NCBI GenBank assembly: GCA_002404865.1
Contig: DHKP01000028.1
Coordinates: 34,809 to 98,808, forward strand
DNA: 64,000 nucleotides
Direction: 5' to 3'
Origin: Bacillales bacterium UBA4691
Lineage (GTDB): Bacteria > Bacillota_I > Bacilli_A > RFN20 > CAG-826
In this document: positions 1 through 64,000 of the stretch, in pieces
Layout of the letters: each line of letters opens with the position of its first letter
How positions within the stretch are numbered: the first letter of the stretch is position 1
Position numbers and translations under genes: made by a program
The notes under the pieces: model-generated
Database searches by the model: none
What the model was told of the DNA's origin: nothing
The model's input: the letters and a program-made list of their open reading frames with translations, nothing else

Positions 1-117
1 TCTACTTCTTATTTAAGAGAAGACGAACCTATTACGCCTCTTTCTAGAGAGGACGTTCTTAAAAATGCCGGCAATGTCAAAGACGGCCAAATCAAACTTC
101 CAAAGGTGGTGCAATGA
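1..117 (+). CDS. gatC: Asp/Glu-tRNA(Asn/Gln) amidotransferase subunit C, C-terminal fragment (5' end outside window)
   Basis: Frame is open from the window edge (...LSREDVLKNAGNVKDGQIKLPKVVQ*). Its TGA overlaps the gatA ATG (ATGA). It sits directly upstream of gatA-gatB. Confidence 0.7.
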   Translation, partial: STSYLREDEPITPLSREDVLKNAGNVKDGQIKLPKVVQ

Positions 118-1586
118 TGAATTATTTAGATTTACCGCTTAAAGAACTTCACGACGCACTCGTCGCAAAAAAGGTCACGCCACTTGAATTGACCATAGAA
201 GCATTAAAACGCTGCCACGAAAACAAAGACAACGCCTTTGAAAAGATTTGCGATGAAGAGGCTATCGCACTAGCAAGCTCTCTTACGGAAATAGAAAAAG
301 ATAACCCTTTTTGGGGAATTCCGTTTGTAGCGAAAGACAATTACAGCACAAAAGGAATTGAGACGACCGCTTCTAGCAATATCTTGAATGGTTATGTCCC
401 TCTTTTTGACGCAACGGTAATAAAAAAACTATTAGACGCAAAAGCCATCATGGTTGCTAAGGCTACGTTAGATGAACTAGCGATGGGTGGCACTGGGACA
501 ACGGGCCATTTAGGAACTACTTATAATCCTTATGATCCAAAACATGAGCGCCTGGTCGGGGGGAGTAGCTGCGGAAGCGCAGCCGCTGTCGCCGCTTCGA
601 TTGTTCCTTTTGCTTTAGGAAGCGACACGGGGGATTCGGTTCGTAAACCCGCTTCTTACGCTGGATTAGTTGGAATGAAACCGACTTGGGGGAGGATTTC
701 TCGATACGGGTTATTTCCGTTCGCTCCTTCTTTAGACCATGTCGGCTATTTTTCTCGCGATGTCTATACAAGCGCAGCTCTCCTTAATGTTCTTGCTGGG
801 AGAGATAACTTGGATTCCACATCTAGCGACAAACCTGTGGATAAATACGCAGAAGACCTTGATAAACCGGTAAAGGGATTCAAAATCGCCATTATTAAAG
901 AAATTGTCGATGCCATTAATAACGAGAAGCTTTTAAAGCACTTTTTATCTTCGATAGAAGCCTTAAAAAAAGAAGGCGTAGAAGTCGAATATGTCGAATT
1001 CGGCAAAGAGATGCTAGAGAGCCTTTACGCGACTTATTTTGTGATTTCTTGCGCCGAAGCAACGAGCAATGACGCGAATCTAGACGGCATTAAGTTCGGC
1101 CCATATAAAGGCGGCAACACTTATCAAGAAGTGATGTATAACGCTAGAACCGCCGGATTCAGCGAACTCATTAAACGCCGTTTCGTTATCGGCTCTTATG
1201 CCCTAATGAGAGAAAATCAGGAAGAGCTGTTCCTCCGTGCGCAAAAGAATCGCGCCAAAATAGTTGGCCGCGTTAATGAAATCCTTTCTCTTCATGATTT
1301 TATTTACGTTCCTGCCGCTCCTGGCATCGCGCCGAAATATAGCGATAGTAGCGATAAGCTTTCCGATGAATATCTTGTCGCGGACAATCACTTGTGCTTA
1401 GGGAATTTTGCAGGATTACCATCGATCACTTTACCATTATGCTTCATTGACAATATGCCAGTTGGCGTCAATTTTATGGGCAGAGCGTTTGAAGAGAAAA
1501 AACTCTTTCAAATGAGTCATGCATTTGAAAAATTAAGCGGCTTAGCCAATGTAAGCATATTGAATAAGAAGGAGGGGAATTTATGA
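114..1586 (+). CDS. gatA: Glutamyl/aspartyl-tRNA amidotransferase subunit A
   Basis: 490 aa with the amidase signature GGSSCGSAAAVAA and GSDTGDSVRKPAS. The stop overlaps the gatB start. Confidence 0.95.
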   Translation: MMNYLDLPLKELHDALVAKKVTPLELTIEALKRCHENKDNAFEKICDEEAIALASSLTEIEKDNPFWGIPFVAKDNYSTKGIETTASSNILNGYVPLFDATVIKKLLDAKAIMVAKATLDELAMGGTGTTGHLGTTYNPYDPKHERLVGGSSCGSAAAVAASIVPFALGSDTGDSVRKPASYAGLVGMKPTWGRISRYGLFPFAPSLDHVGYFSRDVYTSAALLNVLAGRDNLDSTSSDKPVDKYAEDLDKPVKGFKIAIIKEIVDAINNEKLLKHFLSSIEALKKEGVEVEYVEFGKEMLESLYATYFVISCAEATSNDANLDGIKFGPYKGGNTYQEVMYNARTAGFSELIKRRFVIGSYALMRENQEELFLRAQKNRAKIVGRVNEILSLHDFIYVPAAPGIAPKYSDSSDKLSDEYLVADNHLCLGNFAGLPSITLPLCFIDNMPVGVNFMGRAFEEKKLFQMSHAFEKLSGLANVSILNKKEGNL

Positions 1587-3013
1587 ATTTTGAAGCAGTT
1601 ATCGGCTTAGAGATTCACGTTCAAATGAAGACGAAATCTAAGATGTTTTCGTCCTCACCAAACGGATTCTCCCGTGAAGCAAATAGCGAAGTCACCCCCT
1701 TTGATATGGCTTATCCTGGCACGATGCCAGTTGTAAACAAAGCTGCGGTCATTAATGCGATTCGTGTGGCAAATGCTTTACATATGACCATCGATCATAC
1801 TCTTCACTTTGACCGCAAGAATTATTTCTATAGTGACCTTCCCAAGGGTTTCCAAATCACTCAGCAGCGTCGTCCTATCGGTTCGAATGGTTATATCGAA
1901 ATCGAAGAGCCGGACGGTTCTAAACGCAAAATCCGTATTGAAAGAATCCATATGGAAGAAGATACCTGTAAGCAAGAGCACTTCCTTGATTATACCTTGC
2001 TTGATTATAACCGTGCTGGTACCCCACTTGTGGAAATCGTCTCTCTCCCTGATATCAAAAACGGTTACGAGGCCCAAAAATACGTGGAAGGCATTCGTAA
2101 TATCGTCGTCTATAGCGGGACAAGCGATGGAAAAATGGAAGAAGGGTCCTTGCGTTGTGACACGAACGTTTCCATTCGCCCAATCGGTAGCCAAGAATTC
2201 GGCACCAAAGTCGAAGTCAAAAACATCAATTCCTTGAAAAACGTTGCTTTGGCTATCGACTATGAAATCGAGCGTCAAAGCCGCGTCTATTTAAGCGGAG
2301 GGAAAGTCCAGCAAGAAACAAGGCGTTTTGATGAAGCGACAGGCAAAACCGTCCTCATGCGTATTAAAACTGACGCGGTGGACTATAAATACTTCCCTGA
2401 ACCAAATATCACTCCGATTAAACTGAGCGCTGAATTTGTTGCCAATGCGATTTCTTCTTGCCCTGAATTATATGATTCTAAGAAAGAAAGATATTTAGCG
2501 ATGGGTTTATCGAAAGATGATGTTTCCATCATTTTAAGCGACCCTTTCATGGCGAATTATTTTGAGGAAGGAGCAAATAAAGTCAAAAATCCGAAGAATT
2601 TCGCAAACTTCCTCATTGTTGAAATTAACGCCTATCTCAATAAGAAAAACATGGCAATCTCTTCTTTGAAATTATCTCCTCTTACCCTTGCTGAAATCGT
2701 CTCGATGCAAGAAACTGGCGGCTTATCTCACAAACAATGCTCCGATATCCTTTTCAAAGTGCTAGATAGTGATTTGTCTCCGCTTGAAGCGAAAAAATCT
2801 TTGCATATCGAAGCTCAAGTTAATGATACTGGCGCGATTATGACCTTCGTCAATCAAGCGTTAGAAGCCAATCCTCAATCAATTATCGACTATAAAGCGG
2901 GCAAAGATCGCGCTCTCGGTTTCCTTGTTGGGCAAGTAATGAAGCTAAGCCATGGCAAAGTAAATCCCGCTGAAGCTTCCCGCTTATTAAAAGAAGAATT
3001 ATTAAAGAGATAA
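1583..3013 (+). CDS. gatB: Glutamyl/aspartyl-tRNA amidotransferase subunit B
   Basis: 476 aa. N-terminus is FEAVIGLEIHVQ, followed by HMEEDTCK and a C-terminal GatB/YqeY-like tail. Translationally coupled to gatA. Confidence 0.95.
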   Translation: MNFEAVIGLEIHVQMKTKSKMFSSSPNGFSREANSEVTPFDMAYPGTMPVVNKAAVINAIRVANALHMTIDHTLHFDRKNYFYSDLPKGFQITQQRRPIGSNGYIEIEEPDGSKRKIRIERIHMEEDTCKQEHFLDYTLLDYNRAGTPLVEIVSLPDIKNGYEAQKYVEGIRNIVVYSGTSDGKMEEGSLRCDTNVSIRPIGSQEFGTKVEVKNINSLKNVALAIDYEIERQSRVYLSGGKVQQETRRFDEATGKTVLMRIKTDAVDYKYFPEPNITPIKLSAEFVANAISSCPELYDSKKERYLAMGLSKDDVSIILSDPFMANYFEEGANKVKNPKNFANFLIVEINAYLNKKNMAISSLKLSPLTLAEIVSMQETGGLSHKQCSDILFKVLDSDLSPLEAKKSLHIEAQVNDTGAIMTFVNQALEANPQSIIDYKAGKDRALGFLVGQVMKLSHGKVNPAEASRLLKEELLKR

Positions 3014-3018
3014 CATCT

Positions 3019-3795
3019 ATGGAAAAAGAAGCTCAAGAATTAAAAAAATGGCTTGAAAGCGCCTCTTCTTTTACTTTGCCAGACTATAAATCTTTACCGA
3101 CTGTTCCTCTATATATGGAGCAGGTCATTATGTACATTAACGATATCCTTGCCCCTCTTAGCATCGGCGAGAAGAATAAGCTCACCTCTTTCATGGTGAA
3201 CAATTACGTAAAAGCAGGCATGATAAGCGCTCCAGAAAAGAAAAAATACACAGAGGATCATTTGGGGTATTTACTCGCGATTTCTTGCTTAAAAGACACT
3301 CTTTCGATGACGGATTTATCTTTACTTATTGAGATGGATTCCCATGTTTCTAGCGACAAAAGCGTCCTTTACCGTTTCTTTGCCTCTATGACGAATAACG
3401 CGCTTCAAGAAAAAGCAAAAACCATTCTTTCAAAAATCGAATCTTACGAAAGGCGTTACGAAAAAGAAGTCGTAGCGGATGAAACCAAGGCCGAAAACGA
3501 CCTTCGCGATGCCTTAGGCCTTACGGCGTTCCGTCTAGCCATCCAATCAGAAGTGGACCAAGTGATTTCAAAGGCGATTCTAAAAGTGATCGCTGAGAAT
3601 ATGCATGGCGAAGCAGTATGGGAAGCGGTGAATAATCGCGGCGCACACGAAGTAAAACGCGAAATGAAGATCTCTTTAGCGGAATCTGAACGCATCGCGG
3701 TAGCGAAACAAAAGCAAGAGGCGGAAAAATCTAAGAAGAACAAAAAAGAAAAAGGAAAAAACATTAAAAATCAGGAGGATAAAAAGAATGATTAA
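3019..3795 (+). CDS. DUF1836-family protein with a Lys/Glu-rich tail
   Basis: The pattern LPTVPLYMEQVIMYINDIL...LTSFMVNNYVKAGMISAPEKKKYTEDHLGYLLAISCLK matches my recollection of DUF1836. The C-terminus is low-complexity K/E. Confidence 0.6.
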   Translation: MEKEAQELKKWLESASSFTLPDYKSLPTVPLYMEQVIMYINDILAPLSIGEKNKLTSFMVNNYVKAGMISAPEKKKYTEDHLGYLLAISCLKDTLSMTDLSLLIEMDSHVSSDKSVLYRFFASMTNNALQEKAKTILSKIESYERRYEKEVVADETKAENDLRDALGLTAFRLAIQSEVDQVISKAILKVIAENMHGEAVWEAVNNRGAHEVKREMKISLAESERIAVAKQKQEAEKSKKNKKEKGKNIKNQEDKKND

Positions 3796-4807
3796 AAATG
3801 TTTTGGTTACAGGTGGGCTAGGTTTTATTGGAAGCGAAACCGCGATTGAGCTCATCCAAAGCGGGTATAACCCCATCATCATCGACAATTTGTACAATGC
3901 GAAGAAATCCGTGCTTGACCGCATTGAAACGATTACTCATGTTCGCCCAAAATTCTATGAAATCGACGCGGCGAATTATCTAGACACCAAAAAGGTTTTC
4001 TTAGAGAATAAAATCGATGCTGTTATCCATTTCGCTGGCTATAAAGCGGTTGGAGAATCCGTGCAAAAACCAATCGAATATTATGAAAATAACCTTGGGA
4101 GCGCATTGAATGTCCTTCGCATTATGAAAGAGGTAGGCTCCAAAAATTTCGTTTTCTCTAGCAGTGCGACGGTATATGGGGTCCCTAAACGCGTCCCTCT
4201 AGTAGAAACTGATCCTATTGGAGAAGCGACAAATCCCTATGGAGAAACCAAAATTATGATTGAAAGGATTTTAAAGGATATTTCTTTTGCCGATCCTTCC
4301 TTCAACGTGATTCTATTAAGGTATTTTAATCCAATCGGCGCTCATCCTTCTGGACTTCTTGGTGAAGACCCGACTGGCATCCCAAATAACCTCATGCCAT
4401 ATATCACCCAAGTTGCGATTGGGAAACTTCCACGTTTAAGAGTCTTTGGCGATGATTACCCAACTAAAGATGGTACCGGCATCCGCGACTATATCCACGT
4501 CGTTGATTTAGCAAAGGGGCATGTTGCCGCGCTTAAGAAATTAGACGAAGTCCCAGGCTTAGTGATTTATAACTTGGGCACAGGAAAAGGAACAAGCGTT
4601 TTGGAACTCGTTCACGCTTTTGAAGAAGCAAACGGCGTTAAGATTCCTTATGAAATCCTTCCGCGTCGCGCAGGGGATGTTACAGAAAACTACGCCTCTT
4701 GCCAAAAAGCGGAAAAAGAGCTTCACTGGAAAGCGACGCTTACCATTGTCGATGCATGTCGCGATGCCTATAACTTCCAGAAGAAGAATCCAAACGGAAT
4801 CGAATAA
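3788..4807 (+). CDS. galE: UDP-glucose 4-epimerase
   Basis: 339 aa with a Rossmann VTGGLGFIGSE motif, SSSATVYG and a catalytic PYGETK (YxxxK). Confidence 0.9.
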   Translation: MIKNVLVTGGLGFIGSETAIELIQSGYNPIIIDNLYNAKKSVLDRIETITHVRPKFYEIDAANYLDTKKVFLENKIDAVIHFAGYKAVGESVQKPIEYYENNLGSALNVLRIMKEVGSKNFVFSSSATVYGVPKRVPLVETDPIGEATNPYGETKIMIERILKDISFADPSFNVILLRYFNPIGAHPSGLLGEDPTGIPNNLMPYITQVAIGKLPRLRVFGDDYPTKDGTGIRDYIHVVDLAKGHVAALKKLDEVPGLVIYNLGTGKGTSVLELVHAFEEANGVKIPYEILPRRAGDVTENYASCQKAEKELHWKATLTIVDACRDAYNFQKKNPNGIE

Positions 4808-4840
4808 TTTTGGAATTGCCTAAAACGGTTTAGCCTCTTT

Positions 4841-4864
4841 TCGATATATCGGTAGGTCGATATA
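4841..4864 (+). promoter_or_regulatory. Direct repeat TCGATATA-N8-TCGATATA upstream of the HTH gene remnant (possible operator)
   Basis: TCGATATA occurs at 4841-4848 and again at 4857-4864, just 5' of the ATG at 4873. Confidence 0.25.
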
Positions 4865-4872
4865 ACAAGCGT

Positions 4873-5380
4873 ATGGATGGCGTGACCTTAAAATACTTGA
4901 TTGAAAAACAAGGCAAAAGCCTTTATTCGCTTTCTAAAGAAAGTGGCATTTTCTTATTCCACGCTTCACGATATCGTCGACGGGAAAATCCCTCTTATTA
5001 AATTAAGGGTGGAGCTTTTCGCTATATTGTCCAAATCCTTGAACGTCTCGATGGATGAGCTTTATAAAAACGAAAGGAAGCGTCTTACAAAAAAGATTCC
5101 TAAGGATTTCTACCCATGGTTTTGGGATACTGTACCAGATAAGATCAGCTTAAAAGATAATAAAAACTACGTGATTTGCCGTTTATTAAATAAAGGTAAT
5201 ATCGAACAAATAAATGGCTCCTTATGACGTATACCGATGAGGAAATCAAAGATACTGTGCTTCACGCCAGGAACTTTGATCCAGTTTCGCAAATTATCTA
5301 AAGAACACGTATCACTTAAAGAAAGAAGACATGGTCTATTACAAGATGCATGCAGATATTCCGTGGAGGTAATTCGAATT
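4873..5380 (+). pseudogene. Frameshifted XRE-type HTH protein, putative antitoxin partner of the downstream nucleotidyltransferase
   Basis: The ATG at 4873 gives MDGVTLKYLIEKQGKSLYSLSKESGI. The HTH continues as SYSTLHDIVDGKIPL in another frame, with the break at the T-run 4949-4952. A second break lies at AAA 5212-5214 (..NKGNIEQI / WLLMTYTDEEIKDTVLHARNFDP). A third frame change or stop lies near 5299. Confidence 0.6.
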
Positions 5381-6081
5381 ATGCTTCATTTAGAGATATT
5401 GGATCAAAGTAGAATTCAGCTTCTAAAGGAAATATCTTCCTTTGATTTCATTCATAACTTTTATATGGCGGGAGGCACTGCATTATCTCTACAAAAAGGA
5501 TATCGCATGTCTATGGATTTTGATTTTTTTGCCCTCATCTTTTTAACCCGGAAGTGATTATGAGCAAAGCGAAAGAAATTGATCCTTCATTTCAAGCCAT
5601 TACCGTAAGGCATGATACCTGCGATTTACTCATCAAAGGAGTTCAGGTCTCTTTCTTTTATTATCCCTATTCTCAAATGGATGAGTTTGTCATAGATAAG
5701 GAATTTCCAGGACTAAAGCTTGCTTCTATTATTGATATTGCATGTATGAAATCTATTGCAATCAGTGAGAGAGGAACAAAAAAAGATTTTTTCGATTTAT
5801 ACTGGATAATTCATGATGAAAAATTAAGCGCGAAATCCTTAGTGAAAACAATGATGACGAAGTATGGCAAAGCCAGAAATTACCCTTTTGTCGCTATGAG
5901 CCTTCAGTACTTCATAGATGCCGATGAAGAAAAGCTTCCAAATTTTTATAAACCTTGCGATTGGGAAACAATAAAGAACTTTTTCATTATTTTTCTAAAG
6001 ACTTTTCGCAAACGCTTCTTTCCAATAACGATTAACGCTACAAAATTAGACAAACCTTTTCTTTTCGTTCATGGACGCTAA
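5381..6081 (+). pseudogene. AbiEii/DUF1814-type nucleotidyltransferase toxin, frameshifted
   Basis: MLHLEILDQSRIQLLKEISS..FYMAGGTALSLQKGYRMSMDFDFF is interrupted at T7 (5524-5530). It continues in another frame as PHLFNPEVIMSKAKEI...DIACMKSIAISERGTKKDFFDLYWI. A GGAGG RBS lies upstream of the 5381 ATG. Confidence 0.65.
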
Positions 6082-6118
6082 AAAAGGTTCTTTGTATAAT
6101 TTAATCGAGGACTAACAT

Positions 6119-7018
6119 ATGGACAAATTTGAAGTCGTTTTGCCGAATAACAAAAAGATTTTCGGCGCTACTTATAAAAAAGAAGGAACCACAAAAAACA
6201 TCCTGATTCAAACAGGCATGTGTGAGCACGCGACGCGTTATGAGCCTTTCGCGAAGATGTTGAATCATGAAGGGTTTAACGTTTATATCATGGACGCTTT
6301 CGGGCAAGGATTAAATGTCGAGAAAGAGGAAGACCAAGAAAAGTGGCATAAAGGCGCTTTCTTCGATAATGTCGACGCGCTTGGCTTAATGGCGATGCGA
6401 TTAAAGAAAGAGGAGAAGCCACTTGCTTTAATGGGCCATTCCATGGGTTCATTTATGACGCAAAGTTTCTTAGAGAGGCATCCTGGGATAGTGGATAAAG
6501 TCATTATCATGTCTAGCAACGGGCCTAATGCAAAGCTCACTGTTAAGTTAGGCGCTCTCCTCGCTAAATTCATGGTGAACAAGAAAAACTGGGACAAAGA
6601 AGGGAAACGAATCCAAAAAATTGCTTGGGGCAATTATCTTGATCGAATCGCTAATAAGAAAACCGATTTTGATTGGCTCTCCGTCGATGAACAAAATATA
6701 ATCGACTTTATGGCTGATCCATACTGCGGATATCCCGCAACAAACGGCTTCTGGCATGAATTCTTAAGGGGATTACGAACGCTTTATTTAAGGAAGAACC
6801 TGAAGAAAATCGATAAGAACCAAGAAATTCTTATTGTCGCAGGAAGCGAAGATCCGGTTGGAGCATGGGGAAAAGGCCCACGCGCTTTAGCGGATATGTA
6901 CCGCAAACTCGGCGTGAAGAATGTTGAGCTTCATATTTATGAAGGCATGAGGCATGAAATCCTTCATGAAAAGGACTACAAGCTCGTGGAAGACGACATT
7001 AAACTATTCTTGAAGTAA
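6119..7018 (+). CDS. Alpha/beta hydrolase (lysophospholipase/monoacylglycerol lipase-like)
   Basis: 299 aa with the nucleophile elbow GHSMGSF and a C-terminal ...GMRHEILHE His motif. Confidence 0.8.
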   Translation: MDKFEVVLPNNKKIFGATYKKEGTTKNILIQTGMCEHATRYEPFAKMLNHEGFNVYIMDAFGQGLNVEKEEDQEKWHKGAFFDNVDALGLMAMRLKKEEKPLALMGHSMGSFMTQSFLERHPGIVDKVIIMSSNGPNAKLTVKLGALLAKFMVNKKNWDKEGKRIQKIAWGNYLDRIANKKTDFDWLSVDEQNIIDFMADPYCGYPATNGFWHEFLRGLRTLYLRKNLKKIDKNQEILIVAGSEDPVGAWGKGPRALADMYRKLGVKNVELHIYEGMRHEILHEKDYKLVEDDIKLFLK

Positions 7019-7044
7019 GCGAAAAAGATAAATAAATCTTTGGT

Positions 7045-7067
7045 AAGGCGATTTAGTTCGCCTTTTT
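7045..7067 (+). terminator. Rho-independent terminator
   Basis: AAGGCGA-TTTAGT-TCGCCTT followed by a T-run. Confidence 0.7.
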
Positions 7068-7180
7068 AAATAACTTGTAGCTTCCATTGTGTTCGCCTTT
7101 GTTCGCTTTTCGGATGATTATTTCAGCGATTATGTGATGATTTTGTGCTTGGCTAAAAATGGTGAGGCGGTTCATAATCA

Positions 7181-7198
7181 AACTAACGAACATTAGTT
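7181..7198 (+). promoter_or_regulatory. Inverted repeat AACTAA-N6-TTAGTT, candidate TetR operator
   Basis: Perfect 6-bp arms, 17 nt upstream of the TetR-family ATG and adjacent to a TATAGA -10-like element. Confidence 0.4.
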
Positions 7199-7214
7199 AG
7201 TATAGAGGAACGCC

Positions 7215-7841
7215 ATGCAAAAAATAGAGACAAAGCAAAAGATACTCACCAAAGCATTAGAATTATTTTCGGAACGTGGCTATGACGCCGTCAGCGTTGA
7301 CGAAATCGCAAAGGCGGTCGGTATCAAAGCCCCATCGCTTTATAATCATTTTCCAAGCAAAAAGGCAATCTTTCTTGCCATCGTGGAATCCATTCAATCA
7401 CAGTATGACGAGGATACCGACCAAATTGACATCCATGTCGGGGACGCGAAGAAAGATATTCCCCAATTTGAAGAAACCTCTTTTGAGACACTATTTGAAA
7501 AAGTGCGCCAAATGTTTCTCTACTCTCTCCATAACCAAACGATTAGCCGTTTCCGAAGGATGATGACTATCGAACAATTTCGTTCCCAAGAATTAGGCTC
7601 ACTTTATTCAAAGCAATATGTGGATTGCCTTTTACGCTACCACGCCGATATTTTCCGCTCCTTGATTAAAAATGATGAGATTGCTAATGAGGATCCAGAG
7701 GCTCTAGCCTTGATGTATGTCGCTCCTATCGCTTTGCTCATTGGGGTTTGCGACCGTAACCCGGAAAAAGAACAAGAATGCTTAAAAAAGCTTCATAGTC
7801 ACGTAGAGCTATTCTTCCGTATGGTCCATCGGAAAAAATAA
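7215..7841 (+). CDS. TetR/AcrR family transcriptional regulator
   Basis: N-terminal HTH ILTKALELFSERGYDAVSVDEIAKAVGIKAPSLYNHFPSKKAIF. Confidence 0.9.
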   Translation: MQKIETKQKILTKALELFSERGYDAVSVDEIAKAVGIKAPSLYNHFPSKKAIFLAIVESIQSQYDEDTDQIDIHVGDAKKDIPQFEETSFETLFEKVRQMFLYSLHNQTISRFRRMMTIEQFRSQELGSLYSKQYVDCLLRYHADIFRSLIKNDEIANEDPEALALMYVAPIALLIGVCDRNPEKEQECLKKLHSHVELFFRMVHRKK

Positions 7842-7965
7842 AAGCGAATATCTACGATTATTGTTATAGAACCATCGTTATGGCTGGCGCTAAAGAGGGT
7901 TTTCCTTTACTTGATGATTCTTATGCCTCGCTTCTATTTTCAATTGCTAATCATAAGGAGTAAAT

Positions 7966-8608
7966 ATGAAAAAATCTTTGTTACAAATGCTTGGTTTGCT
8001 TGGCGTTATAAGCTTTCTTTCCTATTTGATTGCCGTAGCTGTCTCTCCTCTTGCTTATCCTGGATATGATTCTTTAAGGCAAGCGGTCAGCGATTTAAGC
8101 GCTACAAATGCCCCATCGCTTTCCTTATGGAATCAACTATCTAGTTTCTATAGCGTTTGCGAGGTTACTTCCGTTACGGTTGTTTGCGTCGGAATACAAG
8201 GACAAAAAAACAAAGCTTCTTCGCCTGGGCGTTTATTTATTCGCGATTATGGAATGGGTTTCCGCGATTGGCTATAAGATGTTCCCTCTTTCAGATAGTG
8301 GATATGCTGGAAAGTTCCAAGATGTAATGCATATGGCCATCACCGCCATTGTGGTACTTTTATCCATTGTCTCGCTCACCGTGATTATTGTCGCAGGCAT
8401 TAAAAATAAGAGCTGCCGTTCTTATATGGTTTGCGCTGCGATTGCCTTAGCCATGATGCTTATTGGTGCATTGGGAATGAAGATTGTGCCCATTGATTAT
8501 TTCGGCGTGGTGGAGCGATTCAGCGTTTTCGCGGCGACCGGTTTCAATATGGCACTTGGGATTCATCTATTTTGCATGGATAGGGGCAATCTGAGATGCA
8601 ATTATTAG
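7966..8608 (+). pseudogene. DUF998-family membrane protein, frameshifted at an A7 run
   Basis: ORFs 7966-8277 and 8108-8608 are two halves of one polytopic protein (..VTVVCVGIQGQK | TKLLRLGVYLFAIMEWVSAIGYKMFPL..). The frames meet at A7 8204-8210, and A6 would restore a single ORF. Confidence 0.65.
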
Positions 8609-8620
8609 AAAGGAGTGATT

Positions 8621-9208
8621 ATGACCGTATCTAATCTCGTTATTCGAAATGAAACAAAAGACGACGAAAGAAAAACCGAAATACTTGTTCGAGATGCATT
8701 TATGAACGTCTATCGCAAAGGATGCGTCGAACATTATGTGCTTCATAAATTTCGAGACGATCCAATGTTCGTCCCCGAATTGGATTTTGTCTTAGAGCTT
8801 GACAAGAAACTGATTGGACAGATTATTTACATCCGTTCTGAAATTGATTGCGATGATGGTAGAAAGATCCCCCTTATGACTTTTGGCCCTATTAGCGTTG
8901 CGCCTAGTCACCAACGGCAAGGCTATGGGAAACAACTTGTTCTTTATTCACTAAAAAGAGCTAAGGAGATGGGAGTAGGCGCAATCGCGATTACGGGAGA
9001 TATTCATTATTATGAACAATTTGGATTTACTTTAGGCAAGTGGATAGGGATTCATTACGGGAGCGATCCCGAAGCGGATTATTTTCTCGTCAAGGAACTT
9101 ATCCCCGGATTTCTCGATGGTATTTCGGGTACTTATCAAGACCCGGAAGGCTATTTTGTCCATGAAAAGAATCCCGTAGACTTCGCAAAATATGAAGCAA
9201 CTTTTTAA
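8621..9208 (+). CDS. GNAT family N-acetyltransferase
   Basis: Acetyl-CoA motif A is HQRQGYGKQLV. The ATG at 8621 lies 5 nt after AGGAG; the ORF-track GTG at 8615 abuts the RBS. Confidence 0.8.
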   Translation: MTVSNLVIRNETKDDERKTEILVRDAFMNVYRKGCVEHYVLHKFRDDPMFVPELDFVLELDKKLIGQIIYIRSEIDCDDGRKIPLMTFGPISVAPSHQRQGYGKQLVLYSLKRAKEMGVGAIAITGDIHYYEQFGFTLGKWIGIHYGSDPEADYFLVKELIPGFLDGISGTYQDPEGYFVHEKNPVDFAKYEATF

Positions 9209-9276
9209 AAAGACAATTGCTTGATATTTTTCCTAGAGGCGTTATTGAACCGCAATTTTTAACATTGATAAAACCT

Positions 9277-9609
9277 ATGGCAAGCAGTAAAGAATACCTT
9301 GAATTTATTTTGGAGCAATTATCTTCTTTGGATAAGATAACCTATCGCCCAATGATGGGGGAATACATCATTTATTATCGTGAGATAATTGTCGGCGGAT
9401 TATACGATGATAGGCTATTGGTAAAACCGGCAAAATCGGTATTAAGATATATAGAGAAACCGATTTATGATGTCCCTTATGAGGGTGGGAAAAAGATGCT
9501 GCTCATTTTGGATGTGGATAATAGAGAACTATTGGGAAATATCTTTAATGCGCTTTATGATGAACTTCTTTTATCAAAACCACCGCGAAGAAGAAATCAT
9601 TTGCGTTAA
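9277..9609 (+). CDS. TfoX N-terminal domain protein
   Basis: MASSKEYLEFILEQLSSLDKITYRPMMGEYIIYYREIIVGGLYDDRLLVKP is a typical TfoX_N. The start was moved to the internal ATG. Confidence 0.7.
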   Translation: MASSKEYLEFILEQLSSLDKITYRPMMGEYIIYYREIIVGGLYDDRLLVKPAKSVLRYIEKPIYDVPYEGGKKMLLILDVDNRELLGNIFNALYDELLLSKPPRRRNHLR

Positions 9610-9682
9610 TCGCTTTTGATAGCCAAAGAAACAAAAAAGAGCTTGGCAGTATCGAATGGAGGTAGCTAAACATCGGTTTAAA

Positions 9683-9709
9683 TAGAAAACCCCTCTTTTG
9701 CGAGGGGGG
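9683..9709 (-). terminator. Rho-independent terminator of the nadK-nfnAB transcription unit
   Basis: Minus strand reads CCCCTC-GCAAAA-GAGGGG followed by UUUU. Confidence 0.65.
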
Positions 9710-9728
9710 AAGAACAAACAATAAATGT

Positions 9729-11138
9729 TTATTTCTTGTTTTTGATATAGGAATCGATTGCTTCCGCAGCGGATTTTCCAGCGCCCATAGCAAGGATGAC
9801 AGTTGCAGCACCTGTAACGGCGTCTCCGCCTGCATAGACTCCTTCTTTTGTTGTTTCGCCAGATTCGCCTTTCGTAATAATGCAGCCATGGGAATTTGTT
9901 TCTAATCCCTTGGTGGTATTTTTAATGAGCGGGTTAGGAGAAGTTCCAATCGCTTCGATCACGACATCGACATCAAGCGTGAACTCGCTTCCTTTGATAG
10001 GAACTGGTCTACGTCTACCGCTTGCGTCAGGCTCACCGAGTTCCATTTTGATGCATTTGATGCCTTTAACCATCAAATTGTCATCGCCAAGGATTTCGAC
10101 AGGGTTATTGAGAAGGCGGAAATCGATTCCCTCTTCCATTGCGTGTTCGACTTCTTCTTTGCGGGCTGGGAGCTCTTCTAAGCTGCGGCGGTAGATGATA
10201 TAGACCTTTTGAGCGCCGAGACGCATCGCACATCTACAGGCGTCCATCGCAACGTTGCCCCCTCCAACGACCGCGACCTCTTTCCCGTGCATGATTGGAG
10301 TCTCGCTATTATCTAGATAAGCTTTCATGAGATTGATGCGGGTGAGAAATTCGTTCGCGCTATAAACGCCTTTGAGATTCTCGCCAGGAATTCCCATAAA
10401 GCGGGGGAGTCCAGCGCCAGTTCCGATATAGACAGCCTCATATCCATGTTCGTTCAATAGCTCATCGATGGAGAATGTTTTTCCAATAACGACGTCAGTG
10501 CGGATCGTCACGCCCATCTTTTTAAGATTCTCCACTTCGTTTTGGACGATGGATTTTGGAAGACGGAATTCAGGGATGCCGTATGATAAAACTCCTCCCG
10601 CTAGATGAAGTGCTTCAAAAACAGTCACTTCATAGCCAAGTTTCGCTAAATCTCCAGCGCAAGTCAGACCCGATGGCCCGCTTCCTACAACCGCCACTTT
10701 ATGACCGTTATGGGTTGGTTTTTTGAATTCTACGAGATGATTTTCGCGCGCATAGTCCGCGACAAATCTCTCTAGGCGCCCAATTGCCACGGGATCGCAT
10801 TTCATTTTCGGATTAGCGGCGCGGATACAATATTTCTCGCACTGGGATTCTTGAGGGCAAACTCGCCCACAAATGCTAGAAAGAGAAGAAGATTTTAATA
10901 AGACGTCATTCGCTCCTTTTAAGTCATTTTCTCTAATTTTAGCGATAAAGCCAGGAATGTCGATATGGACGGGGCAGCCAGATACGCAGTGGGGGACTTT
11001 GCAGTTTAAGCAGCGGTTCGCTTCCTCTAGCGCGATATCTAAGGTATAGCCTGTTGCGACTTCTTTAAAGTTATGCGCGCGGATACTTGCCTCTTGGCTT
11101 GGCATCGGATTCTTTACTTTGCTTGGATTGAAGGCCAT
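9729..11138 (-). CDS. nfnB: GltD-family NADPH-dependent oxidoreductase, probable NfnB subunit of NADH-dependent ferredoxin:NADP+ oxidoreductase
   Basis: Cys clusters CLNCKVPHCVSGCPV and CGRVCP, plus dinucleotide folds VAVVGSGPSGLTCA and VVGGGNVAMD. The start was set to MAFNPSK, 1 nt after the nfnA stop. The ORF-track extension overlaps nfnA. Confidence 0.85.
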   Translation of the reverse strand: MAFNPSKVKNPMPSQEASIRAHNFKEVATGYTLDIALEEANRCLNCKVPHCVSGCPVHIDIPGFIAKIRENDLKGANDVLLKSSSLSSICGRVCPQESQCEKYCIRAANPKMKCDPVAIGRLERFVADYARENHLVEFKKPTHNGHKVAVVGSGPSGLTCAGDLAKLGYEVTVFEALHLAGGVLSYGIPEFRLPKSIVQNEVENLKKMGVTIRTDVVIGKTFSIDELLNEHGYEAVYIGTGAGLPRFMGIPGENLKGVYSANEFLTRINLMKAYLDNSETPIMHGKEVAVVGGGNVAMDACRCAMRLGAQKVYIIYRRSLEELPARKEEVEHAMEEGIDFRLLNNPVEILGDDNLMVKGIKCIKMELGEPDASGRRRPVPIKGSEFTLDVDVVIEAIGTSPNPLIKNTTKGLETNSHGCIITKGESGETTKEGVYAGGDAVTGAATVILAMGAGKSAAEAIDSYIKNKK

Positions 11139-11139
11139 G

Positions 11140-11985
11140 TTATTTTTCCTCCGCTTTTTTGAAGAGATTACAAGTTTCTTCGTATTTATGACGTTCCCAA
11201 TCGCGATAGATGCAGTTTCGCTTATTCGCTTCATCGAAATCGACGAGATGTCCATCGAAGTCAGGCCCATCGACACAGGCGAATTTCATTTCGCCTCCTA
11301 CCGATAAGCGGCATCCTCCGCACATCCCAGTCCCATCAATCATGATTGGGTTCATCGAAACTACTGTTTTGATGTTGTATTTTTTCGTGAGCAAGCAAAC
11401 GAATTTCATCATGACGATTGGGCCGATCGCAATGACTTCGTCGTATTGGTTACCTGCTTGTATTAATGATTCTAGAGCATTCGTGACAAGACCTTTTTCG
11501 CCATAACTTCCATCATCGGTCATGATTTTTAGAATATTGCTGCATGTTTTGAATTCATCTTCTAAAATGACGAGGTCTTTACTACGAAATCCAACAATCG
11601 AGTGGACTATTGCGCCCATTTCGTGGAGCTTCTCTGCAATAGGAAGAGCGATTGCGCTGCCCGCGCCTCCGCCGATAATACACACTTTTTTAAGGCCATC
11701 GAGCTCGCTAGGTCTACCAAGAGGGCCGACAAAATCCTCTAGATATTCGCCTTCTTTTTTGTGATTTAGCTCTTCGGTTGTGGCACCGACGATTTGGAAA
11801 ATGATTTTCACGGCCCCTTCTTCTATATTCTCGCCGGCAATCGTGAGAGGGATGCGTTCCCCGTTTTCGTTAACGCGGAGAATGATGAATTCGCCCGGTT
11901 TCGCTTTTTTAGCGATGTCAGGGGCGTAGATTTCCATCTGGGTGACGGTGGGGTTCAAAACTTTTTTTCTGACAATTTTGAACAT
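11140..11985 (-). CDS. nfnA: Sulfide/dihydroorotate dehydrogenase-like FAD/NAD-binding protein, probable NfnA
   Basis: 281 aa with an FNR-like fold (IIGGGAGSAIALP) and a C-terminal 2Fe-2S motif CGGCRLSVGGEMKFACVDGP. Paired with the GltD-like gene. Confidence 0.85.
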   Translation of the reverse strand: MFKIVRKKVLNPTVTQMEIYAPDIAKKAKPGEFIILRVNENGERIPLTIAGENIEEGAVKIIFQIVGATTEELNHKKEGEYLEDFVGPLGRPSELDGLKKVCIIGGGAGSAIALPIAEKLHEMGAIVHSIVGFRSKDLVILEDEFKTCSNILKIMTDDGSYGEKGLVTNALESLIQAGNQYDEVIAIGPIVMMKFVCLLTKKYNIKTVVSMNPIMIDGTGMCGGCRLSVGGEMKFACVDGPDFDGHLVDFDEANKRNCIYRDWERHKYEETCNLFKKAEEK

Positions 11986-11994
11986 ACTTCCTCC

Positions 11995-12771
11995 TTATAA
12001 ATCTATTGTTTTGTGGATTCTATCCACGAAATAATCCTTTTTCTTTGTATAGCAGTGGAGCGCTTTTGTCGACATTTTGACGCTTAATTGATCAATGCTT
12101 CTTTCGGATACTTTAAAGCCATCCGCGTAGAGATATCCTCTCCGAGACGAATCGCTTTTGAAATTGATGGTTCTATTCGCGTTAATCACTAATGGGCTAC
12201 CGATTGTTTTATGGGCTTTAGAACGGATACTAGCGACTTCCGTGAGCTCCATCACGCGGAGAGATGAATCGAGTATCGCTCCATTAAGGCTGCGGTTATA
12301 GGCCATCGAGCCAGAAACGGTAGACACGATAATTCCTGCGCCAAAGTAGTGCTCTAGATATTCTTTGTCGAGAGCAATGTCATAATCGATATTTTGAGAT
12401 AAGCCGGTTAAATTGAATTCATTTAAAGCGTAATAGGTAGCCTCTTTGCAATGGGTTTCTAATACATCGATTTCACGAAGAAGGAATTTTTTATCGAAAA
12501 CAATCGCAGGGATGTCTTTAATGTCTTCTTCCGAAAAATCGTTATAAAACCCAATCGTTCCGGCGTTAAAGCAAAGATAACGGGTTTCTTTGTTTTTAGG
12601 GAACGTCGCTTGTGCGGCTTTTAAAAACGTGCCATCTCCTCCGATGACGATGATTAGTTCTGGGTCAACTTCATCTTTTTGGAAACGAGAGTCGATAGAA
12701 ACCACATCTAAAATGTTACTCACGAAAGAGGATGCTTCTAATCCTTTTTTGATAAATAAGCGGTACTTCAT
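11995..12771 (-). CDS. nadK: NAD+ kinase
   Basis: GGDGTFL motif and a 258-aa PpnK-like length. Confidence 0.9.
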   Translation of the reverse strand: MKYRLFIKKGLEASSFVSNILDVVSIDSRFQKDEVDPELIIVIGGDGTFLKAAQATFPKNKETRYLCFNAGTIGFYNDFSEEDIKDIPAIVFDKKFLLREIDVLETHCKEATYYALNEFNLTGLSQNIDYDIALDKEYLEHYFGAGIIVSTVSGSMAYNRSLNGAILDSSLRVMELTEVASIRSKAHKTIGSPLVINANRTINFKSDSSRRGYLYADGFKVSERSIDQLSVKMSTKALHCYTKKKDYFVDRIHKTIDL

Positions 12772-12829
12772 GCTAAATCAGGCAAATAGAAGGATACTTC
12801 GCCTTCTCTTAATCATAATATAAGAAAAA

Positions 12830-13765
12830 CTATTTGTATTTATAGAATCCTTCCCCAGAAGCAACTCCGAGCTTCCCTTGATCGATATATTCTTTGAGCA
12901 TATCGCGTTGAAGCTTGAAATGGAATGGGGCAAGGAAACTAGGAATCTTGCAATAAGCATTCACGATTTCGTAAGCGGTTTTTAGCCCAACGACATCAAG
13001 GATTTGGAATGGCCCTTTCGGAGCACCCGTCCCTTTGACCCAGGCCGTATCGATAGAAGAAGGATCACTAATATCAAGGACGTATAAATCCATTGCAGCG
13101 AATAGGAAAGGAATGAGCATCGAGTTAAGCAAATATCCTGCTTTTTCCTTTTTGACAGGGAGAGGTATCATACGAATGTCTTTCGCGAATTCTAGTGTTT
13201 CATCGAAATACTTCATATTCGTTTTCCCTTGCGCCATGACTTCGGCGATGTTATTGAGCCAAATCTCATTCGCAAAGTGCATCGCTAAGTAGCGGTCTGG
13301 GCGACCGGTGTATTTCGCAAACGTGCTCGGAAGCATGGAAGAGCTATTGGTAAGAAGAACGGTTTTTGGATCAAGAAGCGGAGCGGCTTTTTTGTAGAAT
13401 TCAATTTTCGCGTCTTTATTTTCCGTCATGGACTCGATGACGACATCGGCATCTACGAACGCTTTTTTCATATCGAGCTCAAGCTTTATATTCTTATAAG
13501 CTTCTTCGACTTTTTTCTTGCATTCTTCCGCGTCGAAATGATCTGGACTAGCAATACCCATGCACCATTTTTCTTTCGTGGTGGCCATTCTTTCGATGGC
13601 TTCAAGATAGTCTTTCTTCACCATTTCGATTTTTGGTTTGGTACGGCCAATGCTTGACTCGCTCCTTAGCCAAATGGTCACATCAAAACTGCAATAGGCG
13701 GCTTGGAAGGCGATTTGTGTTCCGAGGACGCCACCCCCAGCGACAACGACTTTTTTGAAACTCAT
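12830..13765 (-). CDS. 3-hydroxyacyl-CoA dehydrogenase family protein
   Basis: N-terminal VVVAGGGVLGTQIAFQAA Rossmann fold and a C-terminal 3HCDH-like region (...GKLGVASGEGFYKY). Confidence 0.8.
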   Translation of the reverse strand: MSFKKVVVAGGGVLGTQIAFQAAYCSFDVTIWLRSESSIGRTKPKIEMVKKDYLEAIERMATTKEKWCMGIASPDHFDAEECKKKVEEAYKNIKLELDMKKAFVDADVVIESMTENKDAKIEFYKKAAPLLDPKTVLLTNSSSMLPSTFAKYTGRPDRYLAMHFANEIWLNNIAEVMAQGKTNMKYFDETLEFAKDIRMIPLPVKKEKAGYLLNSMLIPFLFAAMDLYVLDISDPSSIDTAWVKGTGAPKGPFQILDVVGLKTAYEIVNAYCKIPSFLAPFHFKLQRDMLKEYIDQGKLGVASGEGFYKYK

Positions 13766-13969
13766 TGTGGTTTCTCCTTATGAATGTAAAAAGTTAAAAT
13801 AAATTATAAAGGAATTTTGTGTTTTAGGAAGATAGAATTAAGACACCATCGAATGATTTTGGCTAGAGAGCCACGTAAATAATGACCTTTTTCTTTCGTT
13901 TTGAAAGATTTTTTTATTCGTTATTTCGGTATTTGATTCCTGATTTTATTAGTTACAATCGAATGTTTT

Positions 13970-13983
13970 TGTAAGCGATTACA
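13970..13983 (+). promoter_or_regulatory. cre / LacI-family operator (TGTAAGCGATTACA)
   Basis: Perfect match to the CcpA cre consensus TGWNANCGNTNWCA, 9 nt upstream of the -35 of the GH3 operon promoter. Confidence 0.6.
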
Positions 13984-13992
13984 CGAAAGTGC

Positions 13993-14020
13993 TTGAAAAA
14001 CGCGGGGGGGGGGTTAAAAT
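13993..14020 (+). promoter_or_regulatory. Putative SigA-type promoter of the GH3/surface-protein operon with a G10 tract in the spacer
   Basis: TTGAAA (13993-13998), 16-nt spacer aacgcGGGGGGGGGGt, TAAAAT (14015-14020). An AAAGGA RBS and the ATG at 14053 lie downstream. Confidence 0.55.
14004..14013 (+). repeat. Homopolymeric G10 tract
   Basis: Read directly from the sequence. It is the longest G/C run I noticed in the window; the next is G6 at about 9704. Confidence 0.95.
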
Positions 14021-14052
14021 TTCATAAATTTGTCACAAATAGAAAGGATTGT

Positions 14053-17000
14053 ATGGACAAGAAAAAAGAAAATTTGTTTACGCGAATTTATGGTCACGTT
14101 AGCAAAGGCTGGATCATAGGACGAGCTGTGAGCTGCGCTGCAATTGCCGCCTTAATCGTTGCGATAAGCGTTGGCACTTCGATTGCAAACTCCTATTCGT
14201 CTCAGCTCACTGCTTACCTTTGCCCCCCGTTAACGGATGATTCGCAAGTTTCGCAAGCCCAAGCCGCAGGTGCTGAGCTCGCGAAAAAAGTGGAGCTTGA
14301 AGGGGCGACACTACTAAAGAATGATAACAACACCCTTCCACTTTCAAAAACTGACGATAAAAAAGTCAATGTTTTCGGATTCGGATCTGTCGATTGGTCG
14401 TATGGCGGAATTGGAAACGGATGTTCTGGACAAGTGAGACCAGAAAACGATGACCCAAATTCCGTGACTGATTTAATGAAGGCTTTAAATCGATACGGCA
14501 TTCAAGCAAATAGCGAATTGCAAAATTTTTATCGTGAATGGTGTGAGCCGGTTAACCTCATTAAGGATCCAAATAACACCGATAGAAATTTTGCTGCGAC
14601 TCTTCGAGAACCTCCAATGAGCCAATACTCTAGTGAGCTATTAGAAAGAGCGAAAGAATATTCTAATGTGGCGATTGCCGTTATTTCTCGCACTTGTTTT
14701 GAAAATACCGACCTTCCTAACACTCAAAGAAAAGCTGGTCCTGGAATGAACGAGGACAATACTCGCCATTATCTAGAAATCTCAACGGAAGAAGAGGAAA
14801 TGCTTAGATATTTGGGTTCTAACTACGAGAAGGTCGTTGTTCTAATCAATGCTGGTAACATGATGGAACTTGGCTTTATGGATTCTATTCCTGGGCTTGA
14901 CGCTTGCGTTTATGTCGGCGTTACGGGAACGCAAGCCGCTGCTTCGATTCCTGCTTTACTTTGGGGTGATACTCCTTTCTCTGGGAAATTAGTGGATACC
15001 GTTCCTTATTCCTTCGACGATATGACTTCGAGCTATTCGAATTGGTTTGGCGCCGTTAGTTACGCAAACGGCGGGCAAGGTGTCGACTATGTAGAAGGAA
15101 TCTATGTAGGCTATAAATGGTTTGAAACCGCCGATAAAGAAGGTGTATGGACAAACGTTGATAATAGTGCCGCCTATGGCGAAAAGGCAAAAGGATATTA
15201 CGGGGTTGTCCAATATCCTTTCGGGTACGGCTTATCTTACACAAATTTCGATTGGAAAATCGTTAAGTCTACGCCTGAAGCTGGTGTCTCAATTGATGAA
15301 AACACAAAATTCAAGATTGATGTTGAAGTTACTAATACCGGCAATTTTGCTGGCAAAGACGTCGTAGAAGCTTACGTTACTTTGCCTTACACAAAAGGCG
15401 GGATTGAAAAATCTTATGTCTCATTAGTTGGCTATGCAAAAACCGAGCTTTTGGCGCCTGGGACCTCTCAAACGGTCACCATTGACGTCGATGCTTATGA
15501 TTTCCTCTCTTACGATTGCTATGACAAAAATAGCAATGGTTTCAAAGGTTATGAATTAGAGAGCGGCGATTATGAAATCAAACTCATGACCGATAGCCAT
15601 AACATCAAGAAAATCGGAGATGAAGATGCCGTTTTGACATTCAAAGTCGATGACACAATCAAATGCGAAACCGATAAATACACCGGTGCAACGGTGAAAA
15701 ACCTTTTCACTGGCGACGAGGCAATTGATGGATTCTCCATCGATGGGATTGAGTCCGACTACAACGCGAATATTCCGTTTATGTCAAGAAATGACTTTCA
15801 GGCTGGCTATTCTTTCCCGAAAAGGACGAATGAAGTCGCTAAAAGATCTTTATCCGATAGAGAGAATAATGCGCTTACTTATTCCGCTAATAAGGCTAAA
15901 GAATGGGATAACGCCACGACTGATGCTTTTGGAAACGAAGTGAATCAAACTAAGCCGACATGGGGCGCAAGTACTAACCTTAAGGTTGCTGAAAACGGCG
16001 TTCCTACTGAACTAGGTTTAGCATTAGGGCAAGACTATAACGACCCTAGATGGGAGGATGTGCTCAATCAAGTGAAATATAGCGAAGCCGTTTCTTTGGT
16101 TTCCAAGTCCCCATCTGGGAATAAAGCGATTGGTTCTATCGGTAAACCGAGGCTTTTAGCTTACGATTCTATGATTCAGATCAAGGGGTTTGCTGGTAAG
16201 CCAAGAGGCACTGGTAACCCATCGACAACGATTTTAGCGATGAGCTATAACAAAAACCTTGCTTATCAATATGCGACAAATTTTGCGAATGAAATGAACG
16301 CGATTGGCGTTCAAGCCGTTTTTGGCCCTGGCATCAATCTCCACCGTTCTCCCTTTGGTGGCAGAAACTTCGAATATTTCTCAGAAGACACCTATATGAC
16401 TGCCGATATGGCTCGCATCATCGTTCGCGGATTGCAGAATTATGGTTGTAGCGTAGAGATGAAGCATCTTGTTTTAAACGAACAAGAGTCTTGGCGTTAT
16501 GGGTGTGGCACTTGGCTCACGGAACAGGCGCTTAGAGAAACGTATTTGCGTCCTTTCCAAAGAGTAACCGAAGAAGAAAACCTTTCTGGGGTGATGACTG
16601 CCTTTAACCGCATTGGCTCATTGTGGGTTGGCGGAAGCACTGCTCTTATCACCGGCGTTTTAAGAAACGAATGGGGTTTTAAAGGCTATATCGATACTGA
16701 CTGGACTGAAGGTATTACTGGTACTCCTGATGAACAACTTCGCGCTGGTGGAGAAATCGGAATGGCTCAGGCTTTAGGGGAATCTATCGCTTACGATTAT
16801 GGGGAAGGGGCCGCCTCTGGTCGCTTGCAAAATCGTTTTAGAGATGCTGTCAAGCATGTTTTGTATGGCTGGCTCTCTCCAAAATATCAAGCGAGCGTTT
16901 ATAAACCGGGCGAAGGTGAGAACATCACAACGTCCTTCACCATTCAATCTTGGCAGTGGTGGCAACCATCAATCATTGCGTTAAATTGCCTTGTGTATTT

Positions 17001-17100
17001 CGGTTGCGCGATTTGGTTAGTTTGCTTATTTATGCCATCTAAAAAATACCAAAACAATGATCCGACTGAACCAAATAACGGTAAGAAGGAGAATGCATAA
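14053..17100 (+). CDS. Glycoside hydrolase family 3 beta-glycosidase, permuted domain order, with N- and C-terminal TM anchors
   Basis: An N-terminal TM (IIGRAVSCAAIAALIVAISVG) is followed by the GH3 C-domain (ATLLKNDNNTLPL, LLWGDTPFSGKLVDTVP). Next comes the FnIII-like domain (YPFGYGLSYTNFDW, VTNTGNFAGKDVVEAYV), then the GH3 N-domain (RSPFGGRNFEYFSEDTYM, KHLVLNEQE, VMTAFNRIG, GYIDTDW). A C-terminal TM (IIALNCLVYFGCAIWLVCLF) closes the protein. The start was set to the ATG with an RBS. Confidence 0.85.
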   Translation: MDKKKENLFTRIYGHVSKGWIIGRAVSCAAIAALIVAISVGTSIANSYSSQLTAYLCPPLTDDSQVSQAQAAGAELAKKVELEGATLLKNDNNTLPLSKTDDKKVNVFGFGSVDWSYGGIGNGCSGQVRPENDDPNSVTDLMKALNRYGIQANSELQNFYREWCEPVNLIKDPNNTDRNFAATLREPPMSQYSSELLERAKEYSNVAIAVISRTCFENTDLPNTQRKAGPGMNEDNTRHYLEISTEEEEMLRYLGSNYEKVVVLINAGNMMELGFMDSIPGLDACVYVGVTGTQAAASIPALLWGDTPFSGKLVDTVPYSFDDMTSSYSNWFGAVSYANGGQGVDYVEGIYVGYKWFETADKEGVWTNVDNSAAYGEKAKGYYGVVQYPFGYGLSYTNFDWKIVKSTPEAGVSIDENTKFKIDVEVTNTGNFAGKDVVEAYVTLPYTKGGIEKSYVSLVGYAKTELLAPGTSQTVTIDVDAYDFLSYDCYDKNSNGFKGYELESGDYEIKLMTDSHNIKKIGDEDAVLTFKVDDTIKCETDKYTGATVKNLFTGDEAIDGFSIDGIESDYNANIPFMSRNDFQAGYSFPKRTNEVAKRSLSDRENNALTYSANKAKEWDNATTDAFGNEVNQTKPTWGASTNLKVAENGVPTELGLALGQDYNDPRWEDVLNQVKYSEAVSLVSKSPSGNKAIGSIGKPRLLAYDSMIQIKGFAGKPRGTGNPSTTILAMSYNKNLAYQYATNFANEMNAIGVQAVFGPGINLHRSPFGGRNFEYFSEDTYMTADMARIIVRGLQNYGCSVEMKHLVLNEQESWRYGCGTWLTEQALRETYLRPFQRVTEEENLSGVMTAFNRIGSLWVGGSTALITGVLRNEWGFKGYIDTDWTEGITGTPDEQLRAGGEIGMAQALGESIAYDYGEGAASGRLQNRFRDAVKHVLYGWLSPKYQASVYKPGEGENITTSFTIQSWQWWQPSIIALNCLVYFGCAIWLVCLFMPSKKYQNNDPTEPNNGKKENA

Positions 17101-17102
17101 TT

Positions 17103-20100
17103 ATGAAAGAGAAAAATAAAAAGTTATCTTTGATCAAAGGCCTATCCATTGGCGCTTTGAGTGTTGCGTTATTGGCGACTGTTGGCACAGTCTTCAGCGT
17201 CTCTTATTCAAGCTGGCAAAGCTATTACGAAACGATGGTCAAAGAAAAAGAGCAATATGAAAAAGAACACGCTCCAGAAGTGACTACGATGAAAGGCATT
17301 TCCGTCAAAATTAAAGACGGAGTTGGCTTCTATAAAAACGGAAAGGCGAAAGCAATCAAATCGAATTTCGTGGTTGAAGGCCTATACACAATCGGTAACG
17401 AAGTCAATCAACGCGATTACACAGAAGAGCTTTCCGATTATACGATTGAAGCGCCGGAAGACTTTACGGAAAAGGGTGGAGACGTTGTCTTCCATTATCT
17501 GAAGCAAGAGGCGGAAGTCGATGAAAACGGCAATGAGAAAAAGGACGAAGAAGGTAACGTAATCCTTAAGACGGTTTATGATTTCACGGAAACCATCACG
17601 ATTGATTTGGTTGATGTGAAACCGGCCCTAGTATCTATCACTCATAATCCTTACATTGTGGCTTACGCAGAAGGAGACCGGTTTAATCGCGATGGCTTAG
17701 CCGCAGATATCATCAATAACGATGGTTCGACATATGCGGAGAACGTTTCTCTATCTTTACTATCATTCCCAACGAACCGTTTGACACTAGAAACCACAAG
17801 TGTAAAAGTCGGTTTCAAGTTTGGAGAGAGTGACGAGGATGTTGCTTATGGCGAAATCCCCGTAAAAGTGATGCCAAAAGACGAATTTACTAACGGAGAA
17901 TTAGAATCCTTCACTATTGAAGGAGACAATGTCCTTGAAGCTGGCTCTTCCTTAAATAGTTATAAGCCCTTAGTCTATGGAACCTATTCTAGCGGTAATC
18001 GGATTCTACTTTCTGAAAGCCAATATAAATTAAGCGGATTAACGGGCGATGCCGAATTTGGGAAAAATTACTTTATTACGATTGCTTCTACTGAGAACCC
18101 CAATATCATTTCCCGGGTTTCTTTGAAAACGATGAAGAATTTGTCAACTAGCGAAGCAACCGTTAGCGGCGCTACAAAATATGAAGGGTATGTCAAAGAT
18201 TTCGACAACAATGACTATATCGAATTCGCTTATAACTCTGAGAAAGAAGAAGTGGTTAAATTCATCCTTGATATGTCGAATGGTTTCTTTGAGTTTGCGA
18301 ATAACAAGTTTGTTACCAAAGGCATCGATTTCAGCGACTTCGCTTATATTTCGATTAACGGCAACATCAAAGATACTTCCTTTACCTTCTTAGGAGGGGG
18401 CGCCTTCGATTACTTATCGGATGCGTATGCTAATTATCAAAAAGTGGAATTAGGCGCCTATAGAATAAAAAAGGGAGAAAACAAAATCCGCGTTACTTTC
18501 AAAGAAAGCAACACAGGTAAAACCTCCGCTTTCGGCGAATATGTCGCAGGTGCGATTTCGAAACTCACGATCACTCCTAATTCAAGCTCGCAAGAACATT
18601 CTATTTTCGGCGAATATTTTAACGAAAACGCTAATCCGACTCTCTCCATCAGCCAAAACACAACTTGGAACAATGATTTGGCTTGGGTTTACGCTTCTAC
18701 TAGCGATGGCGAATACACTTATTTCTATTCGTGCAAACCAGGCAGTAGCAATGTTTCAATCATTAAATATGACTTGAATTCAAATCGTGTTGTAGCGAGT
18801 TCTGCTTTCTTTACTTTACTCAATGAAGACCATACGCCTTTGTTTATTAAGGATGGCTATATCTACACCACAAATAATGACGGCATGTTCTTGCGCCTAC
18901 CGATTTCATTCATTGGCTTTGGCACAGCGAAATTCGAAGTTTTGCCAAAACTTGCATTTGAAAATGTCGCCGATAATAAGAAGATAAAATCCGCCTATTT
19001 CAATCAAAGTACAAGACAATACGCTCTTCTACTTGATAGCGGCCTAAGCTATTTTGATGCGAACGGTAAGCATTTGTATGGTGCCAAATCGTTTAAAAAT
19101 GGCGTGAAGGTCACTGGTGACGATAGTTATCTTTATGTGTTTACGAATAAGAGCAATGGTGCGATTTCTCCTTCTATCCAAATTTATAATTGGGCAGGCG
19201 AACCAATAAAAACCATTAACCCAACAAACACAATCGAAACGATGGGAATAGAAAAAGAGAAGAAAGGCAGCACAAATGTCCAATCCATTGTTGCCATGAA
19301 CGGAAACCTATATTTCACGATGGTTCGTTGGTCGGGTGGCAACAATTCAAGCGTATACAAAATTACGGCTGCCGGTGAAAGCGGGGCGTCTGAATCAGTA
19401 GAACGCTTGGGCTTATACGAATATATCTCTTCTTGCACCCAAAAAGACGTTTCCCCAAAATTCAATTCTTCCCTTTTCTCCGATAAAGTGGTGCAAAGCC
19501 AAATGGATATGTACGCTCATGGCATTTGCTCGGACGAAGAAAATCTCTACATTACGACAAATGTTGTATCAGGAGATACTGTAGTGAAAAAATTTAGCCT
19601 CGCTACAGGCGAATACTTGGGCAAAACGGCATCATTCAAAAGAAAAGAAATATGGGCGAATTCCGATTACCTTATGTACAAAGATGGCTATGTCTACGTA
19701 TTCTCTGATGATGGCGTTAGACGTGTCAACGCTAGTGATATCACTGTCGATAACGCGCCTTCTTTTGAAACAAACGCCCTTACGATTGAAGGTATCGATG
19801 GGGCAAAAGCAGGCGCCTACAATGCAACCGTCAACAAGATGGCGATTATGGCAAACGGCAAGCTCAATATTATTGGTGGCAAATCGCTAAAGGTCGAGAA
19901 ATCCGTTTCTGCTTCAAGCGGCTTAGGAATGGCTAGCGACGCGAATTATATTTACGTCTTCTTTGAGGAGAAGGCGGTGGGTGTGACTGCAAAATTCTCC
20001 GTTTATGATTGGTCCGGGAATTTGATTAAGGCAAATCAAGAAATCAAAGGCATCTCTAGTGAAGTCATAACAGCAAGCAACAATGTTCAAGGAATGGCCA

Positions 20101-20192
20101 TGGTTAATGGCGAATGCTATTTCATGGTCAGCCGTTGGGATGTTAAGAGCCAAATCGCAAAAGTTACTTTCGACACATCTATTCTTGGCTAA
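17103..20192 (+). CDS. Large TM-anchored surface protein: Ig-like repeats, a CBM-like region and a duplicated beta-rich C-terminal module; function unknown
   Basis: 1029 aa with an N-terminal signal-anchor LSIGALSVALLATVGTVFSV. Starts 2 nt after the GH3 stop and has an AAGGAG RBS. Carries recurrent xYxYVF/YFTMVRW strand motifs. Confidence 0.8.
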   Translation: MKEKNKKLSLIKGLSIGALSVALLATVGTVFSVSYSSWQSYYETMVKEKEQYEKEHAPEVTTMKGISVKIKDGVGFYKNGKAKAIKSNFVVEGLYTIGNEVNQRDYTEELSDYTIEAPEDFTEKGGDVVFHYLKQEAEVDENGNEKKDEEGNVILKTVYDFTETITIDLVDVKPALVSITHNPYIVAYAEGDRFNRDGLAADIINNDGSTYAENVSLSLLSFPTNRLTLETTSVKVGFKFGESDEDVAYGEIPVKVMPKDEFTNGELESFTIEGDNVLEAGSSLNSYKPLVYGTYSSGNRILLSESQYKLSGLTGDAEFGKNYFITIASTENPNIISRVSLKTMKNLSTSEATVSGATKYEGYVKDFDNNDYIEFAYNSEKEEVVKFILDMSNGFFEFANNKFVTKGIDFSDFAYISINGNIKDTSFTFLGGGAFDYLSDAYANYQKVELGAYRIKKGENKIRVTFKESNTGKTSAFGEYVAGAISKLTITPNSSSQEHSIFGEYFNENANPTLSISQNTTWNNDLAWVYASTSDGEYTYFYSCKPGSSNVSIIKYDLNSNRVVASSAFFTLLNEDHTPLFIKDGYIYTTNNDGMFLRLPISFIGFGTAKFEVLPKLAFENVADNKKIKSAYFNQSTRQYALLLDSGLSYFDANGKHLYGAKSFKNGVKVTGDDSYLYVFTNKSNGAISPSIQIYNWAGEPIKTINPTNTIETMGIEKEKKGSTNVQSIVAMNGNLYFTMVRWSGGNNSSVYKITAAGESGASESVERLGLYEYISSCTQKDVSPKFNSSLFSDKVVQSQMDMYAHGICSDEENLYITTNVVSGDTVVKKFSLATGEYLGKTASFKRKEIWANSDYLMYKDGYVYVFSDDGVRRVNASDITVDNAPSFETNALTIEGIDGAKAGAYNATVNKMAIMANGKLNIIGGKSLKVEKSVSASSGLGMASDANYIYVFFEEKAVGVTAKFSVYDWSGNLIKANQEIKGISSEVITASNNVQGMAMVNGECYFMVSRWDVKSQIAKVTFDTSILG

Positions 20193-20205
20193 TAAGCCAT
20201 AAACA

Positions 20206-20246
20206 AAAGGTTGCTAATGACATTTTGCTTCTTAGCAACCTTTTTC
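20206..20246 (+). terminator. Rho-independent terminator of the GH3 operon
   Basis: AAAGGTTGCTAA ... TTAGCAACCTTT (12-bp arms) followed by TTTCT. Confidence 0.8.
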
Positions 20247-20391
20247 TGGCTCTGTGAAATCTAATGGGGATGGTGTGAATGAGACTTGCCAAATCTAAAG
20301 TAATCATTGGGGACGGTTATTTCTAATAATCCCAATAAATGCTACAAAGCTTTTACCAGTGTTTTTAGCGATTTTGTTTAAGCAATAGCTA

Positions 20392-22980
20392 CTATATCTT
20401 TGCTTTATATCCAACGTCTTCAATTGCTTTGATGAGCTTTTCGTTTGGAATGCCTTTGCTTAAATCAACAATCGCTTGTTTGTCTTTTAGCGATACGCTT
20501 GCGTTAACGACCCCATCAACGCTTTCTAATGCACTTTTTACGTGACTCACGCAGTGCTCGCACATCATTCCTTCAATAGTGATTTCAACTTTCATGTTTT
20601 TATTCTCCTTATCAATGCTATTCATTATTATTGGGCATGCCTCATTCGTTAAAAACGAGGGCAATGGCTTTGGATTTTTCTTGCGGTCTCTATCTTTATA
20701 TGGATTAAACAAATTTAATCGCAAGGCATTTAAAACAACCGTGACGCTAGATAAGCTCATCGCGGCAGCGCCCATCCAAGGACGTAACTTCGCTAAGCCA
20801 AACGCTGAGAATACGCCTGCGGCGATAGGGATCATAATTAAGTTATAAATAAACGCCCAGAAAAGATTCTCTTTTATATTATGGTACGTGGCTTTTGAAA
20901 TCCGAATTGCCGCAACGGCGTCCATTAAGCTGGATTTCATTAAGACGATATCGCTAGAATCGATAGCAATGTCGCTTCCTGCTCCGATGGCGATACCAAC
21001 ATCCGCCTCTGTTAAAGAAACCGCATCGTTAATGCCGTCTCCTATCATCGCGACTTTGCCGTTTTCTTTAAGGCGCTTTATTACGTTTTGCTTATCTATT
21101 GGTAAACAAGAAGCGATAACGCCTTTAATGCCGACTTCCATAGCGATGGAACGCGCGGTTATTTCGTTATCCCCTGTTAGCATAACCGGAGTAATTCCCA
21201 TTTCCATAAATTCTTTGATGGCAATTTTGGAATCTTCTTTGATGACGTCGCTGACGGCAATCACACCAAGGAAATGCTTGTTTTTTGCAAATAATAGAGG
21301 GGTTTTTCCTTCTAGCGACAAATTATCAATCATTGCTTGCTCTTTTACGCCGATAATTCCTTTTTCCTTAAAAAAGAGCGGAGATCCAGCAAGATATTCA
21401 TCATTTCCGATAGAAGCGAGTAATCCGCTTCCAGGTAAGTTTTGAAAGGCATTCGTTTTTAATAAAGCGATGTTTCTTTCTTTCGCTTCTTCCTTGACGG
21501 CGATAGCGAGAGGATGAGAAGAATTCGCTTCAATGGAGGCGGCGATTTGCAAGAGATCGAACTCGATAACTTGACTAGGAATGATATTGGTTACTTTTGG
21601 TTTCCCTTGCGTGATGGTCCCTGTTTTATCCAAAACGACGAAATCGATTTTACCCGCTTCTTCTAGAGCCCGTGCGTTTTTGAATAAGATCCCTTTTCTT
21701 GCCGCTAAGCCGTTTCCAACCATAATTGCGACTGGTGTAGCAAGCCCTAAAGCACATGGGCAAGAGATAACAAGGATTGAAATCGCTCTTTCTAGGGAAT
21801 AAGAAAGAAGCGTTACCTCATCCAATGAGCTTACGAAATTTTGCCCAAAAATCATCCAGAAAATGAAAGTGATCAAAGAGACTAACAAAACGATTGGGAC
21901 GAATATTCCTGCAATTTTGTCAGTAATCTCGGATATCTTTGTTTTTGTGCCGCTAGAAGCTTCTACCATCTTAATGATTTGGCTTAATGTTGTCTCTTCT
22001 CCTACGCGCGTTGCTTCGCAGATGAGTGCTCCGTTTTGGTTGATGGTCGCGGTACTTACTTTATCGCCTATTTTTTTATCTACTGGCAAAGATTCCCCTG
22101 TTAGAGGCGATTCGTCAACTGCGCTTTCGCCCTTTTTGATCGTTCCGTCTACTGGAATGCTTTCCCCAGGTTTCACTAAGAAAAGGTCGCCAACTTTTAA
22201 AGAACTTGCTAAAACAGTTTTTTCTTCATCATCGATCAATAGATGCGCTTCTTTTGGCGCTAAATCGAGCAGGCCTTTTAAGGCGCTTGTGGTTTTGCCT
22301 TTGCTATAGGATTCAAGCGTTTTTCCAATCGTAATTAAGGCTGGAACCATACCGCTTGTTTCAAAAGAGAGGTTCATCGCATCCCTCATTAAAGAATTCA
22401 TATTCATGCTTAGGGCATCTCTACCCATCAAGTAGAGCATCGCAACGCTATAAATCCAAGCGATCCCTGAGCCTAGCATCACAAGCGTATCCATATTTGG
22501 AGAACGACGGTATAGCGCTTTTGATCCAGATAAGAAGAATTCATGATTAATGAGCATAATCGCTAAAGACAAAAGCATCTCGGTTAAGCCTAGATAGATT
22601 GGATTGTCATTAAAAACGCCTAATGGCCAGCTTAACATATATCCCGTCCCTAAATAAAATAGAGGAACGAGTAAAATGAATGAGGCGATTAGTCGTTTTG
22701 CTAGCAGCGGCGTTTCTTTATCGAGAAAGCGATCATCTTCGATTGATGTTTTTTCCTCTTTCCTATTTGCTAGGGTAGCCTTATACCCGGCTTTTTGAAT
22801 CGCTTCGATGATTAAAGAAGGGGTAGCAGGGCCTTTGTAGCTAACTAACATTGAGTTCATAAGAAGATTCACGGAGACGTCAGTGACGCCTTTTACGCTT
22901 TTGGCGGCCCTTTCTACTGCGTTAGCGCAACTAGCGCAGCTCATTCCGCTAATATCGTATTTCTCGTTTTCCATAATCAT
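20392..22980 (-). CDS. copA: Copper-translocating P1B-type ATPase with N-terminal and C-terminal HMA domains
   Basis: Motifs GMSCASC, CPC, DKTGTIT, TGDN and GDGINDA, plus a C-terminal [18 protein letters not shown] domain. The ATG overlaps the csoR stop (ATGA). Confidence 0.95.
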
Positions 22981-23273
22981 TGTAGCCTCTTAATGATTTC
23001 AAACACTTCGTCAATCGCCTCGTCTTTGCCTTCGAGGACGCTTTCTTTTACACATGTGTTCATATGCGTTTTCAAAATGAGATATCCAACCGACTTAAGC
23101 GCTTTTTCAATCGCGGCGATTTGGTTTAAGATATCTCCGCAATAACGGTTCTCATCGAGCATTTTCCCGATTCCCTTCATTTGCCCAACGAGGCGATTAA
23201 CCCTTGTTTTTAATGCTTTAAGTTCACTAGGATCCCGTTCCCTAATGCGACTATGTTGGTGACAGCACTCCAT
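22977..23273 (-). CDS. csoR: CsoR-family copper-sensing repressor
   Basis: 98 aa with [32 protein letters not shown]...HMNTCV (C-H-C ligand pattern). Confidence 0.9.
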
Positions 23274-23300
23274 AAAATTATCTCCCTTTCAGGCAATAAA

Positions 23301-23326
23301 ATATACCCTATGGGGGTATATATCAA
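23301..23326 (-). promoter_or_regulatory. CsoR operator (ATATACCC-N5-GGGTATAT) within the csoR-copA promoter spacer
   Basis: The GC-core palindrome ATACCCTATGGGGGTAT resembles the known Bacillus CsoR operator. On the minus strand it sits between TTGATA (-35) and TATTTT (-10). Confidence 0.75.
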
Positions 23327-23353
23327 GCAAGATGCTTTATTCATCATTTCCCA

Positions 23354-24199
23354 ATGAGTAAAATAGGTGCCATGAAAAGCGAAAAGATTAATTTTGATGG
23401 GCTCATGAATTGTCGTGATTTAGGGGGATTCACTGGCCTAAATAATAAGAAAACGGTTTATAAGAAAGTCTATCGGAGCGACTCCCTCGACCGTCTTACA
23501 AAGAAGGACGTTGATATTCTCTCTAAGGAGCTTCATGTTCGTTACGATATCGATTTAAGAGCCCCTTTAGAAAGCGTTATTTTTCCTGATACGAAGATTC
23601 CGGGCGCCGAATATTTGTCTCTTCCTACCCAAGGGCGAGATTTTATCGTGAATAATGAAAATCATAAACCCTACGATTTAGGCGATATTAACTTGAATCG
23701 GAACGTTAATTTTTTGTTCCATTGGGACAAAAATGGATCGAGTTTAGAAGCCATGAAAAGGAATTATCGAGCAAGAATCATTGATGAAGAAGCAAAACGC
23801 AGTTACGCAAAATTCTTCTCTTTGCTTGCGAATTTAGAAGATGGGGCGGTACTTTTCCATTGCCATGATGGGAAAGATAGAACTGGGGTTGTGACGATGC
23901 TTTATTTAGGGATACTTGGAGTATCTAGCGAAGATATCTTAGAGGATTATCTAGCCACGAATATTTACGTAAAAAAGAAAATTGAGGCAAGGAAAAAGTA
24001 TTTCGATGAAGCCATACACTTATCGAAGAGCGATCCGATGTATGAATCTTTACTGCTTCTTACGGGTGTCCATAAAAGCTGGCTACTTGAAGCGATGGAT
24101 GAAGTGAATAAGCTTGGTGGTTATGAAGAATACCTTCTTCATGAGGCGAATGTGAGTAAAGAAACGATCGAGCGTGTCCGCAATAAATATCTCCAATAA
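23354..24199 (+). CDS. Cysteine-dependent (tyrosine/dual-specificity-like) phosphatase
   Basis: CX5R P-loop HCHDGKDRTG and an N-terminal NCRDLGG motif. Confidence 0.8.
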   Translation: MSKIGAMKSEKINFDGLMNCRDLGGFTGLNNKKTVYKKVYRSDSLDRLTKKDVDILSKELHVRYDIDLRAPLESVIFPDTKIPGAEYLSLPTQGRDFIVNNENHKPYDLGDINLNRNVNFLFHWDKNGSSLEAMKRNYRARIIDEEAKRSYAKFFSLLANLEDGAVLFHCHDGKDRTGVVTMLYLGILGVSSEDILEDYLATNIYVKKKIEARKKYFDEAIHLSKSDPMYESLLLLTGVHKSWLLEAMDEVNKLGGYEEYLLHEANVSKETIERVRNKYLQ

Positions 24200-24226
24200 T
24201 CGTTCCTAAATTATTTTGGTTTGGTT

Positions 24227-24259
24227 AAAAAACTGCCCATATTTCTACGAGCAGTTTTT
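24227..24259. terminator. Bidirectional terminator between convergent genes
   Basis: AAAAAACTGC-N14-GCAGTTTTT. Confidence 0.5.
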
Positions 24260-24278
24260 GTATTTGAGAATTAATTGA

Positions 24279-25157
24279 TTAAGCCTTATCGACGCTTCCG
24301 AAGAGTTTCATCTTCTCTTCGACTTTCGCGCAGATGGCATTGAATCCTGGCTTTAAGATCTTGCGAGGATCGTATCCTTTTTCAAGGTTATCGGCAGTTG
24401 GATTTGCCTTTCCGCTTGCGCAATAATCGATTGTCGCTTGGGCGAAAACGAGTTGGCAATCGGTATTGACGTTGATTTTGCTCACGCCGTTTTTGATGGC
24501 GTGGACGATTTGATCATCAGGGATTCCGGTTCCGCCATGTAAGACAAGAGGAATACCGCCGGTGGCCTTGTTGATTTCTTCAAGCGCATCGAAATGGAGA
24601 CCTTTCCAGTCTTCTGGATAGATACCATGGATATTTCCGATGCCAGCGGCTAAGAAATCGATCCCAAGATCAACGATTTTTTTGCATTCTTTTGGATCAG
24701 CGACTTCTCCATCCGCGGTGACGCCATCTTCGGTTCCGCCGATTGCGCCGACTTCCGCTTCAATGGATAAACCTTTATCGTGAGCTAACGCGACGAGCTC
24801 AGTGGTCTTTTTGATATTTTCTTCGAACGGGAGAGAAGAACCATCGAACATAATGGAAGTGAATCCGGCATCAATGCACTCTTTTGCGGCTTCATAGGTG
24901 CCGTGGTCAAGGTGAAGAACGACTGGGACGGTGATGCCAAGGCTTTCGTCCATGGCTCTTACCATCGCGGCAACGGTTTTAAAACCTGCCATATATTTAC
25001 CAGCCCCACAGCTAACGCCTAGAATCACTGGCGAATTGAGCTTTTGGGCGGTGAGAAGGACGGCTTTCGTCCATTCAAGGTTGTTGATGTTGAATTGCCC
25101 AACGGCGTAGTGTCCGTCGCGAGCGAGTTTCAACATTCTTGTAGCATTTACTAACAT
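24279..25157 (-). CDS. fba: Class II fructose-1,6-bisphosphate aldolase
   Basis: 292 aa with VVLHLDHG, GIPLVLHGGTG and SKINVNTD. Confidence 0.92.
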   Translation of the reverse strand: MLVNATRMLKLARDGHYAVGQFNINNLEWTKAVLLTAQKLNSPVILGVSCGAGKYMAGFKTVAAMVRAMDESLGITVPVVLHLDHGTYEAAKECIDAGFTSIMFDGSSLPFEENIKKTTELVALAHDKGLSIEAEVGAIGGTEDGVTADGEVADPKECKKIVDLGIDFLAAGIGNIHGIYPEDWKGLHFDALEEINKATGGIPLVLHGGTGIPDDQIVHAIKNGVSKINVNTDCQLVFAQATIDYCASGKANPTADNLEKGYDPRKILKPGFNAICAKVEEKMKLFGSVDKA

Positions 25158-25244
25158 GATTGAGAACCTCCAAGTTCCAAAGAATATTATTCCTTTCTCT
25201 CACTTTCTTTGCAACTCTATCGACTTACTTCTAAAATAAATCGT

Positions 25245-25940
25245 ATGGATTTTAGTGGTTGGGAAAAACTTTCTCTTGTCGATTACGATGACCGTATCGC
25301 GACAACTCTATTTGTAGCGGGCTGCAATTTGCGTTGCCCGTTTTGTCATAATAGCGAGCTTGTATTGCATCCAAAGAATAATCCTACGATTTCTTGGGAA
25401 GAGATAATGGAATATCTTGAGCGGAGAAAAGGCGTGCTAGATGCAGTAGTTATCACAGGCGGAGAGCCGACACTGATGAATGACCTCATCGAGAAGATGC
25501 AAGATATTAAAAAACTCGGCTATTTAATTAAATTGGATACCAATGGCACAAATCCAGATTTATTGATGGATTTATCTAATCTAGGGTTAGTGGACTATAT
25601 TGCCATGGATATTAAGAATTCTTTGCCAAAATATGGCGTTACCTCTGGGAAGCCATTGCTTGACACTTCTAAGATAGAAGAATCGATTCGCTTTTTGCTT
25701 AATGGCGTGATCGATTATGAATTCCGAACCACAATCATTGATGAATTCCATACTAGTTTAGATATGGAACGAATCGGGCAATTGATTGAAGGGGCAAAAC
25801 GTTATTACCTTCAACGCTATATCGATAATGAGTATTGCATTGAGCATGGCTATCATGAAGTTTCAAAAGAAAAGGCTCTTGTTTTCAAAGCAATCGTAAG
25901 CAAATACGTTAAACAAGTATCTTTGCGCGGCTATGAATAA
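25245..25940 (+). CDS. nrdG: Anaerobic ribonucleoside-triphosphate reductase activating protein (radical SAM)
   Basis: CNLRCPFCHN cluster and VITGGEPTL. The ATG at 25245 is preferred over the TTG at 25209, but the start is uncertain. Confidence 0.85.
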   Translation: MDFSGWEKLSLVDYDDRIATTLFVAGCNLRCPFCHNSELVLHPKNNPTISWEEIMEYLERRKGVLDAVVITGGEPTLMNDLIEKMQDIKKLGYLIKLDTNGTNPDLLMDLSNLGLVDYIAMDIKNSLPKYGVTSGKPLLDTSKIEESIRFLLNGVIDYEFRTTIIDEFHTSLDMERIGQLIEGAKRYYLQRYIDNEYCIEHGYHEVSKEKALVFKAIVSKYVKQVSLRGYE

Positions 25941-25969
25941 AAAATAACGCTAGCTGACCTAGCGTTATT
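25941..25969. terminator. Bidirectional hairpin between nrdG and the trxB-like gene
   Basis: AAATAACGCTAG-CTGAC-CTAGCGTTATTT. It overlaps the stop codon of the minus-strand gene. Confidence 0.7.
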
Positions 25970-26879
25970 TGATGGAATATAAGTATTTATTTGCGCTTAA
26001 GCTCGCAATCGCGCCATCTCCGCATGCGGTAGTGAGTTGACGCACTTTTTTATCGGTGCAATCGCCAGCGGCAAATAGCCCTTTCGTCTTTGTGCTCTTG
26101 TCTTCATCCACTTTGATGAAACCGTGATTCAATTCGACTAAATTTGAGAATCTAACGTTATCAGGAACTTGCCCAATCGCAACAAACGCGGCTTTTGCTG
26201 GGATTTCTATCATTTCTTTGCTTATCGTATTTTCATAGCGGACTGCCGTTAAGGAAGTCCCATCCCCGATAAATTCTTTTGAATTCATATTGTGATAAAC
26301 GGTTACGTTCTTTAAAGAAAGAAGCGCACTAACGAGAACTTCATCCGCGAAAAAGCGATCGAATAAAGTAACGATATTGACATGGGAACAAATGCTAGCG
26401 AGCATCAAGGCGTATTGGAGAGCGCTATTGGCGTCCCCGATGACGGTTACGTCTTGATTGCTATAGAAGGCCCCGTCGCATACGGCGCAATAGGAAATTC
26501 CGTGCCCTAAATATTTGTCTTCGCCCTCGATATTCAAATGACGATGTTTGACGCCTGTTGCGATAATGACGGCCTTTGCCTTGTATTCGGCATATTGGCC
26601 TTTAATGATAAAGGTATCGCCTTCTTTTTGAATGGATAACGCTTCATCGAGTTCGAAAGCCCCGCCTAAAGCGCTATATTGCTCAAACATATTATTTGAG
26701 AGTTCTAGCCCGCTGATGGATGCAATGCTTGGGAAATTCTCAACGCGAGGAGAATCTGCGATTTGGCCTCCAATCGCTTCTTTTTCGAGCAAGGTAACGC
26801 TTCTGCCTGCTCTAAGAGCATAAAGACCTGCCGTTAAAGCAGCAGGTCCTCCACCGATGATAATGATATCAGGCGACAT
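25965..26879 (-). CDS. Thioredoxin reductase-like flavoprotein with degenerate NADPH-binding motifs
   Basis: FAD fold IIIIGGGPAALTAG and redox CAVCDG. The usual GGGDSA is GDANSA and HRRxxFR is FDRFFAD. The start was set to MSPDIIII, overlapping the nrdD 3' end by 11 nt. Confidence 0.8.
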   Translation of the reverse strand: MSPDIIIIGGGPAALTAGLYALRAGRSVTLLEKEAIGGQIADSPRVENFPSIASISGLELSNNMFEQYSALGGAFELDEALSIQKEGDTFIIKGQYAEYKAKAVIIATGVKHRHLNIEGEDKYLGHGISYCAVCDGAFYSNQDVTVIGDANSALQYALMLASICSHVNIVTLFDRFFADEVLVSALLSLKNVTVYHNMNSKEFIGDGTSLTAVRYENTISKEMIEIPAKAAFVAIGQVPDNVRFSNLVELNHGFIKVDEDKSTKTKGLFAAGDCTDKKVRQLTTACGDGAIASLSANKYLYSIK

Positions 26880-29256
26880 GTCCGCCTTTGACTTTCTCGA
26901 TGTATCCGCGGATGAGAGAAGCATTCTCATACACGTCATAGCTATCGCCGTTCGGCACGATTAACGTTGGGGCTTTTGTGACACCAAATGCCAAGGTGGT
27001 TTCTTTATTGCTCATCGCATCGATGTTTTGGTAATGAATACCTTCTTTATCAAGGAGCATTTTCGCCATCTTGCAGTTTGGGCAAGTCGCAGAAGTGAAT
27101 AACATTGGCTCAGTTACTTTTGGAAGAGCATGTTCATGCTTTTCAGCGCATGTGCAGTGGTCGCCTTCTTCACTATGGAAGATGCTTGTGGATGGATCAT
27201 AGGTCTTACGATCTTTGAATTCTTGGCTCTTCCCAGCATTCCAGTTTTTCACAGGACGGTAGTAACCAGTGATACGGCTATAGACTTCAGTCTCTTTCCC
27301 ACATACTGGGCATTTCCAGACTTCCCCAGCGAGATACCCATGGTCTGGGCAGATGGAATAAGTCGGAGACATCGTGTAATAAGGGAGCTTGTAATTTTCC
27401 GCAATCTTACGAACGAGTTTCATGCAGCTTTCCCAATTTGGAAGGCGTTGACCCAAGAAAGCGTGGAAGACGGTTCCTGATGTATAGAGAGTTTGGAATC
27501 GATCTTCGATATCCAAAGCTTGGAAGATATCGCTCGTAAATCCGACAGGAAGGTGAGAGCTATTGGTGTAATAAGGGACTTCCCCAGCTTTTCCAGCTGT
27601 GATGATGTCTGGATAACGTTCACGGTCATGTTTCGCTAAGCGATAAGAGGTTGATTCGGCTGGTGTTGCCTCGAGGTTGAAGAGGTCGCCGTATTTTTCT
27701 TGGTAATCGCTTAAGCGTGTTCTCATGTGGTTAAGAACTTCGACGGTGAAATCTTGCGCGTCTTTATGAGAGAGATCGTCTTTGAGCCAACGGGCATTGA
27801 GGCAAGCTTCGTTCATACCGACTAGACCAATCGTGGAGAAGTGGTTCTTGAATGTCCCTAAGTAATGTTTGGTATACGGGTATAATCCCGCTTCAAGTAA
27901 GGTTGTGACGGTCTTGCGTTTGATATCTAAGCTTCTCGCCGCAATATCCATCATATGGTCAAGACGAGCGTAGAAATCCGCTTTATCAGTGGCTAGATAA
28001 GCGATGCGTGGCATATTGATGGTAACAACACCGATAGAACCAGTCGATTCGCCACTTCCGAAGAAGCCGCCGGATTTTTTGCGGAGCTCACGTAAATCGA
28101 GACGTAAGCGGCAGCACATAGAGCGAACATCGCTTGGCTTCATATCACTATTGATATAGTTAGAGAAGTAAGGGGTGCCGTATTTAGCAGTCATCGTGAA
28201 GAGGAGACGGTTATTTTCCGTATCGCTCCAGTCGAAATCTTTGGTGATGGAGTAAGTTGGGATTGGGTATTGGAAGCCGCGCCCATTCGCGTCGCCTTCG
28301 ATCATGACTTCGATGAAGGCCTTGTTGATCATCGCCATTTCTTTCTTGCAATCGCCATAGGTGAAGTCCATTGGCTTTCCACCGACAAGCGCTGGAAGAT
28401 TTGCCATATCATCAGGAACGGTCCAATCTAATGTGACGTTGGTGAATGGCGCTTGTGTGCCCCAACGAGACGGAGTGTTCACGCCATAAATAAAGCTTTG
28501 GATGCATTGCTTGACTTGTTTGTAATCAAGATTGTCCGCTTTGACGAAAGGGGCTAAGTAGGTATCAAAGCTTGAGAAAGCTTGAGCACCTGCCCATTCG
28601 TTTTGCATGATGCCCAAGAAGTTCACCATTTGATTGCAAAGCGTCATTAAGTGACGAGCTGGAGTGGAAGTGATTTTGCCAGTGACTCCACCTAAGCCTT
28701 GTTGAATGAGTTGCTTTAGTGACCACCCAGCGCAATAGCCAGTTAGCATGCTTAAATCGTGAATGTGAATATCGGCATTGCGGTGAGCATCCGCGATTTC
28801 TTTATCATAAACTTGGGAGAGCCAGTAGTTAGCGGTGACGGCGCCAGAATTAGAAAGGATTAAGCCGCCGACAGAATAGGTGACTGTGCTATTTTCTTTA
28901 ACGCGCCAGTCGTTAAGGCGAAGATAACTATCGACAACTGCGGCATAGTTAAGTTCGGTTTTCTTGATGTCGCGGAGTTGAGCGTGTTTATTGCGATAAT
29001 CCATATAAGAACGAGCGACATCGACGTATTGAGCTTGGATCAATACGGTTTCAACGCTGTCTTGGATATCTTCTACCGCGATGATTTGATCTTTGACCTT
29101 TTTCGCAAAATCGGCGGTAACACGAAGTGCTAAAAGTTCAAGAATGTTTGGGGTGATGGTAACGTGCTCTTGATCGAAAGCACGGCCCATAGCAGCCTCA
29201 ATTTTCTTAATGTCAAAGTCGACGATTGAATTGTCTCTTTTCTTAACGCGCAACAT
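26869..29256 (-). CDS. nrdD: Anaerobic (class III) ribonucleoside-triphosphate reductase fused to a C-terminal thioredoxin/glutaredoxin-like domain
   Basis: 795 aa with an ATP-cone N-terminus, Zn ribbon CPDHG..CPVCG and glycyl-radical RITGYYRPV. About 110 extra residues follow, containing MLFTSATCPNCKMAK...KAPTLIVPNG. Confidence 0.92.
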   Translation of the reverse strand: MLRVKKRDNSIVDFDIKKIEAAMGRAFDQEHVTITPNILELLALRVTADFAKKVKDQIIAVEDIQDSVETVLIQAQYVDVARSYMDYRNKHAQLRDIKKTELNYAAVVDSYLRLNDWRVKENSTVTYSVGGLILSNSGAVTANYWLSQVYDKEIADAHRNADIHIHDLSMLTGYCAGWSLKQLIQQGLGGVTGKITSTPARHLMTLCNQMVNFLGIMQNEWAGAQAFSSFDTYLAPFVKADNLDYKQVKQCIQSFIYGVNTPSRWGTQAPFTNVTLDWTVPDDMANLPALVGGKPMDFTYGDCKKEMAMINKAFIEVMIEGDANGRGFQYPIPTYSITKDFDWSDTENNRLLFTMTAKYGTPYFSNYINSDMKPSDVRSMCCRLRLDLRELRKKSGGFFGSGESTGSIGVVTINMPRIAYLATDKADFYARLDHMMDIAARSLDIKRKTVTTLLEAGLYPYTKHYLGTFKNHFSTIGLVGMNEACLNARWLKDDLSHKDAQDFTVEVLNHMRTRLSDYQEKYGDLFNLEATPAESTSYRLAKHDRERYPDIITAGKAGEVPYYTNSSHLPVGFTSDIFQALDIEDRFQTLYTSGTVFHAFLGQRLPNWESCMKLVRKIAENYKLPYYTMSPTYSICPDHGYLAGEVWKCPVCGKETEVYSRITGYYRPVKNWNAGKSQEFKDRKTYDPSTSIFHSEEGDHCTCAEKHEHALPKVTEPMLFTSATCPNCKMAKMLLDKEGIHYQNIDAMSNKETTLAFGVTKAPTLIVPNGDSYDVYENASLIRGYIEKVKGGHVA

Positions 29257-29397
29257 AACATAGTCCTCCTGAAATTTGATGTGGGTTGGGGTTAGAAAGC
29301 CATAGGGTCTTAGCTTTGAAGAACCCTAGCTACAACCATTCTATACTACGAACAGAGTAAGACGCTTCTCATATGCTCTATTCGCCCTGCGCAAGAT

Positions 29398-29425
29398 ATC
29401 ATACCGAGCAAAATTCTAATTTCAA
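29398..29425 (-). promoter_or_regulatory. Putative nrdD promoter (TTGAAA-16 nt-TATGAT), implying a leader of about 135 nt
   Basis: Hexamers read on the minus strand. No experimental support. Confidence 0.35.
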
Positions 29426-29762
29426 TTATCAAAAAGACTCATCATGTGTAAGAAAACTTTTTGCTTAGGCGACGTACTCTTTTTTCTAAAGAAAAGTCGC
29501 GGTTTTGCGCCGAATTTTGAAACCCTATTTTTGGAAGAAGAAAGTCAATATCGATTTATAGCAAACTATACACTGTCTAAAGAAAGCAAAAAGTATTCGG
29601 AAGGAGTCTAAGAAAACAATTTTAATTGTAAAGATTCTTCGTTTTGAACATGGTTTTTTGACGAACGATTGAGTTTGTCGTATTCACTTAATATATTCGG
29701 AAGAGAATAAGAAAAAAATCGTAGTATATTTATTTAGATTAAAAAAGGAGAATTGTTTTTTC

Positions 29763-30494
29763 ATGAAAAAGAAGAAAAGTTTCAAAGAGCAGCAAAAGAA
29801 CTTTTGGGCGGATTTCAAAGCCTTCATGTTGCGTGGCAACGTTCTCGATCTTGCCGTTGGCGTTATCATCGGCGGCGCATTTAACGCAATCGTTACCGCG
29901 CTTGTCAATATTTTGCTTAGCGTTTGCACTTGGACGGTCCCGGGTGGCTTAAAAGGACTTGTTACGGTTTTACCCGCTGTGAACGACACTCAAGCTGGCA
30001 TGAATAGCGCAATCGGGCTAGGCCAGCAGTTCGCCGCGAGCGACTTGCAAATGCTTGCGAAAACTCAAGCGATTGCCGATTATGGCGAAAGCGTTATCGC
30101 GGAGAACCCAAACTTAATTGAGTCGGTTAAGACGACGATTCTTAGCAAATACACATTGCACGGAACAAGCTATTTTTATAATGGCAGTGCTCTTATTGAT
30201 TGGGGGACTTTTATTAATGCCATCGTTTCGTTTTTAATTATTGGCTTCACCCTATTTATCATTGTTCGGACTGTCAAAGTGATTCAAAGCAAGAATAAGG
30301 AAATCAAAGAAAAAGCCCTTGCGGAATTAAAGGCCAAAAATGAAAAAGCCGCGGAAGAAGCGATTACTCCAGTTGCGGAAGAAGCTGCACCCGCTCCTGC
30401 TGCTCCGGCTGCGCCTGCAGATATTGATGTCTTACTACAAATCCGTGACGAACTAAAGAAACTCAACGAAAAAGATAAAAAGGAAGATAAATAA
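29763..30494 (+). CDS. mscL: Large-conductance mechanosensitive channel with an expanded extracellular loop and an Ala/Pro-rich tail
   Basis: FKAFMLRGNVLDLAVGVIIGGAFNAIVTALV (TM1) and IDWGTFINAIVSFLIIGFTLFIIV (TM2). 243 aa, versus about 130-150 typical. Confidence 0.88.
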   Translation: MKKKKSFKEQQKNFWADFKAFMLRGNVLDLAVGVIIGGAFNAIVTALVNILLSVCTWTVPGGLKGLVTVLPAVNDTQAGMNSAIGLGQQFAASDLQMLAKTQAIADYGESVIAENPNLIESVKTTILSKYTLHGTSYFYNGSALIDWGTFINAIVSFLIIGFTLFIIVRTVKVIQSKNKEIKEKALAELKAKNEKAAEEAITPVAEEAAPAPAAPAAPADIDVLLQIRDELKKLNEKDKKEDK

Positions 30495-30700
30495 GTGTAA
30501 ATCATTAAAACGTCCATTCCTCCAAAAAGGAGAAACGGGCGCTTTTTTGATTAAAGAACGTCTTAAAAATAAGCTTTTATTGCGGTGATAATTAAAAATA
30601 ACCGCGCAAAACTTAGTGATTAATGCGAAAAAAGAGTTTGTAAAAACATCGCGATTCTCAGGTTAAAAAGTTAAAATTCTAAAGCTAGGCAACTATAAAA

Positions 30701-30717
30701 AATGCCAATTTGGCATT
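30701..30717 (+). promoter_or_regulatory. Perfect 17-bp palindrome AATGCCAA-T-TTGGCATT, candidate operator
   Basis: Lies immediately after a TATAAA -10-like hexamer and 30 nt upstream of the ATG at 30747. Confidence 0.4.
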
Positions 30718-30746
30718 AGCTCGTATCATTTGTGGAGGGGTATAAT

Positions 30747-31850
30747 ATGATTAGGAATTTACATTTCGAAGGAATTGAAAATTTTAGAGATTTAGGAGGC
30801 TATGAAACTCCTTATGGCCATACTCATTCTGGCGTGATTTATCGAAGTGGCTCTTTAACTAACGCGACCGACGCTGATTTAGACAAGATGGTTTCTTTAG
30901 GCATCAAAACGATTATTGATCTACGCGACCAAAATAGCCCTGTAACAAAAGTGGACCGTGTGAAAAACGATTCTCGTTTTCTGACGATTGAATGCTCCGT
31001 GAATGGAAACGGAAGGATTCCTGTGGATTACGATGATGGGGTTGCTAGCTATTTAGAAATGCTAGAAGATCCTCGCCAAGCAAGGAAAATCCTTTATTCC
31101 ATCATGAATTCTCCAAAGCCTCTTTTAATTCATTGCATGGCGGGGAAAGACCGAACAGGCGTCTTTTCTTCTTTGATTTTGCTCGCTAATGGCGTTACTG
31201 TCGATGATGTTAATGAAAACTATATGGAGTCTTTCCCGCTTCTAGCGCCCTCTACTAGGAAATTAAAACAAGAAGATCCTTCTTTCCCGCTTTTTCCTTT
31301 GACGCCCAATCAATTTTTATTTTTAGATTTCTATGACGCTTTCCTTGCTAGATGGGGAAGCGTAGATGATTATTTAGAGTGGCTGCTTTTCACAGACGAT
31401 GAAATCGAACTCTTCCATAACTTATTAGGAAAACAAGAGAAAAGCTGTGGGGCGGTTGTTTTCCATAATAATGACATCTTGGTGGAACATATGGCCATGG
31501 GGCACTATAGCATCCCTAAAGGCCATGTGGAAATTATCGACCCAAACGATGAAGCGACTGCCCTTCGCGAAATTAAAGAAGAGACGGGTCTAGATGTGCA
31601 GCTAATGAAGAGCGGGACTTATTCCATTTATTATTCGCCGAAAGTCGGTGTAGCCAAAGAAGTTAAGTTTTTTATCGCGGATGCTTCTAAGGCAAAAACA
31701 ACTCCTCAAAAAGAAGAAGTAAGCGATATTTATTGGCTTTCTCCGAATGACGCGATTCGTTGTATGTCTCATGATAGCGATCGAAAAGTCATCCAATGGG
31801 CTTGCGAGGAACGCGCTAGAATTCTTTATCACGATAAGAAAAATCAATAG
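30747..31850 (+). CDS. Fusion protein: cysteine phosphatase (CX5R) domain plus Nudix hydrolase domain
   Basis: N-terminal half has NFRDLGGY and HCMAGKDRTG. The C-terminal half has the Nudix box GHVEIIDPNDEATALREIKEETGLDV. GGAGGGG RBS lies before the ATG at 30747. Confidence 0.85.
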   Translation: MIRNLHFEGIENFRDLGGYETPYGHTHSGVIYRSGSLTNATDADLDKMVSLGIKTIIDLRDQNSPVTKVDRVKNDSRFLTIECSVNGNGRIPVDYDDGVASYLEMLEDPRQARKILYSIMNSPKPLLIHCMAGKDRTGVFSSLILLANGVTVDDVNENYMESFPLLAPSTRKLKQEDPSFPLFPLTPNQFLFLDFYDAFLARWGSVDDYLEWLLFTDDEIELFHNLLGKQEKSCGAVVFHNNDILVEHMAMGHYSIPKGHVEIIDPNDEATALREIKEETGLDVQLMKSGTYSIYYSPKVGVAKEVKFFIADASKAKTTPQKEEVSDIYWLSPNDAIRCMSHDSDRKVIQWACEERARILYHDKKNQ

Positions 31851-32725
31851 ATTGTCTTAATGATATGCTCGCAATAGGCTTTGGCGACGTTTTTGCCTGT
31901 GGCTTTTTCGATTCCGTCAATGAAGGCATTACTATTGACTTCGCATAAAATCGGGGAGCCGCTTTCTCCAAGCAATAAATCAACGCCGCAATAATCTAAA
32001 TCCAAAATACTTGCGGCTTTTTCCGCCATTTCAATGAATGAAGCAGGAGGAGCGAAGCTTTCTCCTTTCCCCCCTAAGGCGATGTTGCTACGAAAATCGC
32101 CATTTTCGTTATAGCGCTTCATACATGCGAACGCTTTTTTGTTGATGACGATGATGCGAAAATCTTTGCCAAAAGAACTACGAATAAAAGACTGATATAG
32201 GCGAGGCATATAGGCGATTTCATTTTCTTTTTCGATTAGTTCTTCGCGATTATGAACTAGGCAAACGCCTCTTCCTTGCGAACCATAATTGGTTTTGCTT
32301 ATGAAAGGATAAGCGAGCTCTTTCTCAAGATGATTTAGGAAAGATAGATCGTTTTTATTCGAATAGCAAAGAGGGGCGCTGATCGTTTTTGGCATCGCAA
32401 TGCCGTGATTCGTTAGAGCTAGGTAAGTGAGCATTTTGTCATCGCAAAGGCGTATTGCTTCGGCGTGATTGAATAAGCGGAAACCGTTTTGCTCAAGCAT
32501 ATAAGCGATATAAGGGTCTTTATCTAAGTAAATGATAAAATCCACTTTCAAATCTTTCTTTTTGAAAAAGCCGTCTTCATCAATATAAGAAAAGATCTCT
32601 GCGTTGTTGGTGATCTCGATTTCGATGCCATAATGCCGAAATTCTTCTTGGAGGCGTTCCGCTAGATGGAGCAAGCCAATATAAGCGATGTAGGCATTTA
32701 AAATAACAATCCCTTTTCGAAACAT
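31844..32725 (-). CDS. RimK-type ATP-grasp ligase
   Basis: 293 aa with GSQGRGVCLV and a C-terminal DYCGVDLL..EVNSNA ATP-grasp pattern. Confidence 0.75.
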   Translation of the reverse strand: MFRKGIVILNAYIAYIGLLHLAERLQEEFRHYGIEIEITNNAEIFSYIDEDGFFKKKDLKVDFIIYLDKDPYIAYMLEQNGFRLFNHAEAIRLCDDKMLTYLALTNHGIAMPKTISAPLCYSNKNDLSFLNHLEKELAYPFISKTNYGSQGRGVCLVHNREELIEKENEIAYMPRLYQSFIRSSFGKDFRIIVINKKAFACMKRYNENGDFRSNIALGGKGESFAPPASFIEMAEKAASILDLDYCGVDLLLGESGSPILCEVNSNAFIDGIEKATGKNVAKAYCEHIIKTIY

Positions 32726-32890
32726 GCCGCTATTATAGCTTCATCGTTATTTAAGGTGTGACATCTCTTTCAAACTTAAATTACGTCAAATAAAACTATT
32801 TGTAAAAATTTTATCGAAGAAGGCGGATTAGTTTTCTATATTTAAAGATTCTTTCTTTGAAAGGAATGGCTCACGCGTTAAACTAATTTT

Positions 32891-33877
32891 ATGACAAAAA
32901 ACGAAAACATTACGATTACTCCACAAAAAAAGAAATCACGGTTGGGCGAAATATTTCGCTTTATTGTTGTTGGCTGCCTATGCACCATTATTGATTTTGC
33001 AATCGAATATCTTTTAGGCCTTGCCTTCGCGAACAACCTTTCCTTATTAGGATCTAAAACGGTTGATGGAAACCTCATTCCTGGATATGGATCTTATTTA
33101 GCGATTTCCGTATGCGTTATTTGCGGCTTTGGGATTTCTTTATTGGTCAACTTCTTCTTTTCTAGAAAGTGGGTTTTCCAAGACGTCGATAAGAACACGA
33201 ATTACAACACCCCACGTTATTTCTGGAAATACACTTGGTTCGCGATTGGCGGATTAGCCCTTGGCGTTGGCATACAATGTTTATGCTTATGGGTCATTGA
33301 CTTAATTTGGGATATCAATCTATCTATCGATCCATTCCAAAAAGTGGATTGGGGAAAGCTTTTTCACGATGGTAATGTTGCCTTTTGGGCGTTCTTTGCG
33401 GCGTTTTGCATCAAAACCCTCATCGTTCTTTTCTACAATTATTGGACAAGAAAAGCTTTTATCTTCAAATCGCCAAAAGCAGCGATTATGGTTGATAAAG
33501 CTTCCACATCCATCAATGATGATGTCATCAAAAACCATTATCGAAGTGACGCCACCGTTTTTAGTGATTTAGTGCCAGGTGCTAAAAAAGAAGAGAAAAA
33601 AGAAGAACCGAAAATCGTACCGATGATTGAACACAAAGACGAAGAAAAGAAGAAAACAATCCCAACCAATGATAACGTTGATGTTGTTTTTGGAAAGCCG
33701 CAATTCAATTGGGGGAAACGCTTAACGAAACAAAATGTTCGCGACATGATTTATTCAAGCTTAGAAATCTATGACAAGCGAACAACGCCAGTCGCAAATA
33801 AAGCAACCATCAAAAAGATGATAGTTGATGCAATTCTAGAAGAAGAAGATAAAATGCGCCGCGGCATTGACGATTAA
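32891..33877 (+). CDS. GtrA-family membrane protein with a long hydrophilic C-terminal extension
   Basis: FRFIVVGCLCTIIDFAIEYLL and four TM segments, followed by a K/E-rich tail of about 130 aa. Confidence 0.7.
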   Translation: MTKNENITITPQKKKSRLGEIFRFIVVGCLCTIIDFAIEYLLGLAFANNLSLLGSKTVDGNLIPGYGSYLAISVCVICGFGISLLVNFFFSRKWVFQDVDKNTNYNTPRYFWKYTWFAIGGLALGVGIQCLCLWVIDLIWDINLSIDPFQKVDWGKLFHDGNVAFWAFFAAFCIKTLIVLFYNYWTRKAFIFKSPKAAIMVDKASTSINDDVIKNHYRSDATVFSDLVPGAKKEEKKEEPKIVPMIEHKDEEKKKTIPTNDNVDVVFGKPQFNWGKRLTKQNVRDMIYSSLEIYDKRTTPVANKATIKKMIVDAILEEEDKMRRGIDD

Positions 33878-33900
33878 ATAAAATCGCTTAAACAATCCGC

Positions 33901-34383
33901 CTATTCATCAAGATAGATTGTTTTTATTATAGAGAAGAATTTTGCGACCTCTTCCGTTGGCTCTTCATAATGATCGATAAAATTTTGTATGGCGGCTTCA
34001 GGAACCCATTTTTCTTTTCTACGCATTTTGTTGCGTTTAAAGCACAAGGAATAATCATGCATTTTAAAAAGGATAAGGATTGCCTTGTCATAACCTTTTA
34101 AGCGGCTCATGTAATAGTATCTACGGTAATTATCGGTGAAAGTGCTATCCTCGATTACGGTGCATTCGCCTTCGTTTTCTATAAACCATTCGTTGCCTAA
34201 CGCAATCATTTTATCGTAAAGAATGCGTCTATCTTTTGGGAACGATTGATAATCTCCCATAACGGAAAAGCGAACTTGATCGGTGTCAACGATACGGACG
34301 TTTTTGTGTGTTTTAGCATATGCTTCATTCCAAGTTGATTTTCCACTTCCAGGAACCCCACATGTCATGATGAGTGTTTTCAT
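33901..34383 (-). CDS. P-loop kinase-like ATP-binding protein (AAA_33/zeta-PNK-like)
   Basis: Walker A CGVPGSGKST; 160 aa. Confidence 0.65.
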   Translation of the reverse strand: MKTLIMTCGVPGSGKSTWNEAYAKTHKNVRIVDTDQVRFSVMGDYQSFPKDRRILYDKMIALGNEWFIENEGECTVIEDSTFTDNYRRYYYMSRLKGYDKAILILFKMHDYSLCFKRNKMRRKEKWVPEAAIQNFIDHYEEPTEEVAKFFSIIKTIYLDE

Positions 34384-34396
34384 ATTTTAATCTTTC

Positions 34397-35227
34397 CTAC
34401 ATTCTTTCTTGTTTTGTCACGATTTTAATCCCGCTGTCGCAAAGATAGACCACGCTACCTTTTTCTATTGAAGCGGTGAGATAAACGTTAGCCCCAATCG
34501 TAACTCCCTTACCGATGATGGTATTCCCTCCTAGAATCGAAGCGTTTGAATAAATGGTTACATTATCTTCGATTGTTGGGTGACGGCGATTTCCTTTGAG
34601 AAATTTGCCTCTCGATAATGATTTTGCCCCAATCGTAACGCCTTGGTAGAGTTTGACATTATCTCCAATAATCGCAGTTTCTCCTATTACAATGCCAGTC
34701 CCATGGTCGATAAAAAGCCTCTTACCGATTGTTGCGCCTGGGCTGATGTCAATGCCGGTTTCTTTATGAGCTTTCTCGCTAATGATTCTTGCGACTTGTT
34801 TCATACCGATTAAATAAAGAGGATGGGCAATTCGATAATGGAGAATTGCAGAGAATCCGGGATAGCATCGCACAATTTCTTCAATGGAATTACTCGCGGG
34901 ATCGCCGTCCAAAATGCTATCCGCCGATCCAAAAACGAGTTCTCGGATCGAGGGGAGAAGCGATAAAAAGCGCTCGCATTCTCCTTCGACGTTTTCATTG
35001 CCGCTCTCTATTAATAATTCGCTTAGCTTCTCTTTGATATTTTCAATAATCCTTGCAATATCCTCTTCTTTATAGTCGATTTTGATAAAATCGAGTGTAA
35101 TTAGTTTTTCGCAGCTCTCATAAAATGAATAAACCAAAGGAAGAGAAACATTGCTCTTTTTGTCGGCTTCTCTCTTTTGATATTCTTTTTTCATTTCTTC
35201 GATTAGATTTTGGATATTCATAATCAT
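34397..35227 (-). CDS. cysE: Serine O-acetyltransferase
   Basis: Hexapeptide repeats GTGIVIGETAIIGDNVKLYQGVTIG, immediately downstream of cysK. Confidence 0.88.
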   Translation of the reverse strand: MIMNIQNLIEEMKKEYQKREADKKSNVSLPLVYSFYESCEKLITLDFIKIDYKEEDIARIIENIKEKLSELLIESGNENVEGECERFLSLLPSIRELVFGSADSILDGDPASNSIEEIVRCYPGFSAILHYRIAHPLYLIGMKQVARIISEKAHKETGIDISPGATIGKRLFIDHGTGIVIGETAIIGDNVKLYQGVTIGAKSLSRGKFLKGNRRHPTIEDNVTIYSNASILGGNTIIGKGVTIGANVYLTASIEKGSVVYLCDSGIKIVTKQERM

Positions 35228-35235
35228 ATTTTATT

Positions 35236-36159
35236 TTATTCAAAAAGTCCTGGAACGGAGAGATACCTTTCTCCATTATCGGGAAGAACGGTCACTAAGT
35301 TTCTGCCTGGGTTATCTTTAGCAAAGCGGACTAAGGCACACACATTCGCGCCAGACGAGATGCCTACGAAAATGCCTTCTTTCCTTGCGAGTAGACGCGT
35401 GAATTCGTAAGCTTCATCGTCTTTCATTTCAACCACTTTATCAACGTAATTCAAATCAAGGACGTCTGGCTTAAAACCAGCGCCGATGCCTTGAATTTTA
35501 TGAGGGCCTTTTTTTCCTTCATTGATGAAGGGAGAGTTTTCTGGCTCAACGCCGATTGAGATGATGTTTTTATTTTGTTCTTTTAAATATCGAGAAGTTC
35601 CAGTCAAGGTTCCGCCCGTCCCGAAACTAGCGATGAAAATATCTATGTCCCCATCTAAATCGCGATATATTTCTGGTCCTGTGGTTTTATAGTGGGCTAA
35701 AGAATTATCGCAATTAGTGAATTGAGAAGGAATAAAAGCGCTCGGTAGAGATGAGGCGTACTTTTTAGCTTCTTCTATTGCTAGGCTCATTCCGCCTTTC
35801 GCGTCTACTAGACGAATATCCGCCCCGAAGGCTTTCATGATTTTTATGCGCTCGATAGAGCAATTGCTCGGCATGAAAATAGCGCATTTCATTCCTAGTG
35901 TCGCAGAGATTGCGGCAAGCCCAATCCCCGTATTTCCACTTGTTGGCTCTACGATTACGGTGTCTTTAGTGATTTCACCTCGCTTCAAAGCAAGGAGAAT
36001 CATTTCCTTCGCGATTCTATCTTTGATTGAACCGGTAGGATTAGTGCGTTCTAGTTTTGCAAAAATCCTAGCTTTTAAGGAGAAATATTTTTCCAAGCGC
36101 CTCAATTCGAGTAGAGGAGTCTCCCCGATAACGTCCAGTATACTATCTTTTACGTTCAT
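35236..36159 (-). CDS. cysK: Cysteine synthase A (O-acetylserine sulfhydrylase)
   Basis: PLP lysine motif NPTGSIKDR, plus GTGGTLTG and SSGAN. Confidence 0.92.
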   Translation of the reverse strand: MNVKDSILDVIGETPLLELRRLEKYFSLKARIFAKLERTNPTGSIKDRIAKEMILLALKRGEITKDTVIVEPTSGNTGIGLAAISATLGMKCAIFMPSNCSIERIKIMKAFGADIRLVDAKGGMSLAIEEAKKYASSLPSAFIPSQFTNCDNSLAHYKTTGPEIYRDLDGDIDIFIASFGTGGTLTGTSRYLKEQNKNIISIGVEPENSPFINEGKKGPHKIQGIGAGFKPDVLDLNYVDKVVEMKDDEAYEFTRLLARKEGIFVGISSGANVCALVRFAKDNPGRNLVTVLPDNGERYLSVPGLFE

Positions 36160-36215
36160 AAAATTTGCACCTAAATATTATAGAGGATTCAGTAGGATGT
36201 TGAGATTCTCTTCCG

Positions 36216-37844
36216 TTAGTATTTATTGTTTAAGTGATTTTGAAATTCTTTGCTTAAGGAAATGTAATCGATTTTGCCTACGTTTGTATGTTCGAATTCG
36301 TTTTTGGCAAAAATGAAGTCGGGAAGCTCGTAAGAATTAAATTCTTCTTTTAACTCGTCTAGGATATTGTCTTTCTTCGATTCAAAGGGGATTCCTTCTT
36401 TTAAGTGAACAAAGAGAGCGGTATAGTCTCGCCCGTCTTTTTGTTCGCCTAAATAGGCGCATTCTTCGACATAAGGAAGCGAAGACACGAACTTTTCTAT
36501 CGCAAGAGGATAAACATTTAATCCTTTCTTTTTTATCATGCGCTTTTTGCGCGAAACAAAGAATAAGAAACCATCTCTATCCATATAACCGATGTCACCT
36601 GTTTTTACCCATGGCTTGTTTTCGAAATAATAAAAGGGATCTTTTTGGTCGAAATAGCCATTCATCAATGTTTTGCCTGAGATAGCGATTTCTCCCATTT
36701 CGCCTGGCTTGACTTCCTTACCTTCCTCATTAAGTATTTTTACGATTACTCCAGGTAGCGGTTTTCCAATACTCCCTTTTCTGTTGTCGGAAAGACGATT
36801 GACGCTTAAAACGGTGACCGCTTCAGTTAATCCATATCCTTCTAGCATCTTTCCAACGCTCCCGCCTTCACTCAAACGATTGTTGAAGCGCTCAATTAAA
36901 GCAGGGGAAATGAAGTCTCCTCCAACGAAGCATTCGCGGATTGGCGCAAGGAGTTTGCCTTTAAAATGCTTATTTTTGAGTAATGCTTCATATAGAGCGG
37001 GCACTCCAATAAGAATATTGAGATGTTTCTTTTTGAGCAGTTTTATGACTTTGTTTGTTCGGAAAGAAGGAAGCAAAGCAATTCTTCCTCCATAAAGTAG
37101 AAGAGTTAATACACCCATCGTGAGCCCGAATCCATGGAACATCGGAAGGGCCGCTAGCATGGTTTTGTCGTACATCTCTTCTTCCTTTGTCCCCACGATC
37201 CATAAACCGGTATTGATGACAGAAAGGAAAGCGTAATCGCTTAGTACAATCGTCTTGCTTTTCCCTGTCGTTCCTCCGCTAGAAAGAAGGATTCGCCCGG
37301 CTTTAGAGTCGTAGTGCGTTTCCTTATCCGCGCGTTTTTTGCAGGCATTTCTAAATCTAGGAAGCTCTTTATGCGCGTGATAAAGAGCTAACTTTTTATG
37401 GTTGATTAAATAAAATGCGATCTTTTTAAATAATGGCAAAGAATTCGTGAAATCCAAGATGAGCATCGGGATATTTTTTTGTAGTAGTTTGTCATAAAAA
37501 CGAACAAAAAGAGAAACCGTCACTAATAGTTTCGATTTTTTCTCTTCAAATTCTCGTAGGATATTTTCTTGGCTCGTAAGGGGATGGAGCAGATGCACCT
37601 TAATTCCCGCCTGAGAAGCGCCTAAAAAAGCAGCGACGGATTCTGGCGTGTTCGGCGCAACAATTGTGATGATGTCATCTGCAGTTAATCCAAGCGAAAA
37701 ATAATAAGCCGCAAATTTGTTGCTAAGTTCTAAAAGGTCTAGATAGCTTAATGTTTTCCCTTCATAGTAAGCAGCGTCTTTTGGCCCGCGTATTATCGCG
37801 GTTGCACGAAAATTTTCGTAAATCGTTTTACTCGTATCAATCAT
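36216..37844 (-). CDS. AMP-dependent acyl-CoA synthetase/ligase
   Basis: LSSGGTTGKSKTI, GYGLTE and GDIGYMDRDGF motifs. Confidence 0.88.
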   Translation of the reverse strand: MIDTSKTIYENFRATAIIRGPKDAAYYEGKTLSYLDLLELSNKFAAYYFSLGLTADDIITIVAPNTPESVAAFLGASQAGIKVHLLHPLTSQENILREFEEKKSKLLVTVSLFVRFYDKLLQKNIPMLILDFTNSLPLFKKIAFYLINHKKLALYHAHKELPRFRNACKKRADKETHYDSKAGRILLSSGGTTGKSKTIVLSDYAFLSVINTGLWIVGTKEEEMYDKTMLAALPMFHGFGLTMGVLTLLLYGGRIALLPSFRTNKVIKLLKKKHLNILIGVPALYEALLKNKHFKGKLLAPIRECFVGGDFISPALIERFNNRLSEGGSVGKMLEGYGLTEAVTVLSVNRLSDNRKGSIGKPLPGVIVKILNEEGKEVKPGEMGEIAISGKTLMNGYFDQKDPFYYFENKPWVKTGDIGYMDRDGFLFFVSRKKRMIKKKGLNVYPLAIEKFVSSLPYVEECAYLGEQKDGRDYTALFVHLKEGIPFESKKDNILDELKEEFNSYELPDFIFAKNEFEHTNVGKIDYISLSKEFQNHLNNKY

Positions 37845-37858
37845 AAATAAACCTCATA

Positions 37859-38965
37859 TTAGAAGAATCGATAGCCCATCGGGCAGAAGACGATGGCGAT
37901 TAAACCGACTATTAGTGGCTGATGAAGAATATATACCCAAAGGCTTTTAAATCCAACCCAAGCGAATGGTTTATTCCATTTTCCATCAAGTTTTGGGAAT
38001 AAAGATTCTTTGTTTTTGTAGATGGTTTTCCCAAGGAATGCACCGATTAGTGTCCATCCAACCCATGGTATTAACGAGAAAAAATCACTTCCAACCCCGC
38101 GAAATCCTAGTGCACAAAGCACAAAATCACCGAAATTAAGGCCGAATACTGCCTGGAACCAATTAGATGATCGCAGCGGAGAATATAAAGGGATTGCTTG
38201 CTCATAAGAAGCACTATCGTATTTCCGAATCCACCAGTACCAAAATTCCTCAGCGTTATTAAATGTGATTTGATGGGAAGGATAAACCACGACGTAAGTG
38301 TAAATAATCCAAGAGACAATCAAACTAATTCCAAGCCCTAGATAAACCCACATTATCCAAGAAGGAGATTCCACTTTTTGTTTCGTATAGGCCTTACCGC
38401 TTTTTTCCGCAATTTTTTCCTTAATGAGTTCTATCCCTTTTCCAATCCATATGAAAATTTGGGGGACAAGCGATACAAAAAGAGTCCCCATCCCAAGCGC
38501 ATAGAGAACGCCGAATAAGAGCCTGAAATCCAAAGCGTCGCCTCCATTCACGGCAAAAGTGATGTGATAAATGATGTAAGAACCTGCTGATAAAATGAAT
38601 GAGGCAAGAAGAATCTTTAGCGAATGCTTCCAGTTATTTTTTGAGAAAGTAGAGGAAATACCGCAAATAAGAAAAAATAAAATTGCGAAATTGTGGAAAT
38701 TCTGTCGCCCGCCATTGTACCAATCTGTGAGCGATATGCTCATTTGGCTCACCCAATCGATGCCTACCGAATCGTAGTTATAAAAGAAATCGCGGAGATA
38801 CGCTAAATCATATATTGCATGGTCGATTACCATGCCTAACATGGCGACTCCTCGAATAAAATCGATTTCCCAGACTCTCTTTTTCTTTGCTTTTGGTTCG
38901 TTTATTTCTCCATCGATAGACAAATCATTTTGCCTATCGATGCTCACTTCAGTAACATTACGCAT
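37859..38965 (-). CDS. DUF1624 / heparan-alpha-glucosaminide N-acetyltransferase-like membrane acyltransferase
   Basis: WEIDFIRGVAMLGMVIDH motif and a polytopic topology. Confidence 0.65.
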   Translation of the reverse strand: MRNVTEVSIDRQNDLSIDGEINEPKAKKKRVWEIDFIRGVAMLGMVIDHAIYDLAYLRDFFYNYDSVGIDWVSQMSISLTDWYNGGRQNFHNFAILFFLICGISSTFSKNNWKHSLKILLASFILSAGSYIIYHITFAVNGGDALDFRLLFGVLYALGMGTLFVSLVPQIFIWIGKGIELIKEKIAEKSGKAYTKQKVESPSWIMWVYLGLGISLIVSWIIYTYVVVYPSHQITFNNAEEFWYWWIRKYDSASYEQAIPLYSPLRSSNWFQAVFGLNFGDFVLCALGFRGVGSDFFSLIPWVGWTLIGAFLGKTIYKNKESLFPKLDGKWNKPFAWVGFKSLWVYILHQPLIVGLIAIVFCPMGYRFF

Positions 38966-39080
38966 AACGGCTAATTTTAACCTTTTTCAGACCTAATAAG
39001 AAGCCTACGATACAAAAGAGACAATTGTTTTAGAAGGAACTCTTTGAGAAATATTGCCTTCTTCAGTAAAATTAAAGGCG

Positions 39081-40247
39081 ATGAAAGTCGGGATTATTGG
39101 CGCTGGCGCTAGCGGGATGTATAGTGCCTTGTTAATCAAAAAGAAGCACCCTTCTTGGGATGTATTCGTTTTTGAGAAAGAGTCCAAAGTAGGGCGAAAA
39201 TTGCTTGCGACTGGGAACGGGCACTGCAATCTTCTTAACGCTAAATTGTCCCCGCTATCATTTAATCGTAGAGATATTATTTCTTCTTATCTAGAGCTTT
39301 ACCCTTATCAGAAACTATTGGATACGATTCACTCATTTGGCATTATGACAATGGAAATAGGGAACGCGGTATACCCTTTAACATATAGCGCTGCTTCTTT
39401 TGTCCATATTTTGGAAGATTCTTTAAAGCGTTTATCGGTTCGTTTGTTATTGAATACAAAAGTAATCGATTATCAAAAAAACACGCAAAACGTTACTATT
39501 TTTACGGATAATGGCGATTTTTGCGTTGATTATCTACTGATTTCTACCGGGGGAGAGAGTTCTCCTAACCTAGGGAGCGACGGGTCATTATTCCCGATTT
39601 TAGAAAAACATGGTTATCAAATTTCCCCTCTTCGTCCAGGGCTATGCCCGATTGTAGTTAAGGAAAAACGCTTTTTGGGTTCTTTAGCGGGCGTTCGCCA
39701 CGTTTGTTCTGCATTCTTATTGAAAAACGGCAAGTTTTTAGCCAAAGAAGATGGAGAATTCATCTATAAAAGCGATGGATTATCAGGTATCTGCATTTTT
39801 AATCTTGAAAGCGTGATTCTTCGCGACTCAGGGAAAGATACGTTTGAAATTGTTCTCGATTTGTTCCCGGGAATGATATTAAAAGAAACTTTGCAGAGTT
39901 CTTATTCAACTCTAGCCGAGCATTTCTTAGACGCGATTTTGCCAAAAGAACTAGAAAAGGAAGCGATGCGACAATTTGGGAAAGAACGTGTTTCGAAAAA
40001 CGATTTGGCTCTTTTTGAAAAGACCCTTCACCATTTTCATTACATATTTGAGTCTCCCTATCCTTTTAAAAATAGCCAGGTTACGATTGGGGGAGTTAGT
40101 TTTGAAGAAGTCTCTTTCTCTTTGCTTAGCAAAAAAGAGCCAAATGTTTATTTTCTTGGTGAGGCACTTGATATGGATGGGCTTTGTGGCGGAAATAATT
40201 TGTCTTGGGCATTGCTTAGCGCTTTAATCGTAAGCGAATCATTATGA
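39081..40247 (+). CDS. HI0933/BaiN-like FAD-dependent oxidoreductase
   Basis: MKVGIIGAGASGMY and GRKLLATGNGHCNLLN. The start was moved to the ATG after AAAGG. Confidence 0.75.
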   Translation: MKVGIIGAGASGMYSALLIKKKHPSWDVFVFEKESKVGRKLLATGNGHCNLLNAKLSPLSFNRRDIISSYLELYPYQKLLDTIHSFGIMTMEIGNAVYPLTYSAASFVHILEDSLKRLSVRLLLNTKVIDYQKNTQNVTIFTDNGDFCVDYLLISTGGESSPNLGSDGSLFPILEKHGYQISPLRPGLCPIVVKEKRFLGSLAGVRHVCSAFLLKNGKFLAKEDGEFIYKSDGLSGICIFNLESVILRDSGKDTFEIVLDLFPGMILKETLQSSYSTLAEHFLDAILPKELEKEAMRQFGKERVSKNDLALFEKTLHHFHYIFESPYPFKNSQVTIGGVSFEEVSFSLLSKKEPNVYFLGEALDMDGLCGGNNLSWALLSALIVSESL

Positions 40248-41803
40248 AATTTGTAATCCGCGGCATTACTTTGCCCATCAATCATAAAGAAGGCGATCTT
40301 GCGAAAAAAATCGCAAAGGAAACTCGGACCGAGCCAAAATATTTTTCTTATACGGTTTTGAGGAAATCGATTGACGCAAGAAAAGGCGACGTGAATTTCG
40401 TTTATAGCGTCGTGGTGGATAGCTCTATCTATTTACGTGGTAGGAACCTCGTTCCTTACGAAGAGCCCAAACCCTTATTCATCCCTAAATCACGTTTAGA
40501 CAATCGCCCGATAGTCGTTGGCTTTGGGCCAGCAGGGATGTTCGCTTCTCTTTTGCTTGCTAGAAGCGGAGCCAAACCAATTGTGCTAGAACGAGGAAAA
40601 TGCGTTGAAGAAAGAAGCAAAGACATCGACAAACTAAAACAAAATGCCATTTTAAATCCAAACAGCAACATTTGTTATGGAGAAGGCGGTGCTGGTACTT
40701 TTAGCGATGGGAAATTAAATACTGGCGTTAACGATGAACGGACGAAATTCGTACTCGAAGAATTTGTAAAACATGGGGCGAAAAAAGACATCCTCGTTGA
40801 CGCATTGCCCCATATTGGTAGTGACTATTTGAAAAATGTCGTTAAAAACTTTCGCGAAGAGATTATCTCCTTAGGCGGCGACATTCTTTTTCAAACCGAA
40901 CTCACTGAGGTTTTGACTTCAAAAAGCAAAGTCTGCGGAGTGAAGTGCTTAAGTAACGGTTCTCCCTTAGTGATTGATGCCGATCGTGTGATTTTAGCAA
41001 TCGGCCATAGTCCATTTGACACCGTTTCTTCTTTGACTAAAGGCGGTTTGGCGATTGCTCCAAAAGATTTTTCAATCGGCGTGCGGATTGAGCATCTTCA
41101 AAGCGCGATTAACGAAACTCGCTACCATTCTTATTCTTCTAACCCGCTTCTACCAGCCGCATCGTATAAATGTGTCACTCATTTAAATAATGGGCGCGCC
41201 GTTTATTCTTTTTGTATGTGCCCAGGTGGCTACGTTATGAATAGCTCAACCGAAGCAAACACCATTGTGACAAATGGCATGAGCAACAACGATCGCGGTG
41301 GCAAAAACGGGAATAGCGCTTTGCTTGTTCCTGTTAAAATTAGCGATTATTTCCGCAATAAACCCCTGGATGGTTTTGTTTTCCGGCAAAAAATTGAACA
41401 AGCTGCCTTTTTAAAAGAAAAACCATATTACGCTCCAATTCAGCTTGTGGGCGATTTTTTAAGCGGATGCAAAAGCGATAGCGTTAAAACAGTGGAACCG
41501 ACCTATACACCTGGCGTTTATTTTGCTGATCTTGATCACTACTTGCCAGGTTTCATTTCTTCTTCCTTAAAAGAAGGAATTCTTTCTTTAGCTAAACAGC
41601 TTGCCTTTATGAAAGACGAGGATGCAATATTGACAGGTTTTGAGACCCGTTCTTCTTCCCCGATCCGCATCCCTCGCGATGTCTCTATGCAATCGAATAT
41701 CTCTGGCTTATATCCATGTGGGGAAGGCGCTTCTTATGCAGGCGGGATTACTTCCGCGGCCCTTGACGGCATCAAAGTCGCTCTTGCGGTTCTGGGCGAA
41801 TGA
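40244..41803 (+). CDS. FAD-dependent protein (COG2509-like)
   Basis: IVVGFGPAGMFASLLLARSGAKPIVLERG. There is a 4-nt overlap with the upstream flavoprotein gene. Confidence 0.7.
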   Translation: MKFVIRGITLPINHKEGDLAKKIAKETRTEPKYFSYTVLRKSIDARKGDVNFVYSVVVDSSIYLRGRNLVPYEEPKPLFIPKSRLDNRPIVVGFGPAGMFASLLLARSGAKPIVLERGKCVEERSKDIDKLKQNAILNPNSNICYGEGGAGTFSDGKLNTGVNDERTKFVLEEFVKHGAKKDILVDALPHIGSDYLKNVVKNFREEIISLGGDILFQTELTEVLTSKSKVCGVKCLSNGSPLVIDADRVILAIGHSPFDTVSSLTKGGLAIAPKDFSIGVRIEHLQSAINETRYHSYSSNPLLPAASYKCVTHLNNGRAVYSFCMCPGGYVMNSSTEANTIVTNGMSNNDRGGKNGNSALLVPVKISDYFRNKPLDGFVFRQKIEQAAFLKEKPYYAPIQLVGDFLSGCKSDSVKTVEPTYTPGVYFADLDHYLPGFISSSLKEGILSLAKQLAFMKDEDAILTGFETRSSSPIRIPRDVSMQSNISGLYPCGEGASYAGGITSAALDGIKVALAVLGE

Positions 41804-41954
41804 ATTAATTTCACTTGTAGCGATTAAAAAATCGCTCGAAAAGTAACATTTAGGAGAAACCCCTCGTTGACTATCTTGAAAAGATAGACTTAAATATACG
41901 AGTTACGCGATTCTATGAATCGGCGCATCTATTAGTTTTCATGAAAGGGTTAGT

Positions 41955-42902
41955 ATGAACAAATATCAAAACACTTCCCGCGTTCTCGTTTTAGGCTTCC
42001 AAGTCCTAATTTTTCTCTTGTTTGGAGCTTTTGGCTGCTATTATGGGTTCTTTGCCGTCCCTGCTTATCTTACTTCGAATCCTACCATCAACGGCATTGT
42101 CTCCAGTGGCTATGCCTATAACTTATTCCTTGAGCTTGGCGTGATTGGCCTTACCGAAATGACGATCGCTATCTACGGAATCGCTCAAGGGCTTAAGGGA
42201 ATCCGCGAGCCAAATAACGATACGCCTGTAAGAAATGGTTTTACCGCGTTTATTGTTCAAGGCTATTTAGCCGCAGTTTTCTTCTTCCTTAATGCTTTTG
42301 TCTTCTTCGATTTAGTCAAAGGAACAAACCTAATCTTCGTCATTGTTATGGCCCTTATCCTTACCATAGTTTTAATGATTGCCACAAATATTCCTATGGT
42401 TCGCCTTTACGATAACGAAGATCAAAAACCATTGCTTTCCGGGATGACATTTGGTTTTGGAATCGCCGGTGCTTGGGTTGCAATTCTAAGTGCGCTTACT
42501 TTAGTTTGCTCATTTACCGTTGATAGCCAAGCTTTCTATTCCCAAATGCGCATTCTCCTTATCGTTGGCGTCGTTGGTGGCTTAGCGATTGCGTTATTAT
42601 TAGGACTTGCAGGTCGCTTATTACTTAAAGGCAAAAAAGAGAATGCTTCGGAAGTTGCCGGTTATCTATCTAGCGGAGCACTTGGGGTTTCTGGCATTGT
42701 TTTCTTAGCTATGGGCATTCTTGATATCGTTTGGAAAGATAACCTTTGCCATTTTAATTCTGCAAGCAAATCCTTCGATTATGGCTATCCGTTCCCAATT
42801 ATGGCGATTATCTTAGGCGCGTTATTACTCGTTGGCGCTACCGCTTTCTTAGTTCTTAGCTATAAAGGCACAAACGCTAAGGCAACGAATCATAAAGCCT
42901 AA
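41955..42902 (+). CDS. Polytopic membrane protein, function unknown
   Basis: 315 aa with about 8 hydrophobic segments. No motif recognised. Confidence 0.6.
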   Translation: MNKYQNTSRVLVLGFQVLIFLLFGAFGCYYGFFAVPAYLTSNPTINGIVSSGYAYNLFLELGVIGLTEMTIAIYGIAQGLKGIREPNNDTPVRNGFTAFIVQGYLAAVFFFLNAFVFFDLVKGTNLIFVIVMALILTIVLMIATNIPMVRLYDNEDQKPLLSGMTFGFGIAGAWVAILSALTLVCSFTVDSQAFYSQMRILLIVGVVGGLAIALLLGLAGRLLLKGKKENASEVAGYLSSGALGVSGIVFLAMGILDIVWKDNLCHFNSASKSFDYGYPFPIMAIILGALLLVGATAFLVLSYKGTNAKATNHKA

Positions 42903-42927
42903 TTGTAACCTATAAATACGAACGATT

Positions 42928-42952
42928 GCCGTCACGAGTGTGACGGCTTTTT
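42928..42952 (+). terminator. Rho-independent terminator
   Basis: GCCGTCAC-GAGT-GTGACGGC followed by TTTTT. Confidence 0.85.
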
Positions 42953-42956
42953 CAAT

Positions 42957-42988
42957 AAAAAAAGAACCATGTTTTTTGGCATGATTCT
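42957..42988 (-). terminator. Rho-independent terminator for the acnX genes
   Basis: Minus strand reads AGAATCATG-CCAAAAAA-CATGGTTCT followed by a U-run. Confidence 0.6.
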
Positions 42989-43001
42989 ATTTCGCTAGCG
43001 A

Positions 43002-43445
43002 TTAATAAACGATGACGGTTCCGTCCTCTTTGATTTCAATTTCCCCGCCTTCTTTTGCGGTGAGTAGGAATTCATCTCCTAGATTATCGATTGCAATGAG
43101 GGGAACATGGTTCCAAACTCTAGCAAGTGTGATTCCGCTCGCGGCGAGAGGATCGATTTCTTTTGAGAAGAGCCATGCAGCAGGTGATAAACCTCTACTA
43201 GCCACCGTTTGAATGACCATTCCCCCTGTAGTAGAGCCAATGGTTTGCGGCAAGCACAAAGCAACGCCGGTGATGTTCTTGCCAAAGAGATCTTTGTTGT
43301 TTTGATCACTCACAATGACTTTTTTCGCTCCTGCATTAAGGCATGATTTTTGGAAGGAAGCGAGGGTATTGAAGCCAGCGTGCGACACCATCGCGACTCC
43401 TTTATAGGTGCCTGAAAATAGCACTCGTCCATGGAATTCTTTCAT
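43002..43445 (-). CDS. Aconitase X swivel-domain subunit (DUF126)
   Basis: 147 aa, translationally adjacent to the DUF521 subunit. The MKEFHGRVLFSG..G.AMVS N-terminus is typical of the family. Confidence 0.75.
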   Translation of the reverse strand: MKEFHGRVLFSGTYKGVAMVSHAGFNTLASFQKSCLNAGAKKVIVSDQNNKDLFGKNITGVALCLPQTIGSTTGGMVIQTVASRGLSPAAWLFSKEIDPLAASGITLARVWNHVPLIAIDNLGDEFLLTAKEGGEIEIKEDGTVIVY

Positions 43446-43447
43446 TA

Positions 43448-44740
43448 TTATTTCCCCTCCTTGTTTCCCGTGATTATCGCTAAAGTATCTGCGTCTTTAT
43501 AATAGCGAGAGAATGTATAGGTCCTTAATTTATTGCTATTGGTCATAAGGCGGTGTTTCCCGCATAAAGGATTATCCGCATACATCAATGGGCAGATATA
43601 GGAAAGATGTGCGCCAGTTTTTAATAATCGTTCATAATAGGGCGTTTTGCGGAATTCTTTTATCACGGCTGGAGAGGTGGTGAAAACAGTATCGATAACG
43701 AGTTTTTTCTTGCCGCTTTCTTTAAGAGAAGCTTCGATTTTCTCCGTCCAGTCTTTTAATTGCTTCAAGGTGAGATGTGGGCAACCGATAAAACAGCGAT
43801 ACGCTTTTTTGTTAGGGTTCTTCCACATGATTGGATAAGACTTATAGACACGTTCAAGCTCCGCGTCATCGATAATGTATTCTTTGACGTTATCTCTAAG
43901 GAGAGATTCTCCCATTTCTTTTGCTTCGGGAGTTATGCCGTCAATGTGATATAAACCGACGGCGCCGTTACTTGCTGTTGCGGCTCCGAAGTCTTTTAAA
44001 TAAGCAATCGTATCTTCATTAGGAAGCTGCTTTAGGTATTTATCTAATCCAATAACATAGGGGACTTCCGCCATAACTTTCATACCAATTGCTGAGCCTA
44101 ATATTTGGGCTTCAGGAATTTTTGTAGTCTTTAGTATCACTTTCCAATCGGCTTTCCTACCTTCATCGGTGATAAAGCCAAATTCAGGCGTGACTCCTAA
44201 AATGGTTTCGAATAATTCGATGACGCCGGAATTGCGGTTGCAGCGCGCTCCTAGGACCGAGTTAGCGTAGACAACAGCGCTAGATTCAGCCCAAGCGATA
44301 ATGTCGCCTTTCTTAGGCTCATTGCCCATAAGATAGCAAGTGCAGGAGAATGCTTCATCGTCACGAAGACCTACTTTTTTGAGCTGTTCTTCATAACTCT
44401 TTTGTTTCCCGTACATAAAGTGGTTGAAGACGAGTTTCTCTATCGGGTTCGCTTTGACGTTTTTATAGTCGATTGGGCGGGGATCAGCGGTAAACCCTTC
44501 TGGCGCCTTTAAACCCGCGCGGATTAGTTCGTCCATAAGAGGATATAAGGGTTTTAGCATCGAGATACCAAAACTAGTCACCAAATGTCCTTCTTTGTGT
44601 GTGAGTGGCGCTAGACGTGTCGCGCCGAAAGTATCCCCATATCGGACAATGACTTCCATCATCTTTTGGAGGGTTTCGCCTTTTTCTCCGTTAAGGATAC
44701 TTGCTTGTTCTTTGCTCAAAGCCATTTTTGGCTGATACAT
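43448..44740 (-). CDS. Aconitase X catalytic subunit (DUF521)
   Basis: 430 aa, with the typical two-gene AcnX arrangement alongside DUF126. Confidence 0.75.
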   Translation of the reverse strand: MYQPKMALSKEQASILNGEKGETLQKMMEVIVRYGDTFGATRLAPLTHKEGHLVTSFGISMLKPLYPLMDELIRAGLKAPEGFTADPRPIDYKNVKANPIEKLVFNHFMYGKQKSYEEQLKKVGLRDDEAFSCTCYLMGNEPKKGDIIAWAESSAVVYANSVLGARCNRNSGVIELFETILGVTPEFGFITDEGRKADWKVILKTTKIPEAQILGSAIGMKVMAEVPYVIGLDKYLKQLPNEDTIAYLKDFGAATASNGAVGLYHIDGITPEAKEMGESLLRDNVKEYIIDDAELERVYKSYPIMWKNPNKKAYRCFIGCPHLTLKQLKDWTEKIEASLKESGKKKLVIDTVFTTSPAVIKEFRKTPYYERLLKTGAHLSYICPLMYADNPLCGKHRLMTNSNKLRTYTFSRYYKDADTLAIITGNKEGK

Positions 44741-44906
44741 GAAAGAGCTCCTTTCTAATTTTTGATTGGCGTTTGCCTTTTAACTGCATTCATTATAAAG
44801 GCTAAATTCCGCTTTCTATTAAAATTATCGATAAACCGATTTCTTTTTTACCGATTAGATGCAAATTCGTAATAAGATATAGAAAATTTAATAAGAGGAA
44901 TAACTT

Positions 44907-46958
44907 ATGGACCACAAGTATGATTCTCTGTTTACTCCTTGGAAAATCGGAAACGTGACGATTAAAAACCGTATCGTGATGACTTCCATGGGCGGAACAT
45001 CTATTTTTGGCTGGATGGAGCCAAATCACTTCGACAAAGAAGCTGCAAACTTTTTGCTCGAACGGGCGAAAAACAACGTCGGATTAATTCTTCCTGGTAT
45101 CGCGCCGATTCAAAACCCGATTGGTGGAGCTTGGCTTTATCAAAATAAAGGGATGTACCGCAAATTAAAAGAATTCATGACGGAATTCCACAAAACGGGT
45201 GCGAAGATGTTTGTCCAGATTACCGCTGGCTTTGGCCGATCGATGGCAGTCACCGAGCTCATGGAGAAAATCTATTGCAACAAATTCCTTCGCGTTTTGG
45301 CTAAACCCGTTCTAAACGTTGAAAAGCTTTGCGCTTCTGCGAGCGAAACCCCAAACCGTTGGAGCGATAAGGTTCCTTCTCGCCCTTTAAGCAAAAAAGA
45401 AATCGAGCAATTCGTGAGGGCTTTTGCAAAAGTAGCCAAGCTTTGCAAGGATGCTGGCGTCGATGGAGTAGAAGTGCATGCCGTCCATGAAGGGTATTTA
45501 TTGGATCAATTCACCTTAAAGTACACCAATCATAGAACGGATGAATACGGAGGCAGTTTCGAAGGGAGATATAAGTTCCCCGTTGATATTGTTAAAGCCA
45601 TCAAAAAAGAATGCGGAAATGATTTCCCGGTTTCCCTTCGTTATAGCGTTATTAGTAAGACCAAAGGTTTCCGTCAAGGCGCTTTGCCTCTCGAAAATTA
45701 CATAGAAGTTGGTCGCGACATGGAAGAAAGCGAAAAAGCCGCGAAATATCTTCAAGACGCAGGTTACGATATGCTCAATTGCGATAACGGCACATATGAT
45801 GCTTGGTATTGGGCCCATCCTCCGATATACATGGGTGAAAACTGTAATCTAGAAGACGTTACCCATATTAAGAAATTCGTTTCCATTCCTGTCGTTTGTG
45901 CAGGAAGGATGAATCCGGAGGTCGGCGCAAAAGCCGTTGAAGAAGGCAAAATCGATGGTGTTGGCATTGCCCGTCAATTTTTAGCAGACCCTGAATGGGT
46001 AACAAAATTAATGGCAGGGAAAGAAGAAGAGATTCGCCCATGCATTTGTTGCCATAATGGCTGTTTCAATATGTGCCACTATAAGGGCGTTGCTAACGAT
46101 CAAGAACTTTCCGATACTAGCGGTATGGCTCGCTGCGCGGTTAATGCAGAGACCATGCAAACCACAAAGCATTATATCGCGAAAACCAGTCATCCTAAGA
46201 CAGTTGCAATTATTGGCGGCGGAATCGGGGGCATGGAAACGGCTCGCGTTTTAAAACTTAGAGGGCACACGCCTATCATCTATGAGAAAAACGATCATCT
46301 CGGCGGAACGTTTGTCGCGGCTGGAAAAGCATCCTTCAAAGGGAAACTCCGCGATTTAGAAGATTGGTACGAACTTCAAATGAAGGAACTCGGCATCGAA
46401 GTTCATCTTAATAGCGAAATAATGGACATTCATTCCATTAAGGCTGATGAATATGTCATTGCGACTGGTTCTAAAGCAAAAAGATTCAAGATCCCTGGCA
46501 TTGAAAATAGCGTGGAGGCGATTGAATTCCTTAATGGCGCCCCAATCGGAAAGAAAGTCGTAATTGTGGGTGGCGGCTTAACAGGATGCGAAATCGCTTA
46601 TGAATTAGCACTCGATGGCAAAGAGCCAACCATCGTAGAAATGAAGGATGATTTGATTGCCCAAAAAGGCATTTGCCTTGCAAACTCCTCCTATTTGCGT
46701 GAATATTTCGCGCTTCACCAGATCCCTGTTTATCTAGAAGCGAAAGTAAAAGAGATTCAAAAAGACAAAGTCGTCGTTATAAAGAAAGACGGATCCATTC
46801 TCTCTATCCCTACCGATTCTACGATTATGTCAGTTGGCTATAATTCCACTCCGTTAACGAAAGAAGAGCGGAAAGTTCACCTTGTTGGCGATTGCTATAG
46901 CGTTGGTAACTTAAAAACGGTAATCTGGCGCGCTTACGAAGTGGCGATGAAAATCTGA
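44907..46958 (+). CDS. Old-yellow-enzyme/2,4-dienoyl-CoA reductase-like FMN, Fe-S and FAD oxidoreductase
   Basis: 683 aa. The N-terminal TIM-barrel OYE region is IKNRIVMTSMGG. The Cys cluster is RPCICCHNGCFNMC. The C-terminal dinucleotide folds are VAIIGGGIGGME and VIVGGGLTGCE. Confidence 0.85.
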   Translation: MDHKYDSLFTPWKIGNVTIKNRIVMTSMGGTSIFGWMEPNHFDKEAANFLLERAKNNVGLILPGIAPIQNPIGGAWLYQNKGMYRKLKEFMTEFHKTGAKMFVQITAGFGRSMAVTELMEKIYCNKFLRVLAKPVLNVEKLCASASETPNRWSDKVPSRPLSKKEIEQFVRAFAKVAKLCKDAGVDGVEVHAVHEGYLLDQFTLKYTNHRTDEYGGSFEGRYKFPVDIVKAIKKECGNDFPVSLRYSVISKTKGFRQGALPLENYIEVGRDMEESEKAAKYLQDAGYDMLNCDNGTYDAWYWAHPPIYMGENCNLEDVTHIKKFVSIPVVCAGRMNPEVGAKAVEEGKIDGVGIARQFLADPEWVTKLMAGKEEEIRPCICCHNGCFNMCHYKGVANDQELSDTSGMARCAVNAETMQTTKHYIAKTSHPKTVAIIGGGIGGMETARVLKLRGHTPIIYEKNDHLGGTFVAAGKASFKGKLRDLEDWYELQMKELGIEVHLNSEIMDIHSIKADEYVIATGSKAKRFKIPGIENSVEAIEFLNGAPIGKKVVIVGGGLTGCEIAYELALDGKEPTIVEMKDDLIAQKGICLANSSYLREYFALHQIPVYLEAKVKEIQKDKVVVIKKDGSILSIPTDSTIMSVGYNSTPLTKEERKVHLVGDCYSVGNLKTVIWRAYEVAMKI

Positions 46959-46963
46959 GTTTA

Positions 46964-46985
46964 GGGGCTAGTAGCCCCTTTTCTC
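46964..46985 (+). terminator. Rho-independent terminator
   Basis: GGGGCT-AGT-AGCCCC followed by TTTTCT. Confidence 0.7.
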
Positions 46986-47021
46986 TTGCTTAGCTTATCG
47001 AAAGAAGCAATCATAATAAGG

Positions 47022-48245
47022 ATGAAAAGCATTGCGAAACTTTTTCGAATTGGCTATGGGCCGAGCAGCTCCCATACCGTTGCTCCTTCGATTGCCGCCC
47101 GCTCTTTCAAAAAGAGAATCGTTTCTTTAAGCGGGAATCGCATTGACGTTACTCTCCATGGCTCCTTGGCGCTTACTGGCGAAGGGCATGGAACGAAAAA
47201 AGCCATTGAATGTGTCTTTTATCCAATTCCTGTTTCTTTTCACTATGCTTTAAAAGACGGCAGTCTCCCCAATTCTTTTGAATTTTCCTATTTCGATAAG
47301 GATAAGCTCCTTCTTACTTGCCATTACCGTAGCCTTGGGGGTGGAGAGCTATTTAGCGACGATGACGAGGCGGTGAATGAAAAAGACATCTACCCCTTTT
47401 CTTCTCTAGAAGAGATCAAAGCTTATATGGAGAAAGAAAATATTTCCTCTTTGAAAGGTTTTTGCCTCCGTTATGAAGAAAAAGACATTATGAATCGGCT
47501 TGAACGTGTTATTTCCACGATGTTTTCTTCCGTTGAAAAAGGATTAATGGAAGAAGGGACTTTGCCCGCTAACGGCAACCCACGCTTATTTTGGAAAAGA
47601 TGCGCAAAAGATATTTATAAAAAATCTTTGCAAATCGAAGATGAACAAGCCAAAAGAACAATGACAATGACCGCTTATGCTTATGCTGTAGCGGAAAGTA
47701 ACGCCTCCTTAGAAGAAGTTGTCACCGCCCCTACATGCGGAGCTAGCGGCGTGCTTGCCTCTGTTCTTTATTACGCTTATAAAAACGAAGGCATCGCGTT
47801 AACGAAAATCGTTGATTCATTGTTTGTCGCTGGAATATTAGGGAATGTCGTAAAGCAAAATGCCTCCATTGCCGGGGCAATCGGCGGCTGTCAAGCCGAG
47901 ATAGGGACTGCAACAAGTATCGCTAGCGCCGCTTGCAGCTTTCTCCATGGTCTTAGCTTCCGGCAAATCGAATATGCGGCAGAATGCGCGATGGAGCATT
48001 TCTTGGGACTATCTTGCGATTCGGTTGATGGCTATGTCATTATCCCTTGCATTGAGCGGAATGGAGTTGGGGCGTTACGCGCATATGACTGCTATCTATA
48101 TGCCCGCTATATTGAGCCAATCCGCGTTAATCAAGTGAGCTTTGACAATGTCGTTAAAGCGATGAAGATTACTGGCGAGGCGCTAAGCGAAGACATCAAA
48201 GAAACGGCGAATGGAGGACTAGCGAAAGTTTTGAAGAAAGGCTAG
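47022..48245 (+). CDS. sdaA: L-serine ammonia-lyase, iron-sulfur dependent, single-chain form
   Basis: FRIGYGPSSSHTV N-terminus and a C-terminal alpha-domain (TAPTCGASGV, CQAEIG). The start was set to MKSIAKLF after AAGGA. Confidence 0.85.
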   Translation: MKSIAKLFRIGYGPSSSHTVAPSIAARSFKKRIVSLSGNRIDVTLHGSLALTGEGHGTKKAIECVFYPIPVSFHYALKDGSLPNSFEFSYFDKDKLLLTCHYRSLGGGELFSDDDEAVNEKDIYPFSSLEEIKAYMEKENISSLKGFCLRYEEKDIMNRLERVISTMFSSVEKGLMEEGTLPANGNPRLFWKRCAKDIYKKSLQIEDEQAKRTMTMTAYAYAVAESNASLEEVVTAPTCGASGVLASVLYYAYKNEGIALTKIVDSLFVAGILGNVVKQNASIAGAIGGCQAEIGTATSIASAACSFLHGLSFRQIEYAAECAMEHFLGLSCDSVDGYVIIPCIERNGVGALRAYDCYLYARYIEPIRVNQVSFDNVVKAMKITGEALSEDIKETANGGLAKVLKKG

Positions 48246-48289
48246 CAATGTCCTTTTTCTAAGAGTAGGATAACGCCTAGAAAATTAAA

Positions 48290-48331
48290 AGCTGTTCGTT
48301 CCGCAGTAACCAGCTATAAAAAACAAGGAGG
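48290..48331 (+). promoter_or_regulatory. preQ1-I riboswitch (translational; the SD lies in the 3' tail)
   Basis: AGCUG-UUCGUUCCGCAGUAAC-CAGCU-AUAAAAAACAAGGAGG. The loop CGCAGUAAC and tail AAAACAAGG match preQ1-I aptamers as I recall them. It lies directly upstream of queT. Confidence 0.7.
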
Positions 48332-48337
48332 TCTACT

Positions 48338-48841
48338 ATGACCAAAAACATCACTACGCAAAAAATAGCCGTCAATGGGATCATTGCGGCTATTTATTTT
48401 GTTTTAACGCTTCTTTCCTATCCAATCGCGTTCGGCGAAATCAATTTCCGCATCAGCGAATTTCTCGTTCTTCTTTGCTTTTGGCGGCCTGATTTTGTGA
48501 TTGGGATAACCTTAGGGTGCTTTTTAAGCAACACTGTCTCAACATTAGGGCCCATTGATATGCTTTTTGGCACTTTGGCGACTTTCTTTTCGTGCCTTTT
48601 TGTCGCCTTTTCTCCTAAATTATTGGTCGCTACGATTTTCCCGATTGCGATTAACGCTTTTATTGTTGGGTTTGAACTAAATTATGTTTTGGGATTACCG
48701 TTTTGGGCAACGGCGGGATATGTCGCTATTGGGGAAGGCACTGTGATTCTAGTTTCCTATGCTTTGTGGATGATTTTATGGCGAAACAAGAGCTTTATGG
48801 CTTATTTATCCCCGAGTAGAAAAGAAGTCCCATCTTGGTAA
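48338..48841 (+). CDS. queT: Queuosine precursor transporter QueT
   Basis: 167 aa, 5 TM, with N-terminal IAVNGIIAAIYFVLTLL..INFRISEFLVLL. Found in a preQ1 riboswitch and tgt context. Confidence 0.8.
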   Translation: MTKNITTQKIAVNGIIAAIYFVLTLLSYPIAFGEINFRISEFLVLLCFWRPDFVIGITLGCFLSNTVSTLGPIDMLFGTLATFFSCLFVAFSPKLLVATIFPIAINAFIVGFELNYVLGLPFWATAGYVAIGEGTVILVSYALWMILWRNKSFMAYLSPSRKEVPSW

Positions 48842-48885
48842 GACTAGGAGCGAAAATAAAAATCGTTATAATTAAAAACGATTGA

Positions 48886-50022
<1,137 letters not shown>

Positions 50023-50096
50023 CCTCTCTTTTTCAATCGTTTGTCAGGTTACTGCACTTTCCTTCCGTTGGTTATTTTTTTGTAAAAATAGAAAAA

Positions 50097-50128
50097 ATAT
50101 GCCTAATAGGAGAGTGAGGGCATATTTT
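50097..50128 (+). terminator. Possible tgt terminator
   Basis: ATATGCC-N15-GGCATAT followed by TTT. The loop is large. Confidence 0.45.
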
Positions 50129-50157
50129 GGAAAAGTCCTCTAAAAGAGGAGACAAGA

Positions 50158-50307
50158 ATGCAACAAGTACATGCGGAATATTTAATTTATCTAGAAGAAC
50201 GGGTCGATAGAAGAGTATATCGGATTTCTCTTCCTTCTTTAGTAGAAATTTGCCCGATTGAGAATTTAGGCAATGAGATTAAAAAAGACAAACAACGCGA
50301 AGCTTAA
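50158..50307 (+). CDS. Hypothetical small protein (49 aa)
   Basis: An AGAGGAG RBS lies 6 nt before the ATG. The product is MQQVHAEYLIYLEERVDRRVYRISLPSLVEICPIENLGNEIKKDKQREA. It has no recognisable family and falls below the ORF-track cutoff. Confidence 0.3.
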   Translation: MQQVHAEYLIYLEERVDRRVYRISLPSLVEICPIENLGNEIKKDKQREA

Positions 50308-50465
50308 CGAATCCAATAGAGGTTTGTCTAACCGCAAGAAAAGAAAGATTTCATGGATGCCAATTCAAAATCGGAAGATTAACGAAAAATCGCGATAAGT
50401 TTGCTTTCAATAAGAAAGGCTCCTCGCTATAATCGAGGGGTAAATAGGAAAGGCAACAAAACAAA

Positions 50466-51173
50466 ATGATTAAATTAGTCTTGATTAGACACGGTCAAAG
50501 CGAATGGAACCTTAAGAATCTTTTCACTGGCTGGACTGATGTCGAATTATCCCCAAACGGTGTTAAGGAAGCTCATGATGCTGGTAAACTCCTTAAAGAA
50601 AAAGGATATACCTTTGACCTCGCTTTTAGCTCCGTTTTGAAAAGAGCGAATCACACGATGGATTTCGTTCTTGAAGAAATGGGCGAAAGCGATCTTCCAA
50701 AATTCTATAGCTGGCGTCTAAACGAAAGACACTATGGCGCCCTCCAAGGCCTTAACAAAGCTGATTCCGCAAAAAAATGGGGCGAAGAACAAGTCCATAT
50801 TTGGCGTAGAAGCGCCGATGTTCCACCTCTTGCTCTTACTAAAGATGACGAAAGATGGCCAGGCAACCAAGAAAAATATCAAGAGCTCATCAAAAAAGGC
50901 GAGATGACAATTGATGATTGCCCACTTACCGAGTGCTTAATCGACACAGCAAAACGTGTAAAACCATACTTCGATGAGAAGATTGCTCCAGAAATCAAAG
51001 CAGGGAAAAAAGTTCTTATTGCTGCGCATGGCAACTCTCTCCGCGCGATCGTTATGATGCTTGAGCATCTTACCCCAGAACAAATCATCTCCGTTGAAAT
51101 TCCAACTGGCAAGCCACTTGTTTATGAACTTGATGAGAATACCTTGAAAGTTCTTAACAAATATTATCTATAA
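50466..51173 (+). CDS. gpmA: 2,3-bisphosphoglycerate-dependent phosphoglycerate mutase
   Basis: [10 protein letters not shown] and AAHGNSLRA motifs. Confidence 0.93.
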
Positions 51174-51186
51174 GCGGCAATTGAAC

Positions 51187-51222
51187 GAAAAAGGGGCCTT
51201 CTTGAATGGAGGTCCCTTTTTT
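51187..51222. terminator. Bidirectional terminator between gpmA and the SOR gene
   Basis: AAAAGGGGCC-N12-GGTCCCTTTTTT. Confidence 0.7.
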
Positions 51223-51233
51223 GACGATTTCGA

Positions 51234-51608
51234 TTAGAATTCGGTTTTCCAAAGTCCGTGCAAGTTGCAATAAGCATAGACCGTGCCATGCTCATGATCT
51301 AAGAAATAGGCTTCAGGAGCCGCCCCGACTTTCAGATGTTTGACGGTCGTTGTTCCACAAGGCGCTTCAAATACGACAAAAGAGATGTGGTGCTCTTCTA
51401 GCATCGGGTGAGGGACGCTTCCGATCTTAACCAAAAGTTTGCCGTCTTGGTGTGTGACAGCGGGGACGTGTTTTTCTTTTGAGGCATCCACGGTATTCGG
51501 CTTTAACGCCACCATGGACTCGCCACAGCAACTTGGGGTACAAGACCCCTTTTCAACGCGGATGACAACATTTCCGCATTTTTCGCATTTCAAAAATTCG
51601 ACTGGCAT
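51234..51608 (-). CDS. dfx: Desulfoferrodoxin (2Fe superoxide reductase)
   Basis: The N-terminal desulforedoxin site is CEKCGN..CCGESM. Centre II has HPMLEEHHI and CNLHGLW. AGGAGG RBS lies before the ATG at 51608. Confidence 0.88.
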   Translation of the reverse strand: MPVEFLKCEKCGNVVIRVEKGSCTPSCCGESMVALKPNTVDASKEKHVPAVTHQDGKLLVKIGSVPHPMLEEHHISFVVFEAPCGTTTVKHLKVGAAPEAYFLDHEHGTVYAYCNLHGLWKTEF

Positions 51609-51693
51609 ATGCAATCCTCCTAAAGGCAATTATCGCACAGCCACCTTCTTAAAACAAAATTAACGCTTCAATCACGCAAGAGCCGATGATCGA

Positions 51694-52284
51694 TTAATTT
51701 TTGGTTTTCTTTTTGGACGCTAGTTGGAGAATTTCTTCTCTTTTGGCCTGGAATTCTTCTTCTGTAATCACACCCTGGTCTTTGAACTCTTGATAGGCGC
51801 GCAAGAGACTTATACGCTCATCGATGTCGCTTATGATTCCACTTTGAAATAAAAGCTCAACTATGCCATTGAGAATCAAATAAGCCGCATAAAGGAAAAG
51901 AGCGACAAAAAGGAAGATGGGGCCCAAACCCATTTTGAATGCGGTGGAAGCGGAAAGGTTGGTGGTTACGCTTAAATAGATAATTAGGCAGCTGATAGGA
52001 GCGGAAGCATATAGAGCATTCCCGATAAGAGCCTTTTTCTTATCCCCGAATAAAGCGAGAATAAAGCCGATCAAGAAGGAAATTAATAGGATTGAACCGC
52101 CGATTGTGCCTAAGACTCCTGCAAACGTGTTAAGAAGCTGGACCGTAGTTTGGCTGGAACCATAGCTCGAGCTATTTTGCCCCACATCCTGAATGGGGAA
52201 GAAAGTTGAGAGAAAAACCATAACAGCGCTTAAAACGAAAACGATTTTTGCTATCGACTTCAGAAGATTTTTTGTTTGAGTCAT
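51694..52284 (-). CDS. Membrane protein with a C-terminal SHOCT domain
   Basis: 4-5 TM segments, then ISLLRAYQEFKDQGVITEEEFQAKREEIL. Confidence 0.65.
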   Translation of the reverse strand: MTQTKNLLKSIAKIVFVLSAVMVFLSTFFPIQDVGQNSSSYGSSQTTVQLLNTFAGVLGTIGGSILLISFLIGFILALFGDKKKALIGNALYASAPISCLIIYLSVTTNLSASTAFKMGLGPIFLFVALFLYAAYLILNGIVELLFQSGIISDIDERISLLRAYQEFKDQGVITEEEFQAKREEILQLASKKKTKN

Positions 52285-52447
52285 ATTGGCCTCCTAATAT
52301 TTTTAATAATATTAAAATAATTTTTAGTTTTTTCAAAAAATAAGTTTATGCCTCATATTAAGATTTTATTTGGCATCTTATTTGCCAATTGCCGTTTTGA
52401 TCCGAATACTCTAATGAATCACTTTCCCTAAAGAGATAAGGGGATTT

Positions 52448-53680
52448 CTAAAAAGGGTGATCAAAATGAATGACGAAGCAATAGTGGTGTGTTCCGTCAT
52501 TGAAGGATTGATTTAAAGTATCAAGAATTTTCGCTTCGGAAAGAGTTTCATCAAACGGGGTTACGATATCGAAAATGATGTTCGTATTATCTTCTCCTTT
52601 GACTACGCGGAAATCATGAATGTTCATTTTGGGATCAAGGGAAGCAAGGATTTTTATTGTTTTTTCTTTTAAGGAATCCGTGAGAGGGTCGCCGATTGCG
52701 ATTGGATCCATGTGGATAGTGATCTCGCAGTGAAACTTCTTGCGGATTTCTTCTTCGATGGAATCAATAAGTTCATGCGCCGAAACGATATCCATTTTCT
52801 CATCGATTTCTGCATGGGCCGAAACGAAATATTTGGTTGGTCCATAGGAATGACAAAGCACATCGTGTACCCCTAAAATCAAGGGATGAGAAAGAACGTC
52901 ATCGACGATTTCTTTTTGAATGGCCTTATTATTGCTTTCCCCAATCAAGGGGTCTGCGGTTTCCTTCATCATCTTGATCCCACTATAGAAGACGAAAAGA
53001 CTAATCAATATCCCCATATAGCCATCAAGGAAATTCCATTTTAACGTCAAGGAGAGAATCCCTGAAATCATAATGAAGAAAGTTCCGAATGCGTCCGTTA
53101 AAGAATCTAGCGCCGTTGCTCTTAAAGCACGCGAAGAAATCGCCTTACCAATTTGGTAATTGAAATAGGATTGAATTCCTTTAACCAATACGGATATTGC
53201 AAGGATAATGATAGTAATTAGCTCATATTGAACGAGTTCACCCGTGATGACTTTTTCTAAAGAGCTGCGGAATAATTCAAAAGCGAGAACAACAACGATT
53301 GTGCTCACGATGAGACCAGCGATATATTCGATTCTTTCGTGGCCGAACGGATGCTCTTTATCCGCGGGTTTTGAGGCGGCTTTAAAGCCGATTAAAGTAA
53401 CCAAAGAGCTAGACATGTCGCTTAAGTTATTGATTGCATCCCCTAGTAGCGCCATCGGGAGGACGGATAAAATGCTCACTCTAGGATTATTGTTTGCGAT
53501 ATTAAAGGCTAGCAAAAAGGCGACCGTTAACTTTAAAGCGACGAGAATAAAGTTCGAGGCGATACCGAATATTGCGGCGAGGAATCCGTGTTTTGCCCTG
53601 ACGGTCTCGTCATTGACGTCTTGGTAATTTTTGATAAAGAGTTTTCTTAATAAAGTAACCATCCTCATAAGTGTAAGCAT
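52448..53680 (-). CDS. Cation diffusion facilitator family transporter
   Basis: KHGFLAAIFGIASNFIL, LGDAINNLSD and DSLTDAFG metal-site motifs, plus a C-terminal cytoplasmic domain. The exact start is uncertain. Confidence 0.85.
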   Translation of the reverse strand: MLTLMRMVTLLRKLFIKNYQDVNDETVRAKHGFLAAIFGIASNFILVALKLTVAFLLAFNIANNNPRVSILSVLPMALLGDAINNLSDMSSSLVTLIGFKAASKPADKEHPFGHERIEYIAGLIVSTIVVVLAFELFRSSLEKVITGELVQYELITIIILAISVLVKGIQSYFNYQIGKAISSRALRATALDSLTDAFGTFFIMISGILSLTLKWNFLDGYMGILISLFVFYSGIKMMKETADPLIGESNNKAIQKEIVDDVLSHPLILGVHDVLCHSYGPTKYFVSAHAEIDEKMDIVSAHELIDSIEEEIRKKFHCEITIHMDPIAIGDPLTDSLKEKTIKILASLDPKMNIHDFRVVKGEDNTNIIFDIVTPFDETLSEAKILDTLNQSFNDGTHHYCFVIHFDHPF

Positions 53681-53838
53681 CTATTGAAGATTTAGTAAAC
53701 GCTAATCGCTTTTTACTGATAAAGAGCTTAAGCAATTCGCTTTTTAAAGGACAAAGAAGAAAGCTAAAAATTGTTACACCTAGTAACAATAACTAAATAT
53801 ACTTGTTTTATGAAACCAAACAATCTATATTTATAAGT

Positions 53839-54504
53839 ATGAAACCCAGCGAAACTTCTTTGCCTAATTACACAAGAACCCAAGAAAAATGGAATTGCTA
53901 CACCCATTTAGGTGGCGTGGTATTTGCTCTAATCGGGGGGCCGTTTTTGATTGCTAAGGCTTTTTTGGGCGGGGACTATTACAAAATCTTCTCTTCGATC
54001 GTTTTTGTCGTTTCTCTCCTGATTCTTTATTCGGGCAGCGCTTTGTATCATGGCTGGAAGCCTAATAAGACAAAACGGGTTTTACGTGTTCTTGATCACA
54101 ATAATGTCTTCATTTTGATTATGGGGACTTATGCCCCATATTGCTTATCTGGCATTCGCCCATACAGTTTGCCATGGGCTTATTCGATTTTTGGCTTAGT
54201 TGTTGCTCTTGGCATGGTTGGGATTATTTTGAATTCCATTGATTTAGAGAAATTTAAAATCTTTTCCATGATTGATTACATTCTCATGGGGTGGACGGTT
54301 GCGATTAGTTTTACGCCTCTAGTCAAAGCGACGGGCATTGCTAGTTCTATGCTCTTGCTCGCTGGCGGAATCTCATACACGGTTGGCGCAGTTTTATATG
54401 TTTTGGGCAAAAAGAAGAGTCCGTGGTGGCATACTGTTTTTCACGTGTTTTGCTTATTAGGAACGAGCCTTATGTTTTTCTCGATTTATTTCTTTATCAT
54501 CTAA
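53839..54504 (+). CDS. Hemolysin III / PAQR family membrane protein
   Basis: 7-TM pattern with EKWNCYTHLGG, SALYH, LDHNNVFILI and WHTVFHVF. Confidence 0.8.
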   Translation: MKPSETSLPNYTRTQEKWNCYTHLGGVVFALIGGPFLIAKAFLGGDYYKIFSSIVFVVSLLILYSGSALYHGWKPNKTKRVLRVLDHNNVFILIMGTYAPYCLSGIRPYSLPWAYSIFGLVVALGMVGIILNSIDLEKFKIFSMIDYILMGWTVAISFTPLVKATGIASSMLLLAGGISYTVGAVLYVLGKKKSPWWHTVFHVFCLLGTSLMFFSIYFFII

Positions 54505-54558
54505 CTTTCTTGTTGATTGAAAATAATTTAAAATCTTTCAACGTATAGAAAATTAGCT

Positions 54559-55029
54559 ATGGCAAAAAGTAAAGAAAATTCCCTCCTTTTAGAAAATCGT
54601 CGTGCACGTTATGAATATTTTCTTAGCGATTTTTTGGTCGCTGGTTTGGTTTTGACGGGCACAGAGATTAAATCGCTCCGCCGCCACGACGCTGGGATAA
54701 GCGACGCTTATGTTTATACTAGGGGTGGCGAAGCTTTTATTGCCAACATGCATATTGCTTCTTATAAGGAAGGCAACCTTTTTAACGTTGACCATTTAAG
54801 AGATAGAAAACTGTTATTGAACAAAAAAGAAATTGTTAAGCTTTCGAATAGCCTAAAGACGGGTGGCTATACTTGCGTTCCGACCAAAGTCTTTTTGTCA
54901 CATGGGTATGCGAAAGTCGAGATTGCTCTTGCAAAGGGCAAAAAGCTGCACGATAAGCGTCAATCGATTAAGGAAAGAGATTTATCAAACAAGGCACGCG
55001 AGGCAAGAAAAGGGAATTACGAGGATTGA
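54559..55029 (+). CDS. smpB: SsrA-binding protein
   Basis: 156 aa with NRRARYEYF..GTEIKSLR..I.P.HI..Y...N....DHLRDRKLLL. Confidence 0.93.
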   Translation: MAKSKENSLLLENRRARYEYFLSDFLVAGLVLTGTEIKSLRRHDAGISDAYVYTRGGEAFIANMHIASYKEGNLFNVDHLRDRKLLLNKKEIVKLSNSLKTGGYTCVPTKVFLSHGYAKVEIALAKGKKLHDKRQSIKERDLSNKAREARKGNYED

Positions 55030-55031
55030 TT

Positions 55032-56270
55032 ATGCGGTATGAAGAAGTGATCCTTGCGTTAGAAAAACGCGATATGACGATGAATCGCTACGAACGAGAA
55101 GAGTGGGATAATTTCACTAAGAGAATCAATCTCTCGATTGCTTTCCCTTTCGTTCATATCGCTGGGAGCAACGGCAAAAGCTCTACCGCTTATTATTTAT
55201 ATAAGATGTATCGCGCAAAAGGCTACAAGGTTGCCTTATTTTCTAAGCCTTTCCTTTATAAGCCAAATGAAATGATTGTGGTAGACGATGCCCCGATTAG
55301 CGATGCGGATTTTGCACGTCTATATTCGCTTCATGAAAAAGAAATCGAAAGTGAAAACCTTTCCGCTTTCGAGATTGAGACCTATATTGCTTTTGCTTAT
55401 TTCAACGAGCAAAAACCTGACCTTGCCATTATTGAATGCGGAATGGGAGGGATGATAGATAGCACGAACATTCTTACCGCTAAGCCGTTATTGTCTATCA
55501 TTACGACCGTTAGTCTTGAGCATACTTCTTTTCTAGGGGTAAGCCTTTCAGAGATATCATCCCATAAGGCTGGTATTATTAAAGAAGGTTCGCCCGTCCT
55601 AGTGGGGAAATTAGAAGAAGAGGCGATGAAAAAAATAAGAGAAGTTGCTAGAGCCCTTAGTAGTGAGCTATTCCTTGTGGATGACTATCATCATGATCAC
55701 TATGAAGCCCCTTATTTCCATTTTTCCTATCGCCCTTATTTAGATTTGGCGCTTCTTACTCCTGCTAGCTATGAGCTTTCTAACGCTTCTATTGCTTTAG
55801 AAGCAACGAAAATACTCGCAAATCGCTATCCTCTTGATGAATTTTCCATTCGAAAAGGACTATTAGTAGAGCCATTGATGTGCCGCTATGAGAAGTGTCA
55901 TAACATTATTCTTGATGGAGCGCATAATCCTGAAGCAATCCGAGCTCTTATGACGACATTATCTCGCTCTAGCCTGAATAAAAGGATTCATGTTTTGTTC
56001 GCCTCTTTCCGCGATAAGAACATTGCCGTGGAGCTCCCTATTATCGCTAACGTTGCTAGTGACATCACGCTAACGACTTTTTCTCACCCGCGCGCACGTA
56101 CGGAAATGGATTATTTCCTTTTCTTAGAAGATCATCATTTTGTTGAGGATTACCGCGTCGCCCTCAATAATCTTATTGCGCAATATCCAGACGATATTAT
56201 CGTCGTGACAGGCTCTTTAGCATTTGCTTCCATCGTTAGAGATTATGTTAAAGAGGTGCTTAAATTATGA
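55032..56270 (+). CDS. folC: Folylpolyglutamate synthase / dihydrofolate synthase
   Basis: Mur-ligase P-loop HIAGSNGKSST, plus ECGMGG and LDGAHNPEA. Confidence 0.88.
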   Translation: MRYEEVILALEKRDMTMNRYEREEWDNFTKRINLSIAFPFVHIAGSNGKSSTAYYLYKMYRAKGYKVALFSKPFLYKPNEMIVVDDAPISDADFARLYSLHEKEIESENLSAFEIETYIAFAYFNEQKPDLAIIECGMGGMIDSTNILTAKPLLSIITTVSLEHTSFLGVSLSEISSHKAGIIKEGSPVLVGKLEEEAMKKIREVARALSSELFLVDDYHHDHYEAPYFHFSYRPYLDLALLTPASYELSNASIALEATKILANRYPLDEFSIRKGLLVEPLMCRYEKCHNIILDGAHNPEAIRALMTTLSRSSLNKRIHVLFASFRDKNIAVELPIIANVASDITLTTFSHPRARTEMDYFLFLEDHHFVEDYRVALNNLIAQYPDDIIVVTGSLAFASIVRDYVKEVLKL

Positions 56271-57067
56271 CGAAAACGTTATCCTCGATTCATAAAATCA
56301 CTTTATCCTCGATGCTTTTGGTTCTTAATGTTTTGGCGACTCGCTTTTTACGCACCCCCCTTATCGGGAATATGCATTTTATTCGAATTTCTTTAGGGCC
56401 CGCGATTGTCATCTTTTCTTCTTTGCTTCTTGGCCCTTTATATGGGGCGATTGTCGGTAGTGCTGGCGACATGGTGGGGCACTTTTTGTTTCCTGTAGGA
56501 GGGGAATTTAATCCTTTGATCACGATTGTTTATCTCCTATTAGGGATCATGCCTTGGTGTTTAATGCAATTTACTTCTCATTTCCGTGACACGTTAAAAA
56601 AGCCATATTTCTTTATTCTTACCATGACTTTGCTCTTGGCTTTGCTTGTGTGCTTTTTTTATGTCATTCCTGGCTTGAAAGAATACTTTGCGAAAGGGTT
56701 TGGCGATGGAGCCTATTGGATAGAACCTCTTATCATTGCTCTTACTGCTTTATTTACGGCCCTTGCTTGTGTTGGCTTATTTTATCTAAATCGTTACTTT
56801 GAAAAAAACAAGCAGCGATATTCTTCTTTCCCCTCTCCTTATGAGATGGCTTTGATTTGTCTTATCACGGAAATCGTTTTAATGGTGGGGCTAATGCCTC
56901 TCGCATTCTATATTTTCTACAATTTTATATCGCATGAATTCCCCGTAACTTATGGCACGTTATTATCGTGTATCAGCGTGTTTAGTGGCATCAAGGTTGT
57001 CTTAAATACTTTTGTTGTTTATTGGCTACTTGTTGTTACGAAAAAATATTTAATTAAAGGAGAATAA
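56267..57067 (+). CDS. folT: ECF transporter S component, probably folate-specific
   Basis: 6-TM protein that overlaps the folC stop by 4 nt. The assignment rests on context and topology. Confidence 0.6.
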   Translation: MTKTLSSIHKITLSSMLLVLNVLATRFLRTPLIGNMHFIRISLGPAIVIFSSLLLGPLYGAIVGSAGDMVGHFLFPVGGEFNPLITIVYLLLGIMPWCLMQFTSHFRDTLKKPYFFILTMTLLLALLVCFFYVIPGLKEYFAKGFGDGAYWIEPLIIALTALFTALACVGLFYLNRYFEKNKQRYSSFPSPYEMALICLITEIVLMVGLMPLAFYIFYNFISHEFPVTYGTLLSCISVFSGIKVVLNTFVVYWLLVVTKKYLIKGE

Positions 57068-57079
57068 CATTGAGGGTCT

Positions 57080-57241
57080 ATGCTAGAAGAAGAGAAAAAT
57101 GCTGACAAGGGTTTAGAAGAAGAAAACGAAGAAGATTCTTCATCTTTCAAGGGAAGAATCATTTGGATTCTGTTTTTTGCGGTTTTGGTAGCGCTCGCGA
57201 TTGCGTGCGTTGTTGTGATTAAGGCACTCGACCAAAATTAA
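57080..57241 (+). CDS. Hypothetical small tail-anchored membrane protein (53 aa)
   Basis: MLEEEKNADKGLEEENEEDSSSFKGRIIWILFFAVLVALAIACVVVIKALDQN. An acidic head is followed by one TM segment. The GAGGG RBS is very close to the ATG. Confidence 0.35.
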   Translation: MLEEEKNADKGLEEENEEDSSSFKGRIIWILFFAVLVALAIACVVVIKALDQN

Positions 57242-57324
57242 AACAAAAATTTATTAAAAATTCTTTTCATAGACCCAAAGCAACGATAATGTTAGATTAA
57301 TTGAAAATTAGTGAGGAGTTAGGG

Positions 57325-57651
57325 ATGGCAGTCATAAAAATTGAACGGCGCGATGGCTCTTTCGTAAATTGCGATTTAGACAAAAAAGAGCTCTCTTATT
57401 ACCGATATCACGTTCGTTTCACCAATTCTGAATGGGAGATTTTAAAATACCTTTATGAGCATCGTGGCACCGTAGTGAAGCGAGAAGAATTGATTCATAT
57501 TCTTTGGGGCAATGCTTCGAACAAGGAACCGACTAGAACCGTCGATGTTCACGTTTCTAGTATTCGCAAGAAACTCGCTTATATCAAAGGGGCGCGTCTC
57601 GATAGCATTTATGGAACGGGCTATAAACTCGTTATGCTAAGGCGTTTCTAG
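57325..57651 (+). CDS. Stand-alone OmpR/PhoB-type winged-helix DNA-binding protein (no receiver domain)
   Basis: FTNSEWEILKYLYEHRGTVVKREELIHILWG...TRTVDVHVSSIRKKL...IYGTGYKLV. GAGGAG RBS lies before the ATG at 57325. Confidence 0.8.
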   Translation: MAVIKIERRDGSFVNCDLDKKELSYYRYHVRFTNSEWEILKYLYEHRGTVVKREELIHILWGNASNKEPTRTVDVHVSSIRKKLAYIKGARLDSIYGTGYKLVMLRRF

Positions 57652-57664
57652 TGACGTGTTTCTT

Positions 57665-57689
57665 AGGGTCGTATGACCCTTTTCTTTTT
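57665..57689 (+). terminator. Rho-independent terminator
   Basis: AGGGTC-GTAT-GACCCT followed by TTTCTTTTT. Confidence 0.8.
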
Positions 57690-57820
57690 AGAGACGAGTA
57701 AAGGTTACGCGATGAAACTGATTTACTCCAATTCAGAAAAACCTTGCAAAACTCGATTATGTTTCTTACAAATGATAATAGTTTTTATTTAATTAAGGAG
57801 TTGTGAGATACTTTAATAGT

Positions 57821-59458
57821 ATGGATAATCGGTTTTTTCGTTCCAATGTCGTCTATCAAATTTATCCAAGGAGTTTTTGCGATTCAAATGGCGATGGCAT
57901 TGGTGACATCCCTGGGATTATTTCTAAATTGGATTATCTTCAAGATCTAGGGGTGGGCATTATCTGGCTTTCCCCCGTTTATAAAAGCCCTAACGTTGAT
58001 TTTGGCTATGACATCAGCGACTATTACCAAATCAATCCAGAATACGGCACTTTAGCGGATATGGACAAATTGATCCTCGAAGCGAAAAAACGCAATATCC
58101 GGATTGTCATGGACCTTGTTGTGAATCATACAAGCGATGAACATGCTTGGTTTCAAAAATCGAAAGACGTTCGTTCTCCCTTCCATCAATACTATTATTG
58201 GAGAAAAGGGAGAAACAATAACTCAGAACCTCCTAATAACTGGACGAGCAATTTCGGGGGCAGCGCATGGGAATACGATAAAGAAGCGGATGAATGGTAT
58301 CTTCATCTTTTTTCCAAGAAACAAGTCGATTTGAATTGGCATAATCCCGATGTTTTATTCGAAGTGGAGCGGATCCTTCGCTTTTGGCTTGACCGGGGGG
58401 TTTATGGGTTCCGCTGCGACGTTATTAACCAGATTTGGAAAGAAAGCTTTGAAGATGGTAGGAAAAACGGCTTTATTGTCGGGCAAGAACACTATTTAGA
58501 CAAAGAAGGCAACCACAAAATATTGGAGCGCCTCCATAAAGATGTCTTTTCTCATTATGACTGCATGACGGTTGGCGAAACTTTTAACGTTGATTATGAA
58601 AACGGGAAGCGTTTCACAAATGGCAATGAGCTAGATATGTGTTTTGAATTTGATGCGATGAATGTCGATAAACAAAAGCTGGTCTGCTTTACGAAGAAAT
58701 ACCGCCCTCAAACCTTGAAACAAATTCTCTTTGGCTGGCAAAAGGCATTAGATTGGAACGCGAATTATTTTGAAAACCACGATCAAAGACGTTCCATCAC
58801 TCGTTTTGGCGACAGCAAAAAATACTGGAGAGAATCTGGCAAGATGCTTGCGACGATTCTTTTTACCTTGCGGGGGACGCCCTTTATTTATAACGGGGAA
58901 GAAATCGGGATGACCGACCTAGCGAAACTCACGATTGAAGATTGTTTGGACCCCGTTGATTTTTGGGTTTATGAACTCATGGGCCGTTTCCATTTTCCAC
59001 GTTGGCTCAAGAACCGCCTTCTTAGCAATTTCGCGCGCGACCATGCTAGAACCCCTTTCCAATGGGACAAAACAAAAAACGCTGGGTTTTCCGCTGCGGA
59101 TAAGACGTGGATGAAAGTGAATCCGAATTATTTAACGGTGAATCTAGAGATGGAAAAAGAGGATCCGCGGAGCATTTATCATTACTATAAAGACATTATC
59201 GCCTTAAGGAAATCGACTCCCGCTTTAATATATGGCACGATTGAGCCAATCCCTACCCCTTGTTCCATTATGGCATTTTATCGTATCTACCAAGGCAATA
59301 AGATTTTGGTTCTCGTTAATATGACTCGCCATAAAGTATCGATCCCTAAATCCTTAAGGAGCACAAAAGGAGTGATGTTACTCGCCTCGAATAAAGGAAC
59401 GCAGTATGGCTATAAAGAGCATCTTCGTCCTTTCGAAACGCTTATCGTAAAAGTGTAG
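57821..59458 (+). CDS. GH13 oligo-1,6-glucosidase / alpha-glucosidase
   Basis: VVYQIYPRSF, DLVVNHTSDEH, GFRCDVIN, VGET and FENHDQRR conserved regions. The start is uncertain (ATG 57821 versus GTG 57803). Confidence 0.9.
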   Translation: MDNRFFRSNVVYQIYPRSFCDSNGDGIGDIPGIISKLDYLQDLGVGIIWLSPVYKSPNVDFGYDISDYYQINPEYGTLADMDKLILEAKKRNIRIVMDLVVNHTSDEHAWFQKSKDVRSPFHQYYYWRKGRNNNSEPPNNWTSNFGGSAWEYDKEADEWYLHLFSKKQVDLNWHNPDVLFEVERILRFWLDRGVYGFRCDVINQIWKESFEDGRKNGFIVGQEHYLDKEGNHKILERLHKDVFSHYDCMTVGETFNVDYENGKRFTNGNELDMCFEFDAMNVDKQKLVCFTKKYRPQTLKQILFGWQKALDWNANYFENHDQRRSITRFGDSKKYWRESGKMLATILFTLRGTPFIYNGEEIGMTDLAKLTIEDCLDPVDFWVYELMGRFHFPRWLKNRLLSNFARDHARTPFQWDKTKNAGFSAADKTWMKVNPNYLTVNLEMEKEDPRSIYHYYKDIIALRKSTPALIYGTIEPIPTPCSIMAFYRIYQGNKILVLVNMTRHKVSIPKSLRSTKGVMLLASNKGTQYGYKEHLRPFETLIVKV

Positions 59459-59519
59459 AACGTTTTCTTTTCAAAAAGGAAGACACTCTAGTATGCTATA
59501 GGCGAAAAAGAGGTTAATT

Positions 59520-60002
59520 ATGGAAGAAAGACGGAAAGATAATATTAGCTGGGATGAATATTTTATGGGCATCGCCGTTTTAAGCGCGATGAGAAGCAAA
59601 GACCCTTCCACTCAAGTTGGAGCTTGCATCGTCGATAATAACCACAAAATCGTGTCGGTTGGTTATAATGGCATGCCACGCGGCGTTGATGAAGACAAAA
59701 CCCCTTGGGGGCACGGAGCGGGACTTGATAGCAAATATCTTTATGTTTGCCACGCTGAACTGAATGCGATTTTAAACACCCGCGATGGCCCAGCGCTTAA
59801 TGGCTGCTCTTGCTATGTGACTTTATTCCCGTGCAACGAATGCGCCAAAGCGCTACTACAGGTCGGGATCAAAGAGCTCATTTACAAAGATGACTTCCAT
59901 GGAGACCAAGTTATTTATAAAGCGTCTCGCAAAATCTTAGAAATGGGCGGCGTGAAAATCCGTCAATACATAGGCAAAGACATCAAAATTGCCATTCAAT
60001 AA
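59520..60002 (+). CDS. comEB: dCMP deaminase (ComEB family)
   Basis: Zinc motifs HAELNA and PCNECAK. Confidence 0.88.
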   Translation: MEERRKDNISWDEYFMGIAVLSAMRSKDPSTQVGACIVDNNHKIVSVGYNGMPRGVDEDKTPWGHGAGLDSKYLYVCHAELNAILNTRDGPALNGCSCYVTLFPCNECAKALLQVGIKELIYKDDFHGDQVIYKASRKILEMGGVKIRQYIGKDIKIAIQ

Positions 60003-60044
60003 TCACTCTTTTCGTTTTTTAAGATTCTTTTTAGCATTATCAAA

Positions 60045-60863
60045 ATGAACATCGTCGAAGTCAAAAACTTAACTTATTCCTATTACGAAGGAAGCAAAGT
60101 CCTAGATGGGGTTTCTTTTTCGTTAGTAGAGGGTAGCTACACTTGTCTTATTGGCCATAATGGCTCTGGGAAAAGCACTTTAGCGAAAGTGCTTATGGGG
60201 CTAAATAACAAATTCCAGGGGGAAATCACGATTTTCGGAATGCCTCTTAATCGTGAAAATCTCGGCAAAATCCGCTCAAAAATGGGAATTGTTTTCCAAA
60301 ACCCGGACAACCAATTCGTGGGAACAAGCGTTTGCGACGATATCGCTTTTGGCTTAGAAAACCGGCAAGTCCCCCATCTAGAAATGCAATCGATCATCGA
60401 AACCTACGCAAAAGAAGTGGGAATGGCGGACTTTTTGAACGCTAGCCCTGACAATTTAAGCGGTGGGCAAAAGCAAAGAGTCGCCATTGCAGGGGTTTTG
60501 GCGATGAAACCGAACCTCATCATTTACGATGAAGCGACCTCGATGCTTGACCCAAAAGGAAAAAGAGAGATTTTGTCCTTGACGCAAAAAATGAAAAAGG
60601 AAAACCCTTCTCTTACGATTCTTTCTATCACCCATGATGTAGAGGAAGCCGCAAAAGCCGACCAAGTTCTTGTCCTTAACGAAGGGAAAATTGTCTTGGA
60701 GGGAACCCCTAATGATGTTTTCTCAAATGTCGAAATCTTAAAGCAATGCCATTTAGCTACCCCTTTCTTTTTTGAGCTCCGCGAGGCGCTAAAAAAAGAA
60801 GGCTTCGATATTCCTGCTTCGATTACTGATTTAGCTTCTTTGGAGAGTTATTTATGCAAATAA
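60045..60863 (+). CDS. ecfA1: ECF transporter ATPase component A1
   Basis: Walker A GHNGSGKST, signature LSGGQKQR and Walker B IIYDEATS. Confidence 0.92.
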   Translation: MNIVEVKNLTYSYYEGSKVLDGVSFSLVEGSYTCLIGHNGSGKSTLAKVLMGLNNKFQGEITIFGMPLNRENLGKIRSKMGIVFQNPDNQFVGTSVCDDIAFGLENRQVPHLEMQSIIETYAKEVGMADFLNASPDNLSGGQKQRVAIAGVLAMKPNLIIYDEATSMLDPKGKREILSLTQKMKKENPSLTILSITHDVEEAAKADQVLVLNEGKIVLEGTPNDVFSNVEILKQCHLATPFFFELREALKKEGFDIPASITDLASLESYLCK

Positions 60864-61708
60864 ACTTCCAAAATGTTTCTTATATTTATAACCGCAAATC
60901 CCCTTTCGAATTTGCGGCGCTCAATCATATCAATCTCTCCTTGCCAGAGGGTAAATTCATCGCCTTAGTTGGTAGAACAGGCAGCGGGAAAAGCACTCTA
61001 ATTAGCCATATTAACGCTTTGCTTCGCCCAACGGAAGGGGAAGTCCATATCGGGGATTTTTTAAATGCACCAAAGAACCGTTTAAAGAACAAAGACATCA
61101 AAAATCTCCGCAAACACGTAGGGCTTGTCTTTCAATTCCCCGAATATCAGCTCTTTGAAGAGACCGTAGAAAAAGATGTTGCCTTTGGTCCTAAAAACTT
61201 TGGAGAAACAAATGAAGGCGCACTTGCTCTTGCTCATGACGCCTTAGCGACCGTTGGCTTAGACGAGTCATTTTATCAGCGCTCTCCTTTCGAATTATCG
61301 GGAGGGGAAAAACGAAAAGTCGCTATCGCCGGCGTTATCGCGATGAAACCAGACACGTTGATCGTTGATGAGCCTACCGCGGGGCTAGACCCAGTCGCTG
61401 CGATTGATACCATGAATTTGTTTAAGGGCATTCAAGAAAAAGGAACCTCTTTGATTTTAGTCACCCATGATATGAATATCGTAAGCCGTTATGCGGATTT
61501 GGTTGTTGTGCTTGAAAATGGGGGAATCGCAAAAATCGCTACCCCGAAAGAATTATTTTCTTCGGATTTAGAATCTTATTCCCTTGAACTCCCATTATTA
61601 TACCAAGTCATATCCGATTTAAATCAAAAAGGCATGAATCTTGATATGAATACTATTTCTAACGTGAACGAGCTTGCGGAAGCGCTTAAGGAGAAAAAGC
61701 ATGAATAG
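60854..61708 (+). CDS. ecfA2: ECF transporter ATPase component A2
   Basis: GRTGSGKST, LSGGEKRK and LIVDEPTAGLD. Confidence 0.92.
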   Translation: MQINFQNVSYIYNRKSPFEFAALNHINLSLPEGKFIALVGRTGSGKSTLISHINALLRPTEGEVHIGDFLNAPKNRLKNKDIKNLRKHVGLVFQFPEYQLFEETVEKDVAFGPKNFGETNEGALALAHDALATVGLDESFYQRSPFELSGGEKRKVAIAGVIAMKPDTLIVDEPTAGLDPVAAIDTMNLFKGIQEKGTSLILVTHDMNIVSRYADLVVVLENGGIAKIATPKELFSSDLESYSLELPLLYQVISDLNQKGMNLDMNTISNVNELAEALKEKKHE

Positions 61709-62570
61709 TCTTACCTTAGGCCGCTACGTGCCATATCAATCTTTTGTCCATAAGCTTGATCCTCGCAATAAGATTTATTGTCTTATCGTTCTTATGGTAG
61801 CCATTTTTATGCCGCAAATTAACTACGCGATGACTTTCACGATGGTGGGGATCATGTTTCTATTTTTGCTTTTACTACTTGCGCTCACCCATTCTAGTTT
61901 TCTTTCTTTTTTAAAGAGTCTATCTGGATTATGGTTCATGATGCTCTTCTTATTGATTATTTATATTTTTATCCCTACCTCCAATCAACGTTATCCCGAT
62001 TGGGTCGCTTTCCGTATCGGGGATTTCCCAATCTATTACGAATCTATCTTTGAGGCATTGAAAATCCTTGTCCGCCTTATGCAAATGATCGCCTTGACGA
62101 TGATTTTCACTAGTTCAACAAAACCTTTAGAGATGACAGACGCTTTTGAGTGGTATTTAACCCCTCTAGGCGCATTAGGGTTCCCATCCCACGAAATCGC
62201 GATGATCATTTCGATTGCTCTTCGTTTCATTCCTACCATCCTCGATGATACAAAGCGAATCATGAAAGCCCAAGCGAGCCGCGGTGTTGATTTTGAGCAT
62301 GGGGGGCTCATTACCAAAATCAAATCCATGGTATCGCTGATTGTGCCTTTATTCGTTTCTAGCTTTGTTAGGAGTGAGGATCTAGCGGATGCGATGGAAT
62401 CTAGAGGCTATGACCCAAAAGGGAAAAGAACGAAATATCGCGTGATGCACGCTTCCATTTCTGATTTGTTCGCCTTCCTATTTGCTAGTGCTTTCGCCGC
62501 ATTATTCATCTATACAAGCGTAACTTCTTTTGACGCTTATTCCGTTTTCTTCGGAGTCAACGTGAAATGA
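61701..62570 (+). CDS. ecfT: ECF transporter transmembrane component T
   Basis: CbiQ-like polytopic protein. The ATG follows AAGGAG and overlaps the ecfA2 3' end. Canonical ecfA1-A2-T-truA order. Confidence 0.88.
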   Translation: MNSLTLGRYVPYQSFVHKLDPRNKIYCLIVLMVAIFMPQINYAMTFTMVGIMFLFLLLLLALTHSSFLSFLKSLSGLWFMMLFLLIIYIFIPTSNQRYPDWVAFRIGDFPIYYESIFEALKILVRLMQMIALTMIFTSSTKPLEMTDAFEWYLTPLGALGFPSHEIAMIISIALRFIPTILDDTKRIMKAQASRGVDFEHGGLITKIKSMVSLIVPLFVSSFVRSEDLADAMESRGYDPKGKRTKYRVMHASISDLFAFLFASAFAALFIYTSVTSFDAYSVFFGVNVK

Positions 62571-63310
62571 GCAATTATTTTTGCGTGGTTTCTTATTTAG
62601 GGGCCGCTTATTACGGTTTTGAGCGGCAACGTAACCATCCTACCATCCAAGGGAAGATCGAAGAGTGCCTTAACGCAATACTGCACGAAAAAGTCACCAT
62701 CAATGCCTCGGGAAGAACGGACGCGAAGGTGAACGCAAAAGGGCAAACATTTTCCTTTCGTTCTTCTTCGGTTTTATTAAAGGATGAAGCCCGTTTCCTC
62801 TATGCGATTAATCATGTTTTGCCTAGCGATATTTCGATTCTTTCCGTTAAGGAAGTTCCTGATTCTTTTCACGCTCGATATAGCGCGAAGAAAAAGGCGT
62901 ACTCCTATTCTTTTCATCTTGGGAAGAAAGACCCATTTTTGTGTTACGAAGTGGCAATGCTAGGGGAACGGATATTCGATGAAACTCTTTTTAAAGCTTC
63001 TTGCAAGCTTTTTAAAGGAGAACATAATTTCCAAGATTTCACCCCGAAAAGCGAAGACATGCATTCTTTTACCCGTACGATTTATGATGTTTCTTTTACG
63101 GAAGACCCTTTTACGCATAAAGTATTTTTCACTGGGGAAGGCTTTATGACTTATCAAGTTAGAACAATGGTGGGGGCGGCAATCAAAGTCGCTTTAGGTA
63201 AAATGACCTTAAGCGAATTAGAAGCAAGAATTGATAGTAAAACGCGAAAAATACTTTCATTTAAGGCTCCTGCAGAAGGGCTTTGCTTAGAAAAAGTCTT
63301 TTACGAATAA
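62567..63310 (+). CDS. truA: tRNA pseudouridine(38-40) synthase
   Basis: Catalytic motif SGRTDAKVNA; 247 aa. Confidence 0.9.
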   Translation: MSNYFCVVSYLGAAYYGFERQRNHPTIQGKIEECLNAILHEKVTINASGRTDAKVNAKGQTFSFRSSSVLLKDEARFLYAINHVLPSDISILSVKEVPDSFHARYSAKKKAYSYSFHLGKKDPFLCYEVAMLGERIFDETLFKASCKLFKGEHNFQDFTPKSEDMHSFTRTIYDVSFTEDPFTHKVFFTGEGFMTYQVRTMVGAAIKVALGKMTLSELEARIDSKTRKILSFKAPAEGLCLEKVFYE

Positions 63311-63369
63311 GTGATTGATTTTTACTGTTTTTTCGAATTAAGTTCTTCGTGCGCTTAAGAGCGTTTCTT

Positions 63370-63560
63370 GGCGCGCAATTGAGTACGGATAGCAGCTATT
63401 TTGTTTCTCTCTTACTCGAGAGCTTGCGTGAGTGCATGAAAGAGCCGTAGGGTGCCGGTTTTCGATGCCTTTTAAGCAAGGGAAGACGAATGCTTACTCG
63501 TCTACCGGCCCATAGGTGATTGTGCCGCTGGGTTTTATCTTTTCGATGGAATTGGGCGCG
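63370..63560. ncRNA. Candidate structured RNA of unknown class (strand undetermined)
   Basis: ORF-free, GC-enriched intergenic segment between convergent genes. The closing helix is GGCGCGCAATT (63370-63380) / AATTGGGCGCG (63550-63560). A long inner helix is CCGTAGGGTGCCGG (63445-63458) / CCGGCCCATAGG (63505-63516). The apical hairpin is GACGA-ATGCTTAC-TCGTC (63485-63502). Confidence 0.4.
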
Positions 63561-63632
63561 TCTTTCCTGATTCTCAAATCACATAATTGTCGTCAGAATA
63601 GTCTTCCAAATCGTAAGGAAACGCTGGTGTGA

Positions 63633-63959
63633 TTATGTAATTGATTTTAGCTTTTTTAATAAGCGCGCCGCTCGTTTGATTCTTAAAGCTACTCCATGGA
63701 TAAGCGCTGTTTTTATTTCGCCTGAAAGGTATCGTTTTGCTTCTAGAAAATTTCCACCTACTATTTCGGAAACTGCCTTCAGCCTTTCGATGCTTGCTTT
63801 ATGAGAATCGCAAAGATAGATGGAATATTCCGTTTCATCTTCGACAATTGCCGGAGACGAAGTTGAAGCTATGTTCCATCCACATTTGGGGCATTTAATG
63901 GCTATGCCAGAATCCTCACGTATCGCTTCCATTGTAGTTCCGCATTTTTCACATTTCAT
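63633..63959 (-). CDS. Zinc-ribbon protein with an L7/L12-C-terminal-like domain, function unknown
   Basis: Two CxxC pairs (CEKCG...CPKCG), then LKAVSEIVGGNFLEAKRYL. The ATG overlaps the stop of an upstream gene (ATGA). Confidence 0.65.
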   Translation of the reverse strand: MKCEKCGTTMEAIREDSGIAIKCPKCGWNIASTSSPAIVEDETEYSIYLCDSHKASIERLKAVSEIVGGNFLEAKRYLSGEIKTALIHGVALRIKRAARLLKKLKSIT

Positions 63960-64000
63960 CTTCGATTACTTCCAGGAATGAATTTAATGAATTCACCGAC
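63956..64000 (-). CDS. 3' end of an unidentified gene (remainder outside window)
   Basis: Open frame ...VGEFIKFIPGSNRR* on the minus strand, with its TGA overlapping the downstream ATG. Confidence 0.4.
   Translation of the reverse strand, partial: VGEFIKFIPGSNRR

Follow-up and report, generated by a model that had tools for sequence, protein, structure and literature searches.

Repeat-mediated phase variation has been documented almost entirely in cultured pathogens. In Mycoplasma hyorhinis the vlp genes carry a poly-A tract in the spacer between the -35 and -10 hexamers, and in Haemophilus influenzae the hifA/hifB spacer contains TA repeats; in both cases, a change in repeat length sets the transcription of surface proteins. 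To our knowledge, the mycoplasmas are the nearest phylogenetic neighbours of the lineage described here in which a spacer-repeat mechanism is known. A poly-G tract lies between the -35 and -10 hexamers of porA in N. meningitidis, where 11 G residues give high surface expression, 10 give an approximately 2-fold and 9 an approximately 13-fold lower level, and variants with shorter tracts escape bactericidal antibody (PMC3639595). The tp0126 gene of T. pallidum also has a poly-G tract between both hexamers, with an optimum spacing of 17 nt (PMC7864442). For contingency loci in general, the threshold for high-frequency reversible switching has been placed above about 1e-5 per division (PMC5953494). 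Whether the restriction of phase variation to pathogens is real or reflects a database bias is regarded as an open question in a 2025 review (PMC11868660).

A G10 homopolymer was found upstream of a glycoside-hydrolase operon in the window, the whole stretch of 64,000 nucleotides analysed here. We consider it probable that this tract is a simple-sequence contingency locus, situated in the spacer of a sigma-A-type promoter and exerting a graded, slipped-strand control on the transcription of the operon. As in porA, a G homopolymer lies between the hexamers, occurs in lengths of 9, 10 and 11 with spacers of 15, 16 and 17 nt, and precedes a gene for a surface protein (predicted as such in our case). 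However, the host is an uncultured single-membrane member of the Bacilli and not a proteobacterial pathogen, the genes encode a glycoside hydrolase and a propeller protein instead of a porin or antigen, the commonest lengths are G9 and G10, and the locus is known from sequence alone. The likeness to T. pallidum covers tp0126, tprE/G/J and tprL, all with poly-G tracts of 7-11 in or adjoining the promoters of surface-protein genes, and extends to the original annotations, which ran ORFs through the tract (PMC7864442). Furthermore, a CRP homologue also takes part in regulating the tpr promoters, a parallel to the cre-like box found here. In contrast, this spirochaete pathogen has dozens of tracts in its genome, whereas one is present in 64 kb here, and its within-isolate variability was shown by fragment-length analysis, whereas the lengths given here are assembly consensus only. 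Compared with vlp and hifA/hifB, the repeat unit is G rather than A or TA, and a single-copy enzyme operon takes the place of the multigene antigen families of pathogens.

Positions 13993-14020 of the window read TTGAAAAACGCGGGGGGGGGGTTAAAAT, that is, TTGAAA followed by aacgc-G10-t and then by TAAAAT (Table 1). The direct read and a consensus scan confirmed this layout, with its 16-nt spacer, as it had been given in an earlier reading made from the letters of the window (the sequence-only reading). In the scan, the element was the sole sigma-70-like site between 13500 and 14300, with 10 of 12 consensus matches, and its TAAAAT lies 32 nt upstream of the ATG of the GH3 gene. Against this one promoter-like match, 1.2 are expected in the same 800 nt of shuffled sequence, and the hexamers alone prove nothing, since the number of matches is at chance level.

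Apart from the tract, no G or C run in the 64 kb exceeds 6. The whole-window count gave five G6 and three C6 runs and none of length 7-9, in agreement with the sequence-only reading, which had noticed 6 as the next-longest G/C run. In a window with a GC content of 41.6%, base composition leads one to expect 0.011 G runs of at least 10. Moreover, SSR contingency loci are characterized by an uninterrupted G/C mononucleotide repeat of at least about 8, which G10 exceeds. As a search for further G/C tracts longer than 6 across the 64-kb window returned none besides G10, a genome-wide set of phase-variable genes is not indicated by this single tract. The regions around the promoter and after gene 2 showed no intrinsic terminator. 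A search of the whole window for Rfam families also gave zero, and an explanation based on a riboswitch or leader RNA was consequently dropped.

Table 1. Features of the G-tract locus and its operon, with positions in the window
Feature	Position	Strand	Remarks
Second promoter-like site, TTGATT-15 nt-TACAAT	13933-13959		Immediately upstream of the cre box
cre-like palindrome, TTGTAAGCGATTACA	13969..13983	+	Matches WTGNAANCGNWNNCW in full; 9 nt lie between it and the -35 hexamer
Predicted -35 hexamer, TTGAAA	13993..13998	+	Sequence read and consensus scan; surrounding block CTTGAAAAACGC invariant in three lineages
Promoter spacer, aacgc-G10-t	13999..14014	+	16 nt long with G10, 15 nt with G9, 17 nt with G11
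G10 homopolymer, proposed slipped-strand switch	14004..14013	+	Unique in the window; G9, G10 or G11 among near-identical strains
Predicted -10 hexamer, TAAAAT	14015..14020	+	Consensus scan; TACAAT in the 81%-identity lineage
Ribosome-binding site, AAAGGA	14043..14048	+	4 nt before the ATG at 14053; invariant in all lineages
GH3 glycosidase, 1015 aa	14053..17100	+	Pfam; TM helices at residues 18-48 and 972-997 (hydropathy)
Gene 2, 1029 aa	17103..20192	+	Starts 2 nt after the GH3 stop codon; N-terminal TM anchor (hydropathy)

The two genes downstream of the tract are delimited as an operon by their neighbours, since the upstream gene (3-hydroxyacyl-CoA dehydrogenase) is divergent and the next gene (a copper-type P-type ATPase) is convergent. 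The first product has both the N-terminal (catalytic barrel) and the C-terminal domains that define GH3 family membership, with Pfam scores above the cut-offs (PF00933, 95.9 bits; PF01915, 78.4 bits; PF14310, 38.3 bits) and a permuted domain order, GH3_C, Fn3-like and GH3_N. Its closest matches among PDB sequences are the beta-glucosidases 5wug and 5k6l (E about 1e-71), and none of the NCBIfam equivalog cut-offs was reached, its score being far below every one. The catalytic part is predicted to lie outside the cell, tethered at both ends, because the protein has two TM helices and both are flanked by lysine-rich termini.

The product of gene 2 had no match in Pfam, NCBIfam or PDB sequences. 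Its homologues form only 53 clusters among 5.8 billion proteins, a very small, unannotated family that is always encoded directly after this GH3. The AlphaFold (AF2) model (pLDDT 84) comprises a long N-terminal helix, beta-sandwich domains and two C-terminal tandem beta-propellers, and a fold search with it returned generic WD40/DDB1-type propellers only. A beta-propeller surface protein is predicted from this model. Regarding the description of both products as membrane-anchored surface proteins in the sequence-only reading, hydropathy predicts an N-terminal anchor in each, and a C-terminal one as well in GH3, and the placement at the surface is likewise a hydropathy prediction.

The same locus was recovered from public assemblies by exact-protein look-ups, and tract lengths were scored in 25 contigs, 19 of which belong to the window's species. 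Nine of these 19 have G10 (the window, L007-L012, L057 and L060), eight have G9 (L013-L018, L020 and L062) and two have G11 (L059 and L061), as read from assembly consensus sequences; contigs of one haplotype may come from the same samples, and independent samples may be fewer than contigs. The tract flanks are identical in all 19. G11, which gives the 17-nt spacer predicted as the optimum, is the rarest state (2/19), G9 and G10 being the commonest. One of the two G11 contigs, L059, is a gapped scaffold of a UBA MAG. In L059 and L060 (GCA_002438995.1 and GCA_002438825.1), N runs fall inside the GH3 gene, which is annotated there in fragments of 378 + 672 aa or of 572 aa.

These strains are nearly clonal, with a pairwise divergence of 0-8 substitutions per 5.9 kb in the 13 contigs compared. 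Over approximately 6 kb in 18 contigs, the tract is the sole indel, and the compared region also holds 12 other homopolymers of 6-7 nt, all without length change. Nine SNP sites define six haplotypes, which can be placed on a tree without SNP homoplasy. Haplotype H1 includes G10 (window, L009 and L010) and G9 (L017), and so does H2 (G10 in L007 and G9 in L015); three of the remaining haplotypes are G9-only and one is G10-only. Furthermore, over 2.7 kb the only difference between the G11 contig L061 and L056 is a single base, the tract G itself. At least four independent tract-length changes are needed, because G9 and G10 share both H1 and H2 and G11 occurs on an identical background, to be set against nine substitutions in 5,900 sites. 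Repeat number varies among close strains independently of their genealogy.

The nearest genomes are uncultured Bacilli MAGs, and two sister lineages can be defined beside the window's species (lineage A). Lineage B, of the type of "Bacillales bacterium UBA6865", shows 94% GH3 identity, and lineage C shows 81%. G10 was found in three contigs of lineage B (L003, L019 and L044). In lineage C, two contigs have G9 (L021 and L069) and one has G10 (L022), and when L021 is compared with L022, which differ by 12 SNPs, the tract is again the sole internal indel. The alignment indicates that the cre-like box, CTTGAAAAACGC, the tract, TTA[A/C]AATTT, the ribosome-binding site and the ATG are all kept in the three lineages. 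The sequences in between have diverged: only 2/8 positions of the linker joining the cre box to the -35 hexamer are identical across the three lineages, and the sequence around the expected start site differs among them. The TACAAT of lineage C retains T1, A2 and T6 of the -10 hexamer. This combination of kept elements and diverged linkers is, in the alignment, the footprint expected of a real promoter; the tract sits between hexamers conserved in three lineages, in a predicted promoter whose consensus match is at chance level alone. In lineage B a different gene lies upstream of the element, indicating that the element travels with the GH3 operon. The tract lengths in related genomes, G9, G10 and G11 among near-clonal strains as the sole indel, provide the check that the candidate phase-variation switch of the sequence-only reading called for, and the idea is supported by the recurrent length change on identical SNP backgrounds and by the retention of the element in three lineages.

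More distant loci have no such tract. No G/C run of 7 or more was found in L004 and L005, paralogous GH3 loci of related MAGs, or in the more distant orthologues L001, L002 and L065-L067. Relatives with 73-74% GH3 identity, the level seen in "uncultured Mollicutes UMGS1248" and "Bacilli bacterium CM_BacUBA1308", are without the tract, which thus occurs only in the clade whose GH3 identity is 81% or more. The 62%-identity orthologues L065-L067 have CGGGGGTAAGGGG at the tract position (approximately 1430-1445), a sequence that could be an interrupted (locked) tract or a tract precursor. A metagenome scan with the pattern CTTGAAAAACGC-N5-18-TTAMAATTT gave 32 hits, of which one was real (L044, the lineage B contig with G10) and the rest were chance matches. 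A look-up of the lineage B gene-2 protein, P0128, found a contig that stops short of the promoter. Elsewhere, the window carries ordinary genes of an anaerobe's chromosome, among them NrdD and GatAB, and the host lineage is probably gut-associated. NCBI taxonomy goes no further than unclassified Caryophanales/Bacilli, and the literature, searched for the sample and MAG accessions, yielded nothing on the habitat.

The cre-like box is nearly palindromic, and the predicted start site, near 14027, is some 50 nt further downstream. Two matches to the cre consensus were counted in the window against 1.7 expected, a number that is not significant alone. The perfect consensus, conserved in all three lineages, suggests a possible CcpA-type catabolite (sugar) control of the operon. 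A cre-like sequence is also present in the 74%-identity relative L002.

In the mechanism proposed here, TTGAAA and TAAAAT would form a functional promoter, as expected from their conservation, and slipped-strand mispairing at replication would add or remove one G. The spacing between hexamers would become 15 nt (G9), 16 nt (G10) or 17 nt (G11), and each change would reset the transcription of the operon in a heritable yet reversible manner. By analogy with the systems described above, tract length would set promoter strength, with G11 (17 nt) presumably giving the highest expression, and switching would be expected at a high rate within populations. The outcome would be a graded low, intermediate or high setting, a "volume control" rather than a strict on/off switch, which we propose because the spacers of 15, 16 and 17 nt match the porA states and tp0126 behaves likewise. 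The cre-like box would probably layer ordinary catabolite control over the tract setting. The locus plausibly belongs to a known class of SSR phase variation, the promoter-spacer class, four defining features of which (tract length, tract position, genealogy-independent polymorphism among strains and conservation across related lineages) are found, or plausibly found, in it; two others, switching within a clone and an effect of repeat number on expression, are predicted.

The evidence from strains and lineages also bears on other explanations of the locus. Homopolymers of about 10 nt are prone to raised indel error and PCR slippage, and the length differences might be sequencing or assembly errors around a true tract fixed at one length. 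Such errors would be favoured by the low coverage (1.8-5x) of L062, L007, L014 and L016 and by the gapped MAG scaffold among the G11 contigs. However, this would require errors in about half of the contigs, and each of the SPAdes, MEGAHIT and Logan assemblies yields more than one length, with no other indel in approximately 6 kb of 18 contigs. Contigs that share a haplotype agree on tract length despite different assemblers (G9 in L014/L018; G10 in L009/L010 and in L008/L011/L012), and G9 and G10 are also polymorphic in a second lineage, which comes from a separate assembly set (ERZ27271xxx accessions). We find an artefact quite improbable and treat the polymorphism as biological, since an error in about half of the consensus calls is not credible given the homopolymer error of Illumina. 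A true polymorphism could still be a mutational hotspot devoid of any regulatory role, either because another promoter drives the operon or because spacer length hardly affects its output. In one variant of this explanation, TTGATT-15-TACAAT is the promoter, the cre box acts as a roadblock and the tract lies in the 5' leader. The chance frequency of matches such as TTGAAA/TAAAAT, the classic repression geometry of this alternative site just upstream of the cre box, and the predominance of 15- and 16-nt spacers over the canonical 17 nt are in its favour. Nevertheless, lineages B and C share TTGAAA, the tract and the -10 hexamer with the window's species but not the upstream site, the change from TAAAAT to TACAAT retaining the key -10 positions. 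Moreover, the G run has stayed uninterrupted, at 9-11, down to 81% protein identity, although bases of the neighbouring linker changed, and the CGGGGGTAAGGGG of the 62%-identity relatives is interrupted. We judge a hotspot without function unlikely, somewhat less so than an artefact.

A translational switch, with the tract inside the 5' end of the GH3 coding sequence and frameshifts turning the enzyme on and off from a TTG or GTG start, deserves hardly any credence. It had been raised in the sequence-only reading as an alternative start at the TTG of 13993, which would place the tract in codons. In the window's species, the G10 frame (from TTG at 13993) and the G9 frame (from GTG at 13989) are indeed both open to the ATG, and automated annotation gives G9 contigs a product of 1036 aa. 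However, whatever the tract length, lineage B has a TGA in frame between the tract and the ATG, the observation on which this explanation was rejected, and the leader of lineage C contains one additional base, which changes the frame relation. With G11, a stop lies upstream of the tract and no alternative in-frame start exists. Furthermore, the AAAGGA ribosome-binding site and the ATG are invariant, and tract-less homologues begin at the same MDKKKEN/MKNKKEN. The translational (intragenic) SSR type, in which the repeat lies inside the reading frame, was discarded as a class on the lineage B stop and the conserved ribosome-binding site and ATG. As judged from the aligned leaders, the tract is non-coding and the longer GH3 ORFs with upstream starts are gene-caller artefacts. 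When the tract is G9, callers extend GH3 from the GTG through the tract (P0001, 1036 aa), and when it is G10 they call the ATG (P0121, 1015 aa). Databases hold both "proteins" for one gene because both frames happen to be open, and clusters of database proteins are split as a result. In large collections, tract state can also be read cheaply from the length of the called ORF, used as a proxy.

The class of mechanism is already known; the novelty of the promoter-spacer contingency locus proposed here lies in its host, an uncultured Bacilli lineage of commensal type, and in its operon, which encodes a glycoside hydrolase. The literature, searched for homopolymer phase variation of glycoside hydrolases, yielded only two papers. 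It is a clean candidate in uncultured, probably gut-associated Bacilli, governing a predicted carbohydrate-active surface enzyme, and can be tested directly from existing metagenomic reads. It is conceivable, although we hold this only tentatively, that three or more lineages of species rank have kept a dedicated contingency locus on an operon for a nutrient-harvesting enzyme, and not on an antigen or adhesin, as a form of bet-hedging between producers and non-producers of a glycosidase and a propeller protein that are costly and exposed. If true, possible drivers would include producer/cheater dynamics around a public good, evasion of IgA and evasion of phage that use the propeller protein as receptor. 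The addition of a cre-type sugar control would then make a combined stochastic and deterministic switch.

Finally, two observations were made apart from the tract. In the contig L020 (ERR8981346), the equivalent of window 14096-15000 contains 87 mismatches, in about the first third of GH3, which cause 10 amino-acid changes, and the next 3.3 kb contain zero mismatches. This cluster is, from its distribution, a recombination patch adjoining the promoter. The same contig also differs at window 13909, where it has T6 in place of T7. In addition, some GH3 homologues (L001, 109-3445; P0003, P0057, P0058 and P0075) have an N-terminal XRE-type helix-turn-helix ahead of the TM helix, and by their domain order these fusions look like membrane-spanning one-component regulators with an extracellular glycosidase domain.

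Follow-up and report, generated by a model that had tools for sequence, protein, structure and literature searches.

The gene at positions 17103-20192 (forward strand) of the window, the 64-kb stretch of DNA that was analyzed here as a whole, encodes a protein of 1029 aa, as read from its open reading frame, and directly follows a gene for a GH3 exo-β-glycosidase. What could a protein that yields nothing in direct sequence searches of its full length against Pfam, NCBIfam and PDB contribute to the work of such an enzyme, and is the association of the two genes a general feature or a peculiarity of one genome? Elsewhere in the window, no paralog of either gene was found; a nearly identical copy of the target (99.9% identity) is present in assembly GCA_002438995.1.

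A bicistronic operon with a polymorphic promoter tract

The GH3 gene and the target gene form one bicistronic operon that is closed by a strong terminator. The stop codon of the GH3 gene (TAA, 17098-17100) is followed by the target start after 2 nt, and the Shine-Dalgarno sequence of the target (AAGGAG, 17086-17091, forward strand), recognized by direct reading of the sequence, is located within the 3′ end of the GH3 coding sequence, 11 nt before the ATG. Downstream of the target, an intrinsic terminator (20205-20245, forward strand) consists of a 13-bp stem, a 14-nt loop and a U-run; its computed fold has a free energy of -20.2 kcal/mol (z = -4.8), and none of 200 shuffled sequences folds equally well. 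No comparable structure was detected by RNA folding at the junction of the two genes. The 2-nt gap, the lack of a terminator at the junction and the single terminator after both genes together indicate co-transcription, as the sequence-only reading of this locus had proposed; the extent of the open reading frame, its distance from the GH3 stop codon and its own AAGGAG were likewise described correctly in that reading. No Rfam elements were found in the window.

Upstream of the operon lies a promoter-like element (13993-14020, forward strand) with a -35 box TTGAAA (13993-13998), a 16-nt spacer and a -10 box TAAAAT (14015-14020), which matches the consensus in 10 of 12 positions in a consensus scan. 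Its core, CTTGAAAAACGC-G(n)-TTAAAAT, is retained in the sister species despite diverged flanks. The spacer contains a G10 homopolymer (14004-14013, forward strand), the sole G/C run of at least 8 bases in the 64-kb window and a candidate for a phase or “volume” switch that works by strand slippage. Across eight assemblies of the same species, the tract has the length G9 (two assemblies), G10 (five) or G11 (one), with identical flanks. This variation between assemblies suggests phase-variable expression of the GH3 operon, such that the tract may tune or switch the expression of the enzyme and the target; if the polymorphism is real, the operon would exemplify how carbohydrate utilization can be governed by a contingency locus.

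The GH3 partner enzyme

The upstream gene (14053-17100, forward strand) encodes a permuted-topology GH3 exo-β-glycosidase of 1015 aa, counted from a conserved ATG that is backed by gene calls in other assemblies. The earlier assignment to GH3 agrees with its Pfam matches, which occur in the order GH3_C (106-374), Fn3-like (456-534) and GH3_N (711-906). This is the order of the permuted GH3 subfamily, in which an (α/β)6 sandwich is followed by an FnIII domain and an (α/β)8 barrel, and the nearest solved structures, 5wug and 5k6l (GlyA1), are permuted GH3s whose C-terminal half contains the barrel. When the window enzyme is aligned to 5k6l, its “DTDW” motif stands opposite “MTDW” (D709) and “CFENTD” opposite “AGEDKD” (E143), that is, opposite the nucleophile Asp D709 and the acid/base Glu E143 of GlyA1 (PMC5104943). 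Judged from its sequence, the enzyme has intact catalytic residues and looks active and extracellular. The closest characterized permuted GH3s, from gut and rumen microbes, with which this subfamily is associated, take short cello-, xylo- and laminari-oligosaccharides as their substrates (PMC5104943, PMC11233000).

The window enzyme shares the domain order and the catalytic Asp and Glu with GlyA1 and BrGH3A but differs from them in several respects. It contains hydrophobic segments at both ends (aa 38-68 and 992-1017 in the numbering of a 1035-aa open reading frame), and such anchors were present at both termini in each of the nine full-length homologs tested; furthermore, the window enzyme and its homologs are always accompanied by a partner gene. 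The platform residue Trp-711 of GlyA1 is replaced by Thr, and the anchored state contrasts with the intracellular role that was proposed for BrGH3A by its authors.

Conservation of the gene pair and diversity of the partner family

The target is not the orphan that it had been taken for. Close relatives fall into 53 clusters with 26-100% identity, and an exhaustive profile search retrieved 1,954 representatives that share at least one module with the target, 176 of them at E ≤ 1e-30, including dozens of full-length relatives. All these proteins are unnamed and nearly devoid of Pfam matches; in distant relatives with other architectures, the fused domains gave no Pfam match except Big_3. No homology to a characterized non-glycan protein family turned up.

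Conservation of the gene pair in relatives, which had been suggested as a check, is complete within the loci that could be counted: wherever the flank of a relative locus extended to the neighboring gene, divergent paralogs and other architectures included, a permuted GH3 gene adjoins the target-family gene; close and divergent loci together account for 13 of 13 such cases. The pairing holds down to 26% identity and across differing architectures, and the intergenic distances, determined for nine loci, range from -4 to +12 nt. GH3 is also found beside a propeller-less relative (L014), with the architecture R1-R2-R3-CBM-CBM, and beside propeller-only relatives (L015, L026 and L028), some relatives being secreted propeller-only proteins that lack the stalk and yet are linked to GH3. 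Among the GH3-linked stalked proteins, R1-R2-R3 stays constant whereas the heads vary, with 0-5 copies of the CBM-like module and 1-4 copies of the propeller on the same stalk.

No sugar transporter or regulator is kept beside the gene pair, and its neighbors in the window are housekeeping genes. In some genomes, a small open reading frame of about 50 aa and a secreted propeller protein accompany GH3 and its partner; no homolog of the small open reading frame was found upstream of the GH3 gene of the window. The source MAGs bear the names of human-gut genome catalogs (UMGS, HGM). Literature searches found no published description of the partner family or of pairs that involve an anchored permuted GH3.

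Membrane anchor and stalk

The N-terminus of the target fits a signal-anchor (aa 8-35 by hydropathy; 17124-17207, forward strand), as noted earlier, given that the single N-terminal hydrophobic segment lies within a helix predicted by AF2 (aa 9-55), with the helical stalk running onward to about aa 55, and that a lipobox is absent; the segment is kept in homologs. The anchor is followed by three β-domains in the AF2 model, R1 (aa 59-172; 17277-17618), R2 (aa 173-258; 17619-17876) and R3 (aa 259-346; 17877-18140), all on the forward strand. The sequence-only reading described these as three Ig-like repeats. The count of three domains stands, but repeats in sequence they are not: R1-R3 show no mutual similarity (hhalign probability below 1%), and only the middle domain, which contains the motif quoted in that reading, can be placed in a family, namely Big_3, through its relatives.

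R2 is, on profile evidence, a divergent relative of Big_3. Its family profile matches 4fdw/4fd0 at 1e-6, and PF07523 (Big_3) is matched by 8 of 12 homologous stalks (best 6e-12), with the window's own R2 missing E 0.1; the region also matches giant Big_3-repeat proteins. R3 has no significant match in Pfam or PDB, and its consensus contains a Big_3-like “Y-S-S-G-N” motif. R1, the membrane-proximal domain, gives no match in Pfam or PDB and belongs to no known family; no other part of the target is as conserved, R1 having a mean identity of 67% (A1) that follows the GH3 identity across loci at a level about 4 points lower on average.

A CBM35-like module

The stalk leads into a divergent, putative β-sandwich module that resembles CBM6/CBM35 (aa 347-492; 18141-18578, forward strand), which AF2 predicts to be an all-β domain with pLDDT of about 85-94. 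Its assignment as a divergent CBM35-like module is supported at the profile level, in line with the earlier remark that this region resembles a carbohydrate-binding module: the family profile A3 matches the solved CBM35 modules 3zm8 (PaMan26A-CBM35; 1.6e-6, the best match), 5x7g (8e-5), 2w1w/2w47 (2w1w at 2e-4) and 2vzp (CsxA-CBM35; 1e-3), with the similarity falling mainly on the N-terminal third of the module. In many relatives, this unit of about 145 aa, all-β and variable in copy number, starts with the motif “EAE(N/D)A...G...F”. Unlike these CBM35 modules, the CBM35-like module of the target is not appended to an enzyme but resides on a separate protein, and the copy in the window has diverged too far for a Pfam match; PF16990 is touched by 2 of 20 relatives, with a best E of 0.036. 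The profile built from the full alignment of the target retrieves from PDB just a weak CBM35 match (E 1.5).

Two five-bladed propellers of an unclassified sequence family

The C-terminal half of about 500 aa, which had been predicted to be β-rich and is all-β in the AF2 model, consists, according to the models and sequence comparisons, of two homologous five-bladed β-propellers of an unclassified sequence family, C1 (aa 497-765; 18591-19397) and C2 (aa 766-1029; 19398-20189), both on the forward strand. The homology of the two modules is clear from hhalign (probability 100%, E 3e-41) and blastp (1e-14). Given that a fold search with the full-length model was uninformative, returning only generic tandem WD40/DDB1-type propellers at TM below 0.2, C2 was modeled alone (pLDDT 92.5, pTM 0.91), which gave 20 strands in five blades and an N-terminal closing strand (residues 22-26) that completes the last blade. 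The suggestion of a possibly undescribed fold is thus replaced by a known fold that occurs twice; only the sequence family is unclassified. Together with R1 and R3, the propellers have no family in Pfam or NCBIfam.

In PDB, the fold of C2 is matched best by two five-bladed glutaminyl cyclases, 3nol and 3mbr (TMq 0.57-0.58, TMt 0.63-0.64), at 10-12% identity and an rmsd of 5-6 Å; the fold resembles glutaminyl cyclase and generic WD40/YncE-type propellers equally. Affiliation with the glutaminyl cyclase family was dismissed, there being no Pfam match at E ≤ 0.1 and no NCBIfam match, and tandem extracellular propellers beside a glycosidase are unlike a cyclase. Matches of a broad propeller profile to designed WD40 proteins (E 1e-12) were discounted as sums of many sub-threshold matches of single blades.

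The best BFVD matches of C2 are phage neck-appendage, tail-spike and tail-fiber proteins (TMq 0.55-0.59). The receptor-binding platforms of staphylococcal phages are five-bladed and recognize GlcNAc on wall teichoic acid (PMC4901313, PMC6795507), and for one of them, phi11 Gp45, the reported best PDB match is 3NOL, the same as for the target propeller (PMC4901313). Phi11 Gp45, the P68 tail fiber and PF21311 share with the C2 model the five four-stranded blades and the N-terminal closing strand (PMC6795507). Weak signals of this kind recur at the sequence level (6iac at E 2.8e-4; PF21311 in 2 of 26 modules, E 0.0024), yet hhalign of the propeller against the P68 tail fiber gives a probability of 32% over 44 columns, i.e., one blade, and tblastn of the propeller against phage genomes produced no match. 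Membership in the phage platform family was therefore rejected, the signals from two profiles, Pfam, hhalign and tblastn being confined to the level of a blade, and an analogy of fold class was kept. In contrast to the phage platform, the target module is cellular, occurs in tandem and is encoded in a monomer rather than in a trimeric tail fiber.

A putative glycan-capture partner of the GH3 enzyme

The reading that we prefer, to which we assign a probability of about 0.5, is that the target is a non-catalytic surface glycan-capture partner of GH3. The binding of glycans is inferred from how the protein is built, from its genomic context, from the varying copy number of its modules and from a likeness in fold to the receptor-binding propellers of phages. 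The target would be a type II membrane-anchored surface protein working with the upstream enzyme, which itself appears to be held in the membrane at both termini. The helical stalk and the three Ig-like domains would raise off the membrane a glycan-recognition head made of one CBM35-like module and two tandem five-bladed propellers; the head could capture β-linked oligo- or polysaccharides, or keep the cell attached to them, and in this way provide more local substrate for GH3. R1 may contact the enzyme. The variable copy numbers, 0-5 for the CBM-like module and 1-4 for the propeller, are what one commonly sees in binding modules, whose avidity grows with repetition, and not in catalytic domains. 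Divergence grows from R1 through R2/R3 and then the CBM-like module to the propellers, as expected for an outward-facing ligand-binding head. Weighing against this reading are the distance of the window's CBM-like sequence from Pfam, the equal likeness of the propeller to an enzyme and to generic propellers, the restriction of the phage signals to single blades and the lack of a conserved sugar transporter or regulator beside the gene pair. The earlier proposal of a substrate-capture or adhesin partner finds partial support in the surface-anchored multi-modular build, with its CBM35-like module, and in the conserved GH3 pairing; the orphan status and the new fold that went with it do not hold.

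The strongest competitor, possible but rather unlikely, makes the protein an adhesin first, with a propeller/CBM head that attaches to host mucus, to the glycans of host cells or to other microbial surfaces, trimming by GH3 being secondary. Gram-positive adhesins typically combine an anchor, a stalk and a head with Ig domains of the Big_3 type, the poly-G tract of the promoter shows a polymorphism like that of phase-variable surface antigens, the source MAGs are named after human-gut catalogs, and the propeller resembles, at the level of the fold, the receptor-binding platforms and tail fibers of phages (PMC4901313). That the head diverges rapidly could just as well result from pressure that the immune system or phages exert on an adhesin. 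However, the strict coupling to GH3 suits nutrient capture better, considering that characterized relatives of the enzyme act on dietary β-gluco- and xylo-oligosaccharides (PMC5104943); moreover, the two readings overlap, both involving glycan binding and differing only in the target that is bound.

An improbable alternative holds that the propellers are themselves catalytic, a new endo-glycanase, lyase, esterase or cyclase-like enzyme that makes oligosaccharides to be finished by the exo-acting GH3. Five-bladed propellers house the active sites of GH32, GH43, GH62 and GH68, endo/exo gene pairs are common, the best fold in PDB is that of an enzyme, glutaminyl cyclase (TM 0.57-0.64), and several blades of the propeller consensus have polar residues (D/N/Q) ahead of their inner strands. 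Yet the searches of Pfam, NCBIfam and PDB sequences revealed no match to any enzyme family, in agreement with the earlier failure to recognize a catalytic motif, and the top 50 fold matches contain no GH43- or GH32-type structure. In a comparison of 26 diverse propeller modules, there is no invariant column, the lone nearly invariant residue being a glycine, which argues against a conserved active site, and 1-4 tandem copies would be unusual for a catalytic domain. A place among the GH32, GH43, GH62 and GH68 propellers was discarded on the same grounds, none of these families appearing in the Pfam and PDB sequence searches or in the top 50 folds.

It is also quite unlikely that R1-R3 dock, organize or protect GH3 at the membrane, or make up a coat on the cell surface, with propellers that serve as protein-protein platforms rather than lectins: the conservation of R1 and its tracking of GH3 identity, the membrane tethering of both proteins, the constancy of the stalk under variable heads and the frequent role of generic propellers as protein-interaction hubs would all fit, but a CBM35-like module is hard to account for in a pure scaffold, and the stalk-less secreted propeller-only proteins are linked to GH3 too.

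Relation to known systems and wider implications

That glycosidases can have surface binding proteins as partners is well known. The closest functional analogs of the glycan-capture partner proposed here are the surface glycan-binding proteins (SGBPs, SusE/F-like) from polysaccharide utilization loci of Bacteroidota, which likewise are non-catalytic, surface-tethered, multi-domain, β-rich and glycosidase-adjacent, with binding modules that vary by locus. The likeness is one of functional analogy only: the target belongs to Bacilli, is held by an N-terminal transmembrane anchor and comes without a SusC/D pair, a lipoprotein signal or an outer membrane, and its domains (the Big_3-like stalk, the CBM35-like module and the five-bladed propellers) are unrelated to those of the SGBPs. 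Assignment to a Sus-like SGBP system was rejected on account of the housekeeping neighbors, the transmembrane anchor and the missing lipobox.

More tentatively, GH3 and its partner, along with the secreted propeller protein and the open reading frame of about 50 aa present in some genomes, might constitute a previously undescribed, possibly phase-variable, membrane-tethered glycan-harvesting module of uncultured gut Bacilli, in which a new five-bladed propeller lectin family, of the same fold class as the phage platforms, provides recognition and R1 docks the doubly anchored GH3. If this is true, the module would be a monoderm counterpart of the surface “utilisome” of Bacteroidota. Such a system would be of value for its new parts and its new lineage, not for a new principle, and no change of paradigm is involved. 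Uncultured gut Bacilli, which include MAGs labeled “Mollicutes”, are common in gut metagenomes, and little is known about their acquisition of carbohydrates; the doubly anchored GH3 and its modular partner make up a unit of two proteins whose proposed role in capturing glycans at the cell surface can be tested. The propeller family would join the candidate lectins and CBMs, and the gut- and rumen-specific permuted GH3 subfamily, whose enzymes have until now been studied on their own, would gain a dedicated partner.

The operon

The gene for the 1029-aa surface protein (17103-20192, + strand; hereafter the partner) begins 2 nt after the stop codon of a GH3 gene (TAA, 17098-17100) and has its own Shine-Dalgarno sequence (AAGGAG, 17086-17091, + strand), in agreement with the sequence-only reading. 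RNA folding detects no significant hairpin at the junction of the two genes and a strong one directly 3' of the partner stop codon, a terminator at 20205-20245 (+ strand; 13-bp stem, -20.2 kcal/mol, z = -4.8) that is followed by a U-run. Because the flanking genes are, in addition, divergent upstream (3-hydroxyacyl-CoA dehydrogenase) and convergent downstream (copper ATPase), the GH3 and partner genes make up a two-gene operon. The terminator stem sits between an A-run and a U-run (AAAAGG...CCUUUU) and therefore could act in both directions, serving also the copper ATPase gene, which ends at 20392. That ATPase is split into two genes (487 and 367 aa) in the same-species assembly GCA_002436625.1 (L025, 5101-7694) and is a single 862-aa gene elsewhere. 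No Rfam family passed its gathering threshold in any part of the 64-kb window, and no tRNA, rRNA or riboswitch was called.

The GH3 enzyme

The GH3 gene (14053-17100, + strand) probably starts at the ATG at 14053, which is preceded by AAAGGA and yields a 1015-aa product, as given by gene callers in four other assemblies. The protein shows the permuted domain order GH3_C (106-374), Fn3-like (456-534) and GH3_N (711-906), and among solved structures it is closest to 5wug and 5k6l (GlyA1), both permuted GH3s. Alignment with GlyA1 shows that both the nucleophile, Asp-709 ('MTDW' vs 'DTDW'), and the acid/base, Glu-143 ('AGEDKD' vs 'CFENTD'), are kept. The permuted topology of GlyA1 has been linked to gut and rumen microbes (PMC5104943), and another such enzyme, BrGH3A, prefers laminaribiose (PMC11233000); no NCBIfam equivalog cut-off was reached by the window GH3. 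Hydrophobic segments are located near both termini (aa 38-68 and 992-1017 of the 1035-aa ORF) and are present at both ends of all nine full-length homologues (L003, L005, L006, L008-L013), implying, at the level of sequence, that the enzyme is membrane-tethered by its two ends. We did not find such double anchoring described for characterised permuted GH3s. In GCA_002438995.1 (L001, 4899-7998), gene calling splits the GH3 into two overlapping genes of 378 and 672 aa, apparently through a frameshift near locus position 6000, and the gene is intact in the window and four other assemblies; in that MAG, the split probably reflects misassembly or a pseudogene.

Domain architecture of the partner

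Domain boundaries were derived from an AlphaFold model built from 17 homologues (mean pLDDT 83) together with domain HMMs. The sole hydrophobic segment (aa 8-35) lies within a helix (9-55) and is not accompanied by a lipobox, which fits the N-terminal signal-anchor of the sequence-only reading, here continuing into a helical stalk. Three all-beta domains follow, R1 (aa 59-172), R2 (173-258) and R3 (259-346), where three Ig-like repeats had been proposed; the all-beta nature of the domains stands, but no repeat relation is detectable in pairwise comparison (hhalign probability below 1%). A stalk profile reaches about 1e-6 against the 4fdw and 4fd0 Ig domain, and PF07523 is matched by 8 of 12 homologous stalks (best 6e-12); by these profile matches R2, which contains the motif quoted for the supposed repeats, appears to be a divergent Big_3 Ig-like domain, and R1 and R3 have no match among known domains. 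The next module (aa 347-492) is too divergent for Pfam in the partner itself; a profile of 20 diverse copies matches the solved CBM35 modules 3zm8 (1.6e-6), 5x7g (8e-5), 2w1w and 2w47 (both 2e-4) and 2vzp (1e-3), which upholds the suggested resemblance to a carbohydrate-binding module at the superfamily level.

The remainder of the protein consists of two homologous modules, C1 (about aa 497-765) and C2 (about aa 766-1029; hhalign probability 100%, E = 3e-41; blastp 1e-14). A fold search with the full-length model returned only generic tandem propellers (TM below 0.2), and C2 was therefore modelled alone, from an alignment pooling both copies. It folds autonomously (pLDDT 92.5, pTM 0.91) into 20 strands forming five four-stranded blades, the last of which is completed by the N-terminal strand. 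Among PDB folds, C2 comes closest to two five-bladed bacterial glutaminyl cyclases, 3nol and 3mbr (TMq 0.57-0.58, TMt 0.63-0.64, identity 10-12%), followed by YncE, WD40, BtuG-type and Bacteroides surface-layer propellers; in BFVD, phage neck-appendage, tail-spike and tail-fibre proteins rank highest (TMq 0.55-0.59). By sequence profile, a weak match to the P68 tail fibre (6iac) also recurs (E = 0.0065 with the first profile, 2.8e-4 with a broader one), and 2 of 26 propeller modules touch PF21311, 'Phage 5-bladed beta propeller receptor binding platform'. In phage P68, the platform propeller likewise has five blades and is closed as C2 is (PMC6795507), and 3NOL is the best structural neighbour of both C2 and the phi11 Gp45 propeller, the proposed holder of wall teichoic acid GlcNAc (PMC4901313). 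Nevertheless, hhalign aligns a single blade with the P68 protein (probability 32%), and tblastn against 50,697 phage genomes found nothing, so that membership in PF21311 was rejected, as was membership in the glutaminyl cyclase family; the propeller is accordingly an unclassified family of a fold class common to phage platforms and cyclases.

Relatives and gene pairing

The partner had been regarded as an orphan, which it is not: a word-indexed search yields 53 clusters at 26-100% identity, with unnamed members of about 1030-1080 aa each that carry no Pfam domains, and an exhaustive profile search yields 1,954 representatives (E<=1e-3), of which 176 reach E<=1e-30, many of the weaker matches being giant Big_3-repeat proteins that share one domain only. 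The protein is also present, exact or near-identical, in GCA_002438995.1 and about ten other assemblies. In a species-level genome scan, close relatives were found in seven uncultured MAGs whose taxonomic labels disagree with one another (Bacillales/Caryophanales bacterium UBA6865, Bacilli bacterium, 'uncultured Mollicutes' UMGS1395 and UMGS1248, 'uncultured Firmicutes', 'Christensenella sp. UBA4636' and 'Clostridia bacterium HGM11422'). Among 200 relatives, the R1-R2-R3 stalk is constant, and the numbers of CBM-like and propeller modules vary from 0 to 5 and from 1 to 4, respectively.

Co-occurrence of the gene pair was the check proposed with the sequence-only reading: tblastn with the window GH3 places a permuted GH3 immediately upstream of the partner homologue in 13 of 13 loci (L001-L013), including the 26%-identity paralogues L002, L012 and L013. 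Where the gap was measured, at nine loci, it is -4 to +12 nt. At L014, the GH3 is followed by a propeller-less R1-R2-R3-CBM-CBM protein. Nothing else around the pair is conserved. Two genomes, UMGS1395 (L007, L012) and SRR5519172-bin.28 (L008, L013), each hold two divergent pairs, suggesting that the pair was duplicated as a whole and specialised; relative to the window protein, the partners in these genomes show 50% and 26% identity.

Several loci, such as L003, carry a cassette of a ~50-aa ORF, a propeller protein with a signal peptide, the GH3 and the anchored partner; in the window, the GH3 and partner genes are present and both the small ORF and the propeller-only gene are missing. Propeller-only genes (L003 1900-4742; L015 39-3863; L026 1570-4451; L027 648-4999; L028 4699-7952) encode 2-4 C modules, with an N-terminal signal peptide in the L003 example, and each is preceded by a 45-52 aa ORF with the common motif 'E-[VL]-x-I-F...[VI]-I-x-T-S'. 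A permuted GH3 follows wherever the contig continues, as in L015, L026 and L028; at L027, the fourth such locus examined, the contig ends before any downstream gene.

Divergence and proposed function

Across ten loci, identity to the window drops with distance from the membrane, lying below that of the GH3 by 4 percentage points for R1, 9-10 for R2 and R3, 13 for the CBM and 17-20 for the propellers. Along window 17277-20189, divergence is least in R1, whose identity follows that of the GH3, and climbs steadily towards the distal propellers. The constant proximal domain R1 may contact the GH3, and the distal modules, fast-evolving and variable in copy number, behave like a ligand-facing head. 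Under the best-supported reading, with a probability of about one half, the partner would be a non-catalytic, surface-anchored glycan-capture protein serving the membrane-tethered, exo-acting GH3; beyond architecture, context and fold, we infer its steps. A host- or cell-directed adhesin, which overlaps with glycan capture in what the head would do, is considerably less probable. It is improbable that the propellers are catalytic: their fold is shared with cyclases, but GH32- and GH43-type enzymes are absent from their matches, no enzyme family is matched by sequence, and no column is invariant across the 26 diverse modules. A scaffold or docking role is equally improbable.

Modular surface binding proteins partnered with a glycosidase are a known kind of system, and literature searches returned no description of the partner family. 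New are the unclassified sequence families to which R1, R3 and the propeller belong, the fact that every informative locus couples the protein to a permuted GH3 with two anchors, the presence of this system in Bacilli of the gut that are uncultured, and an operon promoter that may be phase-variable.

The poly-G tract

Upstream of the GH3 gene, the promoter-like element TTGAAA-N16-TAAAAT (13993-14020) contains in its spacer a G10 tract (14004-14013); no other G/C run in the window reaches 8 bases. The tract was compared in the window and in L001, L005, L017-L020, L023 and L024; of eight same-species assemblies with identical flanks, two carry G9, five G10 and one G11. Spacers of 15, 16 and 17 nt would alter promoter strength, and the layout is that of classic slipped-strand contingency loci for surface proteins, making the tract a candidate phase-variable promoter; homopolymer assembly error is the alternative explanation of the length differences. 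The sister species has the same promoter core, with G10.

Follow-up and report, generated by a model that had tools for sequence, protein, structure and literature searches.

A thioredoxin reductase-like flavoprotein with a remodelled NADPH site as the probable dedicated reductase of a redoxin-fused class III ribonucleotide reductase

The gene overlapping the 3' end of nrdD in Bacillales bacterium UBA4691 encodes a flavoprotein of the thioredoxin reductase (TrxR) type, which would act as the dedicated disulfide reductase of the host class III ribonucleotide reductase (RNR) and for which NADPH is probably not the electron source. The window, meaning the whole stretch of 64,000 nt that was analyzed, covers positions 34,809-98,808 on the forward strand of contig DHKP01000028.1 (assembly GCA_002404865.1), and all coordinates are given relative to it; nrdD, the TrxR-like gene and the features within them lie on the reverse strand. 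These two genes are paired in several hundred or more species-level genomes of Firmicutes from the gut and rumen.

The TrxR-like coding sequence (25965..26879; 304 aa plus stop) was delimited by its open reading frame, Pfam, an AlphaFold2 (AF2) model and Foldseek, and its product falls in clade A of an NrdD-linked TrxR family. The N-terminus of the protein is MSPDIIIIGGGPAALTAG, and the ATG at 26879 sits within the final codons of nrdD (...GGA CAT GTC GCC TGA); the nrdD stop and the TrxR-like start overlap by 11 nt (ATGTCGCCTGA, 26869..26879), as the original prediction had read them, with a weak Shine-Dalgarno sequence (AAAGGCGGA) immediately upstream of the start. The identical 304 aa product has been called on at least 23 metagenome contigs by public gene callers. 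A longer open reading frame of 324 aa from 26939 was rejected, as homologues and public gene calls begin at MSPD. The 795 aa product of nrdD (26869..29256) consists of an ATP-cone, a class III RNR core and a C-terminal glutaredoxin-like domain by Pfam and NF006126. Converging on the TrxR-like gene from the other side is the nrdG activase gene (25209..25940, forward strand; 198.7 bits to TIGR02495, NrdG2), which probably starts with the ATG at 25245 and then encodes 231 aa, in agreement with the gene callers. Between the convergent stop codons, a scan of the window sequence revealed a 12-bp hairpin (25942..25970) that is likely a bidirectional terminator closing the transcript of nrdD and the TrxR-like gene. 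The best sigma-70-like promoter match upstream of nrdD (29398..29425, reverse strand), which agrees with the consensus at 10/12 positions and is a consensus match only, falls within the ~500-nt intergenic leader of nrdD, and no promoter or terminator was found between the two genes in the window scan. nrdD and the reductase would share one transcript and be translationally coupled. Across the 64-kb window no second TrxR, thioredoxin (WCGPC) or ferredoxin motif was found, and no Rfam family reached its gathering score anywhere in it; a search of viral_contigs, made as a test for phage carriage of the module, found no relatives.

The NrdD encoded here resembles the redoxin-dependent class III RNRs. 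Its Pfam matches are the ATP-cone, NRDD (PF13597, 654 bits) and Glutaredoxin (PF00462, 30.5 bits with a cutoff of 22.9), and NF006126 matches it with 1121 bits. The glycyl-radical motif RITGYYR (aa 661-667; 27256..27276) is placed by the window sequence and alignment to 8p23, the Zn-binding cysteine motifs CPDHG and CPVCG are present, and the finger loop reads MCCR (aa 380-383; 28108..28119), the double-cysteine type, as do those of all 67 scorable linked NrdDs. A third finger-loop cysteine (xCCR) marks the type of class III RNR tied to redoxin-dependent reduction (PMC9669993, PMC4493059); with the core, the glycyl-radical motif and the xCCR loop, the sequence assigns this protein to that type (NrdD2/NrdD3 in the sense of Wei et al.). 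NrdD2 and NrdD3 are told apart by an active-site glutamate; around the finger loop, alignment to solved NrdDs is ambiguous. The fused domain (aa 718-795; 26872..27105) is glutaredoxin/NrdH/MJ0307-like by profile matches, its best solved matches being the glutaredoxin 2klx, the MJ0307-type thioredoxin 1fo5 and the NrdH 4hs1. It is not a member of NrdH proper, scoring 20.5 bits to TIGR02194 vs a cutoff of 85.75; the active site is CPNC (27073-27084), and the domain sequence shows no motif resembling WSGFRP.

The adjacency of nrdD and a trxB-like gene holds across genomes, a point that the original prediction had proposed to check. The NrdD core with its glutaredoxin-like domain lies immediately upstream on the same strand in 73 of 80 species-representative genome loci, and two of the seven loci lacking it are truncated contigs. 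NrdD and redoxin form a single open reading frame in 70 of the 73 linked loci (CPNC in 65). In clade A, every one of the 30 evaluable loci is nrdD-linked; the spacer has a median of 4 nt and does not exceed 30 nt in 23. When all neighbours in the 80 loci were clustered, nrdG was the sole further conserved one. The reciprocal scan, starting from the NrdD C-terminus and redoxin, placed the TrxR-like gene directly downstream in 58 of 76 evaluable metagenome loci; it also gave 18 NrdD::redoxin fusions with no adjacent TrxR, so a dedicated partner is not strictly needed by the fused redoxin. In the literature searched, nothing relevant was found on an nrdD-trxB or nrdD::grx operon, a prior mention of trxB/redoxin genes beside nrdD2 by Wei et al. 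(2014) being possible.

Synteny, fusion, the MCCR loop and the spacing together give good support to a proposed dedicated relay from TrxR to the fused redoxin to NrdD. We infer that the FAD takes up the electrons and hands them to the C131/C134 disulfide, which sits on the rotating second domain, and that this in turn reduces the CPNC pair in the glutaredoxin-like domain at the NrdD C-terminus. Whenever a turnover has left the cysteine of strand beta-A joined to the additional finger-loop cysteine (MCCR), the CPNC pair would re-reduce that disulfide. That the flavoprotein would reduce a thioredoxin-fold disulfide is supported by its conserved linkage to the fused redoxin. The original prediction had put the protein together with nrdD and had it pass electrons to the NrdD-fused redoxin, and the synteny, fusion and spacing in more than 70 species genomes make this the most likely role.

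The flavoprotein itself keeps its catalytic elements, as predicted. Homologue alignment and the window sequence place the FAD-binding GxGxxG motif GGGPAALTAG (aa 9-18; 26826..26855) and the second FAD motif GLFAAGDC (aa 267-274; 26058..26081), and alignment to solved TrxRs and homologues places the redox-active disulfide CAVCDG (aa 131-136; 26472..26489); the FAD motifs and the CxxC, with both C131 and C134, are invariant in the alignment. The GDC ending of the second FAD motif is typical of the NrdD-linked TrxR family. Pfam Pyr_redox_2 (PF07992) matches with 143 bits, and TIGR01292 (TrxB) with 295.2 bits, under its equivalog cutoff of 343.45. The AF2 model (pLDDT 90.3) superimposes with a Foldseek TM of 0.90-0.92 on the TrxRs of B. 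cereus, S. aureus and T. africanus (7aaw, 4gcm, 7jyp), and a two-domain FAD/NAD(P)H-binding fold of the TrxR type is predicted with it. The protein ends in ...ANKYLYSIK, and in the alignments it does not extend beyond the C-terminus of ordinary TrxRs.

What has changed is the NADPH site. In HMMER alignment to the TrxRs 4zn0, 7aaw and 4gcm, the pyrophosphate loop GDANSA (aa 148-153; 26421..26438), followed by a clade-specific Tyr156, stands opposite GGGNSA/GGGDSA, as had been predicted, and TLFDRFF (aa 171-177) stands opposite HRRDHLK/HRRDTLR. TLFDRFFAD (aa 171-179; 26343..26369) thus takes the place of HRRDxFRAE where strand beta-2 ends, at the 2'-phosphate site; the predicted replacement of HRRxxFR is real, but the segment first assigned to it (FDRFFAD, aa 173-179) was two residues out of register, TLFDRFF being the true counterpart. 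In E. coli numbering, H175 becomes T, R176 L, R177 F and R181 F, while D178 remains D, and the 2'-phosphate-binding arginines are lost as expected. The same changes are shared by 120 homologues (55-96% identity) and by 32 genomes chosen as species representatives, and therefore do not stem from chance or from the alignment artefact that the original prediction had allowed for. Pseudogene formation or decay was rejected, since no stretch of the protein is better conserved than the altered region, and the replacement residues are under strong purifying selection.

The clade-A-specific conserved positions are D149, Y156, T171, L172, F173, F177 and D179 (with F65), and the invariant ones among them are nearly all within the adenosine/2'-phosphate subsite; D149 and Y156 are ~97-100% conserved, and no new clade-A-specific conserved residues appear outside the nucleotide pocket when the clades are compared. 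In clade A, G148, N151 and A153 are invariant, position 152 is S or T and position 150 is A or G, such that the loop is G-D-A-N-S-A in the window and G-D-G-N-[ST]-A in many other members, with an invariant and unprecedented D149. Outside the specificity subsite the pocket is as in the canonical clade-C relatives; three basic residues are lost and one acidic residue gained, the median pI still being acidic at 5.06. The subsite would accordingly read as re-specified by G->D in the glycine loop, E->Y in helix alpha-A and HRR..R -> TLF..F, and from this it is proposed that NADPH is no longer the donor.

In the tree, clades A, B and C form one NrdD-linked TrxR clade with 100% bootstrap, apart from six reference TrxRs and from the housekeeping TrxBs of Firmicutes, with FFTR, TaTR, DvTRi and AhpF compared outside the tree and alignment by bit scores and Foldseek ranks. 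Clade A (TLFD with GD..Y) is monophyletic (97% bootstrap) and nested in the family beside the QNL-type clade B and clade C, which has canonical HRR motifs; clade-C relatives, in the equivalent gene position, keep HRRDxFR. Placement among ordinary NTRs, which the original prediction had named as the outcome that would speak against it, was not seen. Of the best 150 50%-identity representatives, 59 end strand beta-2 in a non-canonical motif outside the A, B and C classes, and donor diversity in the TrxR superfamily is therefore under-explored.

As the donor for clade A, NADH comes close to an even chance and is ranked as somewhat more likely than ferredoxin or flavodoxin; what remains beside these two falls to residual NADPH use or another donor. 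In favour of NADH, the changes are confined to the specificity subsite, with the rest of the pocket and G148, N151, S/T152 and A153 retained. VTLFD is in register with VEMFD of the NADH-specific lipoamide dehydrogenase of E. coli, where L-F-D matches M-F-D; Thr171 aligns with the Glu of VEMFD, however, so the acidic ribose-binding residue at the end of beta-2 is absent. In AhpF, the E of LLEF is the acidic residue that binds the adenosine ribose. The presence of Thr171 at this canonical position in clade A counts against NADH, and Asp149 in the pyrophosphate-binding loop could repel a dinucleotide. Among TrxRs that lack HRR, NADH has repeatedly proved to be the donor, as with those of T. acidophilum, T. 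maritima and D. vulgaris (TR3) (PMC6262447, PMC5627308).

A less probable, though still tenable, reading is that the enzyme is pyridine-nucleotide-independent and is fed single electrons by reduced ferredoxin or flavodoxin, passing them from FAD to the CxxC, the fused redoxin and NrdD; the carrier would possibly be the same low-potential one that reduces the [4Fe-4S] cluster of NrdG. The lost 2'-phosphate arginines, the invariant Asp in the pyrophosphate loop and the missing acidic residue at the canonical NADH ribose position all point this way, and degradation of the pyrophosphate motifs is a mark of those TrxRs that use ferredoxin or F420 (PMC5627308). Conservation in the protein peaks in the former NADPH region, which presumably therefore binds something, and the host lineages are strict gut anaerobes. 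There is also precedent for ferredoxin-driven class III RNR turnover in the work of Wei et al. (2015), as relayed in PMC9176816. On this reading the flavoprotein would be an analogue of the ferredoxin:disulfide reductase/NrdH-like system of M. barkeri, convergent with clostridial FFTR.

Kinship to FFTR does not extend beyond the shared superfamily, however. The original prediction had called for alignment with NTR and FFTR, and the scores are 108.6 bits to 6gna, 107 to 6gnc and 129 to 5j60 vs 178-210 for NTRs; FFTR structures are absent from the best 50 Foldseek neighbours, and among the nearest relatives are NrdD-linked TrxRs that still bear HRR motifs. The protein is of ordinary TrxR length and lacks the C-terminal tail that cyanobacterial FFTR needs for ferredoxin binding (PMC8154056, PMC12796991), and its predicted conformation is compact and NTR-like in the AF2 model and Foldseek, unlike FFTR. 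The absence of new clade-A-specific conserved residues outside the nucleotide pocket also argues against a ferredoxin site, and the loss of three basic residues with the gain of an acidic one would be unfavourable for docking of an acidic ferredoxin there. When open reading frames of at least 45 aa in the 80 genome loci were screened for CxxCxxCxxxC-type motifs and all neighbours were clustered, neither ferredoxin nor flavodoxin genes emerged as conserved neighbours; small ferredoxin-like frames occur in three loci at scattered positions, and the 64-kb window contains no gene for a ferredoxin or a flavodoxin. The predicted ferredoxin/flavodoxin donor is thus not borne out, since it has the motif loss behind it but neither FFTR kinship nor a conserved neighbour gene. 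Nor is the path from ferredoxin to NrdD undescribed, as had been supposed: what PMC9176816 and PMC5704485 relay of Wei et al. (2015) describes it for Methanosarcina barkeri with an FTR-type iron-sulfur enzyme, so a dedicated path is not new as a concept, although a flavoprotein version would be.

It is rather unlikely that the enzyme has some other donor, be it another small-molecule hydride donor or another protein partner as with D. vulgaris TRi, or that it has none and the remodelled pocket serves instead in docking or regulation, for instance with NrdD itself. Such a reading is encouraged by DvTRi, which uses neither NADH nor NADPH and whose donor is still not known (PMC5627308). The 59 representatives with motifs outside the three classes are also in keeping with it, and the aromatic cluster of Y156, F173, F176 and F177 could bind a different aromatic ligand; however, F420 is not expected in gut Firmicutes, the operon has no extra conserved gene in the 80 genome loci, and no specific alternative has positive evidence. 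Finally, an ordinary housekeeping TrxR that still uses NADPH (or NADPH and NADH) and lies next to nrdD by chance is very improbable: the intact fold and catalytic elements, the HRRDxFR of clade-C relatives in the matching gene position and the single TrxB reported for Bacilli (PMC10880999), which may make this the sole TrxB of the cell, are outweighed by the clade-wide conserved replacement of all four 2'-phosphate basic residues (H175/R176/R177/R181 to T/L/F/F), the score of 295 vs 343 bits under the NCBIfam TrxB equivalog cutoff, the nrdD::grx linkage in 30/30 evaluable clade-A loci with start-stop overlaps, unlike a chance adjacency, and the phylogenetic separation from Firmicutes housekeeping TrxBs.

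Returning to the proposed relay from TrxR through the fused redoxin to NrdD, the closest described systems share parts of it. In the N. bacilliformis-type enzyme (NrdD2), reduction is by thioredoxin, TrxR and NADPH, according to what PMC9669993, PMC4493059 and PMC9176816 relay of Wei et al. (2014). The two have in common an extra finger-loop cysteine (MCCR here, SCCR there), re-reduction by a redoxin and reduction of the redoxin by a low-Mr flavoprotein TrxR; they differ in that the redoxin here is a glutaredoxin/NrdH-like domain fused to NrdD with the TrxR in the same operon, and the TrxR belongs to its own NrdD-linked family, of which clade A has no NADPH 2'-phosphate site. In M. barkeri NrdD3, again as far as Wei et al. 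(2015) is relayed in PMC9176816, PMC5704485 and PMC6262447, electrons pass from ferredoxin to an FTR-like, 4Fe-4S ferredoxin:disulfide reductase, an NrdH-like redoxin and NrdD; a dedicated RNR-linked pair of reductase and redoxin likewise feeds a class III RNR there, independently of formate and NADPH, but the reductase is an unrelated iron-sulfur enzyme of the FTR type, the redoxin is a separate protein and the system is archaeal.

Among flavoproteins, FFTR/DTR (6gna/6gnc of C. acetobutylicum, 5j60/6xtf of G. violaceus) share the TrxR fold, FAD, CxxC and loss of the NADPH motifs, but are distant (108 and 129 bits vs 210 for an NTR), and the motif loss in clade A appears to have arisen independently, within the NrdD-linked family. 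The NADH-preferring TrxRs of T. maritima, T. acidophilum and D. vulgaris (TR3) are likewise HRR-less and low-Mr, and that of T. maritima reduces a glutaredoxin-like protein, as proposed here (PMC5627308, PMC6262447); sister clade B shares VQNLxxLT with the Thermosipho africanus TrxR 7jyp. Unlike these enzymes, for none of which an nrdD linkage is reported, clade A has the replacement set TLFD.FF with GD.N.A..Y and an altered glycine loop. D. vulgaris TRi (5nii), another TrxR paralogue from anaerobes, likewise has its nucleotide site remodelled (PMC5627308), but it carries a TQ/NGK motif, is a weak match at 101 bits and has no reported nrdD linkage. Glutaredoxin fusions to RNR subunits are known as Grx::NrdB in Facklamia ignava and as one grx::nrdD in Lachnospiraceae bacterium TWA4 (PMC6187632), where the redoxin domain similarly serves as an in-cis reductant on an RNR component; the fusion described here differs in being C-terminal on NrdD, widespread (70/73 loci) and paired with a dedicated TrxR and not glutathione.

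Re-reduction of class III RNR has been worked out experimentally for few enzymes, with formate, thioredoxin/TrxR/NADPH and the methanogen ferredoxin system. The locus would be a self-contained, three-part solution made up of NrdD, a fused redoxin and its own TrxR, for which no description was found in the literature searched; if the genome has no second, housekeeping TrxB, the enzyme would also serve general thiol metabolism. It is less probable, yet worth considering, that flavin TrxRs independent of pyridine nucleotides evolved a second time in clade A, as a family of their own that wires reduced ferredoxin or flavodoxin directly through the NrdD-fused redoxin into anaerobic dNTP synthesis in many uncultured gut Bacilli and Clostridia. 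Were this so, FFTR-like chemistry would have originated twice by convergence, and the supply of DNA precursors would be tied to the low-potential electron pool, not to NAD(P)H. If clade A is instead NADH-dependent, it would provide a new NADH fingerprint for TrxRs and a caution against naming every motif-less TrxB an FFTR, as in PMC10880999. One orthologous gene position carries three nucleotide-site designs (canonical HRR, QNL, and TLFD with GD..Y), a natural experiment in coenzyme re-specification, and the donor question is therefore directly testable with three closely related proteins.

The TrxR-like gene (25965-26879, minus strand) lies directly after nrdD (26869-29256, minus strand; 795 aa) in the ORF calls, and the predicted 11-nt overlap is borne out, the reductase ATG lying 11 nt before the end of the nrdD stop (...GGA CAT GTC GCC TGA). 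A 324-aa form starting at 26939 is possible and was rejected, since homologues and public gene calls, the latter on at least 23 metagenome contigs, begin at MSPD. Scanning the nrdD/TrxR-like junction in the window revealed no promoter-like or terminator-like site in between, and the top promoter match is found ~150 nt upstream of nrdD. It falls within a ~500-nt leader (29257-29762) that separates nrdD from a divergent MscL-like gene, has its sole good promoter-like site at 29398-29425 and gave no Rfam match; the full 64-kb window (41.6% G+C) likewise contains no tRNA, rRNA, riboswitch or other Rfam family at gathering score. nrdG (25209/25245-25940, plus strand) is convergent with the reductase gene, and their stops are separated by a perfect 12-bp hairpin (25942-25970), bordered by U/A-rich sequence on either strand, that is likely a bidirectional terminator. 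Elsewhere in the window, a glycoside hydrolase family 3 protein of ~1035 aa (13993-17100; Pfam families of public gene calls) is directly followed by a 1029-aa secreted-looking protein (17103-20192) with no Pfam match at all, and two Y_phosphatase3-family tyrosine-phosphatase-like genes occur within 8 kb (30732-31850 and 23354-24199), one carrying a fused C-terminal NUDIX hydrolase domain.

The 304-aa product is homologous to low-Mr thioredoxin reductases (Pfam Pyr_redox_2, 143 bits), with M. mazei NTR 4zn0 as its top solved match (3.9e-61). Its AlphaFold2 model (mean pLDDT 90.3) compares with the B. cereus, S. aureus and T. africanus TrxRs at TM 0.90-0.92, and it scores 295 bits against the NCBIfam TrxB equivalog, under the 343-bit cutoff. 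As the original prediction held, the FAD fold and redox disulfide are kept (GGGPAALTAG, CAVCDG and also GLFAAGDC are all found), and GDANSA stands in place of GGGxSA, facing GGGNSA/GGGDSA in HMMER alignments to solved TrxRs. The replacement of the second NADPH motif by FDRFFAD is also real, but its register was off by two residues: TLFDRFF is what faces HRRDHLK/HRRDTLR, and the 2'-phosphate arginines are indeed lost, with H175, R176, R177 and R181 (E. coli numbering) being T, L, F and F. All 120 of its nearest database matches (55-96% identity; those with a named source come from Bacilli and Erysipelotrichaceae MAGs) carry IGDAN[ST]ALQYA and TLFDxFF[AG]D, and G148, D149, N151, A153, L154, Q155, Y156, T171, L172, F176 and F177 are invariant in a 28-sequence alignment. 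This block is the most conserved stretch of the protein, with N[ST]ALQYA[IL]xL being picked as search pattern by the locus finder; judged from these alignments, the altered nucleotide site is a conserved redesign, and decay is ruled out.

The reductase-nrdD feature is real and conserved. With one genome searched per species, at least 596 relatives turned up, of which the best 80 were analysed. In 73 of these, an NrdD core with a redoxin domain is directly upstream on the same strand; of the remaining seven, two are truncated at a contig end and in five nrdD is genuinely missing. NrdD and redoxin form a single ORF in 70 of the 73 loci, CPNC is present in 65, and the MCCR finger loop is found in all 67 scorable NrdDs. 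nrdG occurs in 51 loci, and no other gene recurs among the neighbours. In class A, the clade of the window protein, every evaluable locus (30/30) is nrdD-linked, with a median spacer of 4 nt and start-stop overlap in 7. The adjacency noted in the window extends across genomes, and hardly any reductase of this family is encoded away from nrdD. Reciprocally, searching metagenomes with the NrdD C-terminus plus redoxin located a TrxR-like gene directly downstream in 58 of 76 evaluable loci. The other 18 fusions, which are more distant, have no adjacent TrxR and instead, directly upstream of nrdD, a gene (metagenome loci L139-L163; e.g. L144:1047-2204, L162:1051-2205) for a ~385-aa protein that joins an N-terminal MarR-type winged helix to a radical-SAM NrdG-like activase (Pfam MarR_2, Radical_SAM and Fer4_12), an unusual fusion of a DNA-binding domain to an activase; the NrdD::redoxin fusion is thus wider than the reductase linkage. 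At L153:2208-4576, nrdD is in two overlapping ORFs (2208-3323 and 3320-4576) broken just before the MCCR finger loop, which may be a frameshift, pseudogene or assembly error.

Three nucleotide-site designs are found in the family. Class A (32 loci including that of the window) has GD[AG]N[ST]ALQYA and TLFDxFF; class B (40 loci, chiefly Oscillospiraceae and Acutalibacteraceae; e.g. L043:7001-7894, within the genome loci L028-L080) has canonical GGGNSA, but [IV]QNLxxxTGE replaces HRRDxFRAE; class C (8 loci) has canonical GGG[ND][ST]A and HRRDxFR. NrdD::redoxin operons whose TrxR has full canonical NADPH motifs (L029, L038, L048, L049, L058, L064 and L077) provide HRR-bearing enzymes that are natural controls for biochemical comparison. 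Neighbour joining over 295 columns, with 40 bootstraps, groups the three classes in one clade (100% support) that excludes the six reference TrxRs (E. coli, S. aureus, B. cereus, D. radiodurans, M. mazei and T. africanus); class A comes out as monophyletic (97%) and class C as basal or paraphyletic. The simplest reading is that an NrdD-dedicated TrxR of NADPH type came first and that its coenzyme site was re-specified on at least two occasions. Class B has T. africanus TrxR 7jyp as its top solved match (2e-71), with VQNLPYLT common to both, yet the two do not group in the tree, so that class B may have reached an NADH-type site convergently; a related enzyme, the T. maritima TrxR, has NADH as its preferred donor and a glutaredoxin-like protein as substrate (PMC5627308). 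Among the 150 best representatives at 50% clustering, 15 have the GD...A..Y signature with more varied beta-2 ends (TLTD, TLTE, SLEH), and a further 59 have non-canonical beta-2-end motifs outside the three classes, such as NRNNIF, QQFDHF, SLYDNF and NKNLEF. HRR loss as such is common in this superfamily, and this variety suggests much unexplored donor-site diversity among TrxR homologues.

Pfam and NCBIfam profiles divide NrdD into an ATP-cone, a class III core (PF13597, 654 bits; NF006126, 1121 bits) and a C-terminal glutaredoxin-like domain (PF00462, 30.5 bits; CPNC at aa 725-728), the solved structures closest to the latter being glutaredoxin 2klx, the MJ0307-type thioredoxin 1fo5 and NrdH redoxins. 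A relay from TrxR through the fused redoxin to NrdD is strongly supported by comparative genomics and probably operates: electrons would pass from the donor to FAD and C131/C134 of the reductase, then to CPNC and on to the NrdD cysteine pair of strand beta-A and the finger loop, with the shared transcript coupling NrdD and reductase stoichiometrically. Redoxin-dependent class III RNRs are already known, NrdD2 using Trx/TrxR/NADPH and NrdD3 using ferredoxin, FDR and an NrdH-like redoxin (PMC9176816, PMC4493059), as are Grx fusions to RNR subunits, including one noted grx::nrdD (PMC6187632), and TrxRs with altered donor sites (PMC5627308, PMC8154056, PMC10880999). The literature searched gives no account of a widespread nrdD::redoxin-trxR(-nrdG) operon, with earlier mention of the linkage possible in primary RNR/FFTR papers, nor of a distinct NrdD-linked TrxR family, nor of the three nucleotide-site designs, notably GD..A..Y/TLFD.FF.

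The positions conserved in class A and unlike B, C and references (D149, Y156, T171, L172, F173, F177, D179, plus F65) map to the adenosine/2'-phosphate subsite and essentially nothing else; class A has gained neither a further conserved surface nor a tail at its C-terminus, and median pI is 5.06, 4.64 and 4.80 in A, B and C. Such a pattern is typical of a coenzyme-specificity change, and NADH is tentatively proposed as the donor. In alignment, VTLFD falls in register with VEMFD of the NADH-specific E. coli lipoamide dehydrogenase, and position 150 is A or G with G148, N151, S/T152 and A153 kept. Changes of R to M, K to F and H to D were reportedly among those by which Scrutton, Berry and Perham (1990) turned glutathione reductase towards NADH. 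Also in favour, NADH is the donor of three other HRR-less TrxRs: the T. acidophilum enzyme, originally described as independent of pyridine nucleotides, the T. maritima enzyme, and TR3 of D. vulgaris (PMC6262447, PMC5627308). Against NADH, the window protein has Thr where EMFD has the ribose-binding Glu, and we know of no precedent for the invariant Asp149 in the pyrophosphate loop, which might repel a dinucleotide.

Degraded pyrophosphate motifs mark ferredoxin- and F420-dependent enzymes (PMC5627308), which counts against NADH, and ferredoxin or flavodoxin is the main alternative donor, though less likely than not; no ferredoxin or flavodoxin gene recurs among the neighbours in the 80 loci. 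The ferredoxin-to-NrdD path originally predicted is supported by comparative genomics in its relay part, while its ferredoxin part is unproven and slightly less likely than NADH. Also against NADH, D. vulgaris TRi demonstrates that neither nucleotide need serve a TrxR (PMC5627308); some other donor is unlikely. The 2'-phosphate arginines are gone, and retained use of NADPH is highly improbable. The clostridial ferredoxin-linked TrxRs, cited at the outset for their similarly degenerate motifs, are not its close kin: clostridial FFTRs score 107-109 bits and a cyanobacterial FFTR 129 bits against the window protein, compared to 178-210 bits for ordinary NTRs, its top 50 structural neighbours (Foldseek) include no FFTR, and its closest relatives include HRR-bearing enzymes, which together place it outside the FFTR family. 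If the window protein is ferredoxin-dependent, the trait would have arisen by convergence with FFTR.

What the first reader, a model, noticed from the sequence alone, without database searches (positions are those of the whole stretch)
26872..27111. Class III ribonucleotide reductase carries a fused CxxC redoxin domain
After the glycyl-radical motif (RITGYYRPV), where NrdD normally ends, the ORF continues through a His/Cys-rich linker (EEGDHCTCAEKHEH). A thioredoxin-fold-like module follows: MLFTSATCPNCKMAKMLLDKEGIHYQNIDA...KAPTLIVPNG...YENASLIRGYI, with a CPNC active site and a cis-Pro-like TLIVP. Some NrdD subclasses are known to use thioredoxin- or glutaredoxin-type reductants instead of formate. 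A covalent fusion would hard-wire that choice.
Basis: partly seen in the sequence, partly recalled or inferred. Interest (0 to 1): 0.6.

Follow-up and report, generated by a model that had tools for sequence, protein, structure and literature searches.

The report
Anaerobic ribonucleotide reductase with built-in redoxin
The only enzyme this gut bacterium has for making DNA building blocks carries its own small thiol-redox domain on a flexible tether, followed by a coupled reductase gene; the layout is real, shared by many uncultured gut anaerobes, listed once in the literature and never tested.

Summary
The ORF at 26869-29256 (-) encodes a 795-aa class III ribonucleotide reductase (ATP-cone plus NrdD core, ending about residue 687). 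A disordered, Cys-bearing linker of about 30 residues follows (GDHCTCAEKHEH), then a 78-residue glutaredoxin/NrdH-like thioredoxin-fold domain with a CPNC site. That domain scores above the Pfam Glutaredoxin cut-off and models as β-α-β-α-β-β-α.

The core has the thiol-type signature: C175, an MCCR finger loop with a second Cys, and E529. It also keeps the Met used in formate chemistry.

An 11-nt overlap couples the gene to a thioredoxin-reductase-like flavoprotein that has a CAVC site but no NADPH motifs. nrdG lies convergent beyond a shared terminator.

The fusion forms one well-supported clade. It includes more than 1,000 protein clusters and at least 80 species genomes (Bacilli, Christensenellales, Oscillospirales, some Spirochaetota). 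In 72 of 80 loci a TrxR-like gene lies directly downstream.

Among 56 sampled Bacilli genomes with the fusion, 52 had no match to other RNR classes and 48 no match to pyruvate formate-lyase.

Most likely reading: a hard-wired relay from reductase to fused redoxin to the active-site cysteines. The literature I could search lists one Grx:NrdD fusion in a 2018 table, without study. Verdict: a new variant of a known kind, of moderate interest.

The parts
26869..29256 (-). nrdD-redoxin fusion gene, 795 aa plus stop
   Evidence: ORF list. Pfam ATP-cone, NRDD and Glutaredoxin; NCBIfam NF006126 at 1121 bits.
28981..29250 (-). ATP-cone (residues 3-92), the allosteric on/off domain
   Evidence: PF03477, 68 bits.
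27199..28896 (-). NrdD catalytic core and glycyl-radical domain (residues 121-686)
   Evidence: PF13597, 654 bits, full profile 1-562. PDB relatives 8p23, 4coi, 4u3e.
28732..28734 (-). Cys175, the bottom-face cysteine on strand βA
   Evidence: Aligns to T. maritima Cys125. Invariant in alignment A2.
28108..28119 (-). Finger-loop motif M380-C381-C382-R383 (double-cysteine type, Met retained)
   Evidence: Aligns to T. maritima SCCR 328-331. MCCR in 118 of 118 and 74 of 75 homologues.
27670..27672 (-). Glu529, the putative proton donor of thiol-dependent NrdD
   Evidence: Aligns to T. maritima E495 (FNIEQVPAE). P. copri formate-type NrdD has Leu here. Invariant.
27301..27351 (-). Zn-ribbon ligands C636, H639, C649, C652
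   Evidence: CPDHG...CPVCG aligns to the T. maritima metal site. Invariant.
27259..27276 (-). Glycyl-radical motif RITGYY (G664)
   Evidence: Invariant.
27106..27198 (-). Flexible linker (residues 687-717) with C701 (27154-27156) and C703 (27148-27150)
   Evidence: pLDDT below 50 in both models. C701 is at least 90% conserved among close homologues. About 19 of 80 wider species loci have no linker Cys.
26872..27105 (-). Grx/NrdH-like Trx-fold redoxin domain (residues 718-795); CPNC at 27073-27084; cis-Pro P763 at 26968-26970
   Evidence: PF00462 above cut-off. AF2 fold and Foldseek matches. CPNC invariant.
25965..26879 (-). Thioredoxin-reductase-like flavoprotein (304 aa). Has a CAVC redox site. 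NADPH motifs are replaced: GDANSA for GxGxxA, TLFDRFFAD for HRRxxxR.
   Evidence: TIGR01292 at 295 bits, below the 343 cut-off. Alignment to NTR 4zn0. Motif survey.
26869..26879 (-). 11-nt overlap (ATGTCGCCTGA) between the nrdD stop and the TrxR-like start, implying translational coupling
   Evidence: Read from the sequence. The same abutting or overlapping layout occurs in most of 72 related loci.
25942..25970 (-). Terminator-like hairpin with a 12-bp stem, shared by the operon and the convergent nrdG
25209..25940 (+). nrdG activase (radical SAM), convergent; the true start is probably the ATG 12 codons into the ORF (about 25245)
   Evidence: TIGR02495 NrdG2 at 198.7 bits against a 131 cut-off.
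29398..29425 (-). Best promoter-like site upstream of nrdD (TTGAAA-16-TATGAT)
   Evidence: a consensus match only.

Best explanation
This is a self-contained, thiol-driven class III ribonucleotide reductase system.

The NrdD core reduces NTPs using a glycyl radical (G664, installed by NrdG) and a thiyl radical on the MCCR finger loop. Each turnover most likely oxidises C175 and a finger-loop cysteine to a disulfide, with E529 as proton donor, as shown for the Neisseria bacilliformis enzyme.

The CPNC redoxin domain sits on a disordered linker of about 30 residues. I infer that it re-reduces that disulfide, either directly or through the linker cysteines. It is in turn re-reduced by the CAVC/FAD flavoprotein translated from the overlapping downstream gene.

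That flavoprotein lacks the NADPH-binding motifs, so its electron source is probably not NADPH. Ferredoxin or flavodoxin from PFOR, or NADH, are candidates.

Shown here: the domain architecture, the fold, the active-site signature, the operon coupling, the conservation and the genome context. Inferred: the direction of electron flow, the target disulfide and the donor.
For: - **Fusion and fold.**
- **Thiol-type signature.** C175, MCCR and E529 by alignment to T. maritima NrdD; Leu replaces Glu in formate-type P. copri NrdD. The signature is invariant in 118 of 118 fused homologues.
- **Coupled reductase.** An 11-nt overlap leads into a TrxR-like gene with CAVC. A TrxR-like gene lies directly downstream on the same strand in 72 of 80 species loci.
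- **Single origin.** The fused clade is monophyletic (support 100) and separated from unfused nrdD-nrdG sisters, which have no redoxin or TrxR neighbour.
- **Genome context.** In this genome the fused enzyme is the only RNR found, and the fused domain is the only Grx-like domain. Of 56 sampled genomes with the fusion, 52 gave no class I/II RNR match and 48 no PFL match. By contrast, 10 of 15 genomes with distant NrdDs (27-29% identity; subtype not checked) have PFL.
- **Precedents in the literature.** NrdD2 uses thioredoxin and NrdD3 uses an NrdH-like redoxin (PMC9176816, Table 1; PMC9669993). A fused Grx on NrdB is a working RNR reductant (PMC6187632).
Against: - There is no biochemistry for any member of this clade.
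- Met380, needed for the formate-dependent thiosulfuranyl route in E. coli NrdD, is retained. Burnim et al. (PMC9669993) note that MCCR enzymes hold the components for either reductant.
- This particular genome does encode PFL.
- The fusion arose once, so its link with the Cys/Glu signature is a single evolutionary event. The unfused sisters carry the same signature.
- The active site of class III RNRs is buried. Whether a globular redoxin can reach it was not testable here (poor full-length model, no coordinates).
Confidence: 0.65

Rival explanations
1. Formate remains the turnover reductant, through the Met380-Cys175 thiosulfuranyl route. The fused redoxin has an accessory role: it keeps the Zn-ribbon or active-site cysteines reduced so that the glycyl radical can be installed, or it repairs them after oxygen exposure.
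For: - Met380 is retained in nearly all members.
- PFL is present in this genome.
- The redoxin is attached right after the glycyl-radical/Zn-ribbon domain.
- From memory, unchecked here: Padovani et al. 2001 reported that thioredoxin or DTT was needed to activate E. coli NrdD.
Against: - 48 of 56 sampled genomes with the fusion gave no PFL match.
- The extra Cys and Glu529, which define thiol-dependent NrdD2, are invariant.
- A dedicated, translationally coupled reductase conserved in 72 of 80 loci suggests stoichiometric electron flux rather than occasional repair.
Confidence: 0.15
2. The fused domain acts as a classical glutathione-dependent glutaredoxin.
For: The best Pfam hit is Glutaredoxin. 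The closest solved sequence is a glutaredoxin, 2klx.
Against: - Only the N-terminal half of the Grx profile matches (positions 2-37 of 60).
- The C-terminal half resembles thioredoxin/MJ0307 (APTL...NGD).
- No Glu-Cys ligase match was found in the genome, which is 84% complete.
- A TrxR-like partner gene is coupled to it, as for NrdH-type redoxins.
Confidence: 0.05
3. The apparent fusion is an assembly or frameshift artefact that joins two separate genes.
For: A few short database entries show the redoxin as a separate small ORF.
Against: - Those entries are contig-end fragments or homopolymer frameshifts.
- The continuous frame recurs in 1,019 protein clusters and in 80 species genomes from independent projects, with conserved linker length.
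Confidence: 0.01

Closest known systems
Neisseria bacilliformis NrdD (NrdD2 subtype) with thioredoxin and thioredoxin reductase (Wei et al. 2014, as summarised in PMC9669993 and PMC4493059)
   Same: Class III RNR with a second finger-loop Cys and an active-site Glu. A disulfide is formed on turnover and reduced by a Trx-fold protein that a TrxR recycles.
   Different: There the loop is SCCR (no Met) and the redoxin is a free housekeeping thioredoxin using NADPH. Here the loop is MCCR, the redoxin is fused to the C-terminus, and the dedicated reductase lacks NADPH motifs. Core identity to the related T. maritima enzyme is low (phmmer E 3e-42).
Methanosarcina barkeri NrdD3 with an NrdH-like redoxin and ferredoxin disulfide reductase (Wei et al. 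2015; cited in PMC9176816; not readable here)
   Same: A class III RNR served by a small Grx-like redoxin, with a dedicated, non-NADPH reductase encoded nearby.
   Different: NrdD3 lacks the Glu and has a QCCR loop (PMC9669993). Its redoxin is a separate protein. From memory, its reductase is an Fe-S FTR-type enzyme, not a flavoprotein of the TrxR family.
Facklamia ignava Grx::ATP-cone::NrdB fusion (Rozman Grinberg et al. 2018, PMC6187632)
   Same: A Grx-type domain covalently fused to an RNR component, shown to act as the RNR reductant. The same paper's Table S1 lists one 'Glutaredoxin:NrdD' protein (Lachnospiraceae bacterium TWA4, NrdDd, WP_082039398.1).
   Different: That fusion is class I, N-terminal, on the radical-generating subunit, and glutathione-linked. 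The NrdD case was only listed, not analysed. I could not check whether it belongs to this clade.
C-terminal cysteine-pair tails of class I and II RNRs (PMC5704485; PMC9669993)
   Same: A flexible C-terminal segment with a Cys pair that shuttles electrons from the redoxin to the buried active-site disulfide. The linker here carries CxC or CC in most members.
   Different: The linker Cys is missing in about a quarter of species loci, so it cannot be obligatory. Its role is untested.
Clostridial ferredoxin-dependent flavin thioredoxin reductases (FFTR; PMC10880999; PDB 6gna)
   Same: A TrxR-family flavoprotein with CxxC that lacks the GxGxxA and HRRxxxR NAD(P)H motifs.
   Different: By sequence the partner here is much closer to NADPH-type TrxRs (4zn0, E 4e-61) than to FFTR (6gna, E 3e-30). 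It forms its own clade with a conserved GDAN[ST]A...TLFDxFFxD signature. Its donor is unknown.

Membership tests
Class III ribonucleotide reductase (NrdD) | NRDD catalytic domain above the curated cut-offs | tested here: met
   PF13597 at 654 bits (cut-off 26); NF006126 at 1121 (548); TIGR02487 at 547 (326).
Class III ribonucleotide reductase (NrdD) | C-terminal glycyl-radical motif (RxxGY) and Zn-ribbon | tested here: met
   RITGYY at 661-666; C636/H639/C649/C652; aligned to 4coi.
Class III ribonucleotide reductase (NrdD) | Cognate radical-SAM activase NrdG encoded nearby | tested here: met
   TIGR02495 at 198.7 bits (cut-off 131) at 25209-25940.
NrdD2 (thiol/thioredoxin-dependent subtype, Wei et al. 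2014) | Third cysteine adjacent to the thiyl cysteine on the finger loop | tested here: met
   MCCR 380-383 aligns to T. maritima SCCR.
NrdD2 (thiol/thioredoxin-dependent subtype, Wei et al. 2014) | Active-site glutamate | tested here: met
   E529 aligns to T. maritima E495; Leu in formate-type P. copri NrdD.
NrdD2 (thiol/thioredoxin-dependent subtype, Wei et al. 2014) | Formate-independent, redoxin-dependent turnover | not testable with these tools
   Needs anaerobic enzymology. The retained Met380 leaves formate use possible (PMC9669993).
Glutaredoxin (Pfam PF00462) | Profile score above the gathering cut-off, with a CxxC site | tested here: met
   30.5-33.7 bits against 22.9; CPNC at 725-728. 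Only profile positions 2-37 of 60 are matched.
Classical glutathione-dependent glutaredoxin (e.g. TIGR02181 Grx3) | Equivalog-level score and glutathione dependence | tested here: not met
   25-29 bits against a cut-off of 90. No Glu-Cys ligase match in the genome.
NrdH-redoxin (TIGR02194) | Family score above cut-off | tested here: not met
   20-24 bits against a cut-off of 85.75. The fold is NrdH-like (4hs1, TM 0.69). The motif is CPNC, not the CVQC I recall for NrdH.
MJ0307-type small thioredoxin (TIGR00411) | Family score above cut-off | tested here: not met
   Best NCBIfam hit for the tail, but 27-31 bits against a cut-off of 92.75.
NADPH-thioredoxin reductase (TIGR01292), for the downstream gene | Equivalog score; FAD fold; CxxC; GxGxxA and HRRxxxR NADPH motifs | tested here: not met
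   295 bits against a cut-off of 343. FAD motif and CAVC are present. GDANSA and TLFDRFFAD replace the NADPH motifs.
[quoted passage not shown] | Lacks NAD(P)H motifs AND clusters with clostridial/cyanobacterial FFTRs; ferredoxin as donor | tested here: inconclusive
   The motifs are absent (met). It is closer to NTRs than to 6gna (E 4e-61 against 3e-30). The donor is not testable here.

The most novel reading that the evidence does not exclude
Class III RNR in this clade has convergently rebuilt the full class I/II-style electron relay in one operon. The relay would run: a pyridine-nucleotide-independent (ferredoxin- or flavodoxin-fed) TrxR-like flavoprotein, then the fused CPNC redoxin, then a swinging linker cysteine pair (C701/C703) that threads into the buried barrel, then the C175-C381/382 disulfide.

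In these reduced-genome gut anaerobes, all DNA precursor synthesis would then depend directly on the low-potential ferredoxin pool rather than on formate or NADPH.
Probability: 0.2. Interest if true: 0.75.

Novelty: new variant of a known kind. Interest (0 to 1): 0.55.

Why it matters
Only three redoxin- or formate-dependent class III RNR systems have been studied biochemically. Burnim et al. 2022 (PMC9669993) note that most double-cysteine enzymes (83%) carry MCCR, and so hold the parts for either formate or thioredoxin use.

A natural covalent fusion of an MCCR+Glu core to a redoxin, with a dedicated reductase in the same operon, is a Rosetta-stone argument that this large group runs on thiols. 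It also offers a convenient single-polypeptide system for testing that.

In 52 of 56 sampled Bacilli genomes with the fusion, no other RNR class was found. These are small-genome, uncultured gut and rumen bacteria. The operon is therefore probably essential and defines how these organisms pay for DNA synthesis.

The partner flavoprotein's loss of NADPH motifs points to a TrxR lineage with an unknown electron donor.

Tried and rejected
- **Full-length AlphaFold2 model** (51-sequence alignment). Mean pLDDT was 69.5, active-site segments were below 50, and no coordinates were exposed, so the reach of CPNC to the active site could not be measured.
- **Free-standing or split versions of the redoxin.** I looked for these as independent Rosetta-stone evidence. 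The 21 small hits were contig-end fragments or frameshifted genes, for example an A-run frameshift in L116.
- **Separate redoxin or TrxR genes next to the unfused sisters.** None were found; those loci are plain nrdD-nrdG operons.
- **Obligatory linker-Cys shuttle.** Weakened: about 19 of 80 species loci have no linker Cys.
- **Classical Grx, NrdH, YruB or MJ0307 membership.** All equivalog scores are far below their cut-offs.
- **Rfam scan of the nrdD leader.** No credible match.
- **Papers.** Wei et al. 2014 and 2015 were not held in the library.
Full report
**Observation.** The minus-strand ORF at 26869-29256 encodes 795 residues. Pfam finds an ATP-cone (3-92), the NRDD domain (121-686, 654 bits over the full profile) and Glutaredoxin (718-753, 30.5 bits; 33.7 bits when the tail is scanned alone, against a cut-off of 22.9). 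NCBIfam's ribonucleoside-triphosphate reductase equivalog NF006126 covers residues 2-687 at 1121 bits.

**Anatomy of the extension.**
- The glycyl-radical motif is RITGYY (G664). A conserved helix follows, up to about residue 686.
- Residues 687-717 are predicted disordered, with pLDDT below 50 in two independent models. They carry H700-C701-T-C703 and further histidines.
- Residues 718-795 model as β-α-β-α-β-β-α at pLDDT 84-88.
- Foldseek against the PDB returns thioredoxins and NrdH redoxins. M. tuberculosis NrdH (4hs1) gives TM 0.69 and rmsd 2.3 Å over 79 columns.
- By sequence the N-terminal half looks like glutaredoxin (2klx). The C-terminal half (FGVTKAPTLIVPNGD) looks like thioredoxin/MJ0307 (1fo5).
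- No equivalog model (Grx3, NrdH, YruB, MJ0307) comes near its cut-off. The domain is best described as a minimal Grx/NrdH-like Trx-fold redoxin with a CPNC site.

**Catalytic core.** phmmer alignment to T. maritima NrdD (4coi/4u3e) puts C175 on Tm C125, M380-C381-C382-R383 on Tm SCCR 328-331, and E529 on Tm E495 (FNIEQVPAE against FNLEATPAE). In the formate-dependent Prevotella copri enzyme (8p23) the Glu position is Leu and the loop is MGCR (PMC11226230). By the published criteria (PMC4493059; PMC9669993) this is a double-cysteine, Glu-containing (NrdD2-type) enzyme that keeps the loop methionine. Burnim et al. say that this combination carries the components for either formate or thioredoxin.

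**Operon.**
- The nrdD stop overlaps by 11 nt (ATGTCGCCTGA) the start of a 304-residue thioredoxin-reductase-like flavoprotein.
- That protein has the FAD fold and a CAVC redox pair. It reads GDANSA where NADPH-type enzymes have GGGxSA, and TLFDRFFAD where they have HRRxxxR (alignment to 4zn0). It scores 295 bits on TIGR01292 against a cut-off of 343.
- By the motif criteria of PMC10880999 it is a non-NADPH reductase. Yet it is closer in sequence to NADPH enzymes (E 4e-61) than to clostridial FFTR (6gna, E 3e-30).
- A hairpin with a 12-bp stem (25942-25970) ends the operon and faces the convergent nrdG (TIGR02495, 198.7 bits).
- The best promoter-like site is at 29398-29425.
- The leader matches no Rfam family.

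**Distribution and evolution.**
- A search seeded on residues 686-795 found 1,019 protein clusters. The 118 full-length fused proteins examined (of the 120 listed) all have MCCR, the Glu and CPNC, and 117 have at least one linker Cys.
- A scan of species-representative genomes kept 80 loci with the complete fusion. Their record titles name Bacilli MAGs, Erysipelotrichaceae, Christensenellaceae, Oscillospiraceae, Acutalibacteraceae and Sphaerochaetaceae.
- A few titles (Alistipes, Bacteroidales, Gammaproteobacteria) are probably mis-binned contigs.
- In 72 of 80 loci a TrxR-like gene follows directly on the same strand.
- The partners fall into two clades. About 47-49 are the motif-less 'TLF' type seen here. 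About 22 keep GGGxSA, with either HRR (NADPH-like) or QNL/QDL.
- In a sample of 300 genomes of the same class, 56 have the fused form (66-84% identity, coverage to about residue 790). Fifteen have an unfused relative at about 49% identity.
- Those unfused sisters also have MCCR and the Glu. They sit in plain nrdD-nrdG operons with no redoxin or reductase nearby.
- On a FastTree tree rooted on the sisters, the fused proteins form one clade with support 100. The TLF-type partners map to a derived subclade containing Christensenellales and Bacilli. The fusion therefore arose once.
- Across the 80 loci the linker Cys is absent in about 19, including basal lineages.

**Genome context.**
- The window's genome is 1.47 Mb and 84% complete. 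It has one NrdD and no match to class I/II RNR. Six congeneric genomes at 96-99% completeness also have no class I/II match.
- It has one canonical thioredoxin (WCGPC). It has no other Grx-like protein; the second hit is Spx.
- It has no Glu-Cys ligase match, and it has a PFOR.
- A second TrxR-like gene is present and also lacks the NADPH motifs.
- The genome does encode pyruvate formate-lyase.
- Across the class sample, 48 of 56 fused genomes gave no PFL match and 52 of 56 no class I/II RNR match.
- Of the 15 unfused-sister genomes, 1 has PFL and 12 have another RNR.
- Of 15 genomes with distant NrdDs (27-29% identity; subtype not checked), 10 have PFL.
- Relatives are not independent, so these are descriptive counts, not tests.

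**Mechanism.**
- Best-supported reading: a hard-wired relay from the reductase flavoprotein (CAVC) to the fused redoxin (CPNC) to the active-site disulfide between C175 and a finger-loop cysteine, with E529 as proton donor.
- This follows the N. bacilliformis precedent, and the F. ignava NrdB-Grx precedent for fused redoxins (PMC6187632).
- The linker of about 30 residues could span up to roughly 100 Å if extended. My own estimate is that this is ample for a subunit of this size.
- Actual access to the buried site is unproven.
- The common linker CxC/CC pair may act like the class I/II C-terminal tail (PMC5704485). It cannot be obligatory.
- The donor to the flavoprotein is unknown.
- The main rival is that formate still drives turnover (Met380 and PFL are both present here) and the redoxin only maintains or activates the enzyme. 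I rate that at about 0.15.

**Novelty.** In the searchable library, the only mention of a Grx-NrdD fusion is one row in Table S1 of Rozman Grinberg et al. 2018 (Lachnospiraceae bacterium TWA4, NrdDd), with no analysis. The following were not described in any paper I could find:
- the size and single origin of the clade;
- its MCCR+Glu signature;
- the Cys-bearing tether;
- the coupled reductase without NADPH motifs;
- its status as the only RNR detected in most host genomes sampled.

The underlying kinds (redoxin-dependent class III RNR, redoxin-RNR fusions) are known. This is a new variant rather than a new category.

**Limits.** The primary NrdD2 and NrdD3 papers were not readable here. The full-length model was poor. 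All functional statements are inference from sequence, fold and context.

Noticed in passing
window 25965-26879 (-); also G000 C11:1395-2342 (-): Both TrxR-family genes found in this 84%-complete genome lack the GxGxxA and HRRxxxR NADPH motifs. The nrdD-linked one reads GDANSA/TLFDRFFAD. The second reads GEDEHA/LFFDKAIS and keeps a CATC site. No canonical NADPH-thioredoxin reductase was found, although a normal WCGPC thioredoxin exists at C4:7554-7838.
   Followed up: partly
loci L017-L096 (downstream TrxR-like genes): The reductases coupled to fused NrdD fall into two clades. One has about 49 members with a conserved GDAN[ST]A...[TA]LFDxFFxD signature. The other has about 22 members that keep GGGxSA with either HRR (NADPH-like) or QNL/QDL. 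So the predicted electron donor differs between lineages while the fusion stays constant.
   Followed up: partly
window 29257-29425 (-): The nrdD leader is about 135-170 nt long with predicted hairpins. It has no Rfam match (best hit E 0.46, to a miRNA model). I did not see an obvious NrdR box.
   Followed up: partly
G000 C29:29059-30624 (-): A 521-aa open frame with weak NRDD and PFL-like matches and a C-terminal VVRVTGYLVKR glycyl-radical-like motif. From memory, it resembles the YjjI family of glycyl-radical proteins of unknown function.
   Followed up: no
protein P0034 (2.7-kb metagenome contig): A 633-aa protein joins a transketolase to the same linker and CPNC redoxin tail (...KASAPKVTKVMLFTSPTCPNCK...). 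It is probably a chimeric assembly, but it could be a second fusion partner for this redoxin.
   Followed up: no
loci L019, L023, L024, L079: Near-identical Bacilli-type nrdD-redoxin operons sit in bins titled Bacteroidales, Bacteroidaceae, Alistipes shahii and Gammaproteobacteria. Mis-binning is most likely. The 66-84% core identity across Bacilli, Clostridia and Spirochaetota also suggests lateral spread of the operon.
   Followed up: no
window 25942-25970: A perfect 12-bp-stem hairpin lies between the convergent TrxR-like and nrdG genes. It looks like a bidirectional terminator in a 24-nt intergenic gap.
   Followed up: no
G000 C15:83-571 (+): The only other 'Glutaredoxin' Pfam hit in the genome looks like an Spx/ArsC-family regulator (CSSC motif) with an unusually long, Cys-rich C-terminal extension (162-aa open frame).
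   Followed up: no
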